Assembly: GCA_963744145.1 (NCBI GenBank)
Contig: CAVUSO010000001.1
Coordinates: 6,048,001 to 6,112,000, forward strand
From: an uncultured cyanobacterium
GTDB lineage: Bacteria; Cyanobacteriota; Cyanobacteriia; Cyanobacteriales; CAWUOF01
Length of the DNA: 64,000 nucleotides
Direction: 5' to 3'
Part shown: positions 1 to 64,000 of the stretch, piece after piece
Layout of the letters: the number at the start of each line of letters is the position of its first letter
Numbering within the stretch: position 1 is the first letter of the stretch
Program-made: the position numbers and the translations under genes
Notes under the pieces: generated by a model
What the model saw: the letters and a program-made list of their open reading frames with translations, nothing else
Databases searched by the model: none
What the model was told of the DNA's origin: nothing

Positions 1-875
1 AACAAATTATTGCCGATCGCTTACATATTTTAGTATTTCTTGATATTGGGATGCAACCTTATATGACCCTATTTGCGGGGTTACGTCTAGCTCCCCTTCA
101 ATGTGCTACCTGGGGACATCCCGTTACCTCGGGTTTCCCAACAATTGATTATTTCTTATCAGGAGACTTAATGGAAATAGAAACAGCTGCATCTCATTAT
201 TCAGAAAAATTAGTGCGTTTACCAAAAATTGGTATTCCTTTTGCTAAACCACCCGTCCCTTTAGTCCCTAAATCTCGTGCTGATTTTCAACTTCAAGACG
301 ATCGCATCATTTATTTAACTTGTCAATCACTGTTTAAATATCTACCTCAGTATGATTATATTTTGCCAGAAATTGCTAAAAGAGTTCCCCAAGCTCAGTT
401 TATCTTTATCAGACAAAAAAATGCTTTTCATGTGATCAATAAATTTTGGCAACGTTTGCAAATTTCCTTTGCAGTTTATGGATTGAATATTGATGACTAT
501 TGTACTATTGTTTCCCAACTCCATCTCGATGATTATTTGCACTTAAATTTAGTTGCTGATGTATTTTTAGATACTTTTGAATGGTCTGGATGTAATTCAA
601 CTTTTGAAGCGATCGCTTGTAATTTACCTGTAGTTACTTGTCCCGGTGAATTTATGCGTGGAAGACATTCTTATGCAATTTTACAAATGTTAGGTGTTAC
701 TGATACCATTGCTAAGGATGAAACTGAATATATTGAAATTGCGGTCAAATTAGGCTTAGATCAAGCATGGAGAGAACAGATTGTCAAACGGATTAGTCAG
801 CGTCATCAATATGTTTATGATGAGCAAACCTGTGTCACTGCTTTGGAACAATTTTATGAAAGTATAGTTGTCTAA
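1..875 (+). CDS. GT41 / O-GlcNAc transferase (SPINDLY-like) family protein, C-terminal part (5' end outside window)
   Basis: The frame is open from the window edge. Motifs RLAPLQCATWGHPVTSG, DYFLS, DVFLDTFEWSGCNSTFEA and FMRGRH match the GT41 catalytic domain. Confidence 0.85.
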   Translation, partial: QIIADRLHILVFLDIGMQPYMTLFAGLRLAPLQCATWGHPVTSGFPTIDYFLSGDLMEIETAASHYSEKLVRLPKIGIPFAKPPVPLVPKSRADFQLQDDRIIYLTCQSLFKYLPQYDYILPEIAKRVPQAQFIFIRQKNAFHVINKFWQRLQISFAVYGLNIDDYCTIVSQLHLDDYLHLNLVADVFLDTFEWSGCNSTFEAIACNLPVVTCPGEFMRGRHSYAILQMLGVTDTIAKDETEYIEIAVKLGLDQAWREQIVKRISQRHQYVYDEQTCVTALEQFYESIVV

Positions 876-926
876 TACCAATAACACATAAAATTGCATT
901 TAATCTCAGATTGATCTGTTAGACCA

Positions 927-985
927 GGGTAGGTTTATCATATTGATCTGTTAGTGACAGAATTGATTGGTGAACCTACCCCTAC
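927..985. repeat. REP-like inverted repeat pair
   Basis: GGGTAGGTTTA ... TGAACCTACCCCTAC inverted arms lie in the intergenic space. Confidence 0.55.
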
Positions 986-1052
986 CAATTTTATCCTCTA
1001 TTTGCAATCTAGCTTATCCTAGAAATCTAATCTCCTATCCTCACTAAGTAAG

Positions 1053-3374
1053 ATGTCAAATCAAAACCCATTAGATCAAGAAGCAATTAATCTTCATCAT
1101 CAAGGTAATTTTACCGCAGCTGAACAAAAATATCAGGAAATTCTCCAGCAAGAACCAAATAATGCAGAAATTTGGCATAATCTGGGAGTATTATACTATC
1201 AAAATGGACGCTATGCTGAAGCATTAAATATTTCCTCTAAATGCTTGAAGCTTGCTCCGGAAATAGCTCTGTATTATTATCAATTAGGATTAATCCTAGA
1301 AAAAATTGGTTCGGTTACAGTCGTAATTCGTGCTTATCAGCAAGCGATCGCACTTAATCCCCAGTTAATTGATGCTTATATTAACATGGGTAGAGTTTTT
1401 CTAGAAGCTGGTAATCTGTTTAAAGTAGAATGGATTTATCGTCAGCTAATCGCACAGAATATCCCAAGAGTTGAATTATATAAACGGATGGGAAAAATCT
1501 TGAGGGTACGTCATCAATTTAATGAAGCGATCGAGATGTATCAAAAAGCATTACAATTAACCCCCAATGACCCAAATCTCCACCATCAATTACAAGCTGT
1601 AGTTGAGCTGAAAACCAAAACTGAGCAACTTCGGATCTTAGGGAAACAAGGATTAGAACTATATCAGCAAAAACAATATCAAGAGACAATTAAGATCTAT
1701 CAAGAACTGCTTAATCTGCACCTAGATAGATTAAATACTGGAGAAATAAAAGAAATTTATCAAATCCTCTATCAGTGCTATCTAAATCTAAAAAAATATC
1801 AAGAAATTAGTGAAATTTGCCAAAAATTAACTAAACTATGTACTACTACCACGGAACTATATCAAGGATATTTTAGCTATATCGATGCTTTACATAAGTG
1901 TGGGAGGACAGAAGATGCGATCGCAATTGCTAAAGAAGCATTCCAATTACTCCCAAATTATCCTTATTTTCAACGTCAACAATACTTAATGTTACCGATC
2001 CTCTATGATCACCCAACCCAAATTGATTTTTATCGACAAAGATTTACCCAAGGATTAGATAAATTAATTCAGGAAATCAACCTTACCACTCCGGAAGCAA
2101 AAAAACAAGCTTTACTAGGAATAAATTTAGAAACCAACTTTTTTCTTGCTTATCAAGGAAAAAATGATTTAGATTTACAAACCCGGTATGGAGAATTTTG
2201 GAATAAAATTGTCGCTGCTAATTATCCAGAACTAACTAAACCAATCCCTCTCCCGACCATCGGAACAGATGAAAAAATTCGGGTTGGATATATCTCTATG
2301 TCTACTCACAGACATACGGTGGGAAGACTATTTTTAGGTTGGGTACATTATCATAATCGTCAAAAATTTGAAATTTCTTGCTATCACCTCAGTAAAACCT
2401 GCGATGATATTACCACTGCTTATCAACGCTGTGTAGATAAATTTTATCCTCTCCCCCATCCAGGTATAATCACTGAAGATTATATCATTAACGTTACTCA
2501 AAAAATTATTAGCGATCGGCTCCATATCTTAGTTTTTCTAGATGTGGGAATGCAACCATATATGAATATATTTTCCGGTTTTCGTCTAGCACCAATTCAA
2601 TGTGTAACTTGGGGACATCCCATTACATCAGGTAGTCCTACCATGGATTATTTTCTCTCCAGTGATTTAATGGAACCAGAGGATGGACAACAACACTATT
2701 CCGAAAAATTAATTCGTTTACCTAAAATCGGGATTTCCTATCCTCAACCAATAATTCCACCCCAAACTATGTTTCGTCGTGATTTCCAACTCCGAGAAGA
2801 TAGTGTAATTTATCTCAGTTGTCAATCACTGTTTAAATACTTACCTCAATATGACTGGGTTTTTGTCGAAATAGCTCGTCAAGTAACGCGATCGCAATTT
2901 GTTTTCTTAGCGCACGAACGTCCCCATATTACCCAACAATTTTATCAACGTCTCCAATCTACCTTCGCTCAATCTAACCTAGATATCAGAGAACATTGTG
3001 TAATTTTACCTCGACAAGAACTAGATGTTTATTTTAATCTAAACTTAGTCGCTGATGTTTTTCTTGATACCTTTAGTTGGTCAGGAGGAATGACCACCTT
3101 AGAAGCGATCGCTTGTCATCTCCCGATCGTCACTTGTCCAGGAGAATTTATGCGTAGTCGTCATGCTTATGGGATCTTAACATCCCTAGGAGTAACTGAA
3201 ACGATCGCTCACAATGAAGTCGAATATATCGAAATTGCTGTCAAATTAGCTTTAAATCCAGAATGGAGAAAAAATATTGTCCAACAAATGATTCAAAATC
3301 ATTCGTCTCTTTACGACGATCGAACCTGCATTACTGCACTAGAATCATTTTATCAGAGTGTAGTTACCAATTAA
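1053..3374 (+). CDS. TPR-repeat O-GlcNAc transferase-like (GT41) glycosyltransferase
   Basis: N-terminal TPRs (AEIWHNLGVLYYQNGRYAEA) precede KIRVGYIS, TWGHPITSG and DVFLDTFSWSGGMTTLEA. Confidence 0.88.
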   Translation: MSNQNPLDQEAINLHHQGNFTAAEQKYQEILQQEPNNAEIWHNLGVLYYQNGRYAEALNISSKCLKLAPEIALYYYQLGLILEKIGSVTVVIRAYQQAIALNPQLIDAYINMGRVFLEAGNLFKVEWIYRQLIAQNIPRVELYKRMGKILRVRHQFNEAIEMYQKALQLTPNDPNLHHQLQAVVELKTKTEQLRILGKQGLELYQQKQYQETIKIYQELLNLHLDRLNTGEIKEIYQILYQCYLNLKKYQEISEICQKLTKLCTTTTELYQGYFSYIDALHKCGRTEDAIAIAKEAFQLLPNYPYFQRQQYLMLPILYDHPTQIDFYRQRFTQGLDKLIQEINLTTPEAKKQALLGINLETNFFLAYQGKNDLDLQTRYGEFWNKIVAANYPELTKPIPLPTIGTDEKIRVGYISMSTHRHTVGRLFLGWVHYHNRQKFEISCYHLSKTCDDITTAYQRCVDKFYPLPHPGIITEDYIINVTQKIISDRLHILVFLDVGMQPYMNIFSGFRLAPIQCVTWGHPITSGSPTMDYFLSSDLMEPEDGQQHYSEKLIRLPKIGISYPQPIIPPQTMFRRDFQLREDSVIYLSCQSLFKYLPQYDWVFVEIARQVTRSQFVFLAHERPHITQQFYQRLQSTFAQSNLDIREHCVILPRQELDVYFNLNLVADVFLDTFSWSGGMTTLEAIACHLPIVTCPGEFMRSRHAYGILTSLGVTETIAHNEVEYIEIAVKLALNPEWRKNIVQQMIQNHSSLYDDRTCITALESFYQSVVTN

Positions 3375-3394
3375 TTTTTTCTTCCCTCCAACCT

Positions 3395-5215
3395 ATGCAA
3401 ACAGCACTAATTAGACAAATTATCGAAACTATTCTCCTCCAATATCAAAAAAACCCAGAAAATCAACCAATTATTATCATCATCCGTCACACTAGACAAA
3501 AACTGGCTGAATTTTGGCTCAATTTACCCACAGAACAATTACAGAATACCTATGAAAATGAATTGGGTAAAGCGCATAAAATGCTGTCTGATAGTCAGCT
3601 CAAATATGCACCATTGACTGAACAAGAACAAAATTTTCTACAAGAAATAATCAGTGAAATTAAATCAGGATTTCCCAAAGCAAAGATTATTCAATATCTC
3701 CTAGCTGTTTCCCTATATCGACGTGCTGATCACTTACCTTTCCCATATCAAAGTCTGCATATTCCAGCTTGGTTTTTTAATAATTACCTCCAATTTATGT
3801 TAGATTTACCTTTAGTTTTTCAGACCAAAGGTGAAGTAGAAAACTATTATCAATATCTCCAAGGTTTTGTTGATTATATTCATCAAAATATTTTTACTAA
3901 CCCAGATGATCAAGTTTGGAATTATGTCGCTTGGTTTTTCACTCAAACTACCCAATTTACCCCAATTCAATTTAGTAATAGTAACTTAAGAGATATTTAT
4001 ACTAAACGAGCTAATATTCAAGAATATGTGTTAAAATCTAGTGGTCATAAAATTGATTATACTTTTCCCAAACGTCCGGTAAATCGTAAAAAAATTCGGT
4101 TTGGTATTCTGAAAGTTGATTTTGAACCACACCCAGAAACTTTTATTACCTTTCCGATGTTTGAACATTTAGATCGCGATCAATTTGAAATTATTTTATA
4201 TGTGATCTATGTGACTGGACACCCCTTAGAAAAGTATGCTCTCAGTCGAGCAGATCGGTTAGTTAAATTACCTCGAGAACTACCCAACCGAGTTCAGACA
4301 ATCCGAAACGATGACTTAGATATTTTGATGATCGCGACTCTGGTTACCAATGCTACTAATAATATCTCTTTTCTAGCTCTCCATCGACTAGCACGTATCC
4401 AAATCACCTCCATTGCTTCTCCCGTAACTACAGGAATGCGTTATATCGACTATTATATTTCTGGTAAACTATCTGAACCACTGTCCGAAGCTCAACAACA
4501 CTATCGGGAAAAATTAATTACTCTAGATGGTACAGGATTTTGCTTTTCCTATATAGCAGATCCCCCTCCTACGATCACCTGCGATCGCCAAAAATTAGGA
4601 ATATCAGATCACACAATTGTCTTTATTTCTGCTGCTAATTTTTATAAAATTATTCCGGAAGTTAGAGAAACCTGGGCAAAAATTATTAGTCAAGTTCCTA
4701 ATTCTATGCTATTACTACTACCTTTTGGTTCTAGTTGGTGTCAAGGTGACATTAGCATGACTTTTCAGCAGACAATGCGCTTAGTTTTTGACCAATATCA
4801 TCTTCCTGATCATACCTTAAAAATCTTAAATACCCTACCCAGTCGTACTGATGTTAAAGAAATTTTAAAACTAGGAGATATTTATCTAAATTCTTATCCA
4901 TATACAGGAAGTACATCCTTAATTGATCCTTTAGAAGAAGGACTACCAACCGTGATCATGGATGGTAACTCCTTACGTTCTAAAATGGGTTCAGCTCTAC
5001 TTCGGGATTTACAAATACCCGAATTAATTACTGTAAATGAAACAGATTATATTCAGTTAAGTATAGCCCTAGCTACTCAACCAGACTTACGTCAAAAGTG
5101 CCGCGATCGGATTAAGGAAAAAATGTCAAACACTCCCAAATTTTTAGATAGTCAATCCTATAGTAATCAAATCGCGGTTCTATTAGCAAGTCTCTGCTCT
5201 ACTATGCCAGAATAA
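3395..5215 (+). CDS. GT41 family glycosyltransferase lacking TPRs (HMW1C/OGT-like)
   Basis: Motifs KIRFGIL, SPVTTGMRYIDYYISG, ANFYKIIPE and DIYLNSYPYTGSTS. The start was moved to ATG 3395 to avoid overlap with the upstream gene. Confidence 0.8.
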   Translation: MQTALIRQIIETILLQYQKNPENQPIIIIIRHTRQKLAEFWLNLPTEQLQNTYENELGKAHKMLSDSQLKYAPLTEQEQNFLQEIISEIKSGFPKAKIIQYLLAVSLYRRADHLPFPYQSLHIPAWFFNNYLQFMLDLPLVFQTKGEVENYYQYLQGFVDYIHQNIFTNPDDQVWNYVAWFFTQTTQFTPIQFSNSNLRDIYTKRANIQEYVLKSSGHKIDYTFPKRPVNRKKIRFGILKVDFEPHPETFITFPMFEHLDRDQFEIILYVIYVTGHPLEKYALSRADRLVKLPRELPNRVQTIRNDDLDILMIATLVTNATNNISFLALHRLARIQITSIASPVTTGMRYIDYYISGKLSEPLSEAQQHYREKLITLDGTGFCFSYIADPPPTITCDRQKLGISDHTIVFISAANFYKIIPEVRETWAKIISQVPNSMLLLLPFGSSWCQGDISMTFQQTMRLVFDQYHLPDHTLKILNTLPSRTDVKEILKLGDIYLNSYPYTGSTSLIDPLEEGLPTVIMDGNSLRSKMGSALLRDLQIPELITVNETDYIQLSIALATQPDLRQKCRDRIKEKMSNTPKFLDSQSYSNQIAVLLASLCSTMPE

Positions 5216-5221
5216 CCAAAT

Positions 5222-7444
5222 TTATCGTTTCGGAATTGGTGGAGAAGAAGTATCTGGAGTAAGTAACTGTTTCCAAGCTTTAATTTGGCCGATCGCTGTA
5301 ATATAAGCAGAGGTATTAGCTGGAATTTGTTCGGCGATCGAGATTGCACCAGAAACATCCGCAGTCGAGCGTTGCTGTGCCTGTGCTAACATTAGTTGGC
5401 TCCAGTCATTCATAGCAGATTCTACTTGAGAACGGATCGGACTTGAACTGCTAATCCCATCAGCTTTGCGAATTGCTGCGGATAGAGATTCAGGAGTTCC
5501 TTGAGCTGCTAAACGACGGGCTTCATCAAAAGTTTGCTGTGATTGAATTTGCGATCGCCAACTATTGATATCTGTTTGGGATTGATCAGAAATTGGTTGA
5601 ACTGGGGGTACTTGTTCATTATGATTAACCACCTCTGCTAAATTATTTTGATTAGTCGCAGGTCGAACTTGATCTGGGGAGGGACTATTTTGTACCTGTT
5701 GTAACTGTTGTAACTGACCCTTCCATCCTTGAATTTTTTCCTGAGCTTCCTGATACAGAGCGCGTCCAGGACGAATTTGATTAGCTTCATCGATCGCTGC
5801 TACCAAAGAAGAAGCATCATGAAAACTCGCTAATTGATCAGCTCGATCTAAACTTGGTCGATCTTCCTGAAGTTCAATTTTTTGTCTCCAAGTCTGAATT
5901 TTCCCCTGAGCTTCCTGATACAGAGCGCGACCTGCTCGAATTTGATTAGCTTCTTCAATTGCTGCAGATAGAGCTGCAATATCACCAAAATTCGCTAACT
6001 GCTCTGCTCGATCTAAATTGGGACGATCCTGGATGGTTTCAATTTGCTGATTCCAATTGCTAATTTCCCGATCGCGATCTTTAGCTTTGGGAGTATTATC
6101 CGATACCATTTGCGCTCTAGTAATCGCTGCGGTTAAATCATTGAGCGTTCCCTTTTGAGCAAAGAGACGAGCTTGATCTAAATTCCCCACATCGGCAATT
6201 TCCCTTCTCCACTGAGCAATTAATGTTTGTGCTTTGTCATATAGAGGTCGTTTCGCGTCAACTTTTTGAGCTTGGGTAATCGCATTTTCCAAACTAAACA
6301 CCGTCCCCAAGGAAGCTACTGATTCAGCTCTGGCTAACTCACTAAAGTCCTCCGATTCTTCCTTTAATTTAGCACTAGCAGGAATTTGTCTAGCGATCGC
6401 CATAGCTTCTTGCCAATCATTTTTATCTAAAGCTGCTTGAGCTAAATCCAACAACTGACGACCAAATTCTTTAATTTGTTTTTGAGCTGCTGCATGGGTT
6501 TTACTTTTTGGATCAATTTGTTCGGCAATTTTGATCGCTTCTAAAATATTTTTCACCCCACCCCGTTCAGCGATCGCCCGAGCTTTATCTAAATTACTCC
6601 CATCCGCTCTAGCTGCTTCAATCTGCTGACTCAGTTCCTTGTATTTAGTTTTCGCCCAATATTCATTTCCCGAATCAAGCAGACGAACTGCGATTCTAAA
6701 TGCTTCAGTCCAATCTCCCTGCTCGATCGAATTTTGACTTTCTTGATAATTTTTTTCAGCTTTTGACCAAATTAAATCCCAATTTTTCACCCGGTCTTGG
6801 ATCAATTCCAAGAGATGATTTTTTCCATCTTGATCAGAGATATCCGTGGGAATTTGGTGAGCAATTTTGATCGCTTCCTCTAATTTTCCTCTTTGAAACT
6901 CATGATCCGCTAGTTCTAACAGATCCTGAGACCATTGTTTAATCTCAGCATTAATTGATGAACGTAACGGGTGATCAGGTGCAACTTCATTTACCAAGGC
7001 GATCGCTTCTAACAGATCATTTGCTGTCTGTTTATTGGCCGCAACTTGGGCACAATAAAGACGTAAAGAGGCCGAAGCTGTGGGCCAGAAAATCCCTGGA
7101 CAGTTTGGTAATGCTGGTAATTTTAACAATAGCGCCGTTGCGGTCACTCCCATTCCCGTTGGAATCAGTAACATCAGGCTCCACCAAAACAACTGCATTG
7201 GCCAACCCCAGCGACCACCTTGTTTCCGTCCGCGTTCGACCTCATCTTTTCTGGTTTTATCTGCTGGTTCTCCTAGCAGACGAGTATTCCGATGTGCGCC
7301 CAAACCCAAATACCATTTAGCTAAATTAGCTTGAGCAATTTTCGGACTTGGTCCAGATGAATCTACCGGAAATTTCTTAATCTCTCCCGGTTTGGCCGAA
7401 CTTGGATCGGGCCACGACTCTGCCATCTCTTGATTTCTGGTCAT
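5222..7444 (-). CDS. conserved cyanobacterial membrane-anchored alpha-helical repeat protein
   Basis: One TM segment, then LPALPNCPGIFWPTASASLRLYCAQ and Ala/Gln-rich helical repeats. An internal DNA repeat lies at about 5741-5788 and 5906-5953. The start is uncertain. Confidence 0.7.
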   Translation of the reverse strand: MTRNQEMAESWPDPSSAKPGEIKKFPVDSSGPSPKIAQANLAKWYLGLGAHRNTRLLGEPADKTRKDEVERGRKQGGRWGWPMQLFWWSLMLLIPTGMGVTATALLLKLPALPNCPGIFWPTASASLRLYCAQVAANKQTANDLLEAIALVNEVAPDHPLRSSINAEIKQWSQDLLELADHEFQRGKLEEAIKIAHQIPTDISDQDGKNHLLELIQDRVKNWDLIWSKAEKNYQESQNSIEQGDWTEAFRIAVRLLDSGNEYWAKTKYKELSQQIEAARADGSNLDKARAIAERGGVKNILEAIKIAEQIDPKSKTHAAAQKQIKEFGRQLLDLAQAALDKNDWQEAMAIARQIPASAKLKEESEDFSELARAESVASLGTVFSLENAITQAQKVDAKRPLYDKAQTLIAQWRREIADVGNLDQARLFAQKGTLNDLTAAITRAQMVSDNTPKAKDRDREISNWNQQIETIQDRPNLDRAEQLANFGDIAALSAAIEEANQIRAGRALYQEAQGKIQTWRQKIELQEDRPSLDRADQLASFHDASSLVAAIDEANQIRPGRALYQEAQEKIQGWKGQLQQLQQVQNSPSPDQVRPATNQNNLAEVVNHNEQVPPVQPISDQSQTDINSWRSQIQSQQTFDEARRLAAQGTPESLSAAIRKADGISSSSPIRSQVESAMNDWSQLMLAQAQQRSTADVSGAISIAEQIPANTSAYITAIGQIKAWKQLLTPDTSSPPIPKR

Positions 7445-7634
7445 TCCCCACCCCACAAAAGTCACACCTTTATTTCGGCTGCTTTCTCGGTCTGCCTATT
7501 GGCTGTTGACACAGCTATGGTTTGACAATACCCTTAAATAATGCAGTTCTTGTTATCGTATCTTTCAAATTCAAAAAATCCAAATCCGGAGTTTAAAGTT
7601 TTGGTAAATTAGACAAGAAAGCCAAAATAAATAG

Positions 7635-7697
7635 GACAGGCAAGATGCCTGTCCCACCAGAATAAATAACTTTTGTGGGACAGGCATCTTGCCTGTC
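7635..7697. repeat. REP doublet (inverted GTGGGACAGGCATCTTGCCTGTC copies), may act as terminator for hslO
   Basis: GACAGGCAAGATGCCTGTCCCAC at 7635-7657 and its perfect reverse complement at 7675-7697. Confidence 0.8.
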
Positions 7698-7710
7698 AAG
7701 CCTATTTTTG

Positions 7711-8607
7711 CTAAGATTCCGCTCGCAAACAGCCAATTAACTCAGCTAAATCGTTGCTAGTGGCTTGATATACTTCACCACAAAAATCGCAAGTGGCCTT
7801 AGCACCATCATCTTTTTCAATCATATCCTGTAATTCTGCTTCCCCTAACATTTTTAATGCTCCTAAAAACCGATCTCCATTACAACCACAATGAAAACGC
7901 ACTAACTGATTTTCGGGCAGAATTTCTAACCCCATATCTCCTAGCAATAGGTTAAAAATTTCTGGTAGGGTTTTGCCCGATTGCAGCAAAGGCGTAAAAC
8001 CAGCTAATCCAGCGACACGGGATTCTAAGGTTTGGACTAATGCTTCGTCGTGAGCAGCTTTTGGCATGACTTGCAATAGCAATCCTCCTGATGCTTTGAC
8101 ACCATCAGGTTCCACAAATACTCCTAACATCACAGCAGAAGGTGTTTGTTCAGAATTAACCAGAAAATGGGCAATATCTTCGCCAATTTCGCCCGAGACG
8201 ATGTTAACTGTACTTGAGTATGGATAACCATACCCCACATCGCGGACTACATAAAGATAACCATTTTGACCAACTGCCCGACCTACATCTAGTTTACCGT
8301 TGGGTTTGGGTGGTAGTTCCACCTTGGGATGATCGACATAGCCCCTGACAGTTCCATCTAAACCGGCATCAACCAGAATTCCTCCCATCGGTCCATCCCC
8401 TTTGATCCGAATATTCACTCTCGATCCGGTTCGTTTCATACTAGAAGCTAGTAATAATCCCGCAGTCATAGTCCGCCCTAGGGCTGCACTAGCCACGTAT
8501 GAGAGTTGATGACGCCGTCTTGCTTCCTCGGTCAGGCGGGTAGTAATAATGCCAACGGTGCGAATTCCACCATCAGCCGCAGTGGCGCGAATGAGCTGGT
8601 CTGCCAT
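7711..8607 (-). CDS. hslO: Hsp33 redox-regulated chaperone
   Basis: ALGRTMTAGLLL, SEQTPS and the C-terminal CxC...CxxC zinc motif (CGC...CDFC). Confidence 0.95.
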   Translation of the reverse strand: MADQLIRATAADGGIRTVGIITTRLTEEARRRHQLSYVASAALGRTMTAGLLLASSMKRTGSRVNIRIKGDGPMGGILVDAGLDGTVRGYVDHPKVELPPKPNGKLDVGRAVGQNGYLYVVRDVGYGYPYSSTVNIVSGEIGEDIAHFLVNSEQTPSAVMLGVFVEPDGVKASGGLLLQVMPKAAHDEALVQTLESRVAGLAGFTPLLQSGKTLPEIFNLLLGDMGLEILPENQLVRFHCGCNGDRFLGALKMLGEAELQDMIEKDDGAKATCDFCGEVYQATSNDLAELIGCLRAES

Positions 8608-8730
8608 GAAAAAACCTGCTTTTTTTGATCTATTTTAATTGACACTCCGAATCAGTAATTAGGCAGACCTAGAATTAGTTACGATCTGCCATACTAGAGA
8701 AAATTAGCCCAGGCGATCGCTGTTTTAACT

Positions 8731-9117
8731 ATGTTTGGAAATTTTCAACAAAGTCATCTCCGGATCGAAGTCAATGCTCGAGCAGTCGATCTGAAAAATA
8801 GTCTTGTCCGTCCTGCTCAACTGCAAAAATGGCTGTGGCCACAACGCTTTTCCCCTGGTTTGCCTGAAGAATTCTCCCCAGGATTAACTTTTACCAGTTG
8901 GATTGGTCCGATCGCGATCGCCCATCACGTCGATGTGGTGAATGCTAATAGTTTACGACTGTTATTAAGTCAGGGTATTGATGGGTTTCACGAATGGTAT
9001 TGGGGCGATGGTTGGGTCCAGTCCCGACTCGAAGGAATTTCTGTACTTCCACTTAATTTAGGTCAGACTGTAAGTTTGTTTAATTTACGGCAATTTCTAG
9101 CCGGACCAAGTTCTTGA
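8731..9117 (+). CDS. conserved cyanobacterial hypothetical protein (possible SRPBCC-like fold)
   Basis: 128-aa ORF with the motif SQGIDGFHEWYWGDGWVQSRLEG. The fold is inferred. Confidence 0.7.
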   Translation: MFGNFQQSHLRIEVNARAVDLKNSLVRPAQLQKWLWPQRFSPGLPEEFSPGLTFTSWIGPIAIAHHVDVVNANSLRLLLSQGIDGFHEWYWGDGWVQSRLEGISVLPLNLGQTVSLFNLRQFLAGPSS

Positions 9118-9121
9118 TTAA

Positions 9122-9547
9122 CTATTTTGGCTTGACTACTAATACCGAACAAGGCGCATCTGTCACTACTTGACTACTTACTGACCCTTGCAAGATCCGG
9201 GTTAAACCTGTTAATCCTCTGCTACCCATCACAATTAAATCGACGTGATAGATGTTAGCTAATCGGATGATTTCTTCGGCTGGATCGCCACTAACTATTT
9301 CTAAGGTACTGGGACAAGGTAATTGGGCTTGATAAGCTTCTAATTGTTTTTCGATGTGCCGATAGGGAATTTCTTCGGCATAATTCTGAGGTCGATCTAC
9401 AGCTAGGTGTGCTTCATCTCCGATCGCATTAATCACATGGGAAAGAATTATTTTTGTTTCCACCTGGACCCGCAAATCTATCAGAGTATTCATCACTTCT
9501 TCTGCTAGTTCCGAGCCATCGATCGCCACCAAAATTGTTTTGAACAC
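9122..9547 (-). CDS. universal stress protein (UspA family)
   Basis: MFKTILVAIDGS, DLIVMGSRG and GSVSSQVV..APCSVLVVK. Confidence 0.93.
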   Translation of the reverse strand: MFKTILVAIDGSELAEEVMNTLIDLRVQVETKIILSHVINAIGDEAHLAVDRPQNYAEEIPYRHIEKQLEAYQAQLPCPSTLEIVSGDPAEEIIRLANIYHVDLIVMGSRGLTGLTRILQGSVSSQVVTDAPCSVLVVKPK

Positions 9548-9599
9548 TATTAAATTCTCCTCATTTCTACCTGGGAGTTACCAATTTCTAATTGCCCTC

Positions 9600-10918
9600 T
9601 CAAAATTTCCCCCCTCCATCTGTTTCTAGTTGGGTTCGTAGTCGGACTGATGCAGCATGGGAAGGAAGTCCCTCAGCTTGGGCTAAAATCTCGATCGCAT
9701 GGGCGACTTTTTGCAGGGCTGTGGGGGAATATTGGATTAAGCTCGAGTGTTTCATAAAGGTTTCTACTCCTAGAGCCGAAGCATAACGAGCTGTTCCCGA
9801 TGTGGGCAAGGTATGGTTTGGTCCAGCAATATAGTCTCCGACCGCTTCTGGGGTGGAGTACCCGAAAAATATTGCCCCAGCATGACGAATCTGTTCTAGC
9901 AAAGCCCAAGGATCGGCTACTTCTAGCTCTAAATGTTCTGGAGCAAATCCATTAGACAACTCTGTCGCTGTTGCTAGCGAATCCACTACTACTATTAATC
10001 CATAATGGGCGATCGCTTTTTCTGTTAAGGTCCGACGTGGATGATCAACTAACTGGGTTTCGATCTCTGCTACTACCTTCAGAGCGATCGAGTTATCCGT
10101 TGTCAGTAAAATTGCTGCTGCCATCGGATCATGTTCAGCTTGGGCTAACAAATCCGCAGCTAAATATACAGGACTAGCGTTGCTATCGGCAATTATTAAT
10201 ACTTCTGACGGACCAGCTAAGGAATCTATATTTACTGTCCCATAAACGAGTTTTTTAGCCAGGGTCACGTAAATATTCCCCGGACCTGTAATCACATCGA
10301 CTTTGGGGATAGTCTCGGTTCCATAGGCTAACGCACCGATCGCCTCAGCCCCCCTACCCGATAGATTTCCTGGATGCCGGCTTCCTGGGCCGCTACTAAT
10401 ACGGCTGGATTAATCGTTTTTCCTGGTCCCGGTGGTGTGACAATGACCACTCTCGGCACCCCAGCTACTTGAGCTGGGATTGCATTCATCAATACTGTGC
10501 TGGGATAAGCTGCTCTACCTCCAGGTATATACAGCCCTGCTCGCTCTACGGGTGTATAGCGTTTTCCCAATACGATTTCATCTTCTCCAAATTGCACCCA
10601 GTTTTTGGGCACTCTTTGGCGATGAAATGCTTCGATGTTTTTTCGGGCTAGCTGGATCGCGTCTAATAAATCTTTGGACACCTGTTGATAGGCTGCATCT
10701 AATTCTGACCCACTGACCCGCAATTCATTGACACTTAAATCTTGCTGGTCAAATTCAGATGTATAATGCAATATCGCCCGGTCGCCTTGACGTTTCACTG
10801 CCTGAAGCACTTCTCGAACAGTTGCTTCTTTGTGAACAACATAGTCGTCATGGGTGCGATCGCAGATTCGACGCAATTCTATTTCTGCTTCAGCCCGCTG
10901 AGTAATTATTCGCAGCAT
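9600..10918 (-). CDS. hisD: histidinol dehydrogenase (split by a 1-bp frameshift in the C6 run at 10349-10354)
   Basis: The two ORFs carry [20 protein letters not shown] and GPGNIYV/AGPSEV/QAEHD/PEHLEL. Adding one G restores [14 protein letters not shown] and a 439-aa protein. Confidence 0.92.
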
Positions 10919-11267
10919 GGAGTCGGAATGCCAATTTTAGGAATGTGTCCCGTCAAATAGCCTATATGCTAATCTATTTATTAGGTAATTGGGTATGGAT
11001 TTTTGCTATTCGCTGGCGAGACTATAGTTGTAATTATTCTAGCCTCCCATTGATTATGGTAATCTCAATTTAGATTTCTGGCTTGAGCATTTCCACTGCA
11101 ATTATGGCCGATCCCGATCACTGTCCTACGTTAAGCATATTGACTTTGATCTTTTTTATAGCTTAACTTGAATTTCTGTTGACTAGCACGATTTCATCGA
11201 AATAAGTGTTATGATACTTCATCTGGTTATTTATTAACGTTGTTCTTTAGCAGCACCCTGATTAACT

Positions 11268-11585
11268 GTGGCCAATATTAAATCCGCGATTAAACGCGTC
11301 CAAATTGCTGAACGCAACCGTTTGCGTAACAAATCTTACAAATCTGCTGTCAAAACTCTCATGAAAAAATATTTGACAGCCCTCGCTACTTATGCAGCTA
11401 ATCCTAGCCCAGAAGCACTCTCTACCGTGAATACCCAAATGGCTGAGGCTTACCGCAAAATCGATAAAGCTGTCAAATCTGGGGTTCTCCATAGCAATAA
11501 TGGCGCTCGGAAAAAATCCCGTTTGGCTAAGGCTCTCAACCGGGTCATATCTGGCCCATCGACACCAGCAGAAATAGCTTCCTAA
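11268..11585 (+). CDS. rpsT: 30S ribosomal protein S20
   Basis: [10 protein letters not shown]...[22 protein letters not shown]. Confidence 0.97.
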
Positions 11586-11629
11586 CAGCTAATTCCAGTG
11601 TTACCAGCTCAAATTATCGATAACCATCC

Positions 11630-12427
11630 ATGCAGTTGATTGACACCCACGTCCATATCAACTTTAAAGTGTTTGAAGCCGAGCTAGCAGCAGTGCGATC
11701 GCGTTGGCAAGCAGCAGGAGTTGTCCATCTGGTGCATTCCTGCGTCGAGCCAGGGGATTTTGTCAGTATGCAAAATTTAGCTGACCAATTCCCAGAGCTA
11801 TCCTTAGCAGTGGGGTTACATCCCCTGGATGCCCACAAATGGACAGATGATTTGGCGGACCAAATCCTCACTCTAGCTAACTCAGATCAGCGTGTGGTCG
11901 CGATCGGAGAAACCGGGTTAGACTTTTATAAAGCTGATAATCCAGAGCTACAAAGCCGGGTATTTACAGCTCAGTTAGCGATCGCCAGTCAGCTCAACAA
12001 ACCAGTAATTATCCATTGTCGTGATGCTGCCGCACCAATGGCTGCCTTAATCACGCAATGGAGTCAGGAACATGGAGCCATCACTGGGGTAATGCACTGT
12101 TGGGGAGGTACGCCAGCTGAAACTCAATGGTTTTTAGATTTGGGATTTTATATTAGTTTCAGTGGCACAGTCACGTTTAAAAACGCCGACCAAATTCGAG
12201 CCTCAGCCGCTATAGTGCCCACTGAGCGACTGCTAATTGAAACCGATTGCCCTTTCTTAGCGCCTACCCCCAAACGTGGTCAGCGCAACGAGCCGGCTTA
12301 TGTTAGTTATGTGGCTGAACAACTAGCTAAGGTCCGTGGAGTTTCCCTTTCCTCCCTAGCAGCCCAAACCACAGAAAATGCTTGCCGACTATTTCAGATT
12401 TCGGTTCCCACCGGATCGGTAAACTAA
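11630..12427 (+). CDS. tatD: TatD family DNase
   Basis: [25 protein letters not shown] and ETDCPFL. It sits in the usual rpsT-tatD-rpoB synteny. Confidence 0.93.
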
Positions 12428-12617
12428 GGTAAAGTGAGAATTGGCTGAAAAAAGACTAAAATCATAGTATAATAATGGTGGTGTGATATATTGTTCAATT
12501 TATTATTCCCTCAGCCGACGGAGATCTTAAAACCGCCCCGCCAGAGAAAATTGTTGGCATCCTCAAGACCTTGGGCCTGTGTTAAAATCAAAAATTCCCA
12601 TAAATTTGGTAAATCTC

Positions 12618-12648
12618 TTGACAAACTTGTTGGTAGTTGCTATATGCT
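12618..12648 (+). promoter_or_regulatory. candidate sigma70 promoter for the rpoB operon
   Basis: TTGACA at 12618-12623 followed by TATATGCT at 12641-12648. Confidence 0.4.
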
Positions 12649-12868
12649 AATCAATAATAATTAGTAGCCATTAGAGATTAGCTATTCTTGTACTGATTAA
12701 ACATACTTGACCAACAGGCAACCATAAATGCGTCTTTCGGGTACGACCAGCTTCATCCACGGCTCCGAAAAGGGTTCTCCAACTTCAGAACCCGAATTTT
12801 GCCATCTGATTTATTTGTACATATAAGATTTTGCCCCATCGAACGGGATATTTTTTTTGAGGAGAAGC

Positions 12869-15800
12869 ATGACCACAGCAATCACCAACCACTTTACCTT
12901 ACCGGATTTGGTTGAGATCCAACGTTCGAGTTTTCGTTGGTTTTTAGAAGCAGGATTAATCGAAGAACTAAACTCATTTAGTCCAATCACTGATTATACA
13001 GGCAAACTAGAACTACACTTTTTGGGCAAAGACTACAAACTCAAACGTCCTAAGTATGATGTAGACGAAGCCAAACGACGGGACGCTACCTACGCAGTGC
13101 AAATGTACGTTCCAACCCGTTTAATCAATAAAGATACCGGAGAAATCAAAGAACAAGAAGTATTTATTGGTGATCTCCCATTAATGACAGATCGAGGCAC
13201 ATTCATTATTAATGGAGCCGAGCGAGTCATTGTCAATCAAATCGTGCGATCGCCCGGAGTATATTACAAATCAGAAATCGACAAAAACGGACGTTCGGAC
13301 CTATAACGCTAGTCTGATTCCGAACCGAGGAGCATGGCTAAAATTTGAGACCGACAAAAACGATTTGGTTTGGGTCAGAATCGATAAAACGCGGAAACTC
13401 TCAGCTCAGGTTTTGCTGAAAGCATTGGGATTAGCAGATAATGAAATCTTCGATGCTCTGCGTCATCCAGAATACTTCCAAAAAACGATCGAAAAAGAAG
13501 GGCAATTTACCGAAGAAGAAGCCCTAATGGAACTATATCGGAAACTGCGACCAGGAGAACCCCCGACCGTATCCGGAGGAGAACAACTATTAAATTCGCG
13601 CTTTTTTGATCCCAAACGCTACGACTTAGGACGAGTTGGTCGATATAAACTGAACAAAAAACTCAGTCTGAGTGTATCTGATCTAGTCAGAGTGCTAACC
13701 CCACAAGATATTCTGGCAGCAGTAGACTACCTGATCAACCTGGAATTTGACATCGGGAAAACCGACGACATTGACCACTTAGGAAACAGAAGAGTTCGGT
13801 CAGTAGGGGAATTATTACAGAACCAAGTAAGAGTTGGCTTAAACCGTCTGGAAAGAATTATCCGGGAACGGATGACAGTATCTGACTCAGAAACCTTAAC
13901 TCCAGCTTCCTTAGTCAACCCGAAACCACTAGTTGCTGCGATCAAAGAATTCTTTGGTTCGAGTCAACTATCTCAGTTTATGGATCAAACCAATCCCCTC
14001 GCGGAATTGACCCATAAACGACGACTCAGCGCATTAGGACCAGGAGGTCTAACCCGTGAACGAGCTGGATTTGCAGTGCGTGACATTCACCCATCTCACT
14101 ACGGTCGGATTTGTCCCATTGAAACTCCAGAAGGACCAAATGCGGGATTAATTGGCTCTCTCGCTACCCATGCGCGAGTAAATGCGTATGGATTTATTGA
14201 AACCCCCTTCTACCCAGTCAAAAACGGGCGGGTATTAAGAGATCAACCCCCAGTTTACATGACTGCTGATGAAGAAGATGACCTCCGAGTAGCACCAGGA
14301 GATATTCGGGTAGACGCAAACGGAGATATTCAGGGAGAGTTAGTACCAGTCAGACATCGTCAGGACTTTACTACCACTACCCCAGATCAGGTGCAATATG
14401 TAGCTGTATCCCCAATTCAAATCGTTTCGGTGGCTACATCTCTGATTCCTTTCCTAGAACATGACGATGCTAACCGAGCTCTAATGGGTTCAAATATGCA
14501 ACGTCAAGCTGTCCCCTTGCTACGTCCAGAACGACCACTCGTAGGAACCGGATTAGAAGCACAAGCTGCAAGAGACTCAGGGATGGTCATTGTTAGTCGT
14601 ACTGATGGGGAAGTTACCTTTGTTGATGCTACCCGGATTCGGGTACGTCCGACTCACCCAACAGGTAATTTATCGATCGCCCCAAAGGTTAGTGGTGCAC
14701 TCGCTAAAAGTCCTGCCGCTATTATCACTAGTGCTGCTGCTGGTGGGACGGTAGCTGGGGCGATCGATGCGGTGACGGCGGCAGGTGGCCCTGTGGCAGT
14801 GACTGGTGATGTGGTGACTGATGGTGATGTGATAGCTGCGGGTGGGGCGATCGCTCTAGCGGATGGCGATCTAGCTGCTGGTGGAGCGATCGCCACAACA
14901 GATAGCACAGTTGCTGTATCTGGTACGGTGACGGTTGGGGGCACAGTGGTAGCAGATGAAACAGTGGTAGTAGATGGTCCAGTCGGTAAGGTTATTGCTG
15001 ATACTGTCAAGGCGATCGCAAGTCCCATTGCTACTCCGATCGTACCTGGTCCCATTGTTGGATTACCTATTGCTACACCGCGAATACACGAAATTGAATA
15101 TCAAATCAGCAAATATCAACGTTCCAACCAAGACACCTGTCTCAACCAACGTCCAATTGTCCGGGTCGGGGATAAAGTCGTAGCGGGACAAGTAATGGCA
15201 GATGGTTCAGCCACAGAAGGTGGAGAACTAGCACTAGGTCAAAATATTCTTGTCGCCTATATGCCTTGGGAAGGATATAACTATGAAGACGCGATCCTAA
15301 TCAGCGAACGTCTAGTTTATGACGATATCTATACCAGTATCCACATCGAGAAATACGAAATCGAAGCCCGACAAACCAAACTTGGTCCAGAAGAAATTAC
15401 CCGTGAAATTCCCAATGTGGGGGAAGATGCTTTACGCCAATTGGATGAAAATGGGATTATTCGGATTGGAGCTTGGGTAGAAGCAAGTGATATTTTGGTG
15501 GGGAAAGTAACACCAAAAGGGGAATCAGATCAACCACCAGAAGAAAAACTGCTCCGGGCAATATTTGGAGAAAAAGCACGAGATGTGCGTGATAATTCTC
15601 TCCGAGTGCCGAATGGGGAAAAAGGACGGGTGGTAGATGTGCGTGTGTTCACCCGTGAACAAGGGGATGAACTACCACCAGGAGCCAATATGGTGGTGCG
15701 GGTATATGTAGCCCAAAAACGCAAAATTCAAGTCGGCGATAAAATGGCTGGAAGACATGGAAATAAGGGGATCATCTCCCGGATCTTACCAGCAGAAGAT

Positions 15801-16589
15801 ATGCCCTATTTACCAGATGGAACACCAGTAGATTTAGTATTAAATCCTTTAGGGGTGCCGAGTCGGATGAATGTGGGACAAATCTTTGAATGTCTCTTAG
15901 GATGGGCTGGAGAAAATTTAGACCTACGGTTTAAAGTGGTTCCTTTTGATGAAATGCACGGAGAAGAAAAATCCCGTGAAACCGTTCATGCCAAATTAGA
16001 ACAAGCTGCTGAGGAAACTGGAAAAGATTGGTTATTTCACATTAATAATGCTGGGAAAACCTTGATCTATGACGGTCGAACTGGGGAAGCTTTTGACAGA
16101 CCAGTGACAGTTGGTAAAGCATATATGCTGAAATTAGTTCACTTGGTCGATGATAAGATTCACGCTCGGTCAACTGGACCATATTCCTTGGTGACTCAAC
16201 AACCATTAGGTGGAAAAGCCCAACAAGGTGGTCAACGCTTTGGAGAAATGGAAGTATGGGCACTAGAAGCATTTGGTGCAGCTTATACCCTCCAAGAATT
16301 GTTGACAGTAAAATCAGATGATATGCAAGGACGGAATGAAGCACTCAATGCGATCGTCAAAGGTAAAGCCATTCCCCGTCCAGGAACTCCCGAATCGTTC
16401 AAGGTGTTAATGCGGGAATTACAGTCTCTGTGTTTGGATATAGCTGTGCATAAAGTAGAAACTCAAGATGATGGCACTAGTCGTGATGTTGAGGTGGATT
16501 TAATGGCAGAAATTGCGAATCGTCGAACTCCCATGAAACCAGTTTATGAATCTCTATCTCGGGATGAAATTGATGAAGTGGATGAATAG
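12869..16589 (+). CDS. rpoB: RNA polymerase beta subunit (extra T at 13294/13295 splits the ORF; contains a ~140-aa insertion)
   Basis: RBS GAGGAG precedes ATG 12869. Motifs [43 protein letters not shown] and GGQRFGEME. Removing one base restores DKNGRRTYNAS and gives 1239 aa. Confidence 0.97.
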
Positions 16590-16740
16590 TTTTGGGATCA
16601 GTGCGATCGCCAGTTTTCCGGCTGTTCTGGCTCGGTCAAATTAGCCAGTAGTGATTGATTTAATCGGCTCCGCTCGGAATAGAAATTGGTTCTATTCTGG
16701 GCGATCGCAATCGGTAAATGCCAAACATAGAGGTAAAAAA

Positions 16741-18609
16741 GTGGCAAAACTTGAACAACGTTTTGATTATGTAAAAATCGGATTAGCTAGCCCAGATCGG
16801 ATTCGTCAGTGGGGAGAAAGAACCTTACCGAATGGGATAATTGTGGGAGAAGTAACTAAACCAGAAACAATTAACTATCGCACCCTGAAACCAGAAATGG
16901 ATGGGTTATTTTGCGAACGGATCTTTGGTCCAGCAAAAGATTGGGAATGTCATTGTGGGAAATATAAACGAGTAAGACATCGCGGAATAGTCTGTGAACG
17001 TTGTGGAGTAGAAGTAACCGAGTCCCGGGTAAGAAGACATCGGATGGGATTTATTAAACTAGCAGCACCAGTTGCTCATGTGTGGTATTTGAAAGGAATA
17101 CCAAGTTACATGGCAATTTTGTTAGATATGCCATTGCGAGATGTAGAACAAATAGTTTATTTCAATGCTTATGTAGTTTTAAATCCGGGTAATTTTAGTG
17201 AACTCAGCTATAAACAATTGCTGACCGAAGACCAATGGATGGAAATTGAAGAGCAGATTTATAGCGATGATTCGGAACTAGAAGGAATTGAAGTCGGAAT
17301 TGGAGCTGAAGCATTACAACGATTATTACAGGATCTAAATTTAGAAGAACAAGCAGAAACACTCCGGGAAGATATTGGTCACGCGAAGGGACAAAAAAGA
17401 GCGAAGTTAATCAAACGTTTACGAGTAATTGATAACTTTATTGCGACTGGTTCTAAACCAGACTGGATGGTACTGAGTTATATTCCGGTGATTCCTCCAG
17501 ATTTACGTCCTATGGTGCAATTGGATGGGGGTAGATTTGCGACTTCCGACTTAAATGATCTTTATCGTCGAGTGATTAACCGCAATAATCGTTTAGCTCG
17601 TTTACAAGAAATTCTGGCACCAGAAATTATTATTCGCAACGAGAAACGGATGTTGCAAGAATCGGTAGACGCATTAATTGATAACGGACGTCGCGGTCGG
17701 ACTGTGGTAGGAGCAAATAACCGACCATTAAAATCTTTGTCCGATATTATTGAAGGGAAACAGGGTCGTTTTCGCCAAAACTTGTTAGGAAAACGGGTAG
17801 ATTATTCTGGACGTTCGGTGATTGTAGTTGGACCGAAATTGCAAATTCACCAGTGTGGATTACCCAGAGAAATGGCAATTGAACTGTTTCAACCATTTGT
17901 GATCAATCGGTTAATTAGAGCGGGATTAGTGAATAATATTAAAGCCGCGAAAAAATTAATCCAACGCAATGATGCAAGTGTTTGGGATGTGTTAGAGGAG
18001 GTAATTGAGGGTCATCCAGTTCTCTTAAACCGCGCTCCGACATTACACCGATTGGGGATACAAGCATTTGAACCAATTTTAGTAGAAGGACGCGCTATTC
18101 AATTACATCCTTTAGTTTGTCCTGCTTTTAATGCGGACTTTGATGGTGACCAAATGGCGGTCCATGTACCCCTGTCGATCGAATCTCAAGCTGAAGCACG
18201 AATGTTAATGTTAGCTTCTAATAATATTCTCTCTCCAGCTACGGGTAGACCAATTGTAACTCCCAGTCAAGATATGGTATTGGGTTGTTATTATTTAACT
18301 GCGGAAAATCCGAAACAGAAAGTCAGCGATCGCTATTTTGCTAATTTAGATGATGCGATTATCGCTTACGATCGGGGACAGATCGATTTACACGCATATA
18401 TCTGGGTGCGTTATGAAGGTAAAGTGGAAACAGAAGAACCAGATAATGAACCAATCCAAGTGGAAAATCTCCCAGATGGAATAGTCAGAAAAACCTATAA
18501 ATTTCGACGAGTAAAAGAAGATGAAACTGGAAAGATCATTTCTCAATTAGTACGAACAACCGCAGGACGGATTATTTTTAATAAGACAATTCAAGAAACC
18601 TTGAAATAA
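16741..18609 (+). CDS. rpoC1: RNA polymerase gamma subunit
   Basis: GTG start after AGAGG, zinc-finger cysteines and the catalytic NADFDGDQM motif. Confidence 0.97.
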
Positions 18610-18755
18610 GGTAAGTAGTTGGACTTTAGTCCTCTTCTGACTAAGAACGAGGACTACTAGTCTTTCTATCATCAAAAAACCGCAACTGACCGACCCAATA
18701 AAAACTTGAAAGTCTAATTACCAACTTAACTACCAACTAACCCGAAATAATTACT

Positions 18756-21700
18756 ATGTCAGAACAAAAAATAGTTTTTCGCAATCGCACAGTAGATAAA
18801 GGTCAACTCAAGAAACTAATTTCTTGGGCATTTATAAATTATGGCACAGCACGAACTTCACAAATTGCTGATAAATTAAAAAATTTGGGTTTTCGTTATG
18901 CGACCAAAGCTGGGGTATCAATTAGCGTAGATGACTTAATGGTCCCCCCAGTTAAAAAAGATATGTTACTCAATGCAGAAGAAGAAATTCGAGCTACAGA
19001 AAGTCGGTATACAAGAGGAGAAATTACCGAAGTAGAACGCTTTCAAAAAGTAATTGATACTTGGAATAGTACCAGTGAAGCTTTAAAAGATGAAGTAGTA
19101 CGTCATTTTAAAGCAACTGATGTCTTAAATTCCGTTTATATGATGGCATTTAGTGGAGCAAGAGGAAATCTATCCCAGGTGCGTCAGTTAGTAGGAATGC
19201 GGGGGTTAATGGCTGATCCCCAAGGGGAAATTATTGACTTACCTATTAAAACCAATTTCCGGGAAGGGTTAACAGTTACTGAATACATTATTTCTTCTTA
19301 TGGAGCGCGGAAAGGGTTAGTTGATACTGCATTAAGAACAGCAGATTCGGGTTATTTAACCAGAAGGTTAGTTGATGTTTCCCAAGATGTGATTGTCCGG
19401 GAAATTGATTGTGGTACAGAACGGGGAATTCCTTTACAAAGTATGACAGATGGCGATCGCGTTTTGATTCCCTTACGCGATCGGTTAATGGGTCGAGTTG
19501 CAGCGGAAGATATTATTCACCCCAAAACTAAAGAATGTTTAGTACCCCGGAATAGTCCGATTACGGATGAAATGTCCCAGACTATTCAAGCAGTAGGGAT
19601 ACAAGAAGTATTTGTTCGTTCACCTCTAACTTGTGAAGCAGCACGTTCGGTTTGTCAGCGTTGCTATGGTTGGAGTTTAGCTCATGCGAAAATGGTGGAT
19701 ATGGGTGAAGCAGTAGGAATTATTGCAGCTCAAAGTATTGGGGAACCCGGTACTCAGTTAACCATGCGGACTTTCCACACTGGGGGGGTATTTACTGGAG
19801 AAGTTGCTCGTCAAGATCGGGCGAAATTTGATGGTCAAATTCAGTTTGAAAAAGACTTGCGATCGCGTTCTTTCCGAACTCGTCACGGAGAAGAAGCATT
19901 AATTGCAGAAAGTAATGCGGATTTAGTGTTAGTATCACAGACTGGAGAAAAAGAGACATTTTCGATTTCCCAAGGTTCAATTTTGTTTGTTCAAGATCGA
20001 GAGCAAATTAAAGCAGGACAAATTATTGCAGAAGTTCCTCTTGCAGCTCGGGGGGTACGTCGTTCTACAGAAAAAGCTACCAAAGATGTATCCTCAGATT
20101 TAGCTGGGGAAGTATTATTTGCGGATTTAATCCCAGAAGAAAAAACCGATCGTCAAGGAAATACCACTCGGACAGCTCAACGGGGTGGATTAATTTGGAT
20201 TTTGTCTGGAGAAGTTTATAATTTACCACCAGGAGCAGAACCGGTAGTTTCTAATGGTCAACAGGTAAAAAGTGGAGATGTTTTAGCAGAAACTAAGTTA
20301 ATTACAGAACATGGGGGAGTAGTTCGGATTCCGGAAACCGATGGAAATGTACCCCGCGAGATTGAAATTATTACTGCTAGTGTACTGCTCGATCAAGCCA
20401 CAGTGCAAACTCAAAATCAGCAAGGACGCGATCAGTATTTAATTGCTGCAAATAATCTGCAATTTGCTCTGAAAGCAACTCCTGGAACTAAGGTGCAAAA
20501 TCATCAAGTAGTTGCAGAATTAATTGATGATACTTATCGCACTAATACAGGTGGGATTATTAAATATGCTGGGGTGGAAGTAGCGAAAAAAGGGAAAGCT
20601 AAACAAGGATATGAAGTAGTCAAGGGTGGCACTTTATTGTGGATTCCGGAAGAAGCTCATGAAGTGAATAAGGATATATCTTTGTTGTTGGTTGAAGATG
20701 GTCAGTATGTGGAAGCAGGTACAGAAGTAGTTAAGGATATCTTTTGCCAAAATAATGGTGTGGTTGAGGTAACTCAAAAAAATGATATCTTACGCGAAAT
20801 TGTGATCAAACCTGGGGAATTACATATTATTGATCATCCCGATGAAGCGATCGGGAAGGATGGTACTTTAGCACCAGCAGGTAATGAGGTAATTCCGGGG
20901 GTAGTATTTAATGATTTGCGTTATATTGAATATGTGGAAACCCCAGAAGGTCCAGCATTATTATTGCGATCGGTGATTGAATTTCCTGTTCCTGATGAAC
21001 CAACCGTTCCTAGTCAAGAATCGATTAATGAAGCAGGACGTGATATTCGGTTACGTTCAGTTCAACGGATACCTTATAAAGATGGGGAACGAGTAAAATC
21101 GGTTGATGGATTGGAGTTATTACGCACTCAGCTCATTTTAGAAATTGGTAAAGATGCACCTCAATTAGCAGCAGATATTGAGTTAGTACCTGATATTAAT
21201 AATGCTGATATCTATCGATTGCAATTGGTAATCTTGGAATCGCTGATTATTCGTCGAGAGTTGACTGCTGATCCTTTACAAGGTAATACTAATACTCGCT
21301 TGTTAGTAGAAAATGGAGATAAAATTGAGCCTAATGCAGTGGTAGCTCGGACAGAAATTCAGTGTAAAGACGCAGGAGAAATTCGGGGGGTGCGATCGGG
21401 TACAGAACCAATTCGACGGATTTTGCTGATGCGTGATGTTGATTTAGTTACCATCGATTGTCCTGGTACTCCCACTGTCCGTCCGGGTGATTTAGTAGTA
21501 GCAAATACGGAAATTGCTCCAGGATTTCGGTTGGAAGAATCTGGTCAGGTGGTGAATGTCACTATTCACAATCAGGAGAATTCTGACCATAAACCGAGTG
21601 CCAAAATTCGGCTCCGAATTGCTCGACCTTATCGCGTTTCTCCTGGTGCGATTCTTCATGTTGATGATGGTGGATTAGTCCAACGTGGTGATAATTTAGT

Positions 21701-22802
21701 GCTGTTGGTATTTGAACGAGCCAAAACTGGAGATATTATTCAAGGGTTACCTCGGATTGAAGAGTTATTAGAAGCACGTAAACCCAAAGAAGCTTGTGTG
21801 TTAGCTAAACATCCTGGTACTGCACAGGTGGTTTATGCTGATGATGAATCAGTCGAAATTAAAGTCATTGAAGCTGATGGTACGATCGCGGATTATCCCA
21901 TTGGTCCGGGTCAAAATGCGATCGTCTCTGATACTCAGGTAGTAGAAACTGCTGAACCCCTATCGGATGGACCTGCTAATCCCCATGAAATTTTAGAAGT
22001 TTTCTTTCTTCACGATCGGGAGTCGATGGGTACTTATGAAGCTGCTTTAGATAGTTTTCAACGGGTCCAGACTTTTTTGGTGAATGAAGTTCAGTCGGTT
22101 TATCAATCCCAAGGAATTGATATTTCTGATAAACACATTGAGGTCATTGTACGTCAGATGACTTCTAAAGTCCGGGTGGATGATGGTGGTGATACAACCA
22201 TGCTCCCAGGAGAGTTGGTAGAATTGCGTCAAATTGAACAAGTAAATGAAGCAATGGCAATTACCGGAGGTGCCCCAGCTGAGTATACTCCGGTTTTGTT
22301 AGGGATTACTAAAGCTTCCTTGAATACTGATAGTTTTATTTCTGCAGCTAGTTTCCAAGAGACTACTCGGGTGTTGACTGAAGCTGCGATCGAAGGTAAA
22401 TCTGACTGGTTACGTGGTTTGAAGGAAAACGTAATTATCGGTCGTTTGATTCCAGCTGGGACTGGGTTTAATGCTTATGAAGAACCGGGTAGTCTTGATC
22501 CTGACATTACTGGTGAAAGTACCTTATTTGATGAGGACGATGATTATAAAGATCTGGTAGTAGATGATCGTTCTGCTCGTACTTATGGTGCTTTTGCTGA
22601 AGGTGGACTTGCACCAGGGATGGTGGTTCGCAATGAGGATGATGATGAGGATGATGATTTAGATCACGGTTTGACTGTTTTAAGCGAACCCGCGATCGGT
22701 GTCTCTAGTTTGGATGATGATCCTTTACTTGATGACGAAGATGAGGAGGATTTTGAAGAAGATGATCTTATTGATGAAGAAGATGATTTTTATGATGCCT
22801 AG
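18756..22802 (+). CDS. rpoC2: RNA polymerase beta' subunit (C-terminal part)
   Basis: [39 protein letters not shown], the large cyanobacterial SI3 insertion and an acidic tail. Confidence 0.97.
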
Positions 22803-22826
22803 TTAAGGAGGGATCGACAAAGAGCT

Positions 22827-22896
22827 GGGCGAAGCATTCGGATCTAAATGTTACCGATTTAAGTAATAAATTATCGCCCGAATGCTTCGCCCCTAC
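22827..22896. repeat. REP-like element (GGGCGAAGCATTCG...CGAATGCTTCGCCCCTAC) between convergent genes
   Basis: 14-bp perfect inverted arms. The same family recurs at about 37183, 46994, 47264 and 47589. Confidence 0.8.
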
Positions 22897-22905
22897 AATT
22901 AATTA

Positions 22906-23793
22906 TTAAATTTCAGCTACGGCTCTTTCAATTAAGCGACGAGCTAAAGTTTGTGTGCCTGTATGTTCGTAGTAATTTGTTGATACATCTAGGAAAGCTC
23001 CTAAGTAGTCTAACTTATCTCCACTAAAATCAATAAAACCTTGTAATTGACTAACTATTTTTTCAGGAGTTAAATCATGGTCACCAACTAGACTACCCAT
23101 CCAGCCTGTCACTGAGTTAAAACTTTCGCCTATAAAGCTTAGTTTACTATCAGAATTATGACCAGGTATTTCGTCTTTGATGGCTTGGAAAGTTGAGTTT
23201 TGTTCTAACTCGTTGGGACTAGTCTGACTAATCCATGATAATGCTCTGTCCAGGAAGCTCGCACCAAGCGGGATCAAGCCATCAAAGCAAACCAATGCTG
23301 TCATGCGAATGGACGACTCACCACTATATTCACCCAAAGCTGCCAGAAAATCCCCAATACTGTCTCCGGGAATACCATTAATTTGGCAGAAAGCGGTTAT
23401 TTCAGCCACTAATTTCAGGACTAAATCGATAGTTTGGGCTTTTTCTGCTTTGGGGGTAACTGTGTTTAAAAAACCCAGTAGGGGAATCTTCTCTCCCACT
23501 TTGTTGGCCAAAACTGCTGCACCAAGTGCTTTATCTGTAGCATCAACAGTTTGATAGAGCCACATTGCTCGTTGGTATCCTTGAGACTTATCATTATATA
23601 GCCAAATCGCACGTTCCCCGATTTGCTGAATTAAATCTTCATCAGTTTCCCCAGTCACAGTTTTAATCGTATTGACAAAACCAACTGTGTTTTGCCACTC
23701 ACCAGGAGCAATAAAATCGAGGGCCTTCAAAGCAGAAACAGTTAAGTTATTGGTTGGCAATTCATCCACCAACTGCTGAATTGGTTTGCTCAT
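22906..23793 (-). CDS. conserved cyanobacterial hypothetical protein
   Basis: 295-aa ORF with a GGAG RBS. No function was recognised. Confidence 0.75.
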   Translation of the reverse strand: MSKPIQQLVDELPTNNLTVSALKALDFIAPGEWQNTVGFVNTIKTVTGETDEDLIQQIGERAIWLYNDKSQGYQRAMWLYQTVDATDKALGAAVLANKVGEKIPLLGFLNTVTPKAEKAQTIDLVLKLVAEITAFCQINGIPGDSIGDFLAALGEYSGESSIRMTALVCFDGLIPLGASFLDRALSWISQTSPNELEQNSTFQAIKDEIPGHNSDSKLSFIGESFNSVTGWMGSLVGDHDLTPEKIVSQLQGFIDFSGDKLDYLGAFLDVSTNYYEHTGTQTLARRLIERAVAEI

Positions 23794-23830
23794 ATAATCT
23801 CCTGTGTCGATTTAACTAATTTTCCTCGCT

Positions 23831-23970
23831 TATACCAATTTAATGTGAAGTTGCACGGTCTAGATCCCCCTCGCATCCCCCTGATTAAGGGGGACTTTAA
23901 ATTCTGGCTCCCCCTTATTAAGGGGGTTGGGGAGATCAATTCTATGCAGCTTGATCAAGAATTGGTATTA
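23831..23970. mobile_element. MITE-like element with TATACCAATT / AATTGGTATTA termini
   Basis: Terminal inverted repeats enclose CCCCC..TAAGGGGG palindromes. An inverted related copy lies at 32033-32316. Confidence 0.65.
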
Positions 23971-24280
23971 GTGGTAAGGAATTAAAAGATATTTTATCAT
24001 TTAAGTAATTAAACAAAAATCGAGTTTCTTGGCCAAATTCTCGGTTGATCTCCGATATCTAGATAGAAACCCGATTTATAGCTGGATAATTTTGCTTTTT
24101 TTTAATATTTCTCGATACTAGCTGCAATCACGTTAAGACTAACTTTAACTATTAATTTTTTAGCTCTAATAGAGAAAAGTTGACGCCCCATCATCCCGCG
24201 CTTTTTTCAACTGAGAACAAAGCAAGAGACGGAGGTCGCCCACTAAGATAGAGGGTGATTGGAGTGGGGAAAATTTACCT

Positions 24281-24478
24281 TTATTCAAGGCTAGGTCCTG
24301 ACTCTAAGCCCCACTTATGTTTTAAGAAATCTTGATACATTGTTTCCCTCAAAATCATTTGAGTGTAAATCTGCTTGAGGAAGTGCTGGGCTTGTTCTAA
24401 AGTCATCCGGTCTACTTGGCTTTCAAAGGACCGAATATTGAACTGTTTTTCGAGGGGAAGGTCCATAGGTTGGTTCAT
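24281..24478 (-). CDS. nblA: phycobilisome degradation protein NblA
   Basis: L.LE.QF.IRSF..QV..M..EQAQ.FL......M signature and an AGAGG RBS. Confidence 0.92.
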   Translation of the reverse strand: MNQPMDLPLEKQFNIRSFESQVDRMTLEQAQHFLKQIYTQMILRETMYQDFLKHKWGLESGPSLE

Positions 24479-24594
24479 AACTACCTCTAATTTATTATTC
24501 CAGTAGGAATGTTTGCCATCAGGTTACGCGATTTGCAATTCTGATTACTTTTAGGATGCCCTTGAATTTCCTTCGCGTTTCCTTTCTGTTACAG

Positions 24595-24603
24595 ATTATA
24601 ACA
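24595..24603 (-). promoter_or_regulatory. extended -10 promoter (TGnTATAAT) upstream of nblA
   Basis: The minus strand reads TGTTATAAT about 115 nt upstream of the nblA ATG. Confidence 0.55.
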
Positions 24604-24761
24604 ATGGTTTGACAAAATTACCACTATGGTAATTAGGATTGTTTTCAAAACTTGACAAAGCAAGTTCCAGAGGGTCATAACCAAGTTGTATCAATTTGCA
24701 ATCCGTCAAAATGCTCAAAGTGAACCAAATTTTGGCGATCGGCCCAACCCCGAAAATGGAC

Positions 24762-24796
24762 AAATCCCGCGATCGGTACTAGCGATCGCGGGATTT
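24762..24796. terminator. hairpin built on HIP1-like arms, probable terminator of the DUF4168 gene
   Basis: AAATCCCGCGATCG-gtactag-CGATCGCGGGATTT forms a perfect 14-bp stem. Confidence 0.55.
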
Positions 24797-24853
24797 CTCA
24801 GGGTTTGATTTGGGCCAAGCTAATGCTTAATCAGATCGAATCAGGCCCAATGG

Positions 24854-25360
24854 TTAAGGGTGTTGTTGCAAATTGAGCAAAGCATTGTTGATCTTTTGTT
24901 TTAGATCTGAGTTTGTGGCCATGGCCGCCGTAATCTGGTTAAATTGTTCAACGCTCAAGCCATTACTTTTGATAATATTCGTAGACTGATTGCAGAAATT
25001 TTTAGCAGTATTACGGACATCATCAGTCGTGGTGAGTTGGTTCAAGCTTGCTGTTGTACAGAAAGTTTCTGGAATATCACTACCAATTTTTTTTTTAATA
25101 GTGTTGTATGCCTCTTGACGAAAATGTTCTATCTGCAAAATTGCCTTTGCATAACTGTTGATCTGTTGATCGGTGATCTGTTGGTCGGTAATAGAATCTA
25201 CAGCATAGACTAAAGAATTAAACTCTAATTTAGCAAAATGTCCCGACCAATTAGGGACAAGGCCCAAAAACAACTCGATCCCAACCAGGATACTGACTAT
25301 TAACCATCGCGATCGGAGCCAGTTGAGGGAAAAGCCAGAGTAAGAGAGAATCATAATCAT
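24854..25360 (-). CDS. DUF4168 domain secreted protein
   Basis: Hydrophobic N-terminus, I.SYAKAILQIE..RQ and NGLSVEQFNQIT. Confidence 0.75.
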   Translation of the reverse strand: MIMILSYSGFSLNWLRSRWLIVSILVGIELFLGLVPNWSGHFAKLEFNSLVYAVDSITDQQITDQQINSYAKAILQIEHFRQEAYNTIKKKIGSDIPETFCTTASLNQLTTTDDVRNTAKNFCNQSTNIIKSNGLSVEQFNQITAAMATNSDLKQKINNALLNLQQHP

Positions 25361-25646
25361 CAGATCTAAAGTAAAAAAACCCAGACGACACAGGGCTTAA
25401 ATATGGGGAGCCCTTTTTTCAAGGAGAAGTTCCTTTTAATCTTTAACTTTAATGCTTTTTTTTGAGACTAGCCATTGGGCGATCGGCCAATTTTTATAAT
25501 GGTATTACCTCAGTTTACACCCAAGCTCAACTAGGCAAATTTATTTAACTTCAGTTTTCTAATTTTATCATCATTCCTTTTCGAGTCTGAATCAACCCCA
25601 TAAACCTTAAATTTATCAAAATGTGCTGATTACTTTGAGTCAAAAA

Positions 25647-26606
25647 TTAGGCTTTTCCTATATAGTAGAAACCAGGACGATCCCAAAAGTTTGATGATCG
25701 TTTCTGCACTTGTCCCTCTTCAGTATTTTGGAATAAAACAGTGAAAGCACCTGCACCCATCCCAGCTTGGGGCCACATCCGGTAGCAAGGAATAGCCGAC
25801 AAGTGTGATTGATAGTTAATTAAATCAGGAATTATCACAGGTACAAACTGGGGAAATTTGGTCAGAAACCATTCTCCCACTTCTTCATTTTCTTCTGGTG
25901 AATAAGTACAAGTCATATAAGCTAGATATCCTTGTGGAGCGACGATTTGGGCGGAATTTCCTAAAATTCTTTTTTGTCGATTGGCATTTTTATTAATATT
26001 TATTGGATGGAAACAGCCTACTGCTTTTTCACCTTTTGCTAATAAAGATTGACCCGAACAAGGTGCATCGACTATGACTAGGTTAGCAGTTTTATTAATT
26101 AATTCTGCTACATATTTGACATCCATACTGAAAACATAAGCTGGACTAATTTGGCAACGTTTTAAATTAGAAATTAACATCCCGATGCGTTTACCAATGA
26201 CTTCGTTGCTGACCAGTAATTCCGGGGCTAAAGCTCGATAAGCAAAGATACTTTTTCCTCCTGGAGCGGCACAGAGATCGCAAATTAAATGTACAGGAGT
26301 TGAGATTGTTAATAAGGTTGAAGCGGCAAAGACAGAAGAGAAATCCAGACAATAAAAATGGCCGATGACATGGCCAGGATGCTGGCCTGGTCTTGACCCA
26401 ATTTCAAGACGATCTACAAAAGTAGGTTGCCAGGGTAAGGAAGATAATACTGGTAGGGAAAAATTGGTTGGTTTTTGCTGACACCAGAGGATACTAGGTG
26501 CAAATAGACTAGGTTGAACCAAAGCATGAACAAATTTTTCTTGTTCCGTTGAGTCACTAAATAGTCGTTGACTTAATTTAAGTAATAGTTTGGTCGGTTT
26601 TTCCAT
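25647..26606 (-). CDS. RsmB/NOP2 family RNA (cytosine-C5) methyltransferase
   Basis: DLCAAPGGKS, VDAPCSG and YMTCTYSPEENE. Confidence 0.9.
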   Translation of the reverse strand: MEKPTKLLLKLSQRLFSDSTEQEKFVHALVQPSLFAPSILWCQQKPTNFSLPVLSSLPWQPTFVDRLEIGSRPGQHPGHVIGHFYCLDFSSVFAASTLLTISTPVHLICDLCAAPGGKSIFAYRALAPELLVSNEVIGKRIGMLISNLKRCQISPAYVFSMDVKYVAELINKTANLVIVDAPCSGQSLLAKGEKAVGCFHPININKNANRQKRILGNSAQIVAPQGYLAYMTCTYSPEENEEVGEWFLTKFPQFVPVIIPDLINYQSHLSAIPCYRMWPQAGMGAGAFTVLFQNTEEGQVQKRSSNFWDRPGFYYIGKA

Positions 26607-26830
26607 TCCTTAATTATCTGTGCTAATCGGCGATCGCCAGCTTGATGAGGACATATTTTTTTGTGGTTGGGAAAATTAAGGCAAGTAGAAAAAGGTGTGG
26701 ATCTAGTCTTGGCGATCGCCTAAAATAGTGGAAACAACATAGACAACTAACCAGGGATAGAATAGCATGGTAAGCATGACTCATTTCAACTTCTTAAGGA
26801 TCAGTTGACAAAGGCAAAAAAGTAAAATTT

Positions 26831-27673
26831 ATGGAATGGGCCAAATACATCCAAGAGCCTAAATATCTGGTATTAGGCATTGCTACTGGTTTAATTGCAC
26901 TTCATCTTACCTTAATTGGAAGAACCAATAACCTGGATCTGCTGGGGAGCAGTATGCTTTTTTGGGGAGCAGTTGCTTTTCTGGTATCAGACAAACAAGA
27001 GCAACTCCGTTGGGAAAGCGGAGTTTTCTCCAGTTTTTTTGGTGCGACATTGATCACTTTTATCCTATTGAGAAGTCTCTCTATTAATGGGTATGATATT
27101 TTCCTGCGGTTTTTACCTTTTCTTGCCGCTTTCAGTGTTGCTTTAATGGCGTCTGGGTGGAAAGGATTAAAGCAATATTGGCAAGAGTTAGCAATTCTGT
27201 GCTTTCTGATGATTCCGCCAGGATTACCCGCAATTTTTATTGATGTCGCCCAAATAACAGCTAAATTTACTGGTTTTATCCTCTGGTATTTAGGCTTTCA
27301 CGTAATTCGAGAAGGTCTGAGTCTCAAACTACCTAATGGAACAGTAGTAGTCGAGGAAGGTTGTTCAGGTGTCAGTGTCATTTTGCAACTTTTGGGACTA
27401 TCAATCATTTTATTATTTATGTTTCCCGAACTCAAATTAAACAAAAAAATCATTGCACCAATTGTGGCAATTTTTTTAGCGTTTATCGTTAACTCCATCC
27501 GAGTTGCACTCTTAGCTGTTTTGGTCGCTTATTCTAATAAAGAATCTTTTGAATATTGGCACAAAGGAACTGGTTCTCTGATTTTTTCCATGATTGCTGT
27601 GGCCATATTTGGATTATTTTGCCAATTTGTGCTACTGCGGGATGATGATGTAGGTAAGCAGAATCTGACTTAA
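26831..27673 (+). CDS. crtA: cyanoexosortase A
   Basis: Multi-TM protein with the exosortase Cys/Arg/His triad (EEGCSG, NSIRV, YWH). Confidence 0.88.
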   Translation: MEWAKYIQEPKYLVLGIATGLIALHLTLIGRTNNLDLLGSSMLFWGAVAFLVSDKQEQLRWESGVFSSFFGATLITFILLRSLSINGYDIFLRFLPFLAAFSVALMASGWKGLKQYWQELAILCFLMIPPGLPAIFIDVAQITAKFTGFILWYLGFHVIREGLSLKLPNGTVVVEEGCSGVSVILQLLGLSIILLFMFPELKLNKKIIAPIVAIFLAFIVNSIRVALLAVLVAYSNKESFEYWHKGTGSLIFSMIAVAIFGLFCQFVLLRDDDVGKQNLT

Positions 27674-27741
27674 GAAAAACGAAACTATTTGTGCTATAAT
27701 TTATTTTAATCATGGTTGTGGTAAAAAATACTGCTAACAAA

Positions 27742-28416
27742 ATGACCAATTGGCAACGTGTGAGGATCGGGCTGCTGACTGTAACCTTGATTGCTGTCCT
27801 TTTTATTTTGGGAAAATTAACTTTTTATCCTCCGGTTGATAATTTTACTTTTACTCCATTTCAATTTCCCAAAACCGTTCCCTTATCGACCTGGGAGCAG
27901 ATCGATAGTGTACCTTTAAAATCGAAAGATTATCCAGATGTTTTGACCAGTTGGCAATATAAATATCAAAAAAATCTTGATGCTAATTCGTGGAAATTGG
28001 ATATAGATATGCGTTATTTAGTTAACACTGATGGTAAAGTCGAAAAATGGATGCAGGAAATTGCAGGAATGAAGTTTTCTGCGGCGAAATTAAGCTATGG
28101 TAATCAAGCCGGAGTAGGTAGCTATGGACTATTAGAGTATCAAGAAAGAGCCTATTTGAGTTCTTGTATCAACCCCAGGGGATTGAGTACATTTGAACTT
28201 GACCAATTTCGCCAAAATCGGAATCTCTACGATCTGCAATTTAGTCGGATATTAGCTTGGATTTTGGGTCGAGAAAGCTTAAAAGATAACCGTTGTTTAT
28301 GGTCTCAGCTTTCTTTACCTTTAGAAAAAACTGATCTTAATAAAGCTTATAAAATCTTAGCAGCAGTATGGAGTGATTGGTATCAGTGGTGGCAACCACG
28401 TTTTCCACCTTCTTAA
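27742..28416 (+). CDS. cyanoexosortase A system-associated protein
   Basis: Directly follows crtA. Motifs AYLSSCINPRG, D.RCLW and W..WY.WWQPRFP. The start could be 27712 or 27742. Confidence 0.85.
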   Translation: MTNWQRVRIGLLTVTLIAVLFILGKLTFYPPVDNFTFTPFQFPKTVPLSTWEQIDSVPLKSKDYPDVLTSWQYKYQKNLDANSWKLDIDMRYLVNTDGKVEKWMQEIAGMKFSAAKLSYGNQAGVGSYGLLEYQERAYLSSCINPRGLSTFELDQFRQNRNLYDLQFSRILAWILGRESLKDNRCLWSQLSLPLEKTDLNKAYKILAAVWSDWYQWWQPRFPPS

Positions 28417-28491
28417 TCTGCAAAAACTACAGACAAAATCGGAAAATTTTTGTACTATTACTATTGACAACAATATCAAAAATCATAATTT

Positions 28492-29178
28492 ATGAATGGC
28501 ATGGAAGAAAACCAGGGACAGTCTATCTATAGACTACGTTGGGTCGGCTACGGTTTAGTCTTGTTTGCTCTATTTGACGTTATTCAAATTTTGATCCCAC
28601 CAAATTTCATGGACCCGGTGTGGGAATTACAAACAATTGGAGCTTTAGTGGAACGAGTTCCTGTTCCTTTGATTGGACTCTTGTTAATTTTTTTTGGAGA
28701 AGATTTCGATCGCACTAGAATCGAAGATTTTTTGTTGAAATTCGGGAGATGGTTTTTGCTAATTTTGGCACTAATCTTCCTGGGATTAGTACCCCTAGGG
28801 ATTGTTGATACAATCCGAATTAATGCCAAAAATAATGACCAAATTACCAGCTTAGAGCAAAAACAGCTCAACCAGCTAAGTGGTGTCGAAACCCAAGTCA
28901 ATAAGGGGACAAATGAAGAGATTAAAAGTCTGGGAGCAGACCTAAACCGGATCGGGATAGCAGTAGATAGTCAAAAACCTGATGAACTAAGAAGCAAAAT
29001 TCTCGAAAGACTAAATACTGCTAAAACTCAAGTACCACAACAAGCAAAGACAACGCGTTCAAATCAGCGTCTGCTCTTACTGAAAAATTCAGTAAAATGG
29101 AACATTGGTGCTTTGGTTTCTAGTGTCCTCTACTTTATTCTCTGGAAAAGTACAAATTGGACAAACAAACTTGGCTAA
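28492..29178 (+). CDS. hpsJ: HpsJ family (hormogonium polysaccharide biosynthesis) membrane protein
   Basis: LRWVGYGL, P.FMDP.WELQTIGALVERVPVPL and KNSVKWNIGAL, in a cyanoexosortase context. Confidence 0.78.
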   Translation: MNGMEENQGQSIYRLRWVGYGLVLFALFDVIQILIPPNFMDPVWELQTIGALVERVPVPLIGLLLIFFGEDFDRTRIEDFLLKFGRWFLLILALIFLGLVPLGIVDTIRINAKNNDQITSLEQKQLNQLSGVETQVNKGTNEEIKSLGADLNRIGIAVDSQKPDELRSKILERLNTAKTQVPQQAKTTRSNQRLLLLKNSVKWNIGALVSSVLYFILWKSTNWTNKLG

Positions 29179-29539
29179 GAGTCTCAAGTAGAAAACCAGA
29201 CAATTTTGGGGACGGTCATTGGCCCAATAATTACTCTGGTTCTGATACCTTCTGAGCAATTTGGGGAAAGCTTGATTGTAAGTAAGGAGTAAGTCAATAT
29301 TTCTTCTTATTTTAAAAAAAACTTGCCGCTCTTGGTGCCAAGTAAGGAATAATCAGTTTAATCTTAAATTAGCTGTACTCCATCAGTCAGAGAATGCCAT
29401 CGATGAGGTGCCCTCAACTTAGGCAGATTATTGATCAGGAATAGCATGAACCTGAATGTTGGGACTGTATCCATGGGAATTACTACAGCACTTAAGTTGA
29501 TAACTGATCAAAGTCTTTTTGTAAAATCACAGTTTTCTT

Positions 29540-30913
29540 ATGTCAGACTCTCGTCCTCCGGTTCCACCCCCTCCTGGATCTCGTGGAGTTCCCCCTGCAC
29601 CACCGCCTGGGCGACCTCCTGCTAATGGTGCTATTCCAGGAACGGGGCAAAGAATGCCCGCGCCCACTATGCCCCCACCACCAGGTACAGGGGTTCCCCG
29701 TAATCCGACTGCACCACCACCAATGCCCGGAAGACCGCCTGCTGGCTCGACAGCTCCCACTAATCCGACGACACCAACACCTCAATCTAGTGCCCCAAAA
29801 GCACCTCAACCGACAGCACCAGTCATGGTTAGTGGTAATGGACCAAGTCCAGGACAACCAACTTTAGCTCAAATTGTCCGTAAAGCTTTTGATGATGGTA
29901 TTTCTGATATCCACGTTGGTGTAGGGGAAGCTCCTCGATTTCGCAAACGGGGTGACATGATCAACACCGATTTTCCCGAAACAGATTATCCCAGTTTTAT
30001 GAGTTGGTTGCGGGAGGTAATGAGTGACGAAGAAATTAATCACTTTGAGGATCATCTAGACTTTGACGGTGTTACCCAATACGAATTCTCACGGGCACGG
30101 ATTAATGTGTTCGGTTCGATGAAGGGTCCGGCAATGGTCATGCGTTTGATTCCGAATAATATTTTAAGTATGGAGCAGTTAAAACTGCCGGAGGTATTCA
30201 GAGACATCTGTCATTATCATAAAGGTCTGGTTTTGGTGACAGGACCAACGGGATCTGGTAAGTCTACTACAATGGCTGCCATGATTGACTTCATTAACAA
30301 AAATATGCCCAAACATATTATTACTATTGAAGACCCGATTGAGTTTGTGCATACCAGCCGACAGTCTTTGATTAAACACCGAGAAGTTGGACAGCATACC
30401 AGAAAATTTGATAATGCTTTGAAAGCTGCACTACGGGAAGATCCAGATTTGATTCTGGTCGGGGAAATGCGGGATAAGGAAACCGTGAATACTGCGCTTA
30501 AAGCTGCCCAAACTGGTCACTTGGTGATGGGAACTTTGCACACTAATAGCGCGGTGAAAACGATTGAGCGGATTCTAAACCTTTATTCGGCTGAAGAACA
30601 GCAATCGATGAAGGTTGCGATCTCTGAATCTTTGATGGCGATCGTTGCTCAGGGTTTGTGCAAAACAACGGATGGTAAGCGGGCTGCCTATCACGATATC
30701 TTGATTAGTACCGATGCGATCAAGGAATATATTTTGCGTGGGCAGTATGAGGAAATTACTCAAATCATGCAAAGATCCAGTTTTGATGGGATGCAAACCA
30801 TGAACCAAGCTCTCTATAATCTTTATAGTGAAGGTCGCATTACCGAAGAAGAAGCTTTGGAAAAATCTCCTACTCCCAACGAAATGGCTCAGATGTTGCG
30901 TGGTCGAGTCTAA
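29540..30913 (+). CDS. pilT: type IV pilus retraction ATPase PilT with Pro-rich N-terminal extension (PilT2-like)
   Basis: GPTGSGKSTT, TIEDPIE, ALREDPD..LVGEMRD and GHLVMGTLHT. Confidence 0.92.
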   Translation: MSDSRPPVPPPPGSRGVPPAPPPGRPPANGAIPGTGQRMPAPTMPPPPGTGVPRNPTAPPPMPGRPPAGSTAPTNPTTPTPQSSAPKAPQPTAPVMVSGNGPSPGQPTLAQIVRKAFDDGISDIHVGVGEAPRFRKRGDMINTDFPETDYPSFMSWLREVMSDEEINHFEDHLDFDGVTQYEFSRARINVFGSMKGPAMVMRLIPNNILSMEQLKLPEVFRDICHYHKGLVLVTGPTGSGKSTTMAAMIDFINKNMPKHIITIEDPIEFVHTSRQSLIKHREVGQHTRKFDNALKAALREDPDLILVGEMRDKETVNTALKAAQTGHLVMGTLHTNSAVKTIERILNLYSAEEQQSMKVAISESLMAIVAQGLCKTTDGKRAAYHDILISTDAIKEYILRGQYEEITQIMQRSSFDGMQTMNQALYNLYSEGRITEEEALEKSPTPNEMAQMLRGRV

Positions 30914-30951
30914 ATAATATCTTTCCCAACTTATTCTGGAAATGTTATGAT

Positions 30952-30975
30952 CGAGGCTTGCCCTCGTTTTTTTTT
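30952..30975 (+). terminator. possible intrinsic terminator after pilT
   Basis: CGAGG-CTTGC-CCTCG followed by T9. The stem is short. Confidence 0.4.
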
Positions 30976-30998
30976 CCTATTATTAATTTTGCCAGTAT

Positions 30999-32003
30999 AT
31001 GATTCAGACTAATTCTGTTGAGGTCGGCCCCATTACACTTTTTACCGAAAAAATAGGTAACTCTTTAACAAAACGTCCAATTAGGGTTTTACAAATTAAT
31101 TTAGGTAAAAGATGTAATCTTGTTTGTAATCATTGTCATGTGGAAGCTTCACCAAAACGAACTGAAGAATTAACCCCAGAAATTTGCCACCAATTAATTG
31201 AGTTAATTAACAAATTTCCCCAAATTAAAACCGTGGATCTTACTGGTGGTGCGCCAGAAATGTTATCTGGGTTTAAACCATTAGTAGCAGCAGCAAGATT
31301 AGCAGGTAAAGAGGTAATAGTTCGATCTAATTTGACTATTTATTTTGAACCTGGATTTGAGGATATTCCGGAATATTGTCAGCAAAATCAGGTCAGAATT
31401 GTTGCGTCGCTACCTTGTTATCTGCAAGATAATGTTGATCAAATGCGAGGGAATGGTGTTTATGATGCTTCGATTCGGGCTCTACAATATCTCAATCATC
31501 TTGGTTATGGAAGAAGTGCTAATTTAATTTTAGATTTGGTGTATAACCCCCCACTTCCTAATTCAGAAAAATTTACTCTTCCCCCTGAACAAGGTAGACT
31601 AGAAAGAGATTATAAAGTGTTCTTGCAGGAACATTTTGATATTTTATTTAATCACTTATTTACTATTACTAATTTACCAATTGGTCGGACTAAGTTTAGT
31701 CTAGAGCGTAGACAATTATATGAGTCTTATTTACGTTTTTTAGAAGATAATTTTAATTCCAGTACCATTAGTTATTTAATGTGTCGAGAGCAACTTTCGA
31801 TCGATTATTTAGGTAATGTTTATGATTGTGATTTTAATCAGATGGTGGGGTTGGGTGCAAAAAGTGTTAATGGTGAACTCCTGACGGTTGCGAAATTGTT
31901 AGCTACGGAAAGTTTAGATTTAATTAAGGAAGTGCAGACTGCTCCTTTTTGCTATGGTTGTACTGCTGGTTGTGGTTCTAGCTGTGGTGGTGCTTTGGTT
32001 TAA
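30999..32003 (+). CDS. arsS: arsenosugar biosynthesis radical SAM protein ArsS family
   Basis: CNLVCNHCH radical SAM motif, DLTGGAPE, YDCDFNQM and C-terminal CYGCTAGCGSSCGG. Confidence 0.85.
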   Translation: MIQTNSVEVGPITLFTEKIGNSLTKRPIRVLQINLGKRCNLVCNHCHVEASPKRTEELTPEICHQLIELINKFPQIKTVDLTGGAPEMLSGFKPLVAAARLAGKEVIVRSNLTIYFEPGFEDIPEYCQQNQVRIVASLPCYLQDNVDQMRGNGVYDASIRALQYLNHLGYGRSANLILDLVYNPPLPNSEKFTLPPEQGRLERDYKVFLQEHFDILFNHLFTITNLPIGRTKFSLERRQLYESYLRFLEDNFNSSTISYLMCREQLSIDYLGNVYDCDFNQMVGLGAKSVNGELLTVAKLLATESLDLIKEVQTAPFCYGCTAGCGSSCGGALV

Positions 32004-32032
32004 CTTAACTTTTTCCAAAATTGGGGTGCTAC

Positions 32033-32316
32033 TAATACCAATTTTTGATGAAACTGTATAGAATTGATCCCCCCACCCCCCAGGACTGTTTCATGCTAGC
32101 AGAACCTCTCCCCCAACCCCTCTCCTAACGGTCAAGAGGAGCAAGAATAAATCGATTCTTCCTCCCATCAATTTAATCATCTTAATTACTCCCCCTTCCT
32201 TCTTAGGGAAGGGGGTTGGGGGGTTAGGTCAGATTATATGAGAATCGAGCATGAAACAGCCCTGCTACTTCTTAAGGGGGATCTAAATTTGTGCAACTTC
32301 ACATTAAATTGGTATA
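32033..32316. mobile_element. MITE (family of 23831-23970) carrying a nested second MITE at 32081-32264
   Basis: Outer ends are TAATACCAATT / AATTGGTATA. Inner inverted repeats are CAGGACTGTTTCATGCT / AGCATGAAACAGCCCTG (16/17 match). Confidence 0.7.
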
Positions 32317-32318
32317 AC

Positions 32319-32918
32319 CTAATTCTGACTAATCCCTTTTAATAATTCAAGTCTTGCTTCTAAAATATCTGGTATTTGCAAACACTGTAACAGTAAATTT
32401 ATATCCAAATCTGGTAAAATTTCACTGCGAGAAATTTGCACATAACCTGACTCCCGCAAATGGTATAAAGACAATTGATTGTTTTGCCAAAACCAAACTT
32501 CAAAGAATAGGAAGCGACGATATTTTTCTAGTTTATTGATATTTCCACTGGTAATAATAATTTCAATTGCTAAATCAGGATGGCTCTTTTTTTCTCTTAA
32601 GTAATAAGACTCATCAGGTTCAAAAGAAACATCTTTATCTTGATCTCGCTGAGTTGTACTGCCGATCGGAAAAAATCTTATTCCTTTTTCAACAAAATAA
32701 ACTTCTAATAAAAATCTTAAAACAGATTTAATCCTTTCGTGAGTTTCCCCTAATGTCATTAGTTCGATCGTGCTATCTAAATAAGTTACCCGTAAACCTG
32801 GTGTATCGGTCAACCATATCTCTAATTCCAGAAATTGCGCCCAACTGTAATAACCAGGTAAGGTTAAACGTTGTTCATTAATTGTGGGATCAGTTTTTTT
32901 AATTAATTGGACGGTCAT
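32319..32918 (-). CDS. Uma2 family endonuclease
   Basis: GSTT....D.SFEPDESY...PDLAIEI. The start is probably the internal Met (MTVQL). Confidence 0.88.
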   Translation of the reverse strand: MTVQLIKKTDPTINEQRLTLPGYYSWAQFLELEIWLTDTPGLRVTYLDSTIELMTLGETHERIKSVLRFLLEVYFVEKGIRFFPIGSTTQRDQDKDVSFEPDESYYLREKKSHPDLAIEIIITSGNINKLEKYRRFLFFEVWFWQNNQLSLYHLRESGYVQISRSEILPDLDINLLLQCLQIPDILEARLELLKGISQN

Positions 32919-33165
32919 AATTGGAAGTTTCCGACCAAATGATACTGCTGCTATTGTGATCATTATACCAATCAGCTCAACCTAGTTCTCCAGGTATATA
33001 ATTTTTAGTGGATATATAAAGTTTTATTACAAAATCAGGTAATTTGCATAGTAAGTAAGGTTTGCACCTGATATATAGTCAGAAACTATTTTTAGACTAG
33101 GGTGAGGACACAAAAAATTTCTCAGTCTTCTCTCTATATACTAATTATTAGTTTTTGTCAATCTA

Positions 33166-33825
33166 AAACGCAATGTTGGTAATCACTTACTATTAGTAGG
33201 TGATCAGTTTGAAGAAATTTATATTTCCGATCAGAAAGAAGAACAGCAAAAATTATAGGAACAGCAACAACAAAGTTTTTTAGCTCTGCTTTTAGAAGCC
33301 GTTAAAAATATCCCAAATTTTCACTTTATCTTCACTTTACGGGCTGATTTTTTAGGATACGCTTTATCTTATGCGGATATCAAACTTGGTCCAATGTCTC
33401 GTCAGAGTTTGCAAGAAGCCATTAAAAAGCCAGCACTAAAAATGAATGTAAACAGCGATTTGACGGAAGCAGATCTCCACCTAGCGAACTTCTCAAACGG
33501 AAATCTATCACGAGCTAACTTAATGCGAGCTAATCTATCCAACGCTTATGCTTCAGATGTAAATTTTCAGCAAGCTGATCTTTCAGACGCAAATTTATCG
33601 AACGCTTTGCTAACTAACAGTGATTTCTCTGGGGCTAAACTATATAAAACTAACTTTGAAAGAGCAGATTTATCGGGAGCTAATTTTGAGGGAGTTGAAG
33701 GTTTAAAACCAGAGCAGCTTGAAAGTGCAAATAACTGGAAAAAAGCTAAATATGATCCAGCATTTTGTAAAAAATATCAGGATTTTTGTGAAAAGTTAAA
33801 GGTGAAAACCTGTGATGATAATTAA
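33166..33825 (+). pseudogene. degraded nSTAND-type NTPase fragment fused to pentapeptide repeats
   Basis: In frame upstream of the ORF lie LLLVGDQFEEIY and FTLRADFLG.ALSY..LGPM, with an internal TAG at 33256-33258. A(D/N)Lxx repeats follow. Confidence 0.7.
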
Positions 33826-33953
33826 TTATAGAATATGAATACAACCTAGGAATTAATTAACTTTTTTAACTGTAAGGATAACAACAAGGTTAAAATCTTC
33901 AGATATTTAGTCATGAATTGATTCTTGCGAATCACGCTGGCTATTTTCATGTT

Positions 33954-34625
33954 TTAGCTAGGGTTGGTATCTGCATTTTCAATCGAATCCTTCTTCATTT
34001 TTACCCAAGCTCGAAAAGCTTTCATTGTTTTATTTCTACCCTCAACTTTACTGCGTTCTAAATATTTAGGAATTACCTCAACCAGAGAAAATCCTGGAAA
34101 ATGAGGACTTTCATTTACCTGAATATATTGACCGAATTGTAATACATTAATTTCTAATTTTGTCCCGTTAAAGCGCCATAGTTCTCCTACTCCTAACGCT
34201 TCATAATTGTTAAAATGTGTGCGGGAAGTAATATCAATCTCAATCGCTAAATCTGGCGGTGGATCTACAGTTAAATCAATTCGCTTCTTCCCCCGAACTG
34301 CTGCTTCATTTTCGATATAAAAACAATCATCAGCTTCGATTCCCTGATTCATAGTTTCGCTTTTAAAAGTAGTTGAACCCAAGCTCCAAAATTCCAGATC
34401 GAGTTCTTCAAGAATAGCTTTGACGAGATCGCCAATCATTATTTTACCCACTTCGTGTTCGGGTAGGGGCACCATAATTTCTAAAGCTCCCTGACTGTAA
34501 TTAATTAGACTTCCTCGTTTTTCGCCGAACTCCTCTAGCAGTTGTTCATACATCTGCCAACTGACATTATTGAGGAGAAGTTGTTGACCAGGGGGCACGA
34601 TTATTTGGTTGAGTTTGACTTGCAT
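33954..34625 (-). CDS. Uma2 family endonuclease
   Basis: VSWQ.YE.LL, GSTTFK, EADDCFYI and PPPDLAIEID.TS. Confidence 0.92.
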   Translation of the reverse strand: MQVKLNQIIVPPGQQLLLNNVSWQMYEQLLEEFGEKRGSLINYSQGALEIMVPLPEHEVGKIMIGDLVKAILEELDLEFWSLGSTTFKSETMNQGIEADDCFYIENEAAVRGKKRIDLTVDPPPDLAIEIDITSRTHFNNYEALGVGELWRFNGTKLEINVLQFGQYIQVNESPHFPGFSLVEVIPKYLERSKVEGRNKTMKAFRAWVKMKKDSIENADTNPS

Positions 34626-35392
34626 ATTGTTTCGATTAGATATGAGATTGGATAATCGGTACTAATAGTTTGAAAAGCTGGATCGGAAAAGGGATGAAAA
34701 TTATCTGACCATTTAGCCGTTAGGCTGCATAGCAACCGAAATTGGATTGGAGTTGGTGGCGGATTAACCCGCTCTACAGTAACATTAACCTGCTGAGGAG
34801 AATGGCAAACTAGCTCAAAGAAATCTTGATTTAGATAGCGTGGGCAATATCCAACAAAATGTAAATCTTCTGTGCGTAAAATTAGGGCGCGTGAGTCAAA
34901 TTGATTTTGAATATCATGAGTAACAAGCAACTTTGTCTCTACCCTTAGACATTGCACATATTGCTTTATTTCAATAGGGAAATGGCTCAGTCCGTGAGCA
35001 AAAAAGTGAATGTGATAAATACCATTTTCATCGCGCTCTGGACAGGGAAAAACCTCAAAACTATCCGTTTGACGTTTACCACCACTCCGAGCAAGCAAAG
35101 CGATCGGATCGTCTTGATGTGCAGGAATATTTAGCCACTGGACAAAATCTTTGTAGTCAGGACGCGAAGGACGCAACAGCCGATTGGCAAAAAGTGGAAA
35201 AAGTTCAATTGAACTATAGTGATGCTCAAAATGAGGAAAAGACCAGATCGGCTGAAAATTTGCGATTTCTTTAGCTTTAATCGCTCCCTGAAGATAGTCA
35301 AAATGATACATCCCATCCACTTGGGTGAGTTTCCCAACCGGAAACCAAGCGCGAGAGATTGAGTCTTGCCAAGCTAAAAATAGAGTTTTCAA
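34601..35392 (-). CDS. HipS/HipA-N-like domain fused to HIRAN domain (putative antitoxin)
   Basis: N-terminal WFPVGKL...LFPLFANRL....RPDY...LARSGG.R.TD, then C-terminal FFAHGL...NQFDSRAL...VGYCPRY (HIRAN). TTGA overlap with the kinase gene. Confidence 0.75.
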   Translation of the reverse strand: MKTLFLAWQDSISRAWFPVGKLTQVDGMYHFDYLQGAIKAKEIANFQPIWSFPHFEHHYSSIELFPLFANRLLRPSRPDYKDFVQWLNIPAHQDDPIALLARSGGKRQTDSFEVFPCPERDENGIYHIHFFAHGLSHFPIEIKQYVQCLRVETKLLVTHDIQNQFDSRALILRTEDLHFVGYCPRYLNQDFFELVCHSPQQVNVTVERVNPPPTPIQFRLLCSLTAKWSDNFHPFSDPAFQTISTDYPISYLIETICKSNSTK

Positions 35393-36300
35393 TTCTGATT
35401 ATCTCGTAAATTCAGTAGTCTCAGCTGATTAATTTCTAACATTTTTAAGCTAAATTCGACAGCCACAGATGAGATCCGATGCTCTGGAACTTGCTCAAAG
35501 ATAGACTTTACCGCTTGTATAGGCACATTGGCTAGTTGGTCTAACCATATTTTGGCTGAGTTTGGGTATTTATGGGCGATCGCGCGAAACAAATCAAAGG
35601 TTAGCATTGAGCGGCGATCGCCGACTTGATGATAAAAAGATGACCTCGACTTTTCGACATAATTTTTAACAGTTTGCTTCTGTAAATGTTCTTGTCGTTT
35701 CACATCAAGCAATTCCAGCCCCAAACTGGAAGCGTGATCGTAAGTTGGCGCTAGATGCGGGATCGACTCTGGTAGTTGAACAACAAAGCCCCAATTTTCA
35801 TGGTGGCGATCGCCGTTACTAATCCAGGTATCTAGTAATAAATATCCTACAAAGGTAGACACAGCCGTATTGATGCCCGTAGGAGGAATCCAATCGAAGG
35901 GGACTTTCAAATCCGGACGTTTGAGCAGATCAAGAACAATATCTAATGTGTGCTGTGAGACTCTATACATCTGACTTCTAGGATAACTAGATATTACTCC
36001 TGCAAGGATATCGTTACCGTGAATCAGTGCAGTACCTTTCGGTAAAAAATTGGTTGAAATAACCCCATAATAATTGTGCCAAGTAGCAAGTTGATAATCT
36101 GCATGGGGCAAGCCTAATAACTGGGCAAGTTCGGCAGCAATTTTTTCTGACCAATCTTCACCCGTATTAGGACGAACCTGTTTGAAGAGACAGTTACCTA
36201 GTTCTGGATGTTGAAACCAAAATTTGAATCTACTACCCATCGGTTCTTCAGCTTCAGCAGCATCATCTGGAACCTCATAAATTGGAAACTTATTACTCAT
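35389..36300 (-). CDS. HipA-like Ser/Thr kinase lacking the HipA N-subdomain (HipT/CtkA-like toxin)
   Basis: GSRFKFW, LFK...GEDWSEKIA, N.DRHHENWG and LAPTYDHASSLG. Confidence 0.85.
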   Translation of the reverse strand: MSNKFPIYEVPDDAAEAEEPMGSRFKFWFQHPELGNCLFKQVRPNTGEDWSEKIAAELAQLLGLPHADYQLATWHNYYGVISTNFLPKGTALIHGNDILAGVISSYPRSQMYRVSQHTLDIVLDLLKRPDLKVPFDWIPPTGINTAVSTFVGYLLLDTWISNGDRHHENWGFVVQLPESIPHLAPTYDHASSLGLELLDVKRQEHLQKQTVKNYVEKSRSSFYHQVGDRRSMLTFDLFRAIAHKYPNSAKIWLDQLANVPIQAVKSIFEQVPEHRISSVAVEFSLKMLEINQLRLLNLRDNQN

Positions 36301-36831
36301 CCAACACACTACCCAACGCGATCGCGGCTTAAGAGCCAAGTGAAACAGCCGAAAGCCTGATTTGGCATAAGTTTTCGATTATGATAGTTTTATGCTTGAT
36401 AAATTTTCCTACTAAAGCTTACTACATAAGGGTTTCTGCGATTTATTATATATCAAATTCGGTAAAATCTGAATATTTGACGACTATTAAGAATAAATAA
36501 ACAATCGTTGACAAAAATTAATATCTCGAAATATTACCATGACACTTCTAGGTAAAGGATTATGGCCATTTTTTATCAAGAACCCCCCTTTTTTATAAAT
36601 TTCAGAGCTACTACAACTTTTTAGCCTTGCAACCGCCCTCTAGACATTAGGATGGATAAATGTTTTAATATAAATGTTTCCTACTCGCTGGGAAAATTGT
36701 TTGAATGAAAATGTGTCTTAACGTTAAAGCGATACTAGTATACCGCATTCACGATAATGCTCTCTATTCGCTAAAGTAATTAGCTGAATGGACATAGCTA
36801 ATCAGGAAAAATACTCGTGGCAAGCAAAATT

Positions 36832-37171
36832 ATGTCTAACCAAACTCTGTTGAAATCCAACCTTTCAGATGAGCAACGTCTGGCTTTTTATGGCGCGTTA
36901 TTTGTACTCGCTTCAGTTGACGGACGTTCTTGACAAAGACAAAATGAACTCGATCTGTGAAATTATGGATTTAGACGGAATGTCTGACAAAGCCAAAGAA
37001 CAAGTACAGGAATACATCATTGACCCACCAAAATTTTTTGGGTGCTTAAGGGTTTTAAGTAGCGCAGATGATACGTTGCGTTATGGAGCCATGATTAATA
37101 TGGTCGAAACTGCATGGGCTGACGATGAACTAGATGCTCAAGAAGGATATAAAATTAACTGGTTTAAGTGA
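36832..37171 (+). pseudogene. TerB-like (tellurite resistance family) gene, frameshifted and 3'-truncated
   Basis: ATG 36832 reads ...QRLAFYGALFVLASVDG, then a +1 shift near 36925 continues VLDKD...AWADDELD..E. The gene ends at a repeat element. Confidence 0.6.
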
Positions 37172-37242
37172 TAAATTATCGCCCGAATGCTATGCCTACG
37201 GCACGCTACGCGAACGCCCCTACAATTCATTGAACTGTATTG
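37171..37242. repeat. right half of REP/MITE with inserted small dispersed repeat
   Basis: CGAATGCT[ATGCCTACGGCACGCTACGCGAA]CGCCCCTAC...TGAACTGTATTG, the same arrangement as at 47711-47769. Confidence 0.7.
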
Positions 37243-37319
37243 ATTTATAAACTCGTGGTATACTTTAACAAAACGTCAAAAACTCTATATTCTGTAAGTT
37301 TAGCTTACTTACCGATCGC

Positions 37320-38537
37320 TTAACCCGCGATCGCACCAGTTGTCCAAGCACTTTGAAAATTAAATCCACCTGTAACACCATCAATATCCAAAATTTCTCC
37401 AGCAAAATAAAGACCCGGACATAAACGACTTTCCATTGTTTTAAAATCTACTTCTTTTAAATTAATCCCCCCACAGGTAACAAATTCTTCTTTAAAAACT
37501 CCCTTTCCCTTAATCAAAAATTCCCCTTGAGTAAGTTCCTGAATTAATTGATTTAAAACCTTATTAGATATTTCAGCCCAGCGAGTTTCTGTACCTATCC
37601 CCACCACAGCAATTAATTGTTTCCACAGACTTTGAGGGATAGAAACCGGACAACTATTCGCGATCGCACGTCTAGACAACTGAGATTTAACTGCAACTAA
37701 TTGTTGATGTAAAACTTCTAAAGTATATTGAGGTAACCAATTAATTACCAATTTAGTTTGATAATTACAATCATAGAGAACTCTTGCACCCCAAGCAGAA
37801 AGTTTCAGGATCGCAGGACCACTTAAACCCCAATGGGTAATTAATACCGGACCAGTCTGCTCTAATTTAGTATTTAATAAACGTACATTAGCATGAGGAA
37901 CAGCAACACCAGATAACCCTGCTAAACGAGGATCAGAAATAGTAAAAGTAAACAAAGAGGGAACAGGTGACTCAATCCGATGACCAAAAGATTTAGCGAT
38001 TTGATAACCAATGGGATTACTACCAGTCGCGATCAAAATGCGATCGCATTCCAACCATTCACCAGTTTTTACCTTAATCAGAAATTTGCTCTTACTTTCT
38101 CCCTTAGCAAAAGCAGGATTCACCGACACTTTAACTATTAAAATCCCAGTATAAATTTTTACTCCAGCATTTTCAGCAGTACGAATTAAACAATTTACGA
38201 TCGTACTAGAGTCATCAGTAACCGGAAACATCCTTCCATCTGCTTCCGTTTTTAAATTAACACCGCGATCGCTAAACCAAGCTACAGTATCTAGTGGTTG
38301 AAAACGACTAAAAGCACCAAGTAATGCTTTGGCACCACGAGGATAATTTTGGACTAAAAGTGCTGGTTCAAAACAAGCATGAGTAACATTACAACGTCCT
38401 CCTCCTGAAATCCGAACCTTACTCAAACATTGCTTTCCAGCTTCTAAGATTGTCACTTGAGAATCAGGATAATTCTTCGCACAATTAATTGCAGCAAAAA
38501 AACCAGCAGCACCACCACCAATTACAACTATTTTCAT
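37320..38537 (-). CDS. BaiN/YhiN (HI0933) family flavoprotein oxidoreductase
   Basis: GGGAAG, ISGGGRCNVT, VTCGGI and GE.LD.DG.TGGFNFQ.AW. Confidence 0.92.
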   Translation of the reverse strand: MKIVVIGGGAAGFFAAINCAKNYPDSQVTILEAGKQCLSKVRISGGGRCNVTHACFEPALLVQNYPRGAKALLGAFSRFQPLDTVAWFSDRGVNLKTEADGRMFPVTDDSSTIVNCLIRTAENAGVKIYTGILIVKVSVNPAFAKGESKSKFLIKVKTGEWLECDRILIATGSNPIGYQIAKSFGHRIESPVPSLFTFTISDPRLAGLSGVAVPHANVRLLNTKLEQTGPVLITHWGLSGPAILKLSAWGARVLYDCNYQTKLVINWLPQYTLEVLHQQLVAVKSQLSRRAIANSCPVSIPQSLWKQLIAVVGIGTETRWAEISNKVLNQLIQELTQGEFLIKGKGVFKEEFVTCGGINLKEVDFKTMESRLCPGLYFAGEILDIDGVTGGFNFQSAWTTGAIAG

Positions 38538-38565
38538 CTTTTTATCTGCTTTGCACCTTAGTGGT

Positions 38566-39483
38566 TTAATTAGGATCAGAACTTAAATTTTGGTGCCAAA
38601 GTAAGTCTTTTAATTGTTCTAATTCGGATTTTAATGATAAAGGTTTATAACCCAAAGCGATCGCTTTAGAAATATCCAGAGACACATCAGGTGGTCTAGG
38701 TGCAAGCATTTGGATATCTTTTTGTTTACAAGGAACTAGATTAGTGTTCTTTAACTTCAGCACTTCAACTACTAAGCGCATAAAATCATAACGGGATATG
38801 CGCTCTTTTCCTCCTAAATGTATAATTCCATGAGCTTCTTTTAAAGCTAATAATAGCCCTTGAGCAGCAGTTTTGCCACTAACTGGAGTGCGAAATTCAT
38901 CGACAAATAAATGCAATTCTTTGCCAACTCTAATCGATTCTAACATTGGTTGGAGGAAACTTTTAGCTACCAAACCACCATCACCAAACATTAGTGGCAT
39001 TCGGCACACTGCTGCTAATGGATAACGTTCTAGTATTCCAATTTCAGCCATCACCTTTTGTTCCCCATAAACACTAATCGGACAGGTGGGATCTGTTTCC
39101 CGATAGGGAGGATTTAAACCGTCAAAAACTAAATCCGTCGAAGTAAACGCAAAAGGTAGAGAATAATCTCCACAAAGTCCAGCTAAATTCACCGTAGCTG
39201 CGACATTTATTTCCTGGGATTCTTGGGGATAATTTTGACAATAATTAGGTTGAGATGCAGCAGCAGTATGAATTACAGCATCAGGTTTTATGTCGTTAAA
39301 CAAATCCTTGATTGCTTGAAAATCTCTTAGATCAACTGAAATTTGGGTAATTCCAGGAATTTGGTGAGAATGGGAAAAAAATGTGCCATATACATCCCAT
39401 TCTGGTTTTGCTACTAGACACAAATTCCATCCTAAAAAACCGCTAGCACCAGTAATTAATAATTTTTTTGCTTCTTCGCGCAC
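38566..39483 (-). CDS. RmlD-like NAD(P)-dependent reductase (dTDP-4-dehydrorhamnose reductase family)
   Basis: ITGASGFLG, STDLVFDG, YGEQK and DEFRTP. Confidence 0.88.
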   Translation of the reverse strand: MREEAKKLLITGASGFLGWNLCLVAKPEWDVYGTFFSHSHQIPGITQISVDLRDFQAIKDLFNDIKPDAVIHTAAASQPNYCQNYPQESQEINVAATVNLAGLCGDYSLPFAFTSTDLVFDGLNPPYRETDPTCPISVYGEQKVMAEIGILERYPLAAVCRMPLMFGDGGLVAKSFLQPMLESIRVGKELHLFVDEFRTPVSGKTAAQGLLLALKEAHGIIHLGGKERISRYDFMRLVVEVLKLKNTNLVPCKQKDIQMLAPRPPDVSLDISKAIALGYKPLSLKSELEQLKDLLWHQNLSSDPN

Positions 39484-39503
39484 TGCTGAAACCTATGATT
39501 GAT

Positions 39504-39668
39504 TTATTCTTCACAACGTTCAAAACTTCCTGATAAACTACCACAAACTGGACAAAACCAGTTATCTGGTATTTTTTCAAAGATAGTTCCAGGGAGGATC
39601 TGACCATCGGGATCACCGATTTCCGGATCGTATATATAACCACAGTTGGTACACATATATTTTGCCAT
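39504..39668 (-). CDS. rubredoxin
   Basis: 54 aa with [13 protein letters not shown] and [10 protein letters not shown]. Confidence 0.93.
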
Positions 39669-39842
39669 TCTAAATTCCCAAAAGTCTGGATTACTGAATT
39701 TAACAATTTCAAGTTTATCACTAAAGTCAATAAATTCAATCCTCCAGACCAAACATCAATATGGGGCAAAGTCCCAAAAGGGAATTCGGGTTGAGGTTAC
39801 TTATATGCTATGATTAACAATCTATTTACTGTTCAGCATCAA

Positions 39843-42800
39843 ATGACATATAAAATTGGGGAAGATTTGGGTCGGATTTTTGAAGTAGGGTTTAATATTG
39901 GAATTCTTGCTTATATTCAGCAACACCAAATTAAGCAGAGATTCGGTAACTTATATCTTCAGGAGTTACAACAGCTAAAATTCCCGAAGATGTTAAAACG
40001 AATTACCGATAAATTTACTGATCCAGTCCAACGGAAAATAGCAGAAACCTGGAGTACATTTTTTCTTGAGAAAGGTTTTTTATCTGGATTAAATTTTTTG
40101 GGAGAATATCTACAAGCAACAGGTTGGAATGAATCTCAGCAATTAAGGAATTTAGAAATTGTCTATTATCAATGTCGCTTTAATGGAGACAATAGTATTG
40201 GGACTTATGAAGAAAAAACAGATTCCCAATGGTTAGAAGAAGTCTTAACTCAATTTCCCAATCTGGAAGAAGAGGATCGGAGAAAAATTATCTACCAATA
40301 TACAGGAAAAGGAAAATCAGGAGAGTTTTTATATGCAGATATGCTCATGCTTTTGCGTTATCGTCGTCAATATAGAATTTTATGTGTAGATTTATCGATT
40401 TTTTCAATTAATACCAGTGCTGATGTTAAAGATTTGAATTATATTGAACTGATCCGGGAAATTTTAGTACGGGATTTAAACTATTTGCGAAGTAAGAGTG
40501 TATTTGCTAATCTTAAAATTGATGCTGGGAATTTAGGATTTGAGTTTTCTCAGGATTTGCAAAATTATTTTAGTGCTTTTAAATATGATGATAAGGAAAG
40601 TGCTAAGTTTATTCAAGCTGCTAGTTATGTTTATAGTTTTTATGGGTTTTTACAAGAACGGGGGATATTAACTGAATCTAACTCTGTGGTTTTTAATGCT
40701 GTGGGATATAGCGATCGCTCAATTAGTTCAATGTCGGTACGTCCAGAAAATTTAATCATCCTGAAGACTTGTTATGAAATTTACAAACATGATCTCAGTC
40801 CCAAGGAAATTAGTGATGCTCGACAGCTAGTTTTAAATCGGATTAAACGTAGTGCTTACACCAGTTTTGACAATGGTAAACAATTAGTCGATGCTCTGCT
40901 CACCATTACACCGAATCAAATTAATTTTATTCCTCATCAAGAAAAGATTACCAATTTTTTTAATTCTGTGGGTGAAGTTCCATCTGGATTAATTGATCAA
41001 CTTGGGTTAACGGGGACAAAAAATCTCCGACAAGTCCATACAGAAATAGTTCAAAAAGCACTTAATTCTGATCATACTTATATATTTTTAACAGGTAATC
41101 CTGGAATTGGCAAGACTACCGCGATCGCAGACTTTCTGAAATCTCCAGTTCATTTAGAGGAAGGATTCCTATTTTTCTATGCTAGTCCCAGGAAACAAGT
41201 AAATTTAGATATCATTGAGAAATTTAAAGATCCTCAAACTAACTTACTATGTAGCGATCGGATGATCTGTATTAACACTAACTATAATCTGATCCGCGAC
41301 AATGACAAACTTGGTCGCTATACTGTCCAATATGTCGCTAATCAACCGATCCAAGGTAATTATAGTGTCAATTTTGTTGATAGTCGAGTCATTCAGCAAC
41401 CCGGATATCGTTCGGAAAAACTAAATCGATCTGCAATAGATTTAATTAAACCAGCAGCACAAAAAACTAAGGGTGTTCTTAGCAGTATTAGTGAAGCAAT
41501 CTATATTTTAGTCAATCGCAATATTTCTAATAATATTGTTGCTACAGTTTCAATTCAATCTTTAAAGAAAACAGATACCAGTGATACTCTCAAACATTTC
41601 CGCAAAATCTTTCGTGACGCTTACAATCAAAGTACAGGAACAGTCATCCCCAGTCAAATGAGACAAATATCTCGTCGAATTAAGCATTTATTCATTATGA
41701 TCGACGAAATCACTGGTTCTGATGGTGGGGTAGAATTTTTAAACGGAATTAGCGAAATCTTAACTGAGTATAAATTAACCGATCCTCAATCTGGTTTTAA
41801 TACTAAAATTATAGTTGCAGATGCTTCGATTGTCGATCAAGATGTGATCTGTCAACATCTTCAGAATTCATCAGCAGAACCAGATAAAATTTATTTTCGT
41901 CGTACCTCCCAAATCGAATCTCAACCAATTACATTACAGGAATTTAGATTTAAAAACTTCCCAGCAATTGCAATTAATACTAATTCTTATCCTGCTGGAA
42001 ATTTAACCATTCAATATAAAATTTTCATCGAATCTTGTAAATTTCGGGAAAAAGCTAACCTCCCACCCAATTCTAGTTTAGAAACAAGAGTACAGTCAGA
42101 AATTTTAACTGATTTAACTACCAGATTAAAACAGACTGATGGTGAACAAGTGATCGTTTATATTCAAAATAAATCGCGATTAGCTGAATTAATTGATTAT
42201 TTGACTAAACACCTAGAAGAATTTAATAAATTTGTGGACTATTTGGAAATTCATGCTAATATCTCCGAAGTCGAAAAAGAGCAAATCGCTCAATGCAAAA
42301 ATCAAGTCAAAGTAGTTTTTATGACTGCTTCCGGTAGTCGAGGATTATCATTTCCAAAAGCTAAACATATTTTAGTAGAAATCCCTCGATTTGAAATTGA
42401 GCAAAATTTGATGGAAATTATCCAGGTAATTTATCGAGGTCGAGGTGATGATCAGATAGATAAACAAGATAAAGAGCTGGTTTTTTATTTAAGCGATCGC
42501 TCAATTTATTACGACCAAGAATCCCAGTTATCCTTACAAGAAAGCGTTTTAAATATATTAAATATATTATTAATTTTAAAAGCATCAATTATGACCAGAA
42601 TCTTTGGTTATGGGAAAATTGGTCGAGATAAATTTATGATCATCCCGATCGGAGGAAAATCTGTCTCGGGAGCAGGAGAAACATTTTCTGTTCAAATGGA
42701 AAACCTGATTAGAGAATTAAAGAAAGAACACAATCGCAATCCTAGTGATACCAAACTCAAACAAATATACACCAGTTTACAACAATTATTAAGTCGAGCA

Positions 42801-43484
42801 GAATTTACCATTAGAGATACAACGGAAACTAATTATCTCCAAATCCGGGAATCGTTCCATCAATTATTTTCCCAAAAATGTAATCCTCTTGATGGATTAC
42901 TCGAACTAGGAAAAATTCAACCAGGATATATAATAGGAGGAATATTAATAGTACCAATTACTGATAAAATCTTAAAAGAAAACTATCTTATTGCTCTCGA
43001 AGATATTATTAAGTATACCCCCGATCATATCTTTAAGCAAATGTATCTAATCAGTAAAAGTCCATCTTACCCGGACAACTTGCGATCGGCAATTAAAGAT
43101 GCAATAGAATTAGTAGAGAAACTCCGAGAACCTACTAATAAATCCCAACGATTTGAACAATATAGTCGGCATTTTGATCAATATTATGCTTTACCATTAT
43201 TCGCATTTATTGCTGCAACAGCAATGAAAAAATATTTTGCTGAAAACCCCGAAGAACCTGAAGACAAACGATTTCGGGATATTCTCGCTGGGTATATTCG
43301 TCAACTCTATCCAGTCGGTAATATTCTTCCCATTGATCATCGATATAGTGAGTTTCCTTTTGTGATATTTAGAAGTTATAATTTAGCAGAAATTAGGACT
43401 AAGATTTTTCAAGATCAATATATTTTAAATTCCTATGAATTGAATGTACTAAATTTAATTTTGTCTAAAGCAGAAGATGGGTGA
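39843..43484 (+). CDS. large SF2 helicase-like protein with uncharacterised ~400-aa N-terminal domain
   Basis: Walker A GNPGIGKT, motif Ia SPRKQVN, Walker B MIDEI, motif III ADAS, motif V TASGSRGLSFP and motif VI QVIYRGRG. The start could be 39810 or 39843. Confidence 0.8.
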   Translation: MTYKIGEDLGRIFEVGFNIGILAYIQQHQIKQRFGNLYLQELQQLKFPKMLKRITDKFTDPVQRKIAETWSTFFLEKGFLSGLNFLGEYLQATGWNESQQLRNLEIVYYQCRFNGDNSIGTYEEKTDSQWLEEVLTQFPNLEEEDRRKIIYQYTGKGKSGEFLYADMLMLLRYRRQYRILCVDLSIFSINTSADVKDLNYIELIREILVRDLNYLRSKSVFANLKIDAGNLGFEFSQDLQNYFSAFKYDDKESAKFIQAASYVYSFYGFLQERGILTESNSVVFNAVGYSDRSISSMSVRPENLIILKTCYEIYKHDLSPKEISDARQLVLNRIKRSAYTSFDNGKQLVDALLTITPNQINFIPHQEKITNFFNSVGEVPSGLIDQLGLTGTKNLRQVHTEIVQKALNSDHTYIFLTGNPGIGKTTAIADFLKSPVHLEEGFLFFYASPRKQVNLDIIEKFKDPQTNLLCSDRMICINTNYNLIRDNDKLGRYTVQYVANQPIQGNYSVNFVDSRVIQQPGYRSEKLNRSAIDLIKPAAQKTKGVLSSISEAIYILVNRNISNNIVATVSIQSLKKTDTSDTLKHFRKIFRDAYNQSTGTVIPSQMRQISRRIKHLFIMIDEITGSDGGVEFLNGISEILTEYKLTDPQSGFNTKIIVADASIVDQDVICQHLQNSSAEPDKIYFRRTSQIESQPITLQEFRFKNFPAIAINTNSYPAGNLTIQYKIFIESCKFREKANLPPNSSLETRVQSEILTDLTTRLKQTDGEQVIVYIQNKSRLAELIDYLTKHLEEFNKFVDYLEIHANISEVEKEQIAQCKNQVKVVFMTASGSRGLSFPKAKHILVEIPRFEIEQNLMEIIQVIYRGRGDDQIDKQDKELVFYLSDRSIYYDQESQLSLQESVLNILNILLILKASIMTRIFGYGKIGRDKFMIIPIGGKSVSGAGETFSVQMENLIRELKKEHNRNPSDTKLKQIYTSLQQLLSRAEFTIRDTTETNYLQIRESFHQLFSQKCNPLDGLLELGKIQPGYIIGGILIVPITDKILKENYLIALEDIIKYTPDHIFKQMYLISKSPSYPDNLRSAIKDAIELVEKLREPTNKSQRFEQYSRHFDQYYALPLFAFIAATAMKKYFAENPEEPEDKRFRDILAGYIRQLYPVGNILPIDHRYSEFPFVIFRSYNLAEIRTKIFQDQYILNSYELNVLNLILSKAEDG

Positions 43485-43853
43485 ATTAGTTATTTTTTCT
43501 CATGGAAAAATTACCAATATTGAAAAAATTGCAATTTCATGGTAAATTGAGATCAGATAGTTTTAATTTAGTAAGTGCTTGAACAAGCTTGGCGCTAAAC
43601 CTGCAACTTGGGATCACCTAAAGCGTAACTTTTTACTATCACTATGGCAATATATAATAATATTCTCGAAGCGATCGGCAAAACCCCTCTGGTTAAACTC
43701 TAATATTCTACAATTCACCGCATCAACCAATAATATCACTCATCATTGCTCCGGTCTAGGATATTATCTTGAGCATTGAAAGTGGTTATGGTAGCGGATC
43801 TTTCCGCAAGAATCGCGATTAAACCAGAGACACATCTTTCTATTCAATCCGCT

Positions 43854-44485
43854 TCACAACTTGAAAATTGCATCTATTTTACGTCTCAGGATTGCTTTCA
43901 GTAACTCAACTTTTAGAGGAGTAAATTTCGGCAACAAAATATCAGTGAAAGTATTATTTCCATCAAAGTTAAGACCTGCATCAGCATTTATAGTAGCTTG
44001 AAGCGATATTTCCTTTTTGCCGTATAAATTAGTAAGATATTGCATAGAATGTAGTCAAAGTGATAGTTAATCTCAGCATCAGCTACTCGATGTTTTAAAT
44101 ATACCTCTGCCCAAACACCAATCTCAGTTTCAAGTGGTAAACCTGCACGAACTAATAAATCACGTTCATAATGCTGTAAAGTATGATTGATAGAAGGCAT
44201 CCCCTGACTGTCAAACTTAGCTGCAAATAATCGACGTGGACAGACAACCCAAATATCCTCACCTGCTTGAATTGAACATACACCAGGTATAACTTCTGTG
44301 ACATCACTATTAAAGTAGTGAGTTAGAGGTTCTTGTGGTGTGAGCTTAATTTTGGTTTGATAGCGATTACCACCACCATCGCAAATTACACCCATAAATG
44401 GACATTGATGAGATTTTCGGCTTCTCTCCACCTCTTCACTGCGATCATCTACGGGAAAACCGAATAGTTCAAAAATTCTAGGCAT
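43854..44485 (-). pseudogene. NotI-family type II restriction endonuclease, internally deleted
   Basis: ELFG, a Cys4 motif (CPF....C, GVCS, VCPRR) and EV.L....FDY are present. The frame closes soon after FDYIL, and a second frame (43854-44045) may be the C-terminus. It lies directly downstream of a C5 MTase. Confidence 0.7.
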
Positions 44486-44515
44486 AAGTAATTATTGATT
44501 CGAGCAGAATAGGAT

Positions 44516-45646
44516 CTAAACGCTAAGAAATTTTTTCTTTAAGGATTCATTAATAACTTTTCCTGGGGTGATAAATTTAGCGATCGCTTGAGCTATAGCA
44601 TAAGCAACAGGTGGAGGAACGGAATTAGCAACTTGACGATGCTGATCTAAATACCGAACTCTACCTGAACGACCTCGAATCGGACCTTTTAGAAAGTAAT
44701 CATCAGGGTATCCATGAATCCGCATATATTCCCGTGGAGTTAGGTATCTATCTTCAACAGGATGAAAGAAAATTTCTCCACACCTGAGAGTTAGTGAAGG
44801 TTCAGAAAAAGAAAGCCGACGAAACTTCGTTGTATCCTTTTTTGTGAGCTTACCTCTCTGACTCTCTGGGAGATGTAATTCTTTAGCTAAAAAAGAACCT
44901 TCAGGTACTCCATGAATACGCCTTCTATCTCCTGCTGGTGTAATGTCTATATGGCTATCTTCAGGTTGGTTATCTTTATTGTTTGATGGACTACCTAATC
45001 CGTTTAAAGCTTGACCAACTGTAATATAGGGCTGAAGAGGAAATAAGGAAAATTGAGGGTCTGCTTTTCCATGAGTTGGTAATGGGAAATTGAAGTGGCC
45101 ATCTATTCTTGTTGCAACGATAAAAACCCTTTCTCTGGCTTGAGCTACGCCATAATTTGCCGAATTTATAGTTTCTATGTTTAATTGATAACCTAGTTCC
45201 CTGAACTGACTTACAATAGCTCTGCAAACACCACCACAACCAGACTCATCGGGAGCTGTCAATATACCTTTAACTTGCTCAATAACGATTACTTTAGGTT
45301 TTAAAACCCTAGCAAATCTAATAAATTCAAAGATAAGTAAGCCTCGCTCATCATTTAATGAAGCCCGTTTTCCAGCCTGAGAAAAACTCTGACAAGGACT
45401 ACCACCAAATAGCAAATCTAATTCACCTATCTGTAAGTCTAAATCTCTCATTAGTTGAGATGGGTTAATTTGTTTTATATCCTTTTCAAAAAGGACAGTT
45501 TTCGTGTTTTCTCTTTCAATAGCACTTTGTAAAGTTTGGCAACAGTGAGGAGCTATTTCAATGCAAGCTTGGATTTCAAAACCAGCTTGACGAACACCAA
45601 TATCCATTCCACCTGCACCTGAAAAAAGAGATATAGCAGAAAACAT
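44516..45646 (-). CDS. DNA (cytosine-5) methyltransferase
   Basis: LFSGAGG (I), GGSPCQSFS (IV), EQV in place of ENV (VI), Q.RER (VIII), R.LTPRE..R..GYPD and ANSVPP (IX/X). Confidence 0.93.
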   Translation of the reverse strand: MFSAISLFSGAGGMDIGVRQAGFEIQACIEIAPHCCQTLQSAIERENTKTVLFEKDIKQINPSQLMRDLDLQIGELDLLFGGSPCQSFSQAGKRASLNDERGLLIFEFIRFARVLKPKVIVIEQVKGILTAPDESGCGGVCRAIVSQFRELGYQLNIETINSANYGVAQARERVFIVATRIDGHFNFPLPTHGKADPQFSLFPLQPYITVGQALNGLGSPSNNKDNQPEDSHIDITPAGDRRRIHGVPEGSFLAKELHLPESQRGKLTKKDTTKFRRLSFSEPSLTLRCGEIFFHPVEDRYLTPREYMRIHGYPDDYFLKGPIRGRSGRVRYLDQHRQVANSVPPPVAYAIAQAIAKFITPGKVINESLKKKFLSV

Positions 45647-45905
45647 AAAAAAATCAGGGTTGATAATAAAGATATTGTTTTTTATTATATATCATTCCGT
45701 GATGCGATCGCGATTCCAGTTTATGGGGCAGGCGATCGCTTTTCTTGAGAATACCAGGGAGAACGATCCTTGCTCATGCTTCGCCCCTCAATAAACATTC
45801 ACATTATATTGATGGCAGTCAATAACGATTAATGGACTGGCGCTATAGGCTGAGTTTTTGCCATAATAGATCAGATGTAATTCCTAGTTTAAGAGTGTAG
45901 TAGCT

Positions 45906-46142
45906 ATGACTGAGTTGCTTGAACGTGCAATTAACCAGTTGAAGACTTTGCCTACGGATGAGCAAGACGCGATCGCGACTCGTCTCTTGGCAGAAATGGA
46001 AGAAGAGCAGACATGGAAAACTAAGTTTGAATCTACAACTGATGAGCAGTGGGATCGGATAGCCCAGATGGTGCGTCAAGAAATTGCTGTTGGCGATATC
46101 GCTCCTTTATCCGACGTTTTCCCCTCTGAGTCTCAACCATGA
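45906..46142 (+). CDS. putative type II antitoxin
   Basis: MTELLERAI..LK.LP..EQDAIA..LL.E...E..W...F pattern, with an ATGA overlap onto a toxin-like stub. Confidence 0.65.
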   Translation: MTELLERAINQLKTLPTDEQDAIATRLLAEMEEEQTWKTKFESTTDEQWDRIAQMVRQEIAVGDIAPLSDVFPSESQP

Positions 46143-46252
46143 AATCAAGTGTCACGAAAGCATTTCGCCAGAAACTCGATCAGCTTCCTACATCAATTCA
46201 AAAGCAAACTGCTAACCAGCAGCCTAAAACGACAACGAGCGATCGTTCGTAG
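46139..46252 (+). pseudogene. truncated RelE/ParE-like toxin
   Basis: MKSSVTKAFRQKLDQLPTSIQKQ resembles a RelE-superfamily N-terminus. It stops after 37 aa. Confidence 0.6.
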
Positions 46253-46329
46253 CTCAGATGTTGAGAATCCAATCCCAAAAAAGAGAGCAGCCAAAATAAT
46301 ACTTGACATCTTACCTCTCACAACCTCTA

Positions 46330-46641
46330 TCACTCATCAAAAGGTTCTTCAAAAAGCGCTTCCAAATTGCGGTATCCACTAACAACTCGTAAAATCTCAA
46401 TACCCTCTTCAATTGGCAGATAGAAAATCAGGTAATCATCAACAGGAAAACTTCGCAATGAAGGAAAAAGCTGATCACGTTGACGCCCCATGTTAGGAAA
46501 ACTTGCTAAAGTCTTACACTTTTGATTGACTTTTTTCAAGAAACGCTCTGCTGGCTCAAAACCACTATTGTCAGCAATCAAGTCGATAATGGTTTCAATA
46601 TCTCGACTAGCTGGGACAGTAAACCGACAAATATTACTCAT
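46330..46641 (-). CDS. parE: ParE/RelE family toxin
   Basis: A..DIE.I, FPNMGRQR, LRSF....YLIFY and IEILRVVSG.R. Confidence 0.85.
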   Translation of the reverse strand: MSNICRFTVPASRDIETIIDLIADNSGFEPAERFLKKVNQKCKTLASFPNMGRQRDQLFPSLRSFPVDDYLIFYLPIEEGIEILRVVSGYRNLEALFEEPFDE

Positions 46642-46907
46642 AAACCAGCTTTTTGGCGATGTCGTTCTAGTTTCTGTTGGAGTTGGGAGAAAACTATTTC
46701 TCCATCAATTACTTCACCCCGTTCCGAGGCTTCAACACCAATCATAATTTCCCTTCTCAATTCTTCAAATCGTCCTTTGTAAATGCTTTCCCGTTCTTCT
46801 AAAAGCCTAATTCCTGCTATAATCATTTCTTCAGCAGAAGCATACTTACCGCTTTCTACTTGACTTTGAATAAACTGCGAAATTTCTGAACCTAACGATA
46901 TATTCAT
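46638..46907 (-). CDS. parD: ParD family RHH antitoxin
   Basis: MNISL...FI...V.SGKY.SA.E.I..G.RLLEE, with an ATGA overlap with parE. Confidence 0.85.
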   Translation of the reverse strand: MNISLGSEISQFIQSQVESGKYASAEEMIIAGIRLLEERESIYKGRFEELRREIMIGVEASERGEVIDGEIVFSQLQQKLERHRQKAGL

Positions 46908-46950
46908 CTTTGACTCCGCTTGTTATAGATGATTTTAATCCACTTTTTAG

Positions 46951-47472
46951 GCGATCGCATCACTTCTAATCGCAGATGAGAGTAATTTTACCTGTAGGGG
47001 CGAAGCATTCGGGCGACAATTGAACAATAAAACGGTTAATCTTATCCCCGAATGCTTCGCCCAGCTCTACGCCGAGATCCCCAAAAATATCCTTGATCTT
47101 TATATTTAAGTCCTAGATATTGCGATCGCTCTCCCTGTTTCTAGGATTGCGATTAATTCATCAAGCGATCGGGTAAGCTATTGGTTAACTTCAGGAATGC
47201 TGTTTTTTGGGATCGAAGGAGCGATCGCATCACTTCCAATCGCAAATGAGAGTAATTTTCCCTGTAGGGGCGAAGCATTCGGGCGACAATTAAACAATAA
47301 AACGGTTAATCTTATCCCCGAATGCTTCGCCCTTCTTTTACGCCGAGATCCCCCAAAATATCCTTGATCTTTATATTTAAGTCCTAGATATTGCGATCGC
47401 CAACCAGTTTCTAGGATTGCGATTAATTCATCAAGCGATCGGGTCAGCAAGTCAATTTGTTGGTTAACTTCA
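46951..47472 (+). repeat. diverged tandem duplication with a 270-bp period, each unit starting at HIP1 and containing a REP doublet
   Basis: GCGATCGCATCACTT... starts at 46951 and 47221. GTAGGGGCGAAGCATTCG starts at 46994 and 47264. Confidence 0.9.
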
Positions 47473-47534
47473 CGCCATTTGCTCACACTTCGCGCTCTCG
47501 TTTGGGAGTCGGGTATTTGGGCTGGTTGATTCAT
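47178..47534 (-). CDS. small coiled-coil hypothetical protein whose 3' end runs into repeat DNA
   Basis: MNQPAQIPD...KWREVNQQIDLLTRSLDELIAILE. The C-terminus is translated REP sequence, and a degenerate partial copy sits in the first repeat unit. Confidence 0.4.
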   Translation of the reverse strand: MNQPAQIPDSQTRARSVSKWREVNQQIDLLTRSLDELIAILETGWRSQYLGLKYKDQGYFGGSRRKRRAKHSGIRLTVLLFNCRPNASPLQGKLLSFAIGSDAIAPSIPKNSIPEVNQ

Positions 47535-47543
47535 GGTAGAGTG

Positions 47544-47769
47544 CAATACAGTTCAGGTAAGATTTTTTTTGGATATCTCGGCGAAGAAGGGCGAAGCATT
47601 CGGATCTAAGATAAACCGCCCTTCGACTCCGCCCTTCGACTTGTCCCTGAGCGTAGTCGAAGGGCGCTCAGGGAACACTCAGGGTAAATTTTTATTGTTC
47701 AATTGTCGCCCGAATGCTATGCCTCCGGCACGCTACGCGAACGCCCCTACGCTTAACTGAACTGTATTG
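47544..47769. mobile_element. MITE with 13-bp terminal IRs containing nested repeats
   Basis: CAATACAGTTCAG at 47544-47556 and CTGAACTGTATTG at 47757-47769. Confidence 0.75.
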
Positions 47770-47910
47770 GGTTCTAACCAATAACTGATCTGCTGAAATG
47801 CTTATGCCTACAGCACGCTACGCGATCGCGATTCCAGTTTATGGGGCGCGATCGCATCACTTCTAATCGCAGATGAGCGTGGACAAGAGTAGACCATTGG
47901 GCTACAATAC

Positions 47911-48186
47911 TTAATTATTTTGACTCACTTCAGTTATTCTCGAAGAAATTACAAGCCCGGCAGTTCCTAACCCTATAGTTGCTAAAGAACCTACAATAAT
48001 AAGTTGAGCCTGGTTAGTATTTATTGGTGAAGGTACTATGACTTCAACATCAGGAATCCCACTTCTTATAGTTGGACTTTGTGCTGGTTCTTGAGCGCGA
48101 GCTAACTTGATCAAACCAAATACAAACAATAAAACACCCAAAACGATAAATCCTACACTAATAATTTTTAAAATTATCTTTTTCAT
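47911..48186 (-). CDS. small protein with signal peptide/TM and C-terminal TM helix
   Basis: Strong GAGGAG RBS, MKK plus a hydrophobic stretch ending ARA|QE, a Pro-rich linker and a second hydrophobic helix. Confidence 0.65.
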   Translation of the reverse strand: MKKIILKIISVGFIVLGVLLFVFGLIKLARAQEPAQSPTIRSGIPDVEVIVPSPINTNQAQLIIVGSLATIGLGTAGLVISSRITEVSQNN

Positions 48187-48460
48187 GTTTGTTGGCTCCT
48201 CTTTGATTAAAGTATGGTGGATAGGATAGAAATTAGTATTGCTTTGTGTGTTTTAACAATGATTCTCAAAAAAACGTTTGGTTCTCTCTTTAATTTCTGG
48301 TATCACCTCCCATTGATGATCTTCAATTGATTTTCTAACCATTTCAGGTTGTTTTTCTGTATGGACACCTTTACAATTTGGACTCTCGTGTTTGAAAGTC
48401 AAATTACCAGTATAGGGCTAAAGTCTTGAAACCTACCAGGGGAAAGTAAAGCAGCATTTT

Positions 48461-48492
48461 ATGTCAAGTTTTTTTGCAAAAAGACTTGACAT
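48461..48492. promoter_or_regulatory. 32-bp palindromic operator overlapping a TTGACA -35 box
   Basis: ATGTCAAGTTTTTTTGCAAAAAGACTTGACAT has one mismatched pair and lies just upstream of the AbiEi-like gene. Confidence 0.65.
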
Positions 48493-48543
48493 TTGCGCCA
48501 TAGGTTAGACAATGGAACTAAGACTAGACATGAGATTCAAGCG

Positions 48544-49260
48544 ATGAAGAGGAGTCGAGTTAATACCGCAGAGTTAATCCGCAGACAGATTGAGGAAAGG
48601 GGAGAAGCCTACTGGCGACATTCTGATTTCTCCAATTTGCCCCCAACTGCGGTGAGTAAAACTCTCTCCCGACTAGCAGAAGAAGGAGTTTTGGAGCGAG
48701 TCAGCAAGGGACTTTACTACCATTCGCGTCAGACTCGATTTGGTCGGAGCCGTCCATCTCAAAGCGATATCCAAAAGCTACTCACAAAACAAAATTTGCA
48801 TCCAGCGGGGCTGACTGCTGCTAATTTACTAGGATTTACGACTCAAAATACAATCCAAGGTGAGTTTGCCACCTCAGCGAATAGTGTCCCTCGCACCATC
48901 ATCGGCGATCGCGCCAGAGTCCACACCCGCAGACCCCAAACATGGAACAACCTAGAAGCTACTGATGCAGCAATACTTGATTTCTTAAGATCTAGAGGGA
49001 ATTTGAGTGAGTTGTCTCCAAAAGAGACTAAGCAACGGTTACTGGACTATTTTCGATCAAGCGATCGCTTTGAACGGTTAGTAGCAATCGCAGATGAGGA
49101 ACCACCGCGAGTGCGAGCTATACTGGGAGCGATCGGACAAGAACTAGGTCAAAGTCTAAAAAAATTAGAAAAACTTAGAAATAGCTTAAATCCCTTATCT
49201 CGGTTTGATTTCGGTAAGTTCAGCAACCTTCGCTATGCCAAAGAGTGGCAAGGAAAATGA
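48544..49260 (+). CDS. AbiEi-like type IV TA antitoxin / wHTH regulator (DUF6088-like)
   Basis: AVSKTLSRL.EEG.LERV.KGLYY and G..AANLLGFTTQ. Confidence 0.75.
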   Translation: MKRSRVNTAELIRRQIEERGEAYWRHSDFSNLPPTAVSKTLSRLAEEGVLERVSKGLYYHSRQTRFGRSRPSQSDIQKLLTKQNLHPAGLTAANLLGFTTQNTIQGEFATSANSVPRTIIGDRARVHTRRPQTWNNLEATDAAILDFLRSRGNLSELSPKETKQRLLDYFRSSDRFERLVAIADEEPPRVRAILGAIGQELGQSLKKLEKLRNSLNPLSRFDFGKFSNLRYAKEWQGK

Positions 49261-49292
49261 AACTTTATAAAGATCAACAGGACTATCTTTAG
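49257..49292 (+). pseudogene. possible stub of the cognate AbiEii nucleotidyltransferase toxin
   Basis: An ATGA-coupled 11-codon ORF (MKLYKDQQDYL*) sits where abiEii is expected. The evidence is positional only. Confidence 0.35.
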
Positions 49293-49323
49293 CGATTCAT
49301 CTCCCCAGTTTTTATAATCAGAA

Positions 49324-49683
49324 ATGAGCGGCATTAATCGCCAACTAACACGAGATCCCAGAAGTAGTTTATTTGAAAAACATCTTCCGGGTACATCACA
49401 AGTGGAACGACTGTTAAGGAAAGAGGGAAAAGCTCATGTTTTTAATGACAGAACTACTCTAGATGCAGTGGAGGAGGCTATTATAGAGAGAGGGTATCTA
49501 ACAGGAGTTGAGGATAAAATAGATAGCTATGAACGTTATGGACTCTATTTTGATGATCCAATCGGCTATCAAATTAGAGCAGATGGTAGTCAAATACCCC
49601 TTTATTACGCTGAAATAAAAATTCTTAAAGGAACAGATACATACCATGTTATCCCACGCACTAGACCTCGCCGAACAAATTAA
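49324..49683 (+). CDS. small putative RNase toxin (Ntox50-like pattern; resembles DUF6972)
   Basis: KHLPG near the N-terminus, IG, and C-terminal YHVIP. It overlaps a small acidic downstream gene. Confidence 0.55.
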   Translation: MSGINRQLTRDPRSSLFEKHLPGTSQVERLLRKEGKAHVFNDRTTLDAVEEAIIERGYLTGVEDKIDSYERYGLYFDDPIGYQIRADGSQIPLYYAEIKILKGTDTYHVIPRTRPRRTN

Positions 49684-49903
49684 TGACTGGAAATTTATGG
49701 AATTGTGGGTAGATCCAATTATTTTTCCCCCTCGGATTTTGATGTTAGTGAGTGGAAAAAAGGGAGGATTTGGGATTTATGACCCATCAGCTAACTATCA
49801 GGCGCTGTTTTTTAGTTCAACCTATGATGAGGCTCATTCATGGCTTTTGGAAGATGAATATGAGCGATGTGATGGTCGGCTTTTAGCCGAGGAAATTCTT
49901 TGA
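49646..49903 (+). CDS. putative immunity/antitoxin protein
   Basis: 85 aa, acidic and aromatic (W.D, YDP, Y.EA..WL.EDEY), overlapping the upstream ORF by 38 nt. Confidence 0.55.
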   Translation: MLSHALDLAEQINDWKFMELWVDPIIFPPRILMLVSGKKGGFGIYDPSANYQALFFSSTYDEAHSWLLEDEYERCDGRLLAEEIL

Positions 49904-49922
49904 GTTTACGTCGTTCAGTAAT

Positions 49923-49961
49923 CCAACTAATTGCTACAGAACAATCCAATACAAACTGCAT
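49923..49961 (-). pseudogene. N-terminal stub of VapC/PIN toxin
   Basis: The minus strand reads MQFVLDCSVAISW (PIN beta1-Asp motif). Removing the IS gives a TAATG coupling to the antitoxin at 51388-51660. Confidence 0.7.
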
Positions 49962-49968
49962 TAAAATC

Positions 49969-51387
49969 GGTTCTACCGAACTATCTATGTAAAACTAACT
50001 AGCAAAATGCCAAGTTAAAATACTTCTGAGCTGAAAATTATCAAAATTCCTAAAGCCATAGCCACGCCTTTTAATCAATTTTAACTTATTATTAATTCCT
50101 TCGACTACTCCTTGAGTAGTTCGGTGATCGAAATAGGCAATAATTTCTCCAATCCATCGGATAATTGTCCCACAACTATGAGGGAAATAATCTTGAGCTT
50201 CTTTTAACCAATCAGCGAAATTAAATATTCCTTCTACCCAATCTTTACTGGACTCATAAATATTTCTAAATTTTTCTTTGAGCTCATGCATTTTTCCTAA
50301 TTTTGGAGCAACTTTTTTAACTAATTTAAGTCGTTGAGATTCATCATCATTTAAATCTTTCTCATTTTTAAGTAAGACATATTTACTCTTAGTTAATCCG
50401 CCTAATATTTGCTCTTTTTTTTGGTTATTTTTCAATGGCTCTGCGGTTCTTTTCGTTTTCCTTCTTTCTTGATCTAGTTCATCCTGTACTTGCTTCATTA
50501 CATGAAATCTATCGGCGATTACTTCTGCTTGAGGTATCAATTTTTCGGCGATATTTTTATACATTTGCCAGAGGTCAATACTTACTTCTTGGATTTGCCC
50601 CAAAACCTCTTCTCCCCAAGCTTCTAGGTATTTTTCTATCTCGGCTTTTTTGCGTTTTTCGATAATTCCTAATACAATTCCTTGGTCAATATCTATTAAC
50701 ACTACATAATAATTTTTTGCCCTTTTACTACGGCAATTTCATCGATTCCTAACCGCTGTAAATTTTCGGGCTTTTTTTTCATTAATTCTGCGCCTAATTC
50801 TTTTAACATTGTCTCTACTTCTTGCTCGCTAAATCCGTACCGTATCGCCACGTTTTTTATGTCACTTGACAAAACTTCCTTAATAATTTTATTTCTTAAT
50901 CTTTCAGTATAATTTCTTTTCTTCTTCACTAAATTTAACTCTTCACTAAATTTGTGGCCACATTGGTCACATCTCATTTGACGACGATTGACTTTTAAAT
51001 ATATTTGTTGTTCACCAAAAGCCAAATCTCTTACTACATACCAATGATTTTGATGTAATTTATCTGTGAGGCTTTCACAACAAGGACATTTAACTTTTAA
51101 TTCTCGTTTTTCTAGTCGTAAAAATATCCCGATCCCTTCTTGAAATTGATAATCTACTACTTTAAATTCTTGACTATTCAGCAATGAAGTCATTAGATGA
51201 AGTTGAGAAGAAGATGCCATAGCTGTCAATTTTTACTTAGATGTACTTAATTATTCTAATCCAATTTAAACATAAAAATCGCCCAAAGTCAATCACGTCA
51301 GTAATTTTTCAGATATAAATTAATTATTTAATTGGGAGTTTTACGAGCTAATAACTAATATTTTTACATAGATAGTTCGGTAGAACC
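49969..51387 (-). mobile_element. ISL3-family insertion sequence, 1419 bp
   Basis: Perfect 26-bp terminal IR GGTTCTACCGAACTATCTATGTAAAA. 8-bp TSD TTAAAATC at 49961-49968 and 51388-51395. Confidence 0.95.
49995..51220 (-). CDS. ISL3 transposase, frameshifted at an A6 run near 50713-50718
   Basis: Zinc finger CPCC...CDQC, LGIDE, VSIDLW, IADRFHV and EGINNKLK.IKRRGYGFRNF. One extra A gives 408 aa. Confidence 0.9.
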
Positions 51388-51660
51388 TTAAAATCTCCGC
51401 TCCTCTTCAACCATTTCATGGATTGAAGTTTGATCCAAGGCAATTTCTTGTTGTAATTGTAGCATTCTCGCGATCGCTGCTTGAATTGATTTTTTAGTAG
51501 TAAGTTTTCCCCAAGAATTATACTTATGTGTAGTTTCCTCCGATGATAACGACTGGACAACTACCACCACCTCAACAGAAGTATCTTTAAAATCAGTGGG
51601 CATCTGGATTTGCAAGATCCCATCTGTCCCAATATGCGATCGCAGCTTGATTGTTTCCAT
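51388..51660 (-). CDS. putative VapB-type antitoxin (AbrB-like beta-barrel N-terminus)
   Basis: METIKLRSHIG.DGIL.I..P...VEVVVVVQ. It was coupled to the vapC stub before the IS inserted. Confidence 0.6.
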   Translation of the reverse strand: METIKLRSHIGTDGILQIQMPTDFKDTSVEVVVVVQSLSSEETTHKYNSWGKLTTKKSIQAAIARMLQLQQEIALDQTSIHEMVEEERRF

Positions 51661-51814
51661 ATCAGACTCCACCAACTATCATCTTAATAATTGTCAATTG
51701 ATGTTCCAGCTTTGAATGACCAAAAACCTATTAAACATGATCAATCTGATTAATCTCAAATTGCTATACTTAAATCAAGCATCTAGTCATTCCTGTTATG
51801 GATAGCTAAGAATT

Positions 51815-52591
51815 ATGGTCCAAAGTCTTGATCCTACCCTATTACCCCCTCCTTTTCCCGATCATACCCAACTCCCTGAATCCGACGGCACCTTCGTGAA
51901 AAACTTTCAAGAACATCCCCAATGTATCTTGCTGACCGACTCCTTGGAAACTACCCTACAAACTCTCCATCCAGATGGTCAATATGCGATCGGACAAGAT
52001 AGTGGGATATACTGGCGGGAAACTGAGCCTCCGGAACGGGGAGCGGAAGCACCGGATTGGTTCTATGTTCCTAACGTTCCACCCCTATTAGACGGTCAAG
52101 TTCGTCGTTCCTATGTGATCTGGCGCGAATATAGTGTGCCCTTAATTGCGATCGAATTAGCCAGTGGAAATGGTGCCGAAGAACGAGACTATACTCCCCT
52201 ATCTCGTTCATCAGAAAGGAGCAATCAAAAACCTGGGAAGTTTTGGGTATATGAGCAGATTATTCGGATTCCTTACTATGCCATATATATCATCAAAACT
52301 AGGGAATTGGAAGTTTATAACTGGGTAAATACTCGTTATCACCGTTTGCAACCGAATCAGCGCGGACATTATCCGATCGACCGGATGGGAGTAGAATTAG
52401 GAGTGTGGGAAGGTAGCTATCAAAATCAGACTAATCATTGGTTACGTTGGTGGGATAGTCAAGGTAATTTGTTGCTCACTGGTAGTGAACAAGCTAAACT
52501 TGAACGTCAACGGGCTGATCGCGAACAGCAACAGAAAGAACGATTGGCTGCTTATTTGCGATCGCAAGGAATCGATCCTGATCTGATTTGA
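51815..52591 (+). CDS. Uma2 family endonuclease with C-terminal coiled coil
   Basis: LPESDG, APDWFYVP, RRSY, IELAS and WLRWWD..GNLL. Confidence 0.9.
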   Translation: MVQSLDPTLLPPPFPDHTQLPESDGTFVKNFQEHPQCILLTDSLETTLQTLHPDGQYAIGQDSGIYWRETEPPERGAEAPDWFYVPNVPPLLDGQVRRSYVIWREYSVPLIAIELASGNGAEERDYTPLSRSSERSNQKPGKFWVYEQIIRIPYYAIYIIKTRELEVYNWVNTRYHRLQPNQRGHYPIDRMGVELGVWEGSYQNQTNHWLRWWDSQGNLLLTGSEQAKLERQRADREQQQKERLAAYLRSQGIDPDLI

Positions 52592-52640
52592 GCGTTGATG
52601 GACAGACCACCCCCATATTCTCACTTGCTTGAATAAGACC

Positions 52641-53774
52641 ATGAACCAAAATTACAATTTAGAAGCAGAAACCTTTTTTCGTCAAGGGATAGAAAATTTC
52701 GACTCCAGAAACTATGAAATTGCGATCGCCCATTTAGATCGGGCGATCGCGATTAACCCTCACCACAGTGAAGCTTGGAGTTGTCGGGGTTTAGCTTTAG
52801 CACACTTAAATTGTGATCAAGAATCAGTTGCTAGTTTTGATCGAGCAGTCCAACTTAACCCCCGTGCTACTCATGCTTGGTTTAACCGGGGAATTGTCTT
52901 GGATCGGATGGGACGTTATGAAGATGCGATCGCTAGTTTTGAACAGATCATTACTTGGCAACCATATAATTACGAAGCTTTAGCTAGTAAAGGTAATTCC
53001 TTAATCAATTTAGGACGTAATAAAGAAGCGATCATCTGCTATGACCGCGCTTTAGAATTTAATCCTAACTATTATAAAGCTTTAAGTAATCGCGGTAATG
53101 CGCTAGTTAACTTAGGTCGATATAAAGCAGCCATATCTAGTTATGAGAAAGCCCTAAAAATTAATCCCGATGATCCAGAAGTATGGTATAATCGGGGCTG
53201 TATTTTTATGACTACAGAAGAAATTAATAGCGCAATTTATAGCTATAATAAATGTTTAGAACTTAACCCTAATCATGTCAGTTCTTTAATCAATAAAGGG
53301 AATTTACTCTCGGAAATTGGACAACAAAAAGAATCTCTGCTCTGCTACGATAAAGCCGTAGAAATTAACCCAAAAGCAACTCATGCTTGGAATAATCGGG
53401 GATTAGTGCTACGGAGACTCGGACGACCAAAAGAAGCGATCGCTTCATACGATCAAGCAGTAACAGTAGATCCCACTAATTATGAAGCATGGGACAATCG
53501 TGGTTATTGTCTGATCAAAATGCGTAAATATCGGGAAGCATTAGCCAGTATAGACCGTTCCCTTGAAGTTAACCCAAATCATGCCAATGCAATTTATAAT
53601 AAAGGTTACTGCTATGCTATGCAAGGTAAAGTTACTTTAGCCGTAGATTGTCTTGCCCAAGCAATTAAAATGAACTCTGCTAAATACCTACCCTTAGCAA
53701 AAACCGACCCCGATTTAGACTCACTTCGCAAAAATAAGCGATTTCAAGCTTTGCTGAATGGTGCAAATATATAA
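52641..53774 (+). CDS. TPR repeat protein
   Basis: About 10 canonical TPRs (AW.NRG..L..LGR..EAI.SYD.A) and a C-terminal AKTDPDLDSLR cap. Confidence 0.92.
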   Translation: MNQNYNLEAETFFRQGIENFDSRNYEIAIAHLDRAIAINPHHSEAWSCRGLALAHLNCDQESVASFDRAVQLNPRATHAWFNRGIVLDRMGRYEDAIASFEQIITWQPYNYEALASKGNSLINLGRNKEAIICYDRALEFNPNYYKALSNRGNALVNLGRYKAAISSYEKALKINPDDPEVWYNRGCIFMTTEEINSAIYSYNKCLELNPNHVSSLINKGNLLSEIGQQKESLLCYDKAVEINPKATHAWNNRGLVLRRLGRPKEAIASYDQAVTVDPTNYEAWDNRGYCLIKMRKYREALASIDRSLEVNPNHANAIYNKGYCYAMQGKVTLAVDCLAQAIKMNSAKYLPLAKTDPDLDSLRKNKRFQALLNGANI

Positions 53775-53810
53775 CGCAATTATTTTACACATTCTCACCA
53801 CTTTTTGATG

Positions 53811-54260
53811 CTAATCTGATTGACTTTTAGCGGCTTGAGCATTTAGTCTTTGGTTTAACTCCCTAGTCCGTCGGGAAAGGAGACGAATAATATTCACCGC
53901 AATTCCAGGAGTTTCATCGATCGCATCATAGAGTTGCTGTTGTGTGAGCATTAAACATTCACAGTTTTCCAAAGTAGTCACAGTAGCTGAACGGGGTTCA
54001 GCATCAAACAAAGACATTTCTCCAAAACAAGCACCCTGATCTAATTGAGCTAGCTCCCGCTCCGCAATGTGAACTTTAACCCTACCAGAAACAACGATAT
54101 AAAGCGATCGTCCTTCCTGTCCTTCAGTAAAAATTGGGTGGTTAGTGGGAAAAGACAGCTCATCCATCACCGAAGCAAGACGAACTAGGAAGTCATCCCG
54201 TAATTCTTTAAAAATCGGGACTCCTCGGACAAACAATAGGCGTTCAACGCTAGTTAGCAT
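53811..54260 (-). CDS. cyclic nucleotide-binding domain protein
   Basis: IFTEGQEG.SLYIV.SG.V and FGEMSL....RSATV. Confidence 0.9.
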   Translation of the reverse strand: MLTSVERLLFVRGVPIFKELRDDFLVRLASVMDELSFPTNHPIFTEGQEGRSLYIVVSGRVKVHIAERELAQLDQGACFGEMSLFDAEPRSATVTTLENCECLMLTQQQLYDAIDETPGIAVNIIRLLSRRTRELNQRLNAQAAKSQSD

Positions 54261-54271
54261 AATAAATAAAG

Positions 54272-57200
54272 TTAAGTAGTCTCAAATCCAGCTAGTCCAG
54301 GAAAATCTAGAGGAGGATTTCCGGATCGGGGTGGTTGATTAGTCCGTTTTGGCGAATCTGAACTTAATTCTGCCACTAACTGTTGAACTTGAGCCGTCAC
54401 TAAGCGATCTGGATCTTTTTTCAACAGTGGTAAAAGTTTCATGAGCGCTCGGGGTGAGACCACCTTCAGATAAGCTAATACAGCTTCCCGCACAAAACCA
54501 CAGGGATGACGTAAACAAGCCAGGATTTGGTCTGCGGTCAATCCCCAACGAGCCAAACGTGCGATATGAAAACAACAAGCTAAGGGCCAATCCGAGAGAA
54601 AATGGCGTAAATCTAACAAATGACGAATCCGATCTAGGGGATTCATGGGTCGATATACCATCAGCTCTCCCAGACTTTGGATTTTTTCTTGGTAAGACAA
54701 TAATTCCCGCTCTCGACTTTGATCCATCCGATCTAAAATCCTGAGTAAAGCTCTTTTACTGGGAATATCCACAACATTATCCAAAATTTCTAACCCTCGG
54801 GCCATATTGCTTTGAGAATCTGACTGTAAATTGAAAGCAGCTGCTTGGACACTATTGAGAGGATACAGAAACTTCATCAATAGAAATAATCTATCAATCC
54901 CATCTGATTCTAGATCCCGTAGCGATCGCCTAAACAATTCAGCTTCTCGCCCTTCGATCACATCTATATTTAGATCTACTAACGCCGCATAAATTTGCCC
55001 CATAAACATCAATTCTTGGTCAATTAACGTTTCCACCCCACTGCGTCCAAACCGATCTAGCACACCTTCAATTCCTACTTCTCCCGGCATTTTCACTAAG
55101 ATCCGCAGAATATTACGCCTGGTCGTTCCCCAAGAGGTAATTAAATGGGATGCCAAAACCGCGATCGCTTCCGGTGTGCCAATTTGACCAATTGCCATCC
55201 AAGCATACATTCTGACAAAATCTGGTTTCTGAATATCTTCTGCCAAATCAACTAGGAGGGGAATTGCATCATTTTGGAGACGCACTAAAGCTTGCATAGC
55301 CGCTTCCCGGGTTGGTTTATAATAAAGTCCTCGCAACAGAGCCGAGTAATATTCGTCTAAATGAGCCGAAGCAATCACATCCAATAGAGCAGAGCGCACT
55401 CGTAACGAATCATCCTGCAATAGAGTCGGGATATGAATCCGCAATGCTTGCAAATAATCAGCATCCCCCATTGCTCTTGTACCCATGACTCGTTCCTGTT
55501 CGCGAGCAGAAGTTAACATCCTGCGGAGAGCATTAGTTGCTTCAGCTTTTTGGTCTCGATTACCAACCCGCATAATCAGAGAAGCTGCGGTCCCACGAAC
55601 AATCGGATCTACTTCTGGCTGTAGATAAGGACGCAATTGGTAAATATCCGGCTTTTCCTCCGTCAACCAGATATAACGTAGAGCTAAAGCTAATACCTCC
55701 GGAGAAACTGGTTGATCGATCAAGGCTCGAACTTCATTTAAATAAGCATCATTGCGATCATTTAACATGGTTTCGAGACTTTGACGCTGCAAAGCTGGTG
55801 GTAAATTAACCAGCAAAGGTGCCAGAACTTCGCTGACATGATGAGGATCGATTTGGGTGAGGAGTTCAATACAGGAGCGTTTATCATCTTCGCTACCTGG
55901 TTGTTCTAATTTCTCTAGCACAGTACGTTTCAGTACCCGCATATCAACATCAGAAACTCCTAATCTTCCCCGTTCGGCACTAGAAACTAATAAACCGACA
56001 TATCTAGAACGTAGCAACCAGATTATTAACAGCCAACCTAAAGCGAGGAGGACGATTATGCCAACAAATATTAACTCCTGAAATTTATCTAAATAGTCTT
56101 TCTTTAAATGAGTAAATCGGGATAGCCAAATAATTGCTAAAATGCCAAAGCCAGTTAAACCAGTCGCTAAAGGTTCAGCTACACCATTTACCAAAGCTTG
56201 AACTCCTGAGCGAATTCGGTCAGGAATGGGTTGGAATAAAATCGATCCGGTCGATTCATTCAGAGTGTGGTGTAATAATTCATCTATAAATCTGAGAATG
56301 ACAAAACCAGCAAAAAACTTAAAGTCTGGTACTAAAGAACTAATAAAAGACATGATTCCCAACAGAGCAATCCCTGCGGGGAGGACCATTGCGGTAACAA
56401 ATACACCGATCCTTTCTACTAATCGACTGGAAGCAAACCATTGAGTAGCCACTTCAAACAGACCTAGTGTGCCATTGAAGAAGCCTAAAAATGTAGCTAT
56501 GCCACCAGCACCAGGTGAGTTTTCTTTTACCTGGGCCAGGAATTGGAAATCGATTAATGTATACAATACTTCAGCAATTACAAAAAATGTCACCAAGGGG
56601 ATGATGTAACGCTGAAATGGTCCTTTGAGCCGCCTGGTGGCAAAATCCGGTTGCTCATCTTCAGCTACCCAACGGGAAGAGTCTGGAAATGCTTGCTTAT
56701 ATTTCCGGCTCAAATAAAGTAGCCCTCCGGCTCCGAGCAGGATCATCAAACCAGATAGCACCGTGACGTTATTCAGACCCACTGATTTTAACAATAGGGG
56801 TAGGGAAAAACCGCTGAGTACATCCGCCACTAGCAAACCGCTACTGACTAGAGGATAAGTCCGCTTAATTTCCCGAATGTTAAATAGTTGATTGGCTGTA
56901 ATTGACGTATTTAGATCATTAAGAACATAACAAGCCAACATCCACAGCCACATCATAAAAACTGTAATTCCAGCTAATGTAATGCCCGCAATCTTGACAT
57001 ATCCAAACCAAAGACCAACTCGAAATAAAAGCAAAGGTGTCGCCATTAATATGGCTACGCCCACAATGACGCGACGCAGAGGGAGGATTTTTTGGAGCCA
57101 AGAATAAATAAATCCTAAGCTCGAACCAATTCCAGCACTAGCAATATAAATTAAAGGTAGTTTATCTGGTCCGTACTCATCTAAAAACAGCCCAGCAGTA

Positions 57201-57352
57201 CTCATCTCCAGCCAGAGCAATCCGACTGAGGTGATGGTGTAGATTACGAACATTAGCAATGTCCGCTCACCTTCCTCAGGGCGGAGATTGATCCACCGCA
57301 GCAATTCCCGACCTAAAGCTATTTTCGTAAACCACTGATTTTTCAGTTCCAT
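54272..57352 (-). CDS. MFS/Npt-like membrane transporter domain fused to HEAT repeats
   Basis: About 12 TM segments with QLFNIREIKR.YP, followed by HEAT repeats. The adjacent cNMP gene corresponds to the third domain of known Npt-HEAT-cNMP fusions. Confidence 0.8.
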   Translation of the reverse strand: MELKNQWFTKIALGRELLRWINLRPEEGERTLLMFVIYTITSVGLLWLEMSTAGLFLDEYGPDKLPLIYIASAGIGSSLGFIYSWLQKILPLRRVIVGVAILMATPLLLFRVGLWFGYVKIAGITLAGITVFMMWLWMLACYVLNDLNTSITANQLFNIREIKRTYPLVSSGLLVADVLSGFSLPLLLKSVGLNNVTVLSGLMILLGAGGLLYLSRKYKQAFPDSSRWVAEDEQPDFATRRLKGPFQRYIIPLVTFFVIAEVLYTLIDFQFLAQVKENSPGAGGIATFLGFFNGTLGLFEVATQWFASSRLVERIGVFVTAMVLPAGIALLGIMSFISSLVPDFKFFAGFVILRFIDELLHHTLNESTGSILFQPIPDRIRSGVQALVNGVAEPLATGLTGFGILAIIWLSRFTHLKKDYLDKFQELIFVGIIVLLALGWLLIIWLLRSRYVGLLVSSAERGRLGVSDVDMRVLKRTVLEKLEQPGSEDDKRSCIELLTQIDPHHVSEVLAPLLVNLPPALQRQSLETMLNDRNDAYLNEVRALIDQPVSPEVLALALRYIWLTEEKPDIYQLRPYLQPEVDPIVRGTAASLIMRVGNRDQKAEATNALRRMLTSAREQERVMGTRAMGDADYLQALRIHIPTLLQDDSLRVRSALLDVIASAHLDEYYSALLRGLYYKPTREAAMQALVRLQNDAIPLLVDLAEDIQKPDFVRMYAWMAIGQIGTPEAIAVLASHLITSWGTTRRNILRILVKMPGEVGIEGVLDRFGRSGVETLIDQELMFMGQIYAALVDLNIDVIEGREAELFRRSLRDLESDGIDRLFLLMKFLYPLNSVQAAAFNLQSDSQSNMARGLEILDNVVDIPSKRALLRILDRMDQSRERELLSYQEKIQSLGELMVYRPMNPLDRIRHLLDLRHFLSDWPLACCFHIARLARWGLTADQILACLRHPCGFVREAVLAYLKVVSPRALMKLLPLLKKDPDRLVTAQVQQLVAELSSDSPKRTNQPPRSGNPPLDFPGLAGFETT

Positions 57353-57744
57353 GCAGTGTAGATTTCCCCTGTCATAGCTGTCCGATGATTCTGTTTAATA
57401 AACAGGATTGGCTGGCAATCTCAGGCTAAAAACTACGGTGTAGAAACCGGGCGCACCCATAAATGTCCTGACTATTTGCTCTATTGAGTCTCCAAGATAG
57501 TAATCTTGTCCCTTTTTGACCAGCGAGCTTTTCTGCCATTATCCTACCCTTTCTCCCAAATATTTTCCTTTTCTTTGCTAAACTTTAGCCAAAAAGAAAA
57601 GAGGAAGGCAGATTTTGGTTCAGCCGGGGCGGGACTAAATCAATTTTTTCCGTTTTCTACCTTCCCCCTGCTCAAACTGCCGAATCCAGATCAGCGTTTA
57701 ATATGTTGTGAGCTTGAACTCCTCAAGAAATGCTGACTACATCG

Positions 57745-58278
57745 CTATTTTTTCGGAGAAAGCAACATCATCATACTACGACCCTCTTTTTTCGGAGCTT
57801 GCTGGACTTCAGCCATTTCCTGCAAGTCATTGGCCATACGCTTGAGCAATTCTTCGGCTAAATCACTATGTTGAATTTCCCGTCCGCGGAACATAATGGT
57901 TGCTTTCACCTTATCTCCCGCTTTGAGAAAGCGTTCCGCTTGATTAATCCGCACTTGATAGTCGTGCTCTTCAATCTTGTAGCGCATTTTCACTTCCTTG
58001 ACGTCAGCGGTATGCTGCTTTTTCTTAGCTTCCCGTGCTTTTTTCTCTTGTTCAAATTTAAATTTGCCGTAGTCCATAATCCGACAAACGGGTGGATCTG
58101 CCTTGTCACTCACCAAGACTAAATCCAATTCTTTTTCCACAGCAATCCGCTGGGCTTCCTGAGGAGTCAGAATTCCCAATTGTGCGCCATCGGTATCAAT
58201 CACCCGAATTTTCGGAAAGCGAATCAGTTCGTTAATTTGGGGTAAATTTCGATTTTGTCTTTTGTCAATCACAGGCAT
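57745..58278 (-). CDS. infC: translation initiation factor IF-3
   Basis: INE.IR...[25 protein letters not shown] and FRGRE. Confidence 0.97.
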
Positions 58279-58787
58279 TAATGTTTAGGGAGGAATTTGG
58301 TGAACAACTTGGTCTTATGCTTGAGTTAGTTTGGGCGGCTACTATTGAGCGCCTTTCCTCAAGTCCTAAGCCCACTTAAACAATGGTTAAGTAATGGGCC
58401 TGCTCATCGACAGCGCTCAAGTCGTCAATCCATCAAAAAATAGCTAGTAAACTTGTACTTGCCATTCTACTCAGTTTGATTAGTTTTTTGTCTACTAATC
58501 AGCTAAAATCTTTACCTCATTGACTCAATTGTCGTCCATTGTCCCACATTCCCTCAGCGATCGGCTTTCCCTTTTTGGCAACTTTCTCCTCTATAGTTAA
58601 CGTCTGAGTGATTATTTTGACGATTTCGATCGCATCAGATCATTTCACCTCTAACCGAGATTATGCTGTTTTATCTATGTCCTCGGCTAATTATCAGGCC
58701 ATTTAATTGCGGGTTGGTTCCTAGAGATGTTAAGCTCACACCTCGAAATGATGTACTTTCTGCGCTAATGGTCTAATAATTACCAAA

Positions 58788-60632
58788 ATGTCCAATAGCA
58801 TCAGATTGGGAAAAAAGAAATGGGGTAAAACGATTGTGAGATGTTCCTGGTTACTATCAAGTTTTTTGAGTATGATGTTGCTTGGCTCGCCAGCCCAAGC
58901 AGCGAAACTATTATCTTGGCGTTTTGATGTCCAAAGTAGTCAATTATCTTTTACTACTGATAGTGGTGTTCAACCAAAAGCACAACTATTATTTAATCCC
59001 ACCCGGATCGTGATTGATTTGCCTGGTGTAACGATTGATAGTCCGATTGATGATCAGTCAATTGGTGGGGCAATTCGTGACATTCGCATTGGACAGTTTG
59101 AACCCCAAATAGCGCGTTTGGTAATTGAATATAATCCGGGATATGCGGTAGACCCTCAGCAAGTAAAATTCCAGGGAATTTCTACCAGGGAATGGCAAGT
59201 CCGATTACCAACTTTCTCAGGTAGTCCCAATCAGTCCAATCCTGTCACCCTCACCCCAACCCAAACGACCACCCCAGTCCCACCCAATCCTGACCTACCC
59301 CCGAGTCAAAGTCCATCCCTCCCACCAGACACACCCAATCAACTTCAAAATCTCCAAACTACGGAAGATGGTTTTTTTATCCGTACTCTTGGTCAGACAC
59401 CAGAAATCGTCTCTTTTCGGAGTCGCGATCGCCAATCAATTATTTTTGACATCCGTGGTACAGTTTTAGCTCCGACGATCCAATCCCAAGAGTTCTTCGT
59501 CAATCGTCATGGAGTCACGCGGATTGAGTTCAAACAAGTCCAAACTTCCTCTCCCGTAGCTAGGATAATTTTAGATGTTGCCCCCAATAGTCCCGATTGG
59601 CAAGCATCTTTTAGTAGTTTAGGCGGAATTGTCCTACTCCCTCAAACAGGTACAGGTAGTCTCAATCCCCAACCCAATCAAAATCCAATTTCCACTGGAC
59701 TAACTACCATCCAATCTGTTGATCTGATTGCTAATGGCACCCAACTTGTGATCCAGGGCAATCAACCCTTACTTTATACCAGTGGTTGGGAACCTGGTCA
59801 TGGAACTTATCGGATTGTGATTGCTCATGCTCAACTTGGAGAAGGCATCAGAAAACTGCAAACCAATGTGAGTGGCAATCTGTTATCATTACGTTTAGGG
59901 CAAGAAGACCCTCAGAACGTGGTCATTCTGATGCAGCCGGCGACCGGAGTCCAGATTAGACCCTTAGATCAACCCAATCATCAAAGTATATTTTTCCAAC
60001 TGCAACGCTTGAGCTTAGTCCCACCAGAGCTTAGTCCTGATCAAAATCGACCACCAGTTGAAAATAACCCCCTCAACCCTCCGATCAAACCTCACAATGG
60101 TAGGCTAGTTGTGATTATTGATCCTGGACATGGTGGTAACGATCCTGGAGCTGTTGGGATTGGAGGTTTGCGAGAAAAGGACATTGTCTTAGATATCGGA
60201 AAACAGGTAACTACCCTATTAGAACAACAGGGAGTACAAGCAATTTTAACCCGCCAAGATGACCAGGAAATTGACTTAGAACCAAGAGTCCAGCTCGCTG
60301 AACGAGTCAATGCCACTATATTTGTCAGTATTCACGCTAATGCCATCGATCTATCTCGCCCGGATATTAGCGGACTGGAGACGTATTATTACGCTAGTGG
60401 CGATCGCTTGGCGGCAACTGTCCACCGCAGCATTCTCCAGAGTATAGATATTCCTGACCGTCATATCAGACAAGCTAATTTCTATGTACTCCGCAGAACT
60501 TCTATGCCCGCAATTTTGGTAGAAGTTGGTTTTGTTACTGGTCGTGATGATGCGGAACACTTATCAAATCCAGCTTACCGGACTCGCATGGCAGAAGCGA
60601 TCGCCCGTGGAATTTTACAATATCTTCGATAA
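58788..60632 (+). CDS. amiC: N-acetylmuramoyl-L-alanine amidase with AMIN domains (AmiC-like)
   Basis: Signal peptide, NPTRIVIDLP (AMIN), IDPGHGG.DPGA, FVSIHAN and PAILVEVGF. The start is uncertain. Confidence 0.9.
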   Translation: MSNSIRLGKKKWGKTIVRCSWLLSSFLSMMLLGSPAQAAKLLSWRFDVQSSQLSFTTDSGVQPKAQLLFNPTRIVIDLPGVTIDSPIDDQSIGGAIRDIRIGQFEPQIARLVIEYNPGYAVDPQQVKFQGISTREWQVRLPTFSGSPNQSNPVTLTPTQTTTPVPPNPDLPPSQSPSLPPDTPNQLQNLQTTEDGFFIRTLGQTPEIVSFRSRDRQSIIFDIRGTVLAPTIQSQEFFVNRHGVTRIEFKQVQTSSPVARIILDVAPNSPDWQASFSSLGGIVLLPQTGTGSLNPQPNQNPISTGLTTIQSVDLIANGTQLVIQGNQPLLYTSGWEPGHGTYRIVIAHAQLGEGIRKLQTNVSGNLLSLRLGQEDPQNVVILMQPATGVQIRPLDQPNHQSIFFQLQRLSLVPPELSPDQNRPPVENNPLNPPIKPHNGRLVVIIDPGHGGNDPGAVGIGGLREKDIVLDIGKQVTTLLEQQGVQAILTRQDDQEIDLEPRVQLAERVNATIFVSIHANAIDLSRPDISGLETYYYASGDRLAATVHRSILQSIDIPDRHIRQANFYVLRRTSMPAILVEVGFVTGRDDAEHLSNPAYRTRMAEAIARGILQYLR

Positions 60633-60654
60633 ACGGTCTGAATCCAAATTAGCA

Positions 60655-61530
60655 ATGAATTCATCTAAACACCCCAGTCCTGAATCCTTTCCTTCGACCT
60701 CCCTGACCCGCGCTCCGATCGGTATTTTTGATAGTGGAATTGGTGGACTAACAGTTTTACGAGAGCTATACCAGCAGTTGCCTAATGAATCTATTCTTTA
60801 TTTTGGTGATACTGCCCGCTTGCCCTACGGTAATCGGTCACGGGCAGAAATTATCGAATTTGTGAGGGAAATTCTCACTTGGATGGTGCAGCAGGGCGTG
60901 AAAATGGTGATTATGGCTTGTAATACCAGTTCCGCCCTGGCTTTAGAAACAGTGCGATCGGAATTCTCGCTCCCGATTCTGGGCTTGATTTTGCCCGGAG
61001 CTCGCGCGGCGGTTCGGCAAGGTCGTCGCATTGGGGTCATTGCTACCCCAGCAACTGCGGCTAGTAATGCCTACCGTCGCGCTATTTTAGAAATTGACTC
61101 TCAATGTCAGGTCTGGCAAGTGGGATGTCCGGAATTTGTGCCTTTAATTGAACAAGGTCGAATCGATGACCCTGTTACTGATGAAGTGGCCAGAGAATAT
61201 TTGGCTCCGCTCATGCAACAACAGATTGATACTTTGGTTTATGGTTGTACTCATTATCCCCACTTAGAGCCCGTACTACGCACCATCCTACCTCAATCCA
61301 TCCATTTAGTTGATCCGGCTGTTCATCTGGTAGCCGCCTCAGCTCAGGAATTGGATCTGCTGGGATTAAAAAATACTCATACAGCTCTACCTACCCGTTT
61401 TTGCGTGAGCGGTTGTCCCAAACAGTTCGCCCATCTTTCGATCCGGTGGCTCGGTTGCACTCCGATCGTCGAAAAAATTTCTTTGACTACGGTGCAACCT
61501 CAACCTATTCCCTTACCTTCTCCTGATTAA
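60655..61530 (+). CDS. murI: glutamate racemase
   Basis: IGIFDSGIGGLTV, GDTARLPYG, ACNTSS and GCTHYP. Confidence 0.96.
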   Translation: MNSSKHPSPESFPSTSLTRAPIGIFDSGIGGLTVLRELYQQLPNESILYFGDTARLPYGNRSRAEIIEFVREILTWMVQQGVKMVIMACNTSSALALETVRSEFSLPILGLILPGARAAVRQGRRIGVIATPATAASNAYRRAILEIDSQCQVWQVGCPEFVPLIEQGRIDDPVTDEVAREYLAPLMQQQIDTLVYGCTHYPHLEPVLRTILPQSIHLVDPAVHLVAASAQELDLLGLKNTHTALPTRFCVSGCPKQFAHLSIRWLGCTPIVEKISLTTVQPQPIPLPSPD

Positions 61531-61571
61531 ACCTAGAACTAGCGGATTGGCCGACACACATCCCCCGATGT

Positions 61572-61691
61572 TTAACCTTGAGGATGTCGCCATGCTTGAG
61601 CTCGTTCGGCCAACATTAACAGCAGATAAATCATTAACAAATAACCCGTTGCCAGAATCGGAATAATTAAAGGCAGATTATGATCAGTCAT
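61572..61691 (-). CDS. candidate 39-aa single-TM microprotein (not in ORF track)
   Basis: MTDHNLPLIIPILATGYLLMIYLLLMLAERAQAWRHPQG* lies in the murI-sds gap. Confidence 0.4.
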   Translation of the reverse strand: MTDHNLPLIIPILATGYLLMIYLLLMLAERAQAWRHPQG

Positions 61692-61812
61692 AGTGGGGTC
61701 AGCAGTAGGTAGGAATTTTAAAATCTAAAAATTGCCATATCCGTAGCGTCAGTAATACATCGCTAATAATTTAGCTCTGTCTACTGTCGCTTTCATCACA
61801 GCTAGAGGTTTA

Positions 61813-61855
61813 CCCTGAGCGAAGTCGAATGGGTTCCCTGAGCGAAGTCGAAGGG
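61813..61855 (+). repeat. tandem small dispersed repeat CCCTGAGCGAAGTCGAA(T)GGG x2
   Basis: Same family as the copies nested at about 47618-47685. Confidence 0.75.
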
Positions 61856-62382
61856 CGATAGAATATTGCTAGGGGATTGTCTGAAACGCTAGGAACTTAC
61901 CCCAGGTAATTGATTTTGCACAAAGCAAACACTACCTCGGTTGATCTTATTGTTTCACTAGAAAAAATTCGGAACAGCCTCCAAACTTTTTCTGGTCAAA
62001 CCTTAACTTGGCCCATCAATCACCGAAAAGGACTTGGATCGTAGTTCGATCCGCAGTAGATTGGATTATGGAATTGTTGAAATTCTTACTAACTAAGATA
62101 ACACAGAAAAATTGATAGTGACAGGGATTTTTAAAAATTCCTCAATAAATTGTTACAATTAGTCACAATGGCTAAAATCCTCTCAGTTAAAAGGTTTTTA
62201 GCCACCTAGAGCTAGGGCAATCTGGAGATTTGTGGAAAAAAAGGGGGTTGTGTGGAAAAAAAAGATCAAGATTGTGAGAAGGGATAGCTAACTAGACGAT
62301 TAAGCTTTTGGGAGAAGGTTAGCTTAAAATAAAGACCAGATTTGTAAACTTTCGTAACTATATAGCCTGAGTCGGCTGATCC

Positions 62383-63354
62383 ATGACCTCAGTGACATCC
62401 CTCTTTTCCCCGATTGAAGCAGACCTACGCTTGCTCACAGACAATCTGAAAAAGTTAGTAGGGGCTCGTCACCCGATCCTATATGCGGCGGCAGAACATT
62501 TATTTGGCGCTACTGGGAAGCAGTTGAGACCAGCAATTGTGCTACTGCTAGCCCGAGCTACAATGATCGACCAAGAAATTACGCCGCGTCACCGTCGGTT
62601 GGCAGAAATTACCGAAATGATTCATACCGCTAGTTTAGTCCATGACGACGTAGTAGACGAATCAGAACTACGTCGAGGAGTATCTACCGTCCACAGTCGA
62701 TTTGGTAATCGAGTAGCAGTATTAGCAGGAGATTTTCTCTTTGCCCAAGCTTCCTGGTATTTGGCCAATTTAGATAATCTGGCTGTAGTCAAATTGTTGT
62801 CAGAAGTAATTATGGATTTAGCTGAAGGAGAAATTCAGCAAGGACTAAACCGATTTAACAGTAATTTATCCCTGGAGGAGTATCTGGAAAAGAGCTACTA
62901 CAAAACTGCTTCATTAATTGCTAATAGTGCCAAAGCCACAGGATTAATTAGTGGAGTAGAACCAGAAATTGCGGAAAACTTGTACAATTACGGGCGTTAT
63001 ATTGGGTTAGCTTTTCAAATAGTCGATGATATTTTAGATTTCACCGCTTCCACCGAAGTATTGGGCAAACCAGCCGGTTCAGATCTCAAAAGCGGCAATT
63101 TAACTGCCCCGGCTTTATTTGCTTTAGCAGAAAAACCTTATTTAGAAGGGTTAATTGAGCGGGAATTTGGTGAAGTAACAGATTTGCCAGAAGCGATCGC
63201 CCTGATTAGCGCCAGTCAGGCGTTTGAGCGATCGCGAGAATTAGCAAAAAAATATGCCCAATTAGCTGTGGAGAACTTAGCTAACCTCCCACCGACAGAA
63301 TCACGTCAAGCTTTGAGCGACTTAGCCGACTATATATTGAGCCGTCTGAATTAA
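62383..63354 (+). CDS. sds: solanesyl diphosphate synthase
   Basis: GK.LRP, HTASLVHDDVVD...RRG, KTASL and FQIVDDILD. Confidence 0.93.
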   Translation: MTSVTSLFSPIEADLRLLTDNLKKLVGARHPILYAAAEHLFGATGKQLRPAIVLLLARATMIDQEITPRHRRLAEITEMIHTASLVHDDVVDESELRRGVSTVHSRFGNRVAVLAGDFLFAQASWYLANLDNLAVVKLLSEVIMDLAEGEIQQGLNRFNSNLSLEEYLEKSYYKTASLIANSAKATGLISGVEPEIAENLYNYGRYIGLAFQIVDDILDFTASTEVLGKPAGSDLKSGNLTAPALFALAEKPYLEGLIEREFGEVTDLPEAIALISASQAFERSRELAKKYAQLAVENLANLPPTESRQALSDLADYILSRLN

Positions 63355-63363
63355 AACACAGTC

Positions 63364-63855
63364 TTAGGCTAAATTTGGGGGCAAATAAGTGAACTGAGAT
63401 GGAGGAGGTGAGAGCAGTTGTTGTAACTGGGACTGAATTAAATTTTGCAAATCTTGACGACGGACTTCTGTCCCAGCGGTAATTTGGCCAGGTGTTTCAA
63501 AAAAAACCAGACTATCAACCTGTTCTAAGGCCAAAAACTGAAACAAAATGTGAGTAACTAACACCATCGTCACGATTATTTCCGGACTCCCAGGAACTGA
63601 AATACTATCTTTGGCGTCTTTAAGAGTGGGAAAAGCATAAATTACGTTTTTTTCGAGCCCTGGTTGAGCCCGATTACTTAAAGTAGTAGTAAGCCAACCT
63701 TGGTTTAGTCCTTGGAGGATATAGTATTGAGGATGGCGCAACTGGGTAGCAAGCTGCTTGAGCGCAGGTGCGATCGCCTCGACCAATTGAGGTGTACTGC
63801 CATCCGAGGGCGCATCAGAAATTAAGATGGAAATCTGCTCATCTAAGTTCATCAT
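63364..63855 (-). CDS. conserved cyanobacterial hypothetical protein
   Basis: 163-aa ORF (LI.DAP.DG.TP, YYILQ, VIYAF, HILFQ). Confidence 0.7.
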   Translation of the reverse strand: MMNLDEQISILISDAPSDGSTPQLVEAIAPALKQLATQLRHPQYYILQGLNQGWLTTTLSNRAQPGLEKNVIYAFPTLKDAKDSISVPGSPEIIVTMVLVTHILFQFLALEQVDSLVFFETPGQITAGTEVRRQDLQNLIQSQLQQLLSPPPSQFTYLPPNLA

Positions 63856-64000
63856 TGCTTGGAAGAATTCCCACGATTATTTTGAGTCTAAATCCTGATT
63901 AATAAATCAGTAACCAAAAAAAATTTTCGATTTGCCAACTAAAATTAAGATTTTGGCAAACAACTCATCATCTTAGCTGATTAATTCAACGGTTACAGTG

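Follow-up and report, generated by a model that had tools for sequence, protein, structure and literature searches.

The gene P0001, located in a 64,000-nucleotide stretch of an uncultured cyanobacterial genome (hereafter the window), belongs to an unnamed, widespread two-gene system, of which it is the helicase-nuclease half, and probably encodes the effector subunit of a module that combines an Argonaute-like protein with a helicase-nuclease. The original prediction had depicted the gene as an orphan and as a single-gene defence system. Neither description holds: we identified 646 homologues at E ≤ 0.001 and, among species genomes, 480 relatives; 48 of the 301 cyanobacterial genomes searched have a match to the helicase gene; and it has a conserved partner gene, the other half of the module, for which an Argonaute MID-PIWI fold is predicted. 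P0001 itself is a single open reading frame with an ATG start (Table 1).

Table 1. Features of the P0001 locus; positions are those of the window, residue numbers those of P0001.
Feature	Position	Strand	Description and basis
Helicase-nuclease gene P0001	39810..43484	+	1224 aa; ORF list and translation; full-length homologues 45-64% identity
Upstream intergenic region	39484..39809	+	Presumed promoter; usual site of the partner gene, missing here; ORF map
N-terminal domain, aa ~13-330	39846..40799	+	Predicted RecB/Cas4-like PD-(D/E)xK fold with helical insert, aa ~197-261
E25, candidate motif I	39882-39884	+	Conservation among homologues
Putative active-site block	40338..40628	+	D177, D194-L-S196, K262, K266, Q269xxxY273
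Helical linker region, aa ~331-420	40800..41069	+	Model secondary structure, lower conservation
SF2-type ATPase/helicase core, aa ~421-900	41070..42509	+	Pfam Helicase_C, weak P-loop matches, motif conservation
C-terminal region, aa ~901-1224	42510..43481	+	Conserved, without recognised family

As had been predicted, the helicase motifs start near residue 430. They include Walker A (G432-x-G-K435-T, within GNPGIGKT at 429-436), motif Ia (S459-P-R461, within SPRK at 459-462), Walker B (D632-E633, within MIDEI at 630-634), motif III (D671-A-S673, within ADAS at 670-673), motif V (R844-G845, within SRGLSFP at 843-849) and motif VI (Q872..R876.R878, within QVIYRGRG at 872-879). All 177 full-length homologues keep the Walker A GxGKT, D632, DAS671-673, R844-G845 and Q872/R876/R878, and 176 keep E633. 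Pfam Helicase_C matches residues 766-876 (E = 8.5e-9, 36.1 bits versus a cut-off of 23.5), and weak P-loop matches are found at residues 407-462. With Walker A, Walker B and motifs III and VI present, P0001 belongs to the SF2 helicase superfamily, and its helicase and N-terminal motifs are far beyond chance expectation. Neither a conserved four-cysteine cluster nor a DinG-type cysteine cluster was found in the alignment of the 177 homologues. The C-terminal region yielded no Pfam, NCBIfam or PADLOC match; T929, R930, G933, P946, G1043 and P1174 are invariant in it (alignment A6).

The three N-terminal strings singled out by the original prediction are indeed present, at 175-182 (YADMLMLL), 190-196 (ILCVDLS) and 266-273 (KFIQAASY). 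The best structural matches of the domain model are RecB/Cas4-family nucleases, including AddB, Dna2, MGME1, RecB and AdnA; although match strength is modest, the predicted N-terminus resembles a nuclease fold, which supports the proposed fusion of a nuclease-like domain to an SF2 helicase. D177, K266 and Q269 are found in all 177 full-length homologues, Y273 in 176 and K262 in 174 (arginine in three), whereas position 194 is occupied by aspartate in 170 and glutamate in 7; E25 is kept in 173 of the 174 homologues with a residue at that position. The QxxxY signature, motif IV of RecB/Cas4-clade PD-(D/E)xK nucleases, is thus present. Motif III, (D/E)xK, is not: in its lysine slot, position 196, the 177 homologues carry serine (165), alanine (6), threonine (3) or glycine (3) and never lysine, in keeping with the anticipated replacement by serine. 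The invariant K266, located one helical turn ahead of Q269xxxY273, could replace the missing lysine. The four-cysteine iron-sulfur staple of Cas4 is absent from the same alignment, in which the only N-domain cysteines conserved at all are C122 (73%), C192 (76%) and C321 (89%).

A survey of homologue neighbourhoods for a PIWI-like partner, suggested along with the original prediction, did uncover one, but in this genome (G000) it lies ~866 kb from the helicase gene. Across 80 species-representative loci, a conserved gene for a ~1000-aa protein is located directly upstream of the helicase gene, on the same strand, in 67, with a gap of at most 300 bp in 61 of these; in the other 13 loci the partner is differently arranged (5), the locus is truncated by a contig end (5) or no partner is present (3). 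Seventeen of the first 19 loci fetched contained it. Among the 301 cyanobacterial genomes searched, all 40 with a helicase match of at least 44% identity, a cut-off that reflects our own grouping, also have a partner match. Furthermore, the two proteins are naturally fused in P0160, whose residues 1-983 match the partner (35% identity, E = 1e-164), with the helicase N-domain following from residue 1021, and the pairwise identities of helicase and partner are correlated across 15 genomes (r = 0.86; Mantel, 0 of 5000 permutations). The partner gene of G000 is intact (G000:C1:5221485-5224481, minus strand), and tblastn detected no remnant of it in the intergenic region upstream of P0001. The two genes are unlinked also in G008, an arrangement that is unusual for defence operons. 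Because both genes of G000 are intact but unlinked, the system would need to act in trans.

The structural model of partner residues 560-998 (pLDDT 80.9, pTM 0.85) produced 212 PDB matches at E ≤ 0.001 in Foldseek, the best 50 of which are all Argonaute or PIWI proteins, headed by 2f8s_A (1.5e-8). As modelled, the C-terminal ~440 residues clearly form an Argonaute MID-PIWI module. D846 and H944 are each kept in 124 of 124 partner sequences, D732 in 123 and E747 in 120; G681 is invariant, Q680 is kept in 120, and K691 and K705 in 121 each. In Argonautes, one PIWI strand bears the 'RDG' motif; its equivalent by topology in the secondary structure of the model reads YIAKAP, which renders a canonical DEDX tetrad in the partner doubtful and suggests that the second aspartate position has been lost.

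Upstream, P0001 is divergent from an rmlD-like gene (38566-39483, minus strand), and the region between the two contains only consensus promoter-like sites (39510-39539 and 39700-39727); PDC-M03 also lies upstream of the helicase gene. On the 3' side lie a small REase_II-like ORF (43988-44485) and a C5 methylase gene (44516-45646), both on the minus strand, followed by ParDE, an AbiEi-like gene and an ISL3 transposase, consistent with the predicted setting beside a restriction-modification locus with toxin-antitoxin genes. This adjoining locus is of type II and contains no hsdM/S or mod gene, and P0001 has no ResIII/HSDR_N-type match in Pfam or PADLOC; accordingly, we rejected type I HsdR and type III Res as identities for P0001. 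Cas3 was likewise rejected, as Pfam detected no HD domain, the PADLOC Cas models were silent and no repeat array was found within 38500-46200. Both exclusions agree with the original prediction.

The helicase and partner genes both fall within the most AT-rich 0.7-1.3% of the chromosome's 3.6-kb segments, and HIP1 sites occur at a density near genomic, which suggests long residence. Decayed copies were found in G104, G179, G225, G233, G307 and G318. In some genera the helicase gene is nearly universal (9/10 in g33 and 7/8 in g45), a pattern that a stable cellular function would explain as well. The pair is present on cyanobacterial plasmids predicted to be conjugative and on an Acinetobacter plasmid (helicase profile 3.5e-222, N-domain profile 1.5e-53, partner profile 5.5e-25), where it adjoins DUF4011 and HigBA. 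Beyond the pair itself, the neighbourhoods of the helicase gene are unconserved. The expected enrichment in defence islands was not borne out: flanking ORFs with a PADLOC match numbered 23 of 147, against 13 of 147 in control regions taken from these genomes, a difference that is not significant (Fisher p = 0.11).

We propose that the pair functions in defence, through a mechanism modelled on that published for DdmDE. By analogy with DdmDE, ApsAB and pPIWI-RE, the PIWI-like partner would carry a short guide of nucleic acid, for which its MID pocket is the anchor, and recognise foreign DNA complementary to it, for instance a plasmid or another replicon that invades; a phage is also conceivable as the target. 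The guide-bearing partner would then bind and recruit, or load, the helicase-nuclease onto the displaced strand. P0001, with its putative N-terminal RecB/Cas4-like nuclease in which the catalytic lysine lies off motif III, compact SF2 core and C-terminal domain, would translocate with ATP while the nuclease cuts single-stranded DNA. In its fullest form, this reading posits a fourth, unnamed lineage of Argonaute-guided helicase-nuclease immunity, sequence-independent of DdmDE, ApsAB (both set apart by descriptions) and pPIWI-RE, which features a RecB-like, lysine-shifted nuclease at the N-terminus, is frequent among filamentous cyanobacteria, has reached Proteobacteria on conjugative plasmids and functions with its genes hundreds of kilobases apart, and whose helicase-nuclease may also make the partner's guides in RecBCD-less cyanobacteria; taken as a single claim, we hold all of this tentatively, at somewhat less than an even chance. 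Argonaute-plus-helicase-nuclease systems (DdmDE, ApsAB) joined the known repertoire of bacterial immunity recently and are chiefly antiplasmid. If the reading is true, a reversed-architecture family missed by Pfam, PADLOC and PDB sequence searches widens this class and adds a new case of a guide-bearing PIWI protein passing DNA to a motor nuclease. With hundreds of members in ecologically important, hard-to-transform cyanobacteria (Nostoc, Anabaena, Microcoleus, Planktothrix and Limnospira), the pair could account for some of the plasmid-transfer barriers in these organisms. For annotation, the lesson is that a 'lone helicase' may be half of a split system with a distant partner.

Other explanations of the pair deserve consideration. 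It could be a highly divergent, rearranged pPIWI-RE, with the REase fused to the helicase N-terminus, targeting transcribed invading DNA via RNA-DNA hybrids rather than with DNA guides as in DdmDE. The three predicted activities (REase-fold nuclease, SF2 helicase and PIWI) are the same, the phylum also harbours canonical pPIWI-RE islands (12 of 301 genomes), and pPIWI-RE is the named family nearest to the partner by language-model features (two partner proteins; score 0.95, 210-211 of 256 features, 12 and 16 of 30 hits). We nevertheless consider this unlikely. Although hhalign gives a weak alignment between the Walker A/Ia stretch and the helicase of pPIWI-RE (probability 37.5%, 45 columns), the values for the partner against pPIWI-RE (0.4%), the N-domain against REase (0.1%) and half-by-half comparisons (≤0.2%) are negligible; none of 30 partner proteins matches any PIWI family at E ≤ 10; PF13032 misses the partner locus in G000, its single match over the cut-off being at C1:3538207; the DinG-type cysteine cluster is missing from the P0001 family; and the gene order is reversed relative to the REase-helicase-PIWI order described as strictly conserved (PMC3702460). 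Quite unlikely, in our view, is a cellular DNA-repair or recombination machine for cyanobacteria without RecBCD/AddAB, or a guide generator for other Argonautes, rather than dedicated immunity. The repair nucleases among the best N-domain matches, the near-universality in some genera, the HIP1 density and the lack of significant enrichment in defence neighbours all fit such a role, and cyanobacteria mostly lack RecBCD/AddAB according to the ACE1 paper (PMC12094033). However, the presence in just 48 of 301 cyanobacterial genomes, several copies being decayed, the strong AT-richness relative to the host, the unconserved neighbourhoods outside the pair and the carriage on predicted conjugative plasmids and beside DUF4011 and HigBA on the Acinetobacter plasmid all argue against such a role, as does the Argonaute-like partner, which conflict systems typically have.

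Because the canonical motif-III lysine is missing, the predicted nuclease domain is possibly inactive, and it might be a degenerate, non-catalytic fold for DNA binding or partner docking, P0001 being a translocase and the cutting being left to the PIWI partner or host nucleases. This appears very unlikely, given that the (near-)invariance of E25, D177, D/E194, K266, Q269 and Y273 down to ~20% identity is hard to explain without catalysis, and that the partner's own DEDX tetrad is, judging from the model, doubtful. Least probable is the stand-alone nuclease-helicase of the original prediction, which would not need a partner: the helicase gene is alone and intact in G000 and G008, and 3 of 75 assessable loci have no partner nearby, but the adjacency and co-occurrence described above, the natural fusion, the conservation of the pair across phyla and the retention of an intact partner elsewhere in G000 all speak against it.

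Returning to the preferred reading, an Argonaute-like partner together with a helicase-nuclease renders the pair similar in design to DdmDE, ApsAB and pPIWI-RE. PADLOC v2 probably includes a DdmDE model; in PADLOC-DB v2, zero families were matched by the helicase and none of note by partner homologues. A sequence search of PDB chains, among which DdmDE structures are expected, gave no match for either protein, and DdmE is absent among the Foldseek matches listed for the partner model. The pair is set apart from DdmDE and ApsAB by published descriptions rather than by direct sequence comparison. DdmDE of Vibrio cholerae and Lactobacillus casei consists of DdmD, a helicase-nuclease, and the 'long-C' pAgo DdmE. 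Both systems comprise two genes, for an Argonaute-fold protein and a ~1200-aa SF2 helicase bearing a PD-(D/E)xK nuclease (a predicted one in P0001), and both have a mobile, accessory distribution. As published, DdmDE proceeds from DNA-guided recognition through helicase-nuclease recruitment to single-stranded DNA cutting, and DdmD has an N-terminal DinG/XPD-like SF2 helicase (K55) and a C-terminal nuclease with a canonical lysine (D1100, K1102) (bioRxiv 10.1101/2024.05.10.593530, 10.1101/2024.07.20.604412). P0001 was rejected as a DdmD because its domains follow the opposite order (nuclease-like 13-330, ATPase 421-900) and the lysine is shifted; unlike in DdmDE, the partner is ~1000 aa long and encoded upstream.

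ApsAB, an E. coli ST38 system with demonstrated antiplasmid activity and a family reported to extend to cyanobacteria, also consists of a nuclease/helicase and a divergent Argonaute-like protein (Nat Commun 2024, PMC11096173). ApsB carries a MID-type Y-x3-K..QG..K motif, with which the conserved Q680, G681, K691 and K705 of the P0001 partner can be compared, but is reported without a recognisable PIWI fold, in contrast to the clear predicted PIWI fold of the partner. In ApsA the helicase is central (Walker A 218-222) and the nuclease C-terminal (K1435), apsB lying downstream; the ApsA-like entries listed for cyanobacteria in the supplement measure ~1300 aa, with Walker A close to residue 45, and the ApsB-like ones ~770 aa (PMC11096173). 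Given these differences in architecture, and the absence of the P0001-family Walker A string and of the Trichormus accessions from the ApsAB supplements searched, the pair was not assigned to ApsAB.

The three-gene pPIWI-RE island (Burroughs, Iyer and Aravind, 2013, PMC3702460) resembles the pair in bringing together an SF2 helicase, a divergent PIWI protein ~900-1100 aa long and a nuclease of REase fold, the last being predicted for P0001, but its genes are separate and in fixed order and its helicase is of the DinG type, containing a Cys-rich insert, whereas the P0001 system has two genes, PIWI first, with the nuclease fused and the cysteine cluster missing. We found the canonical order in 8 cyanobacterial islands; the pair, lacking both this order and any Pfam RNaseH_pPIWI_RE or MID_pPIWI_RE match in the partner, was not classified as pPIWI-RE. 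In cyanobacterial APACE1, a long-A pAgo is accompanied by ACE1, a Cas4-family nuclease described as a ~280-aa stand-alone protein with D-DxK, a four-Cys iron staple and no helicase (Mol Cell 2025, PMC12094033); the P0001 N-domain has neither lysine at the DxK position nor the four cysteines, and by sequence its partner does not qualify as a long-A pAgo. The helicases of RecB, AddA and Dna2 belong to SF1 and Cas3 carries an HD nuclease, whereas P0001 has an SF2 Helicase_C signature. Nevertheless, as in RecB, AddAB, AdnAB and Dna2, a helicase motor would be coupled with a nuclease of the RecB family degrading the unwound strand and, as in the case of Cas3, it would be a guide-bearing partner that recruits this motor.

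The helicase P0001, put forward in the original prediction as an orphan and a candidate single-gene defence system, belongs to a widespread family and is usually encoded beside a second conserved gene. All the motif strings quoted in that prediction, including the SF2 signatures from GNPGIGKT to QVIYRGRG, are present in the translation at the stated positions. The sole Pfam signals are weak P-loop matches at aa ~407-462 and Helicase_C at aa 766-876 (E 8.5e-9); PADLOC assigned no family, NCBIfam returned nothing meaningful and no PDB chain was matched by sequence.

A word-indexed search recovered 646 homologues, the best 120 of which are nearly all full-length (56-64% identity) and come from filamentous cyanobacteria in every case where a source is named. 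Helicase matches were found in 22 of 41 related genomes and, in a phylum-wide sample, in 48 of 301. Among species-representative genomes, 480 relatives were confirmed; where a taxon is given for the best 80 of these loci, it is always cyanobacterial. With these numbers the protein can no longer be called an orphan. Viral contigs and phage genomes yielded no relatives. When aa 1-420 alone were used as a query, 128 clusters were retrieved among 1.84 billion representatives, nearly all of them either short fragments or proteins of ~1150-1460 aa that carry this domain N-terminally. The pair also has a second subtype, with a helicase of ~1270-1340 aa (~24-28% identity) and a partner of ~1056-1070 aa, which occurs in G005, G020, G098, G117, G237, G260, G303 and G080 (e.g. 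loci L030 and L031); some of these genomes (G098, G237) contain the main type as well.

The original prediction had suggested surveying homologue neighbourhoods for a conserved partner gene such as a PIWI-like protein, and such a partner was found. Across the first 19 flanked loci, the sole neighbour common to different loci is an ORF of ~1000 aa just upstream on the same strand, recovered in 17 of them (14 by BLAST, L015 and L031 by HMM, and L030 by similarity to L031). Of 80 species loci, 67 have the partner immediately upstream in the same orientation, 61 of them with a gap of at most 300 bp and often an overlap; the remaining loci show another arrangement (5), are cut by a contig end (5) or lack the partner despite at least 3 kb of upstream sequence (3). 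The partner was found in 42 of the 301 genomes, including all 40 in which the helicase match reaches at least 44% identity, a grouping of our own choice. The two proteins also occur as a natural fusion, P0160, a single chain from a metagenome contig of 6674 bases, truncated at 2028 aa where the contig ends; the partner match spans its residues 1-983 (35% identity, E 1e-164), and from residue 1021 the helicase N-domain follows. Adjacency, co-occurrence and fusion together overturn the single-gene claim. Pairwise identities of helicase and partner are correlated across 15 genomes (r 0.86; Mantel 0/5000), for which shared descent alone would suffice. The pair is carried on predicted-conjugative cyanobacterial plasmids, the two genes lie side by side on plasmid C of Trichormus variabilis, and a diverged version resides on an Acinetobacter plasmid beside a DUF4011 protein and HigBA (profile scores 3.5e-222 for the helicase, 1.5e-53 for the N-domain and 5.5e-25 for the upstream 1198-aa protein against the partner profile). 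Decayed copies of either gene are present in G104, G179, G225, G233, G307 and G318. A Microcoleus genome (G314) has three genes in succession: the partner, the helicase and another, diverged copy of the partner (47% identical to the query).

Coordinates of the helicase gene, its partner and other features (window positions unless a genome, G, or fetched locus, L, is named; G000 is the genome of the window)
Feature	Position	Strand	Remarks
Helicase P0001	39810-43484	+	ATG start, 1224 aa; ORF list, translation
rmlD-like and HI0933-like genes	upstream of helicase		divergent
C5 cytosine methylase (376 aa) and REase_II-like ORF (165 aa)	43988-45646	-	convergent with helicase; type II R-M pair
ParE/ParD pair	46330-46907		downstream of helicase
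AbiEi-like/DUF6088 gene	48493-49260		downstream of helicase
DUF6972 gene	49324-49683		after AbiEi-like/DUF6088 gene
ISL3 transposase, split into two ORFs	49995-50702, 50702-51229		downstream of helicase
PDC-M03 A and B matches, two overlapping ORFs	34601-36339	-	~3.5 kb upstream of helicase
Uma2-family "putative restriction endonuclease" genes (three)	32319-32963, 33954-34625, 51815-52591		within 20 kb
Partner, intact, 998 aa	G000:C1:5221485-5224481	-	~866 kb from window
pPIWI-RE RNase H domain (PF13032)	G000:C1:3538207-3539205 (L052:11594-12760)		388-aa ORF
Partner, helicase, second partner copy	G314:C11:52291-61951 (L118)		one strand
Ser/Thr protein kinase genes near the pair	L017:1-820, L022:10670-12055, L024:1-1586, L031:1238-2959, L174:15566-17855		

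In G000, the usual position upstream of the helicase lacks the partner, which is encoded elsewhere on the chromosome. At 34.0% GC, the partner gene is as AT-rich as the helicase gene, whose GC content of 33.1%, compared with 39.4 +/- 2.6% in 3.6-kb windows, falls within the lowest 0.7% of the chromosome. Neither a partner remnant upstream of the helicase nor a helicase remnant downstream of the partner was found. Because both sites lack remnants and the genes are adjacent in G001, a member of the same family and the closest relative in the sample, the split is probably secondary; the pair is also split in G008. Apart from one 11-mer, the two unlinked genes share no upstream motif. The main interest lies in the family itself and in the two halves being unlinked yet both intact in G000.

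The R-M locus noted beside the helicase was confirmed as a C5 methylase (Pfam 5e-60) and a small ORF with a weak PADLOC REase_II match (4e-5); with the ParE/ParD, AbiEi-like, DUF6972 and ISL3 genes, they form a stretch of mobile or defence type on the downstream side of the helicase. On the other side, the two ORFs of the PADLOC candidate system PDC-M03 encode a 316-aa HipA_C-like kinase and a 263-aa HIRAN-containing protein (E 1e-114 and 9e-93). There is no tRNA gene in the window, and no Rfam match or long flanking repeat around the helicase gene.

The partner matched nothing in Pfam (including 30 members) or PADLOC, its profile matched nothing among PDB sequences, and comparison by hhalign with the canonical pPIWI-RE proteins of eight or nine islands in cyanobacteria gave no signal. 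Among named families, pPIWI-RE came out nearest by language-model features (0.95), which was taken as a lead. The C-terminal 439 aa (560-998), modelled from a 37-sequence alignment (pLDDT 80.9, pTM 0.85), yielded 212 PDB matches at E<=0.001 in Foldseek, the best 50 of which are all Argonaute or PIWI, headed by A. aeolicus Ago (1.5e-8). These matches identify the partner as an Argonaute-like protein containing MID and PIWI domains. In the MID part, conserved positions include Y624, R644, Q680-G681, K691 and K705; in the PIWI part, they include R729, D732, E747, Y841, D846, Y906 and H944. Judging from strand order in the model, the second Asp position of a putative DEDX tetrad looks unoccupied.

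The N-domain (helicase aa 1-420; 34-sequence alignment) was also modelled confidently (pLDDT 83.7, pTM 0.78). Foldseek returned nothing at E<=0.001, and the beta-carbonic anhydrases topping its list were rejected as noise. In a second comparison, against 48,161 chains, PD-(D/E)xK nucleases occupied 10 of the 11 best rows, including ACE1, an Argonaute-associated Cas4-family nuclease (6.2; PMC12094033), the nuclease domains of AddB (5.9) and Dna2 (5.6), and MGME1 (5.1). In the model, E25 lies on the first helix, D177 immediately precedes strand 178-184, D/E194 closes hairpin strand 187-196, and K266, Q269 and Y273 share helix 262-283. Across 177 homologues, some of only ~20-24% identity, these six positions show little or no variation. 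The lysine expected two residues past D194 is never present (S165, A6, T3, G3). As an observation, therefore, the original description of this Lys as substituted by Ser or moved elsewhere holds; K266 (177/177), K262 or K229 may be the residue that takes its place. The Cas4-type four-cysteine staple is absent from the domain, as is a DinG-type Cys cluster from the helicase. The nuclease-helicase reading was largely right, whereas the notion of an orphan single-gene system was not.

A role in genetic conflict is favoured by the patchy distribution, gene decay and plasmid carriage of the pair, and by its AT-richness and variable neighbourhoods beyond the two genes. Near-universal carriage in some genera may count against such a role, as may the result of the defence-island test, in which enrichment was not significant: PADLOC matches at <=1e-10 involve 23 of 147 flanking versus 13 of 147 control ORFs (p=0.11), and many of these ORFs encode generic kinases or ATPases, or a desulfurase. 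In 4 of 19 loci, and also on the Nostoc N6 plasmid, Ser/Thr protein kinase genes with PADLOC PD-T4-6-like matches lie at most 8 kb from the pair, a proximity that could be due to chance, given the many cyanobacterial kinases.

A literature search, which is no proof of absence, retrieved no description of the cyanobacterial pair. DdmDE and ApsAB both eliminate plasmids (bioRxiv 10.1101/2024.05.10.593530, 10.1101/2024.07.20.604412; PMC11096173) and pPIWI-RE is a predicted restriction system (PMC3702460). With an Argonaute-fold protein as its putative sensor and a ~1200-aa SF2 motor bearing a predicted PD-(D/E)xK nuclease, the pair resembles DdmDE and ApsAB, and it shares a common design with pPIWI-RE. 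Given the design common to these three systems, we propose guide-dependent recognition of an invader by the partner, which would then recruit the helicase-nuclease through a putative contact, allowing the latter to unwind and cut the invader by its predicted activities.

Nevertheless, the pair differs from each of these systems. It matches no pPIWI-RE model in Pfam, its genes stand in another order than those of pPIWI-RE, and the DinG-type Cys-rich insert is absent; hhalign comparisons with cyanobacterial pPIWI-RE (partner with PIWI-RE, N-domain with REase, helicase with helicase, and halves) produced a sole signal, over 45 columns around Walker A. Intact pPIWI-RE islands of other cyanobacteria encode an REase of ~500 aa, a helicase of ~1140 aa and a PIWI-RE protein of ~1000-1090 aa. 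The canonical RNase H domain detected in G000 (E 4e-47) is probably a remnant of such a classical island because it is confined to a short ORF with no REase or helicase upstream. No sequence matches link the pair to DdmDE or ApsAB (PADLOC, PDB), and the cyanobacterial ApsAB-like proteins in the ApsAB supplement represent a different family (PMC11096173). The pair may work like DdmDE or ApsAB, yet it stands outside both, being set apart from their published architecture by its reversed domain order, its partner-first gene order and, relative to ApsA, a far more compact helicase core, with ~440 aa between Walker A and motif VI compared to ~930 aa.
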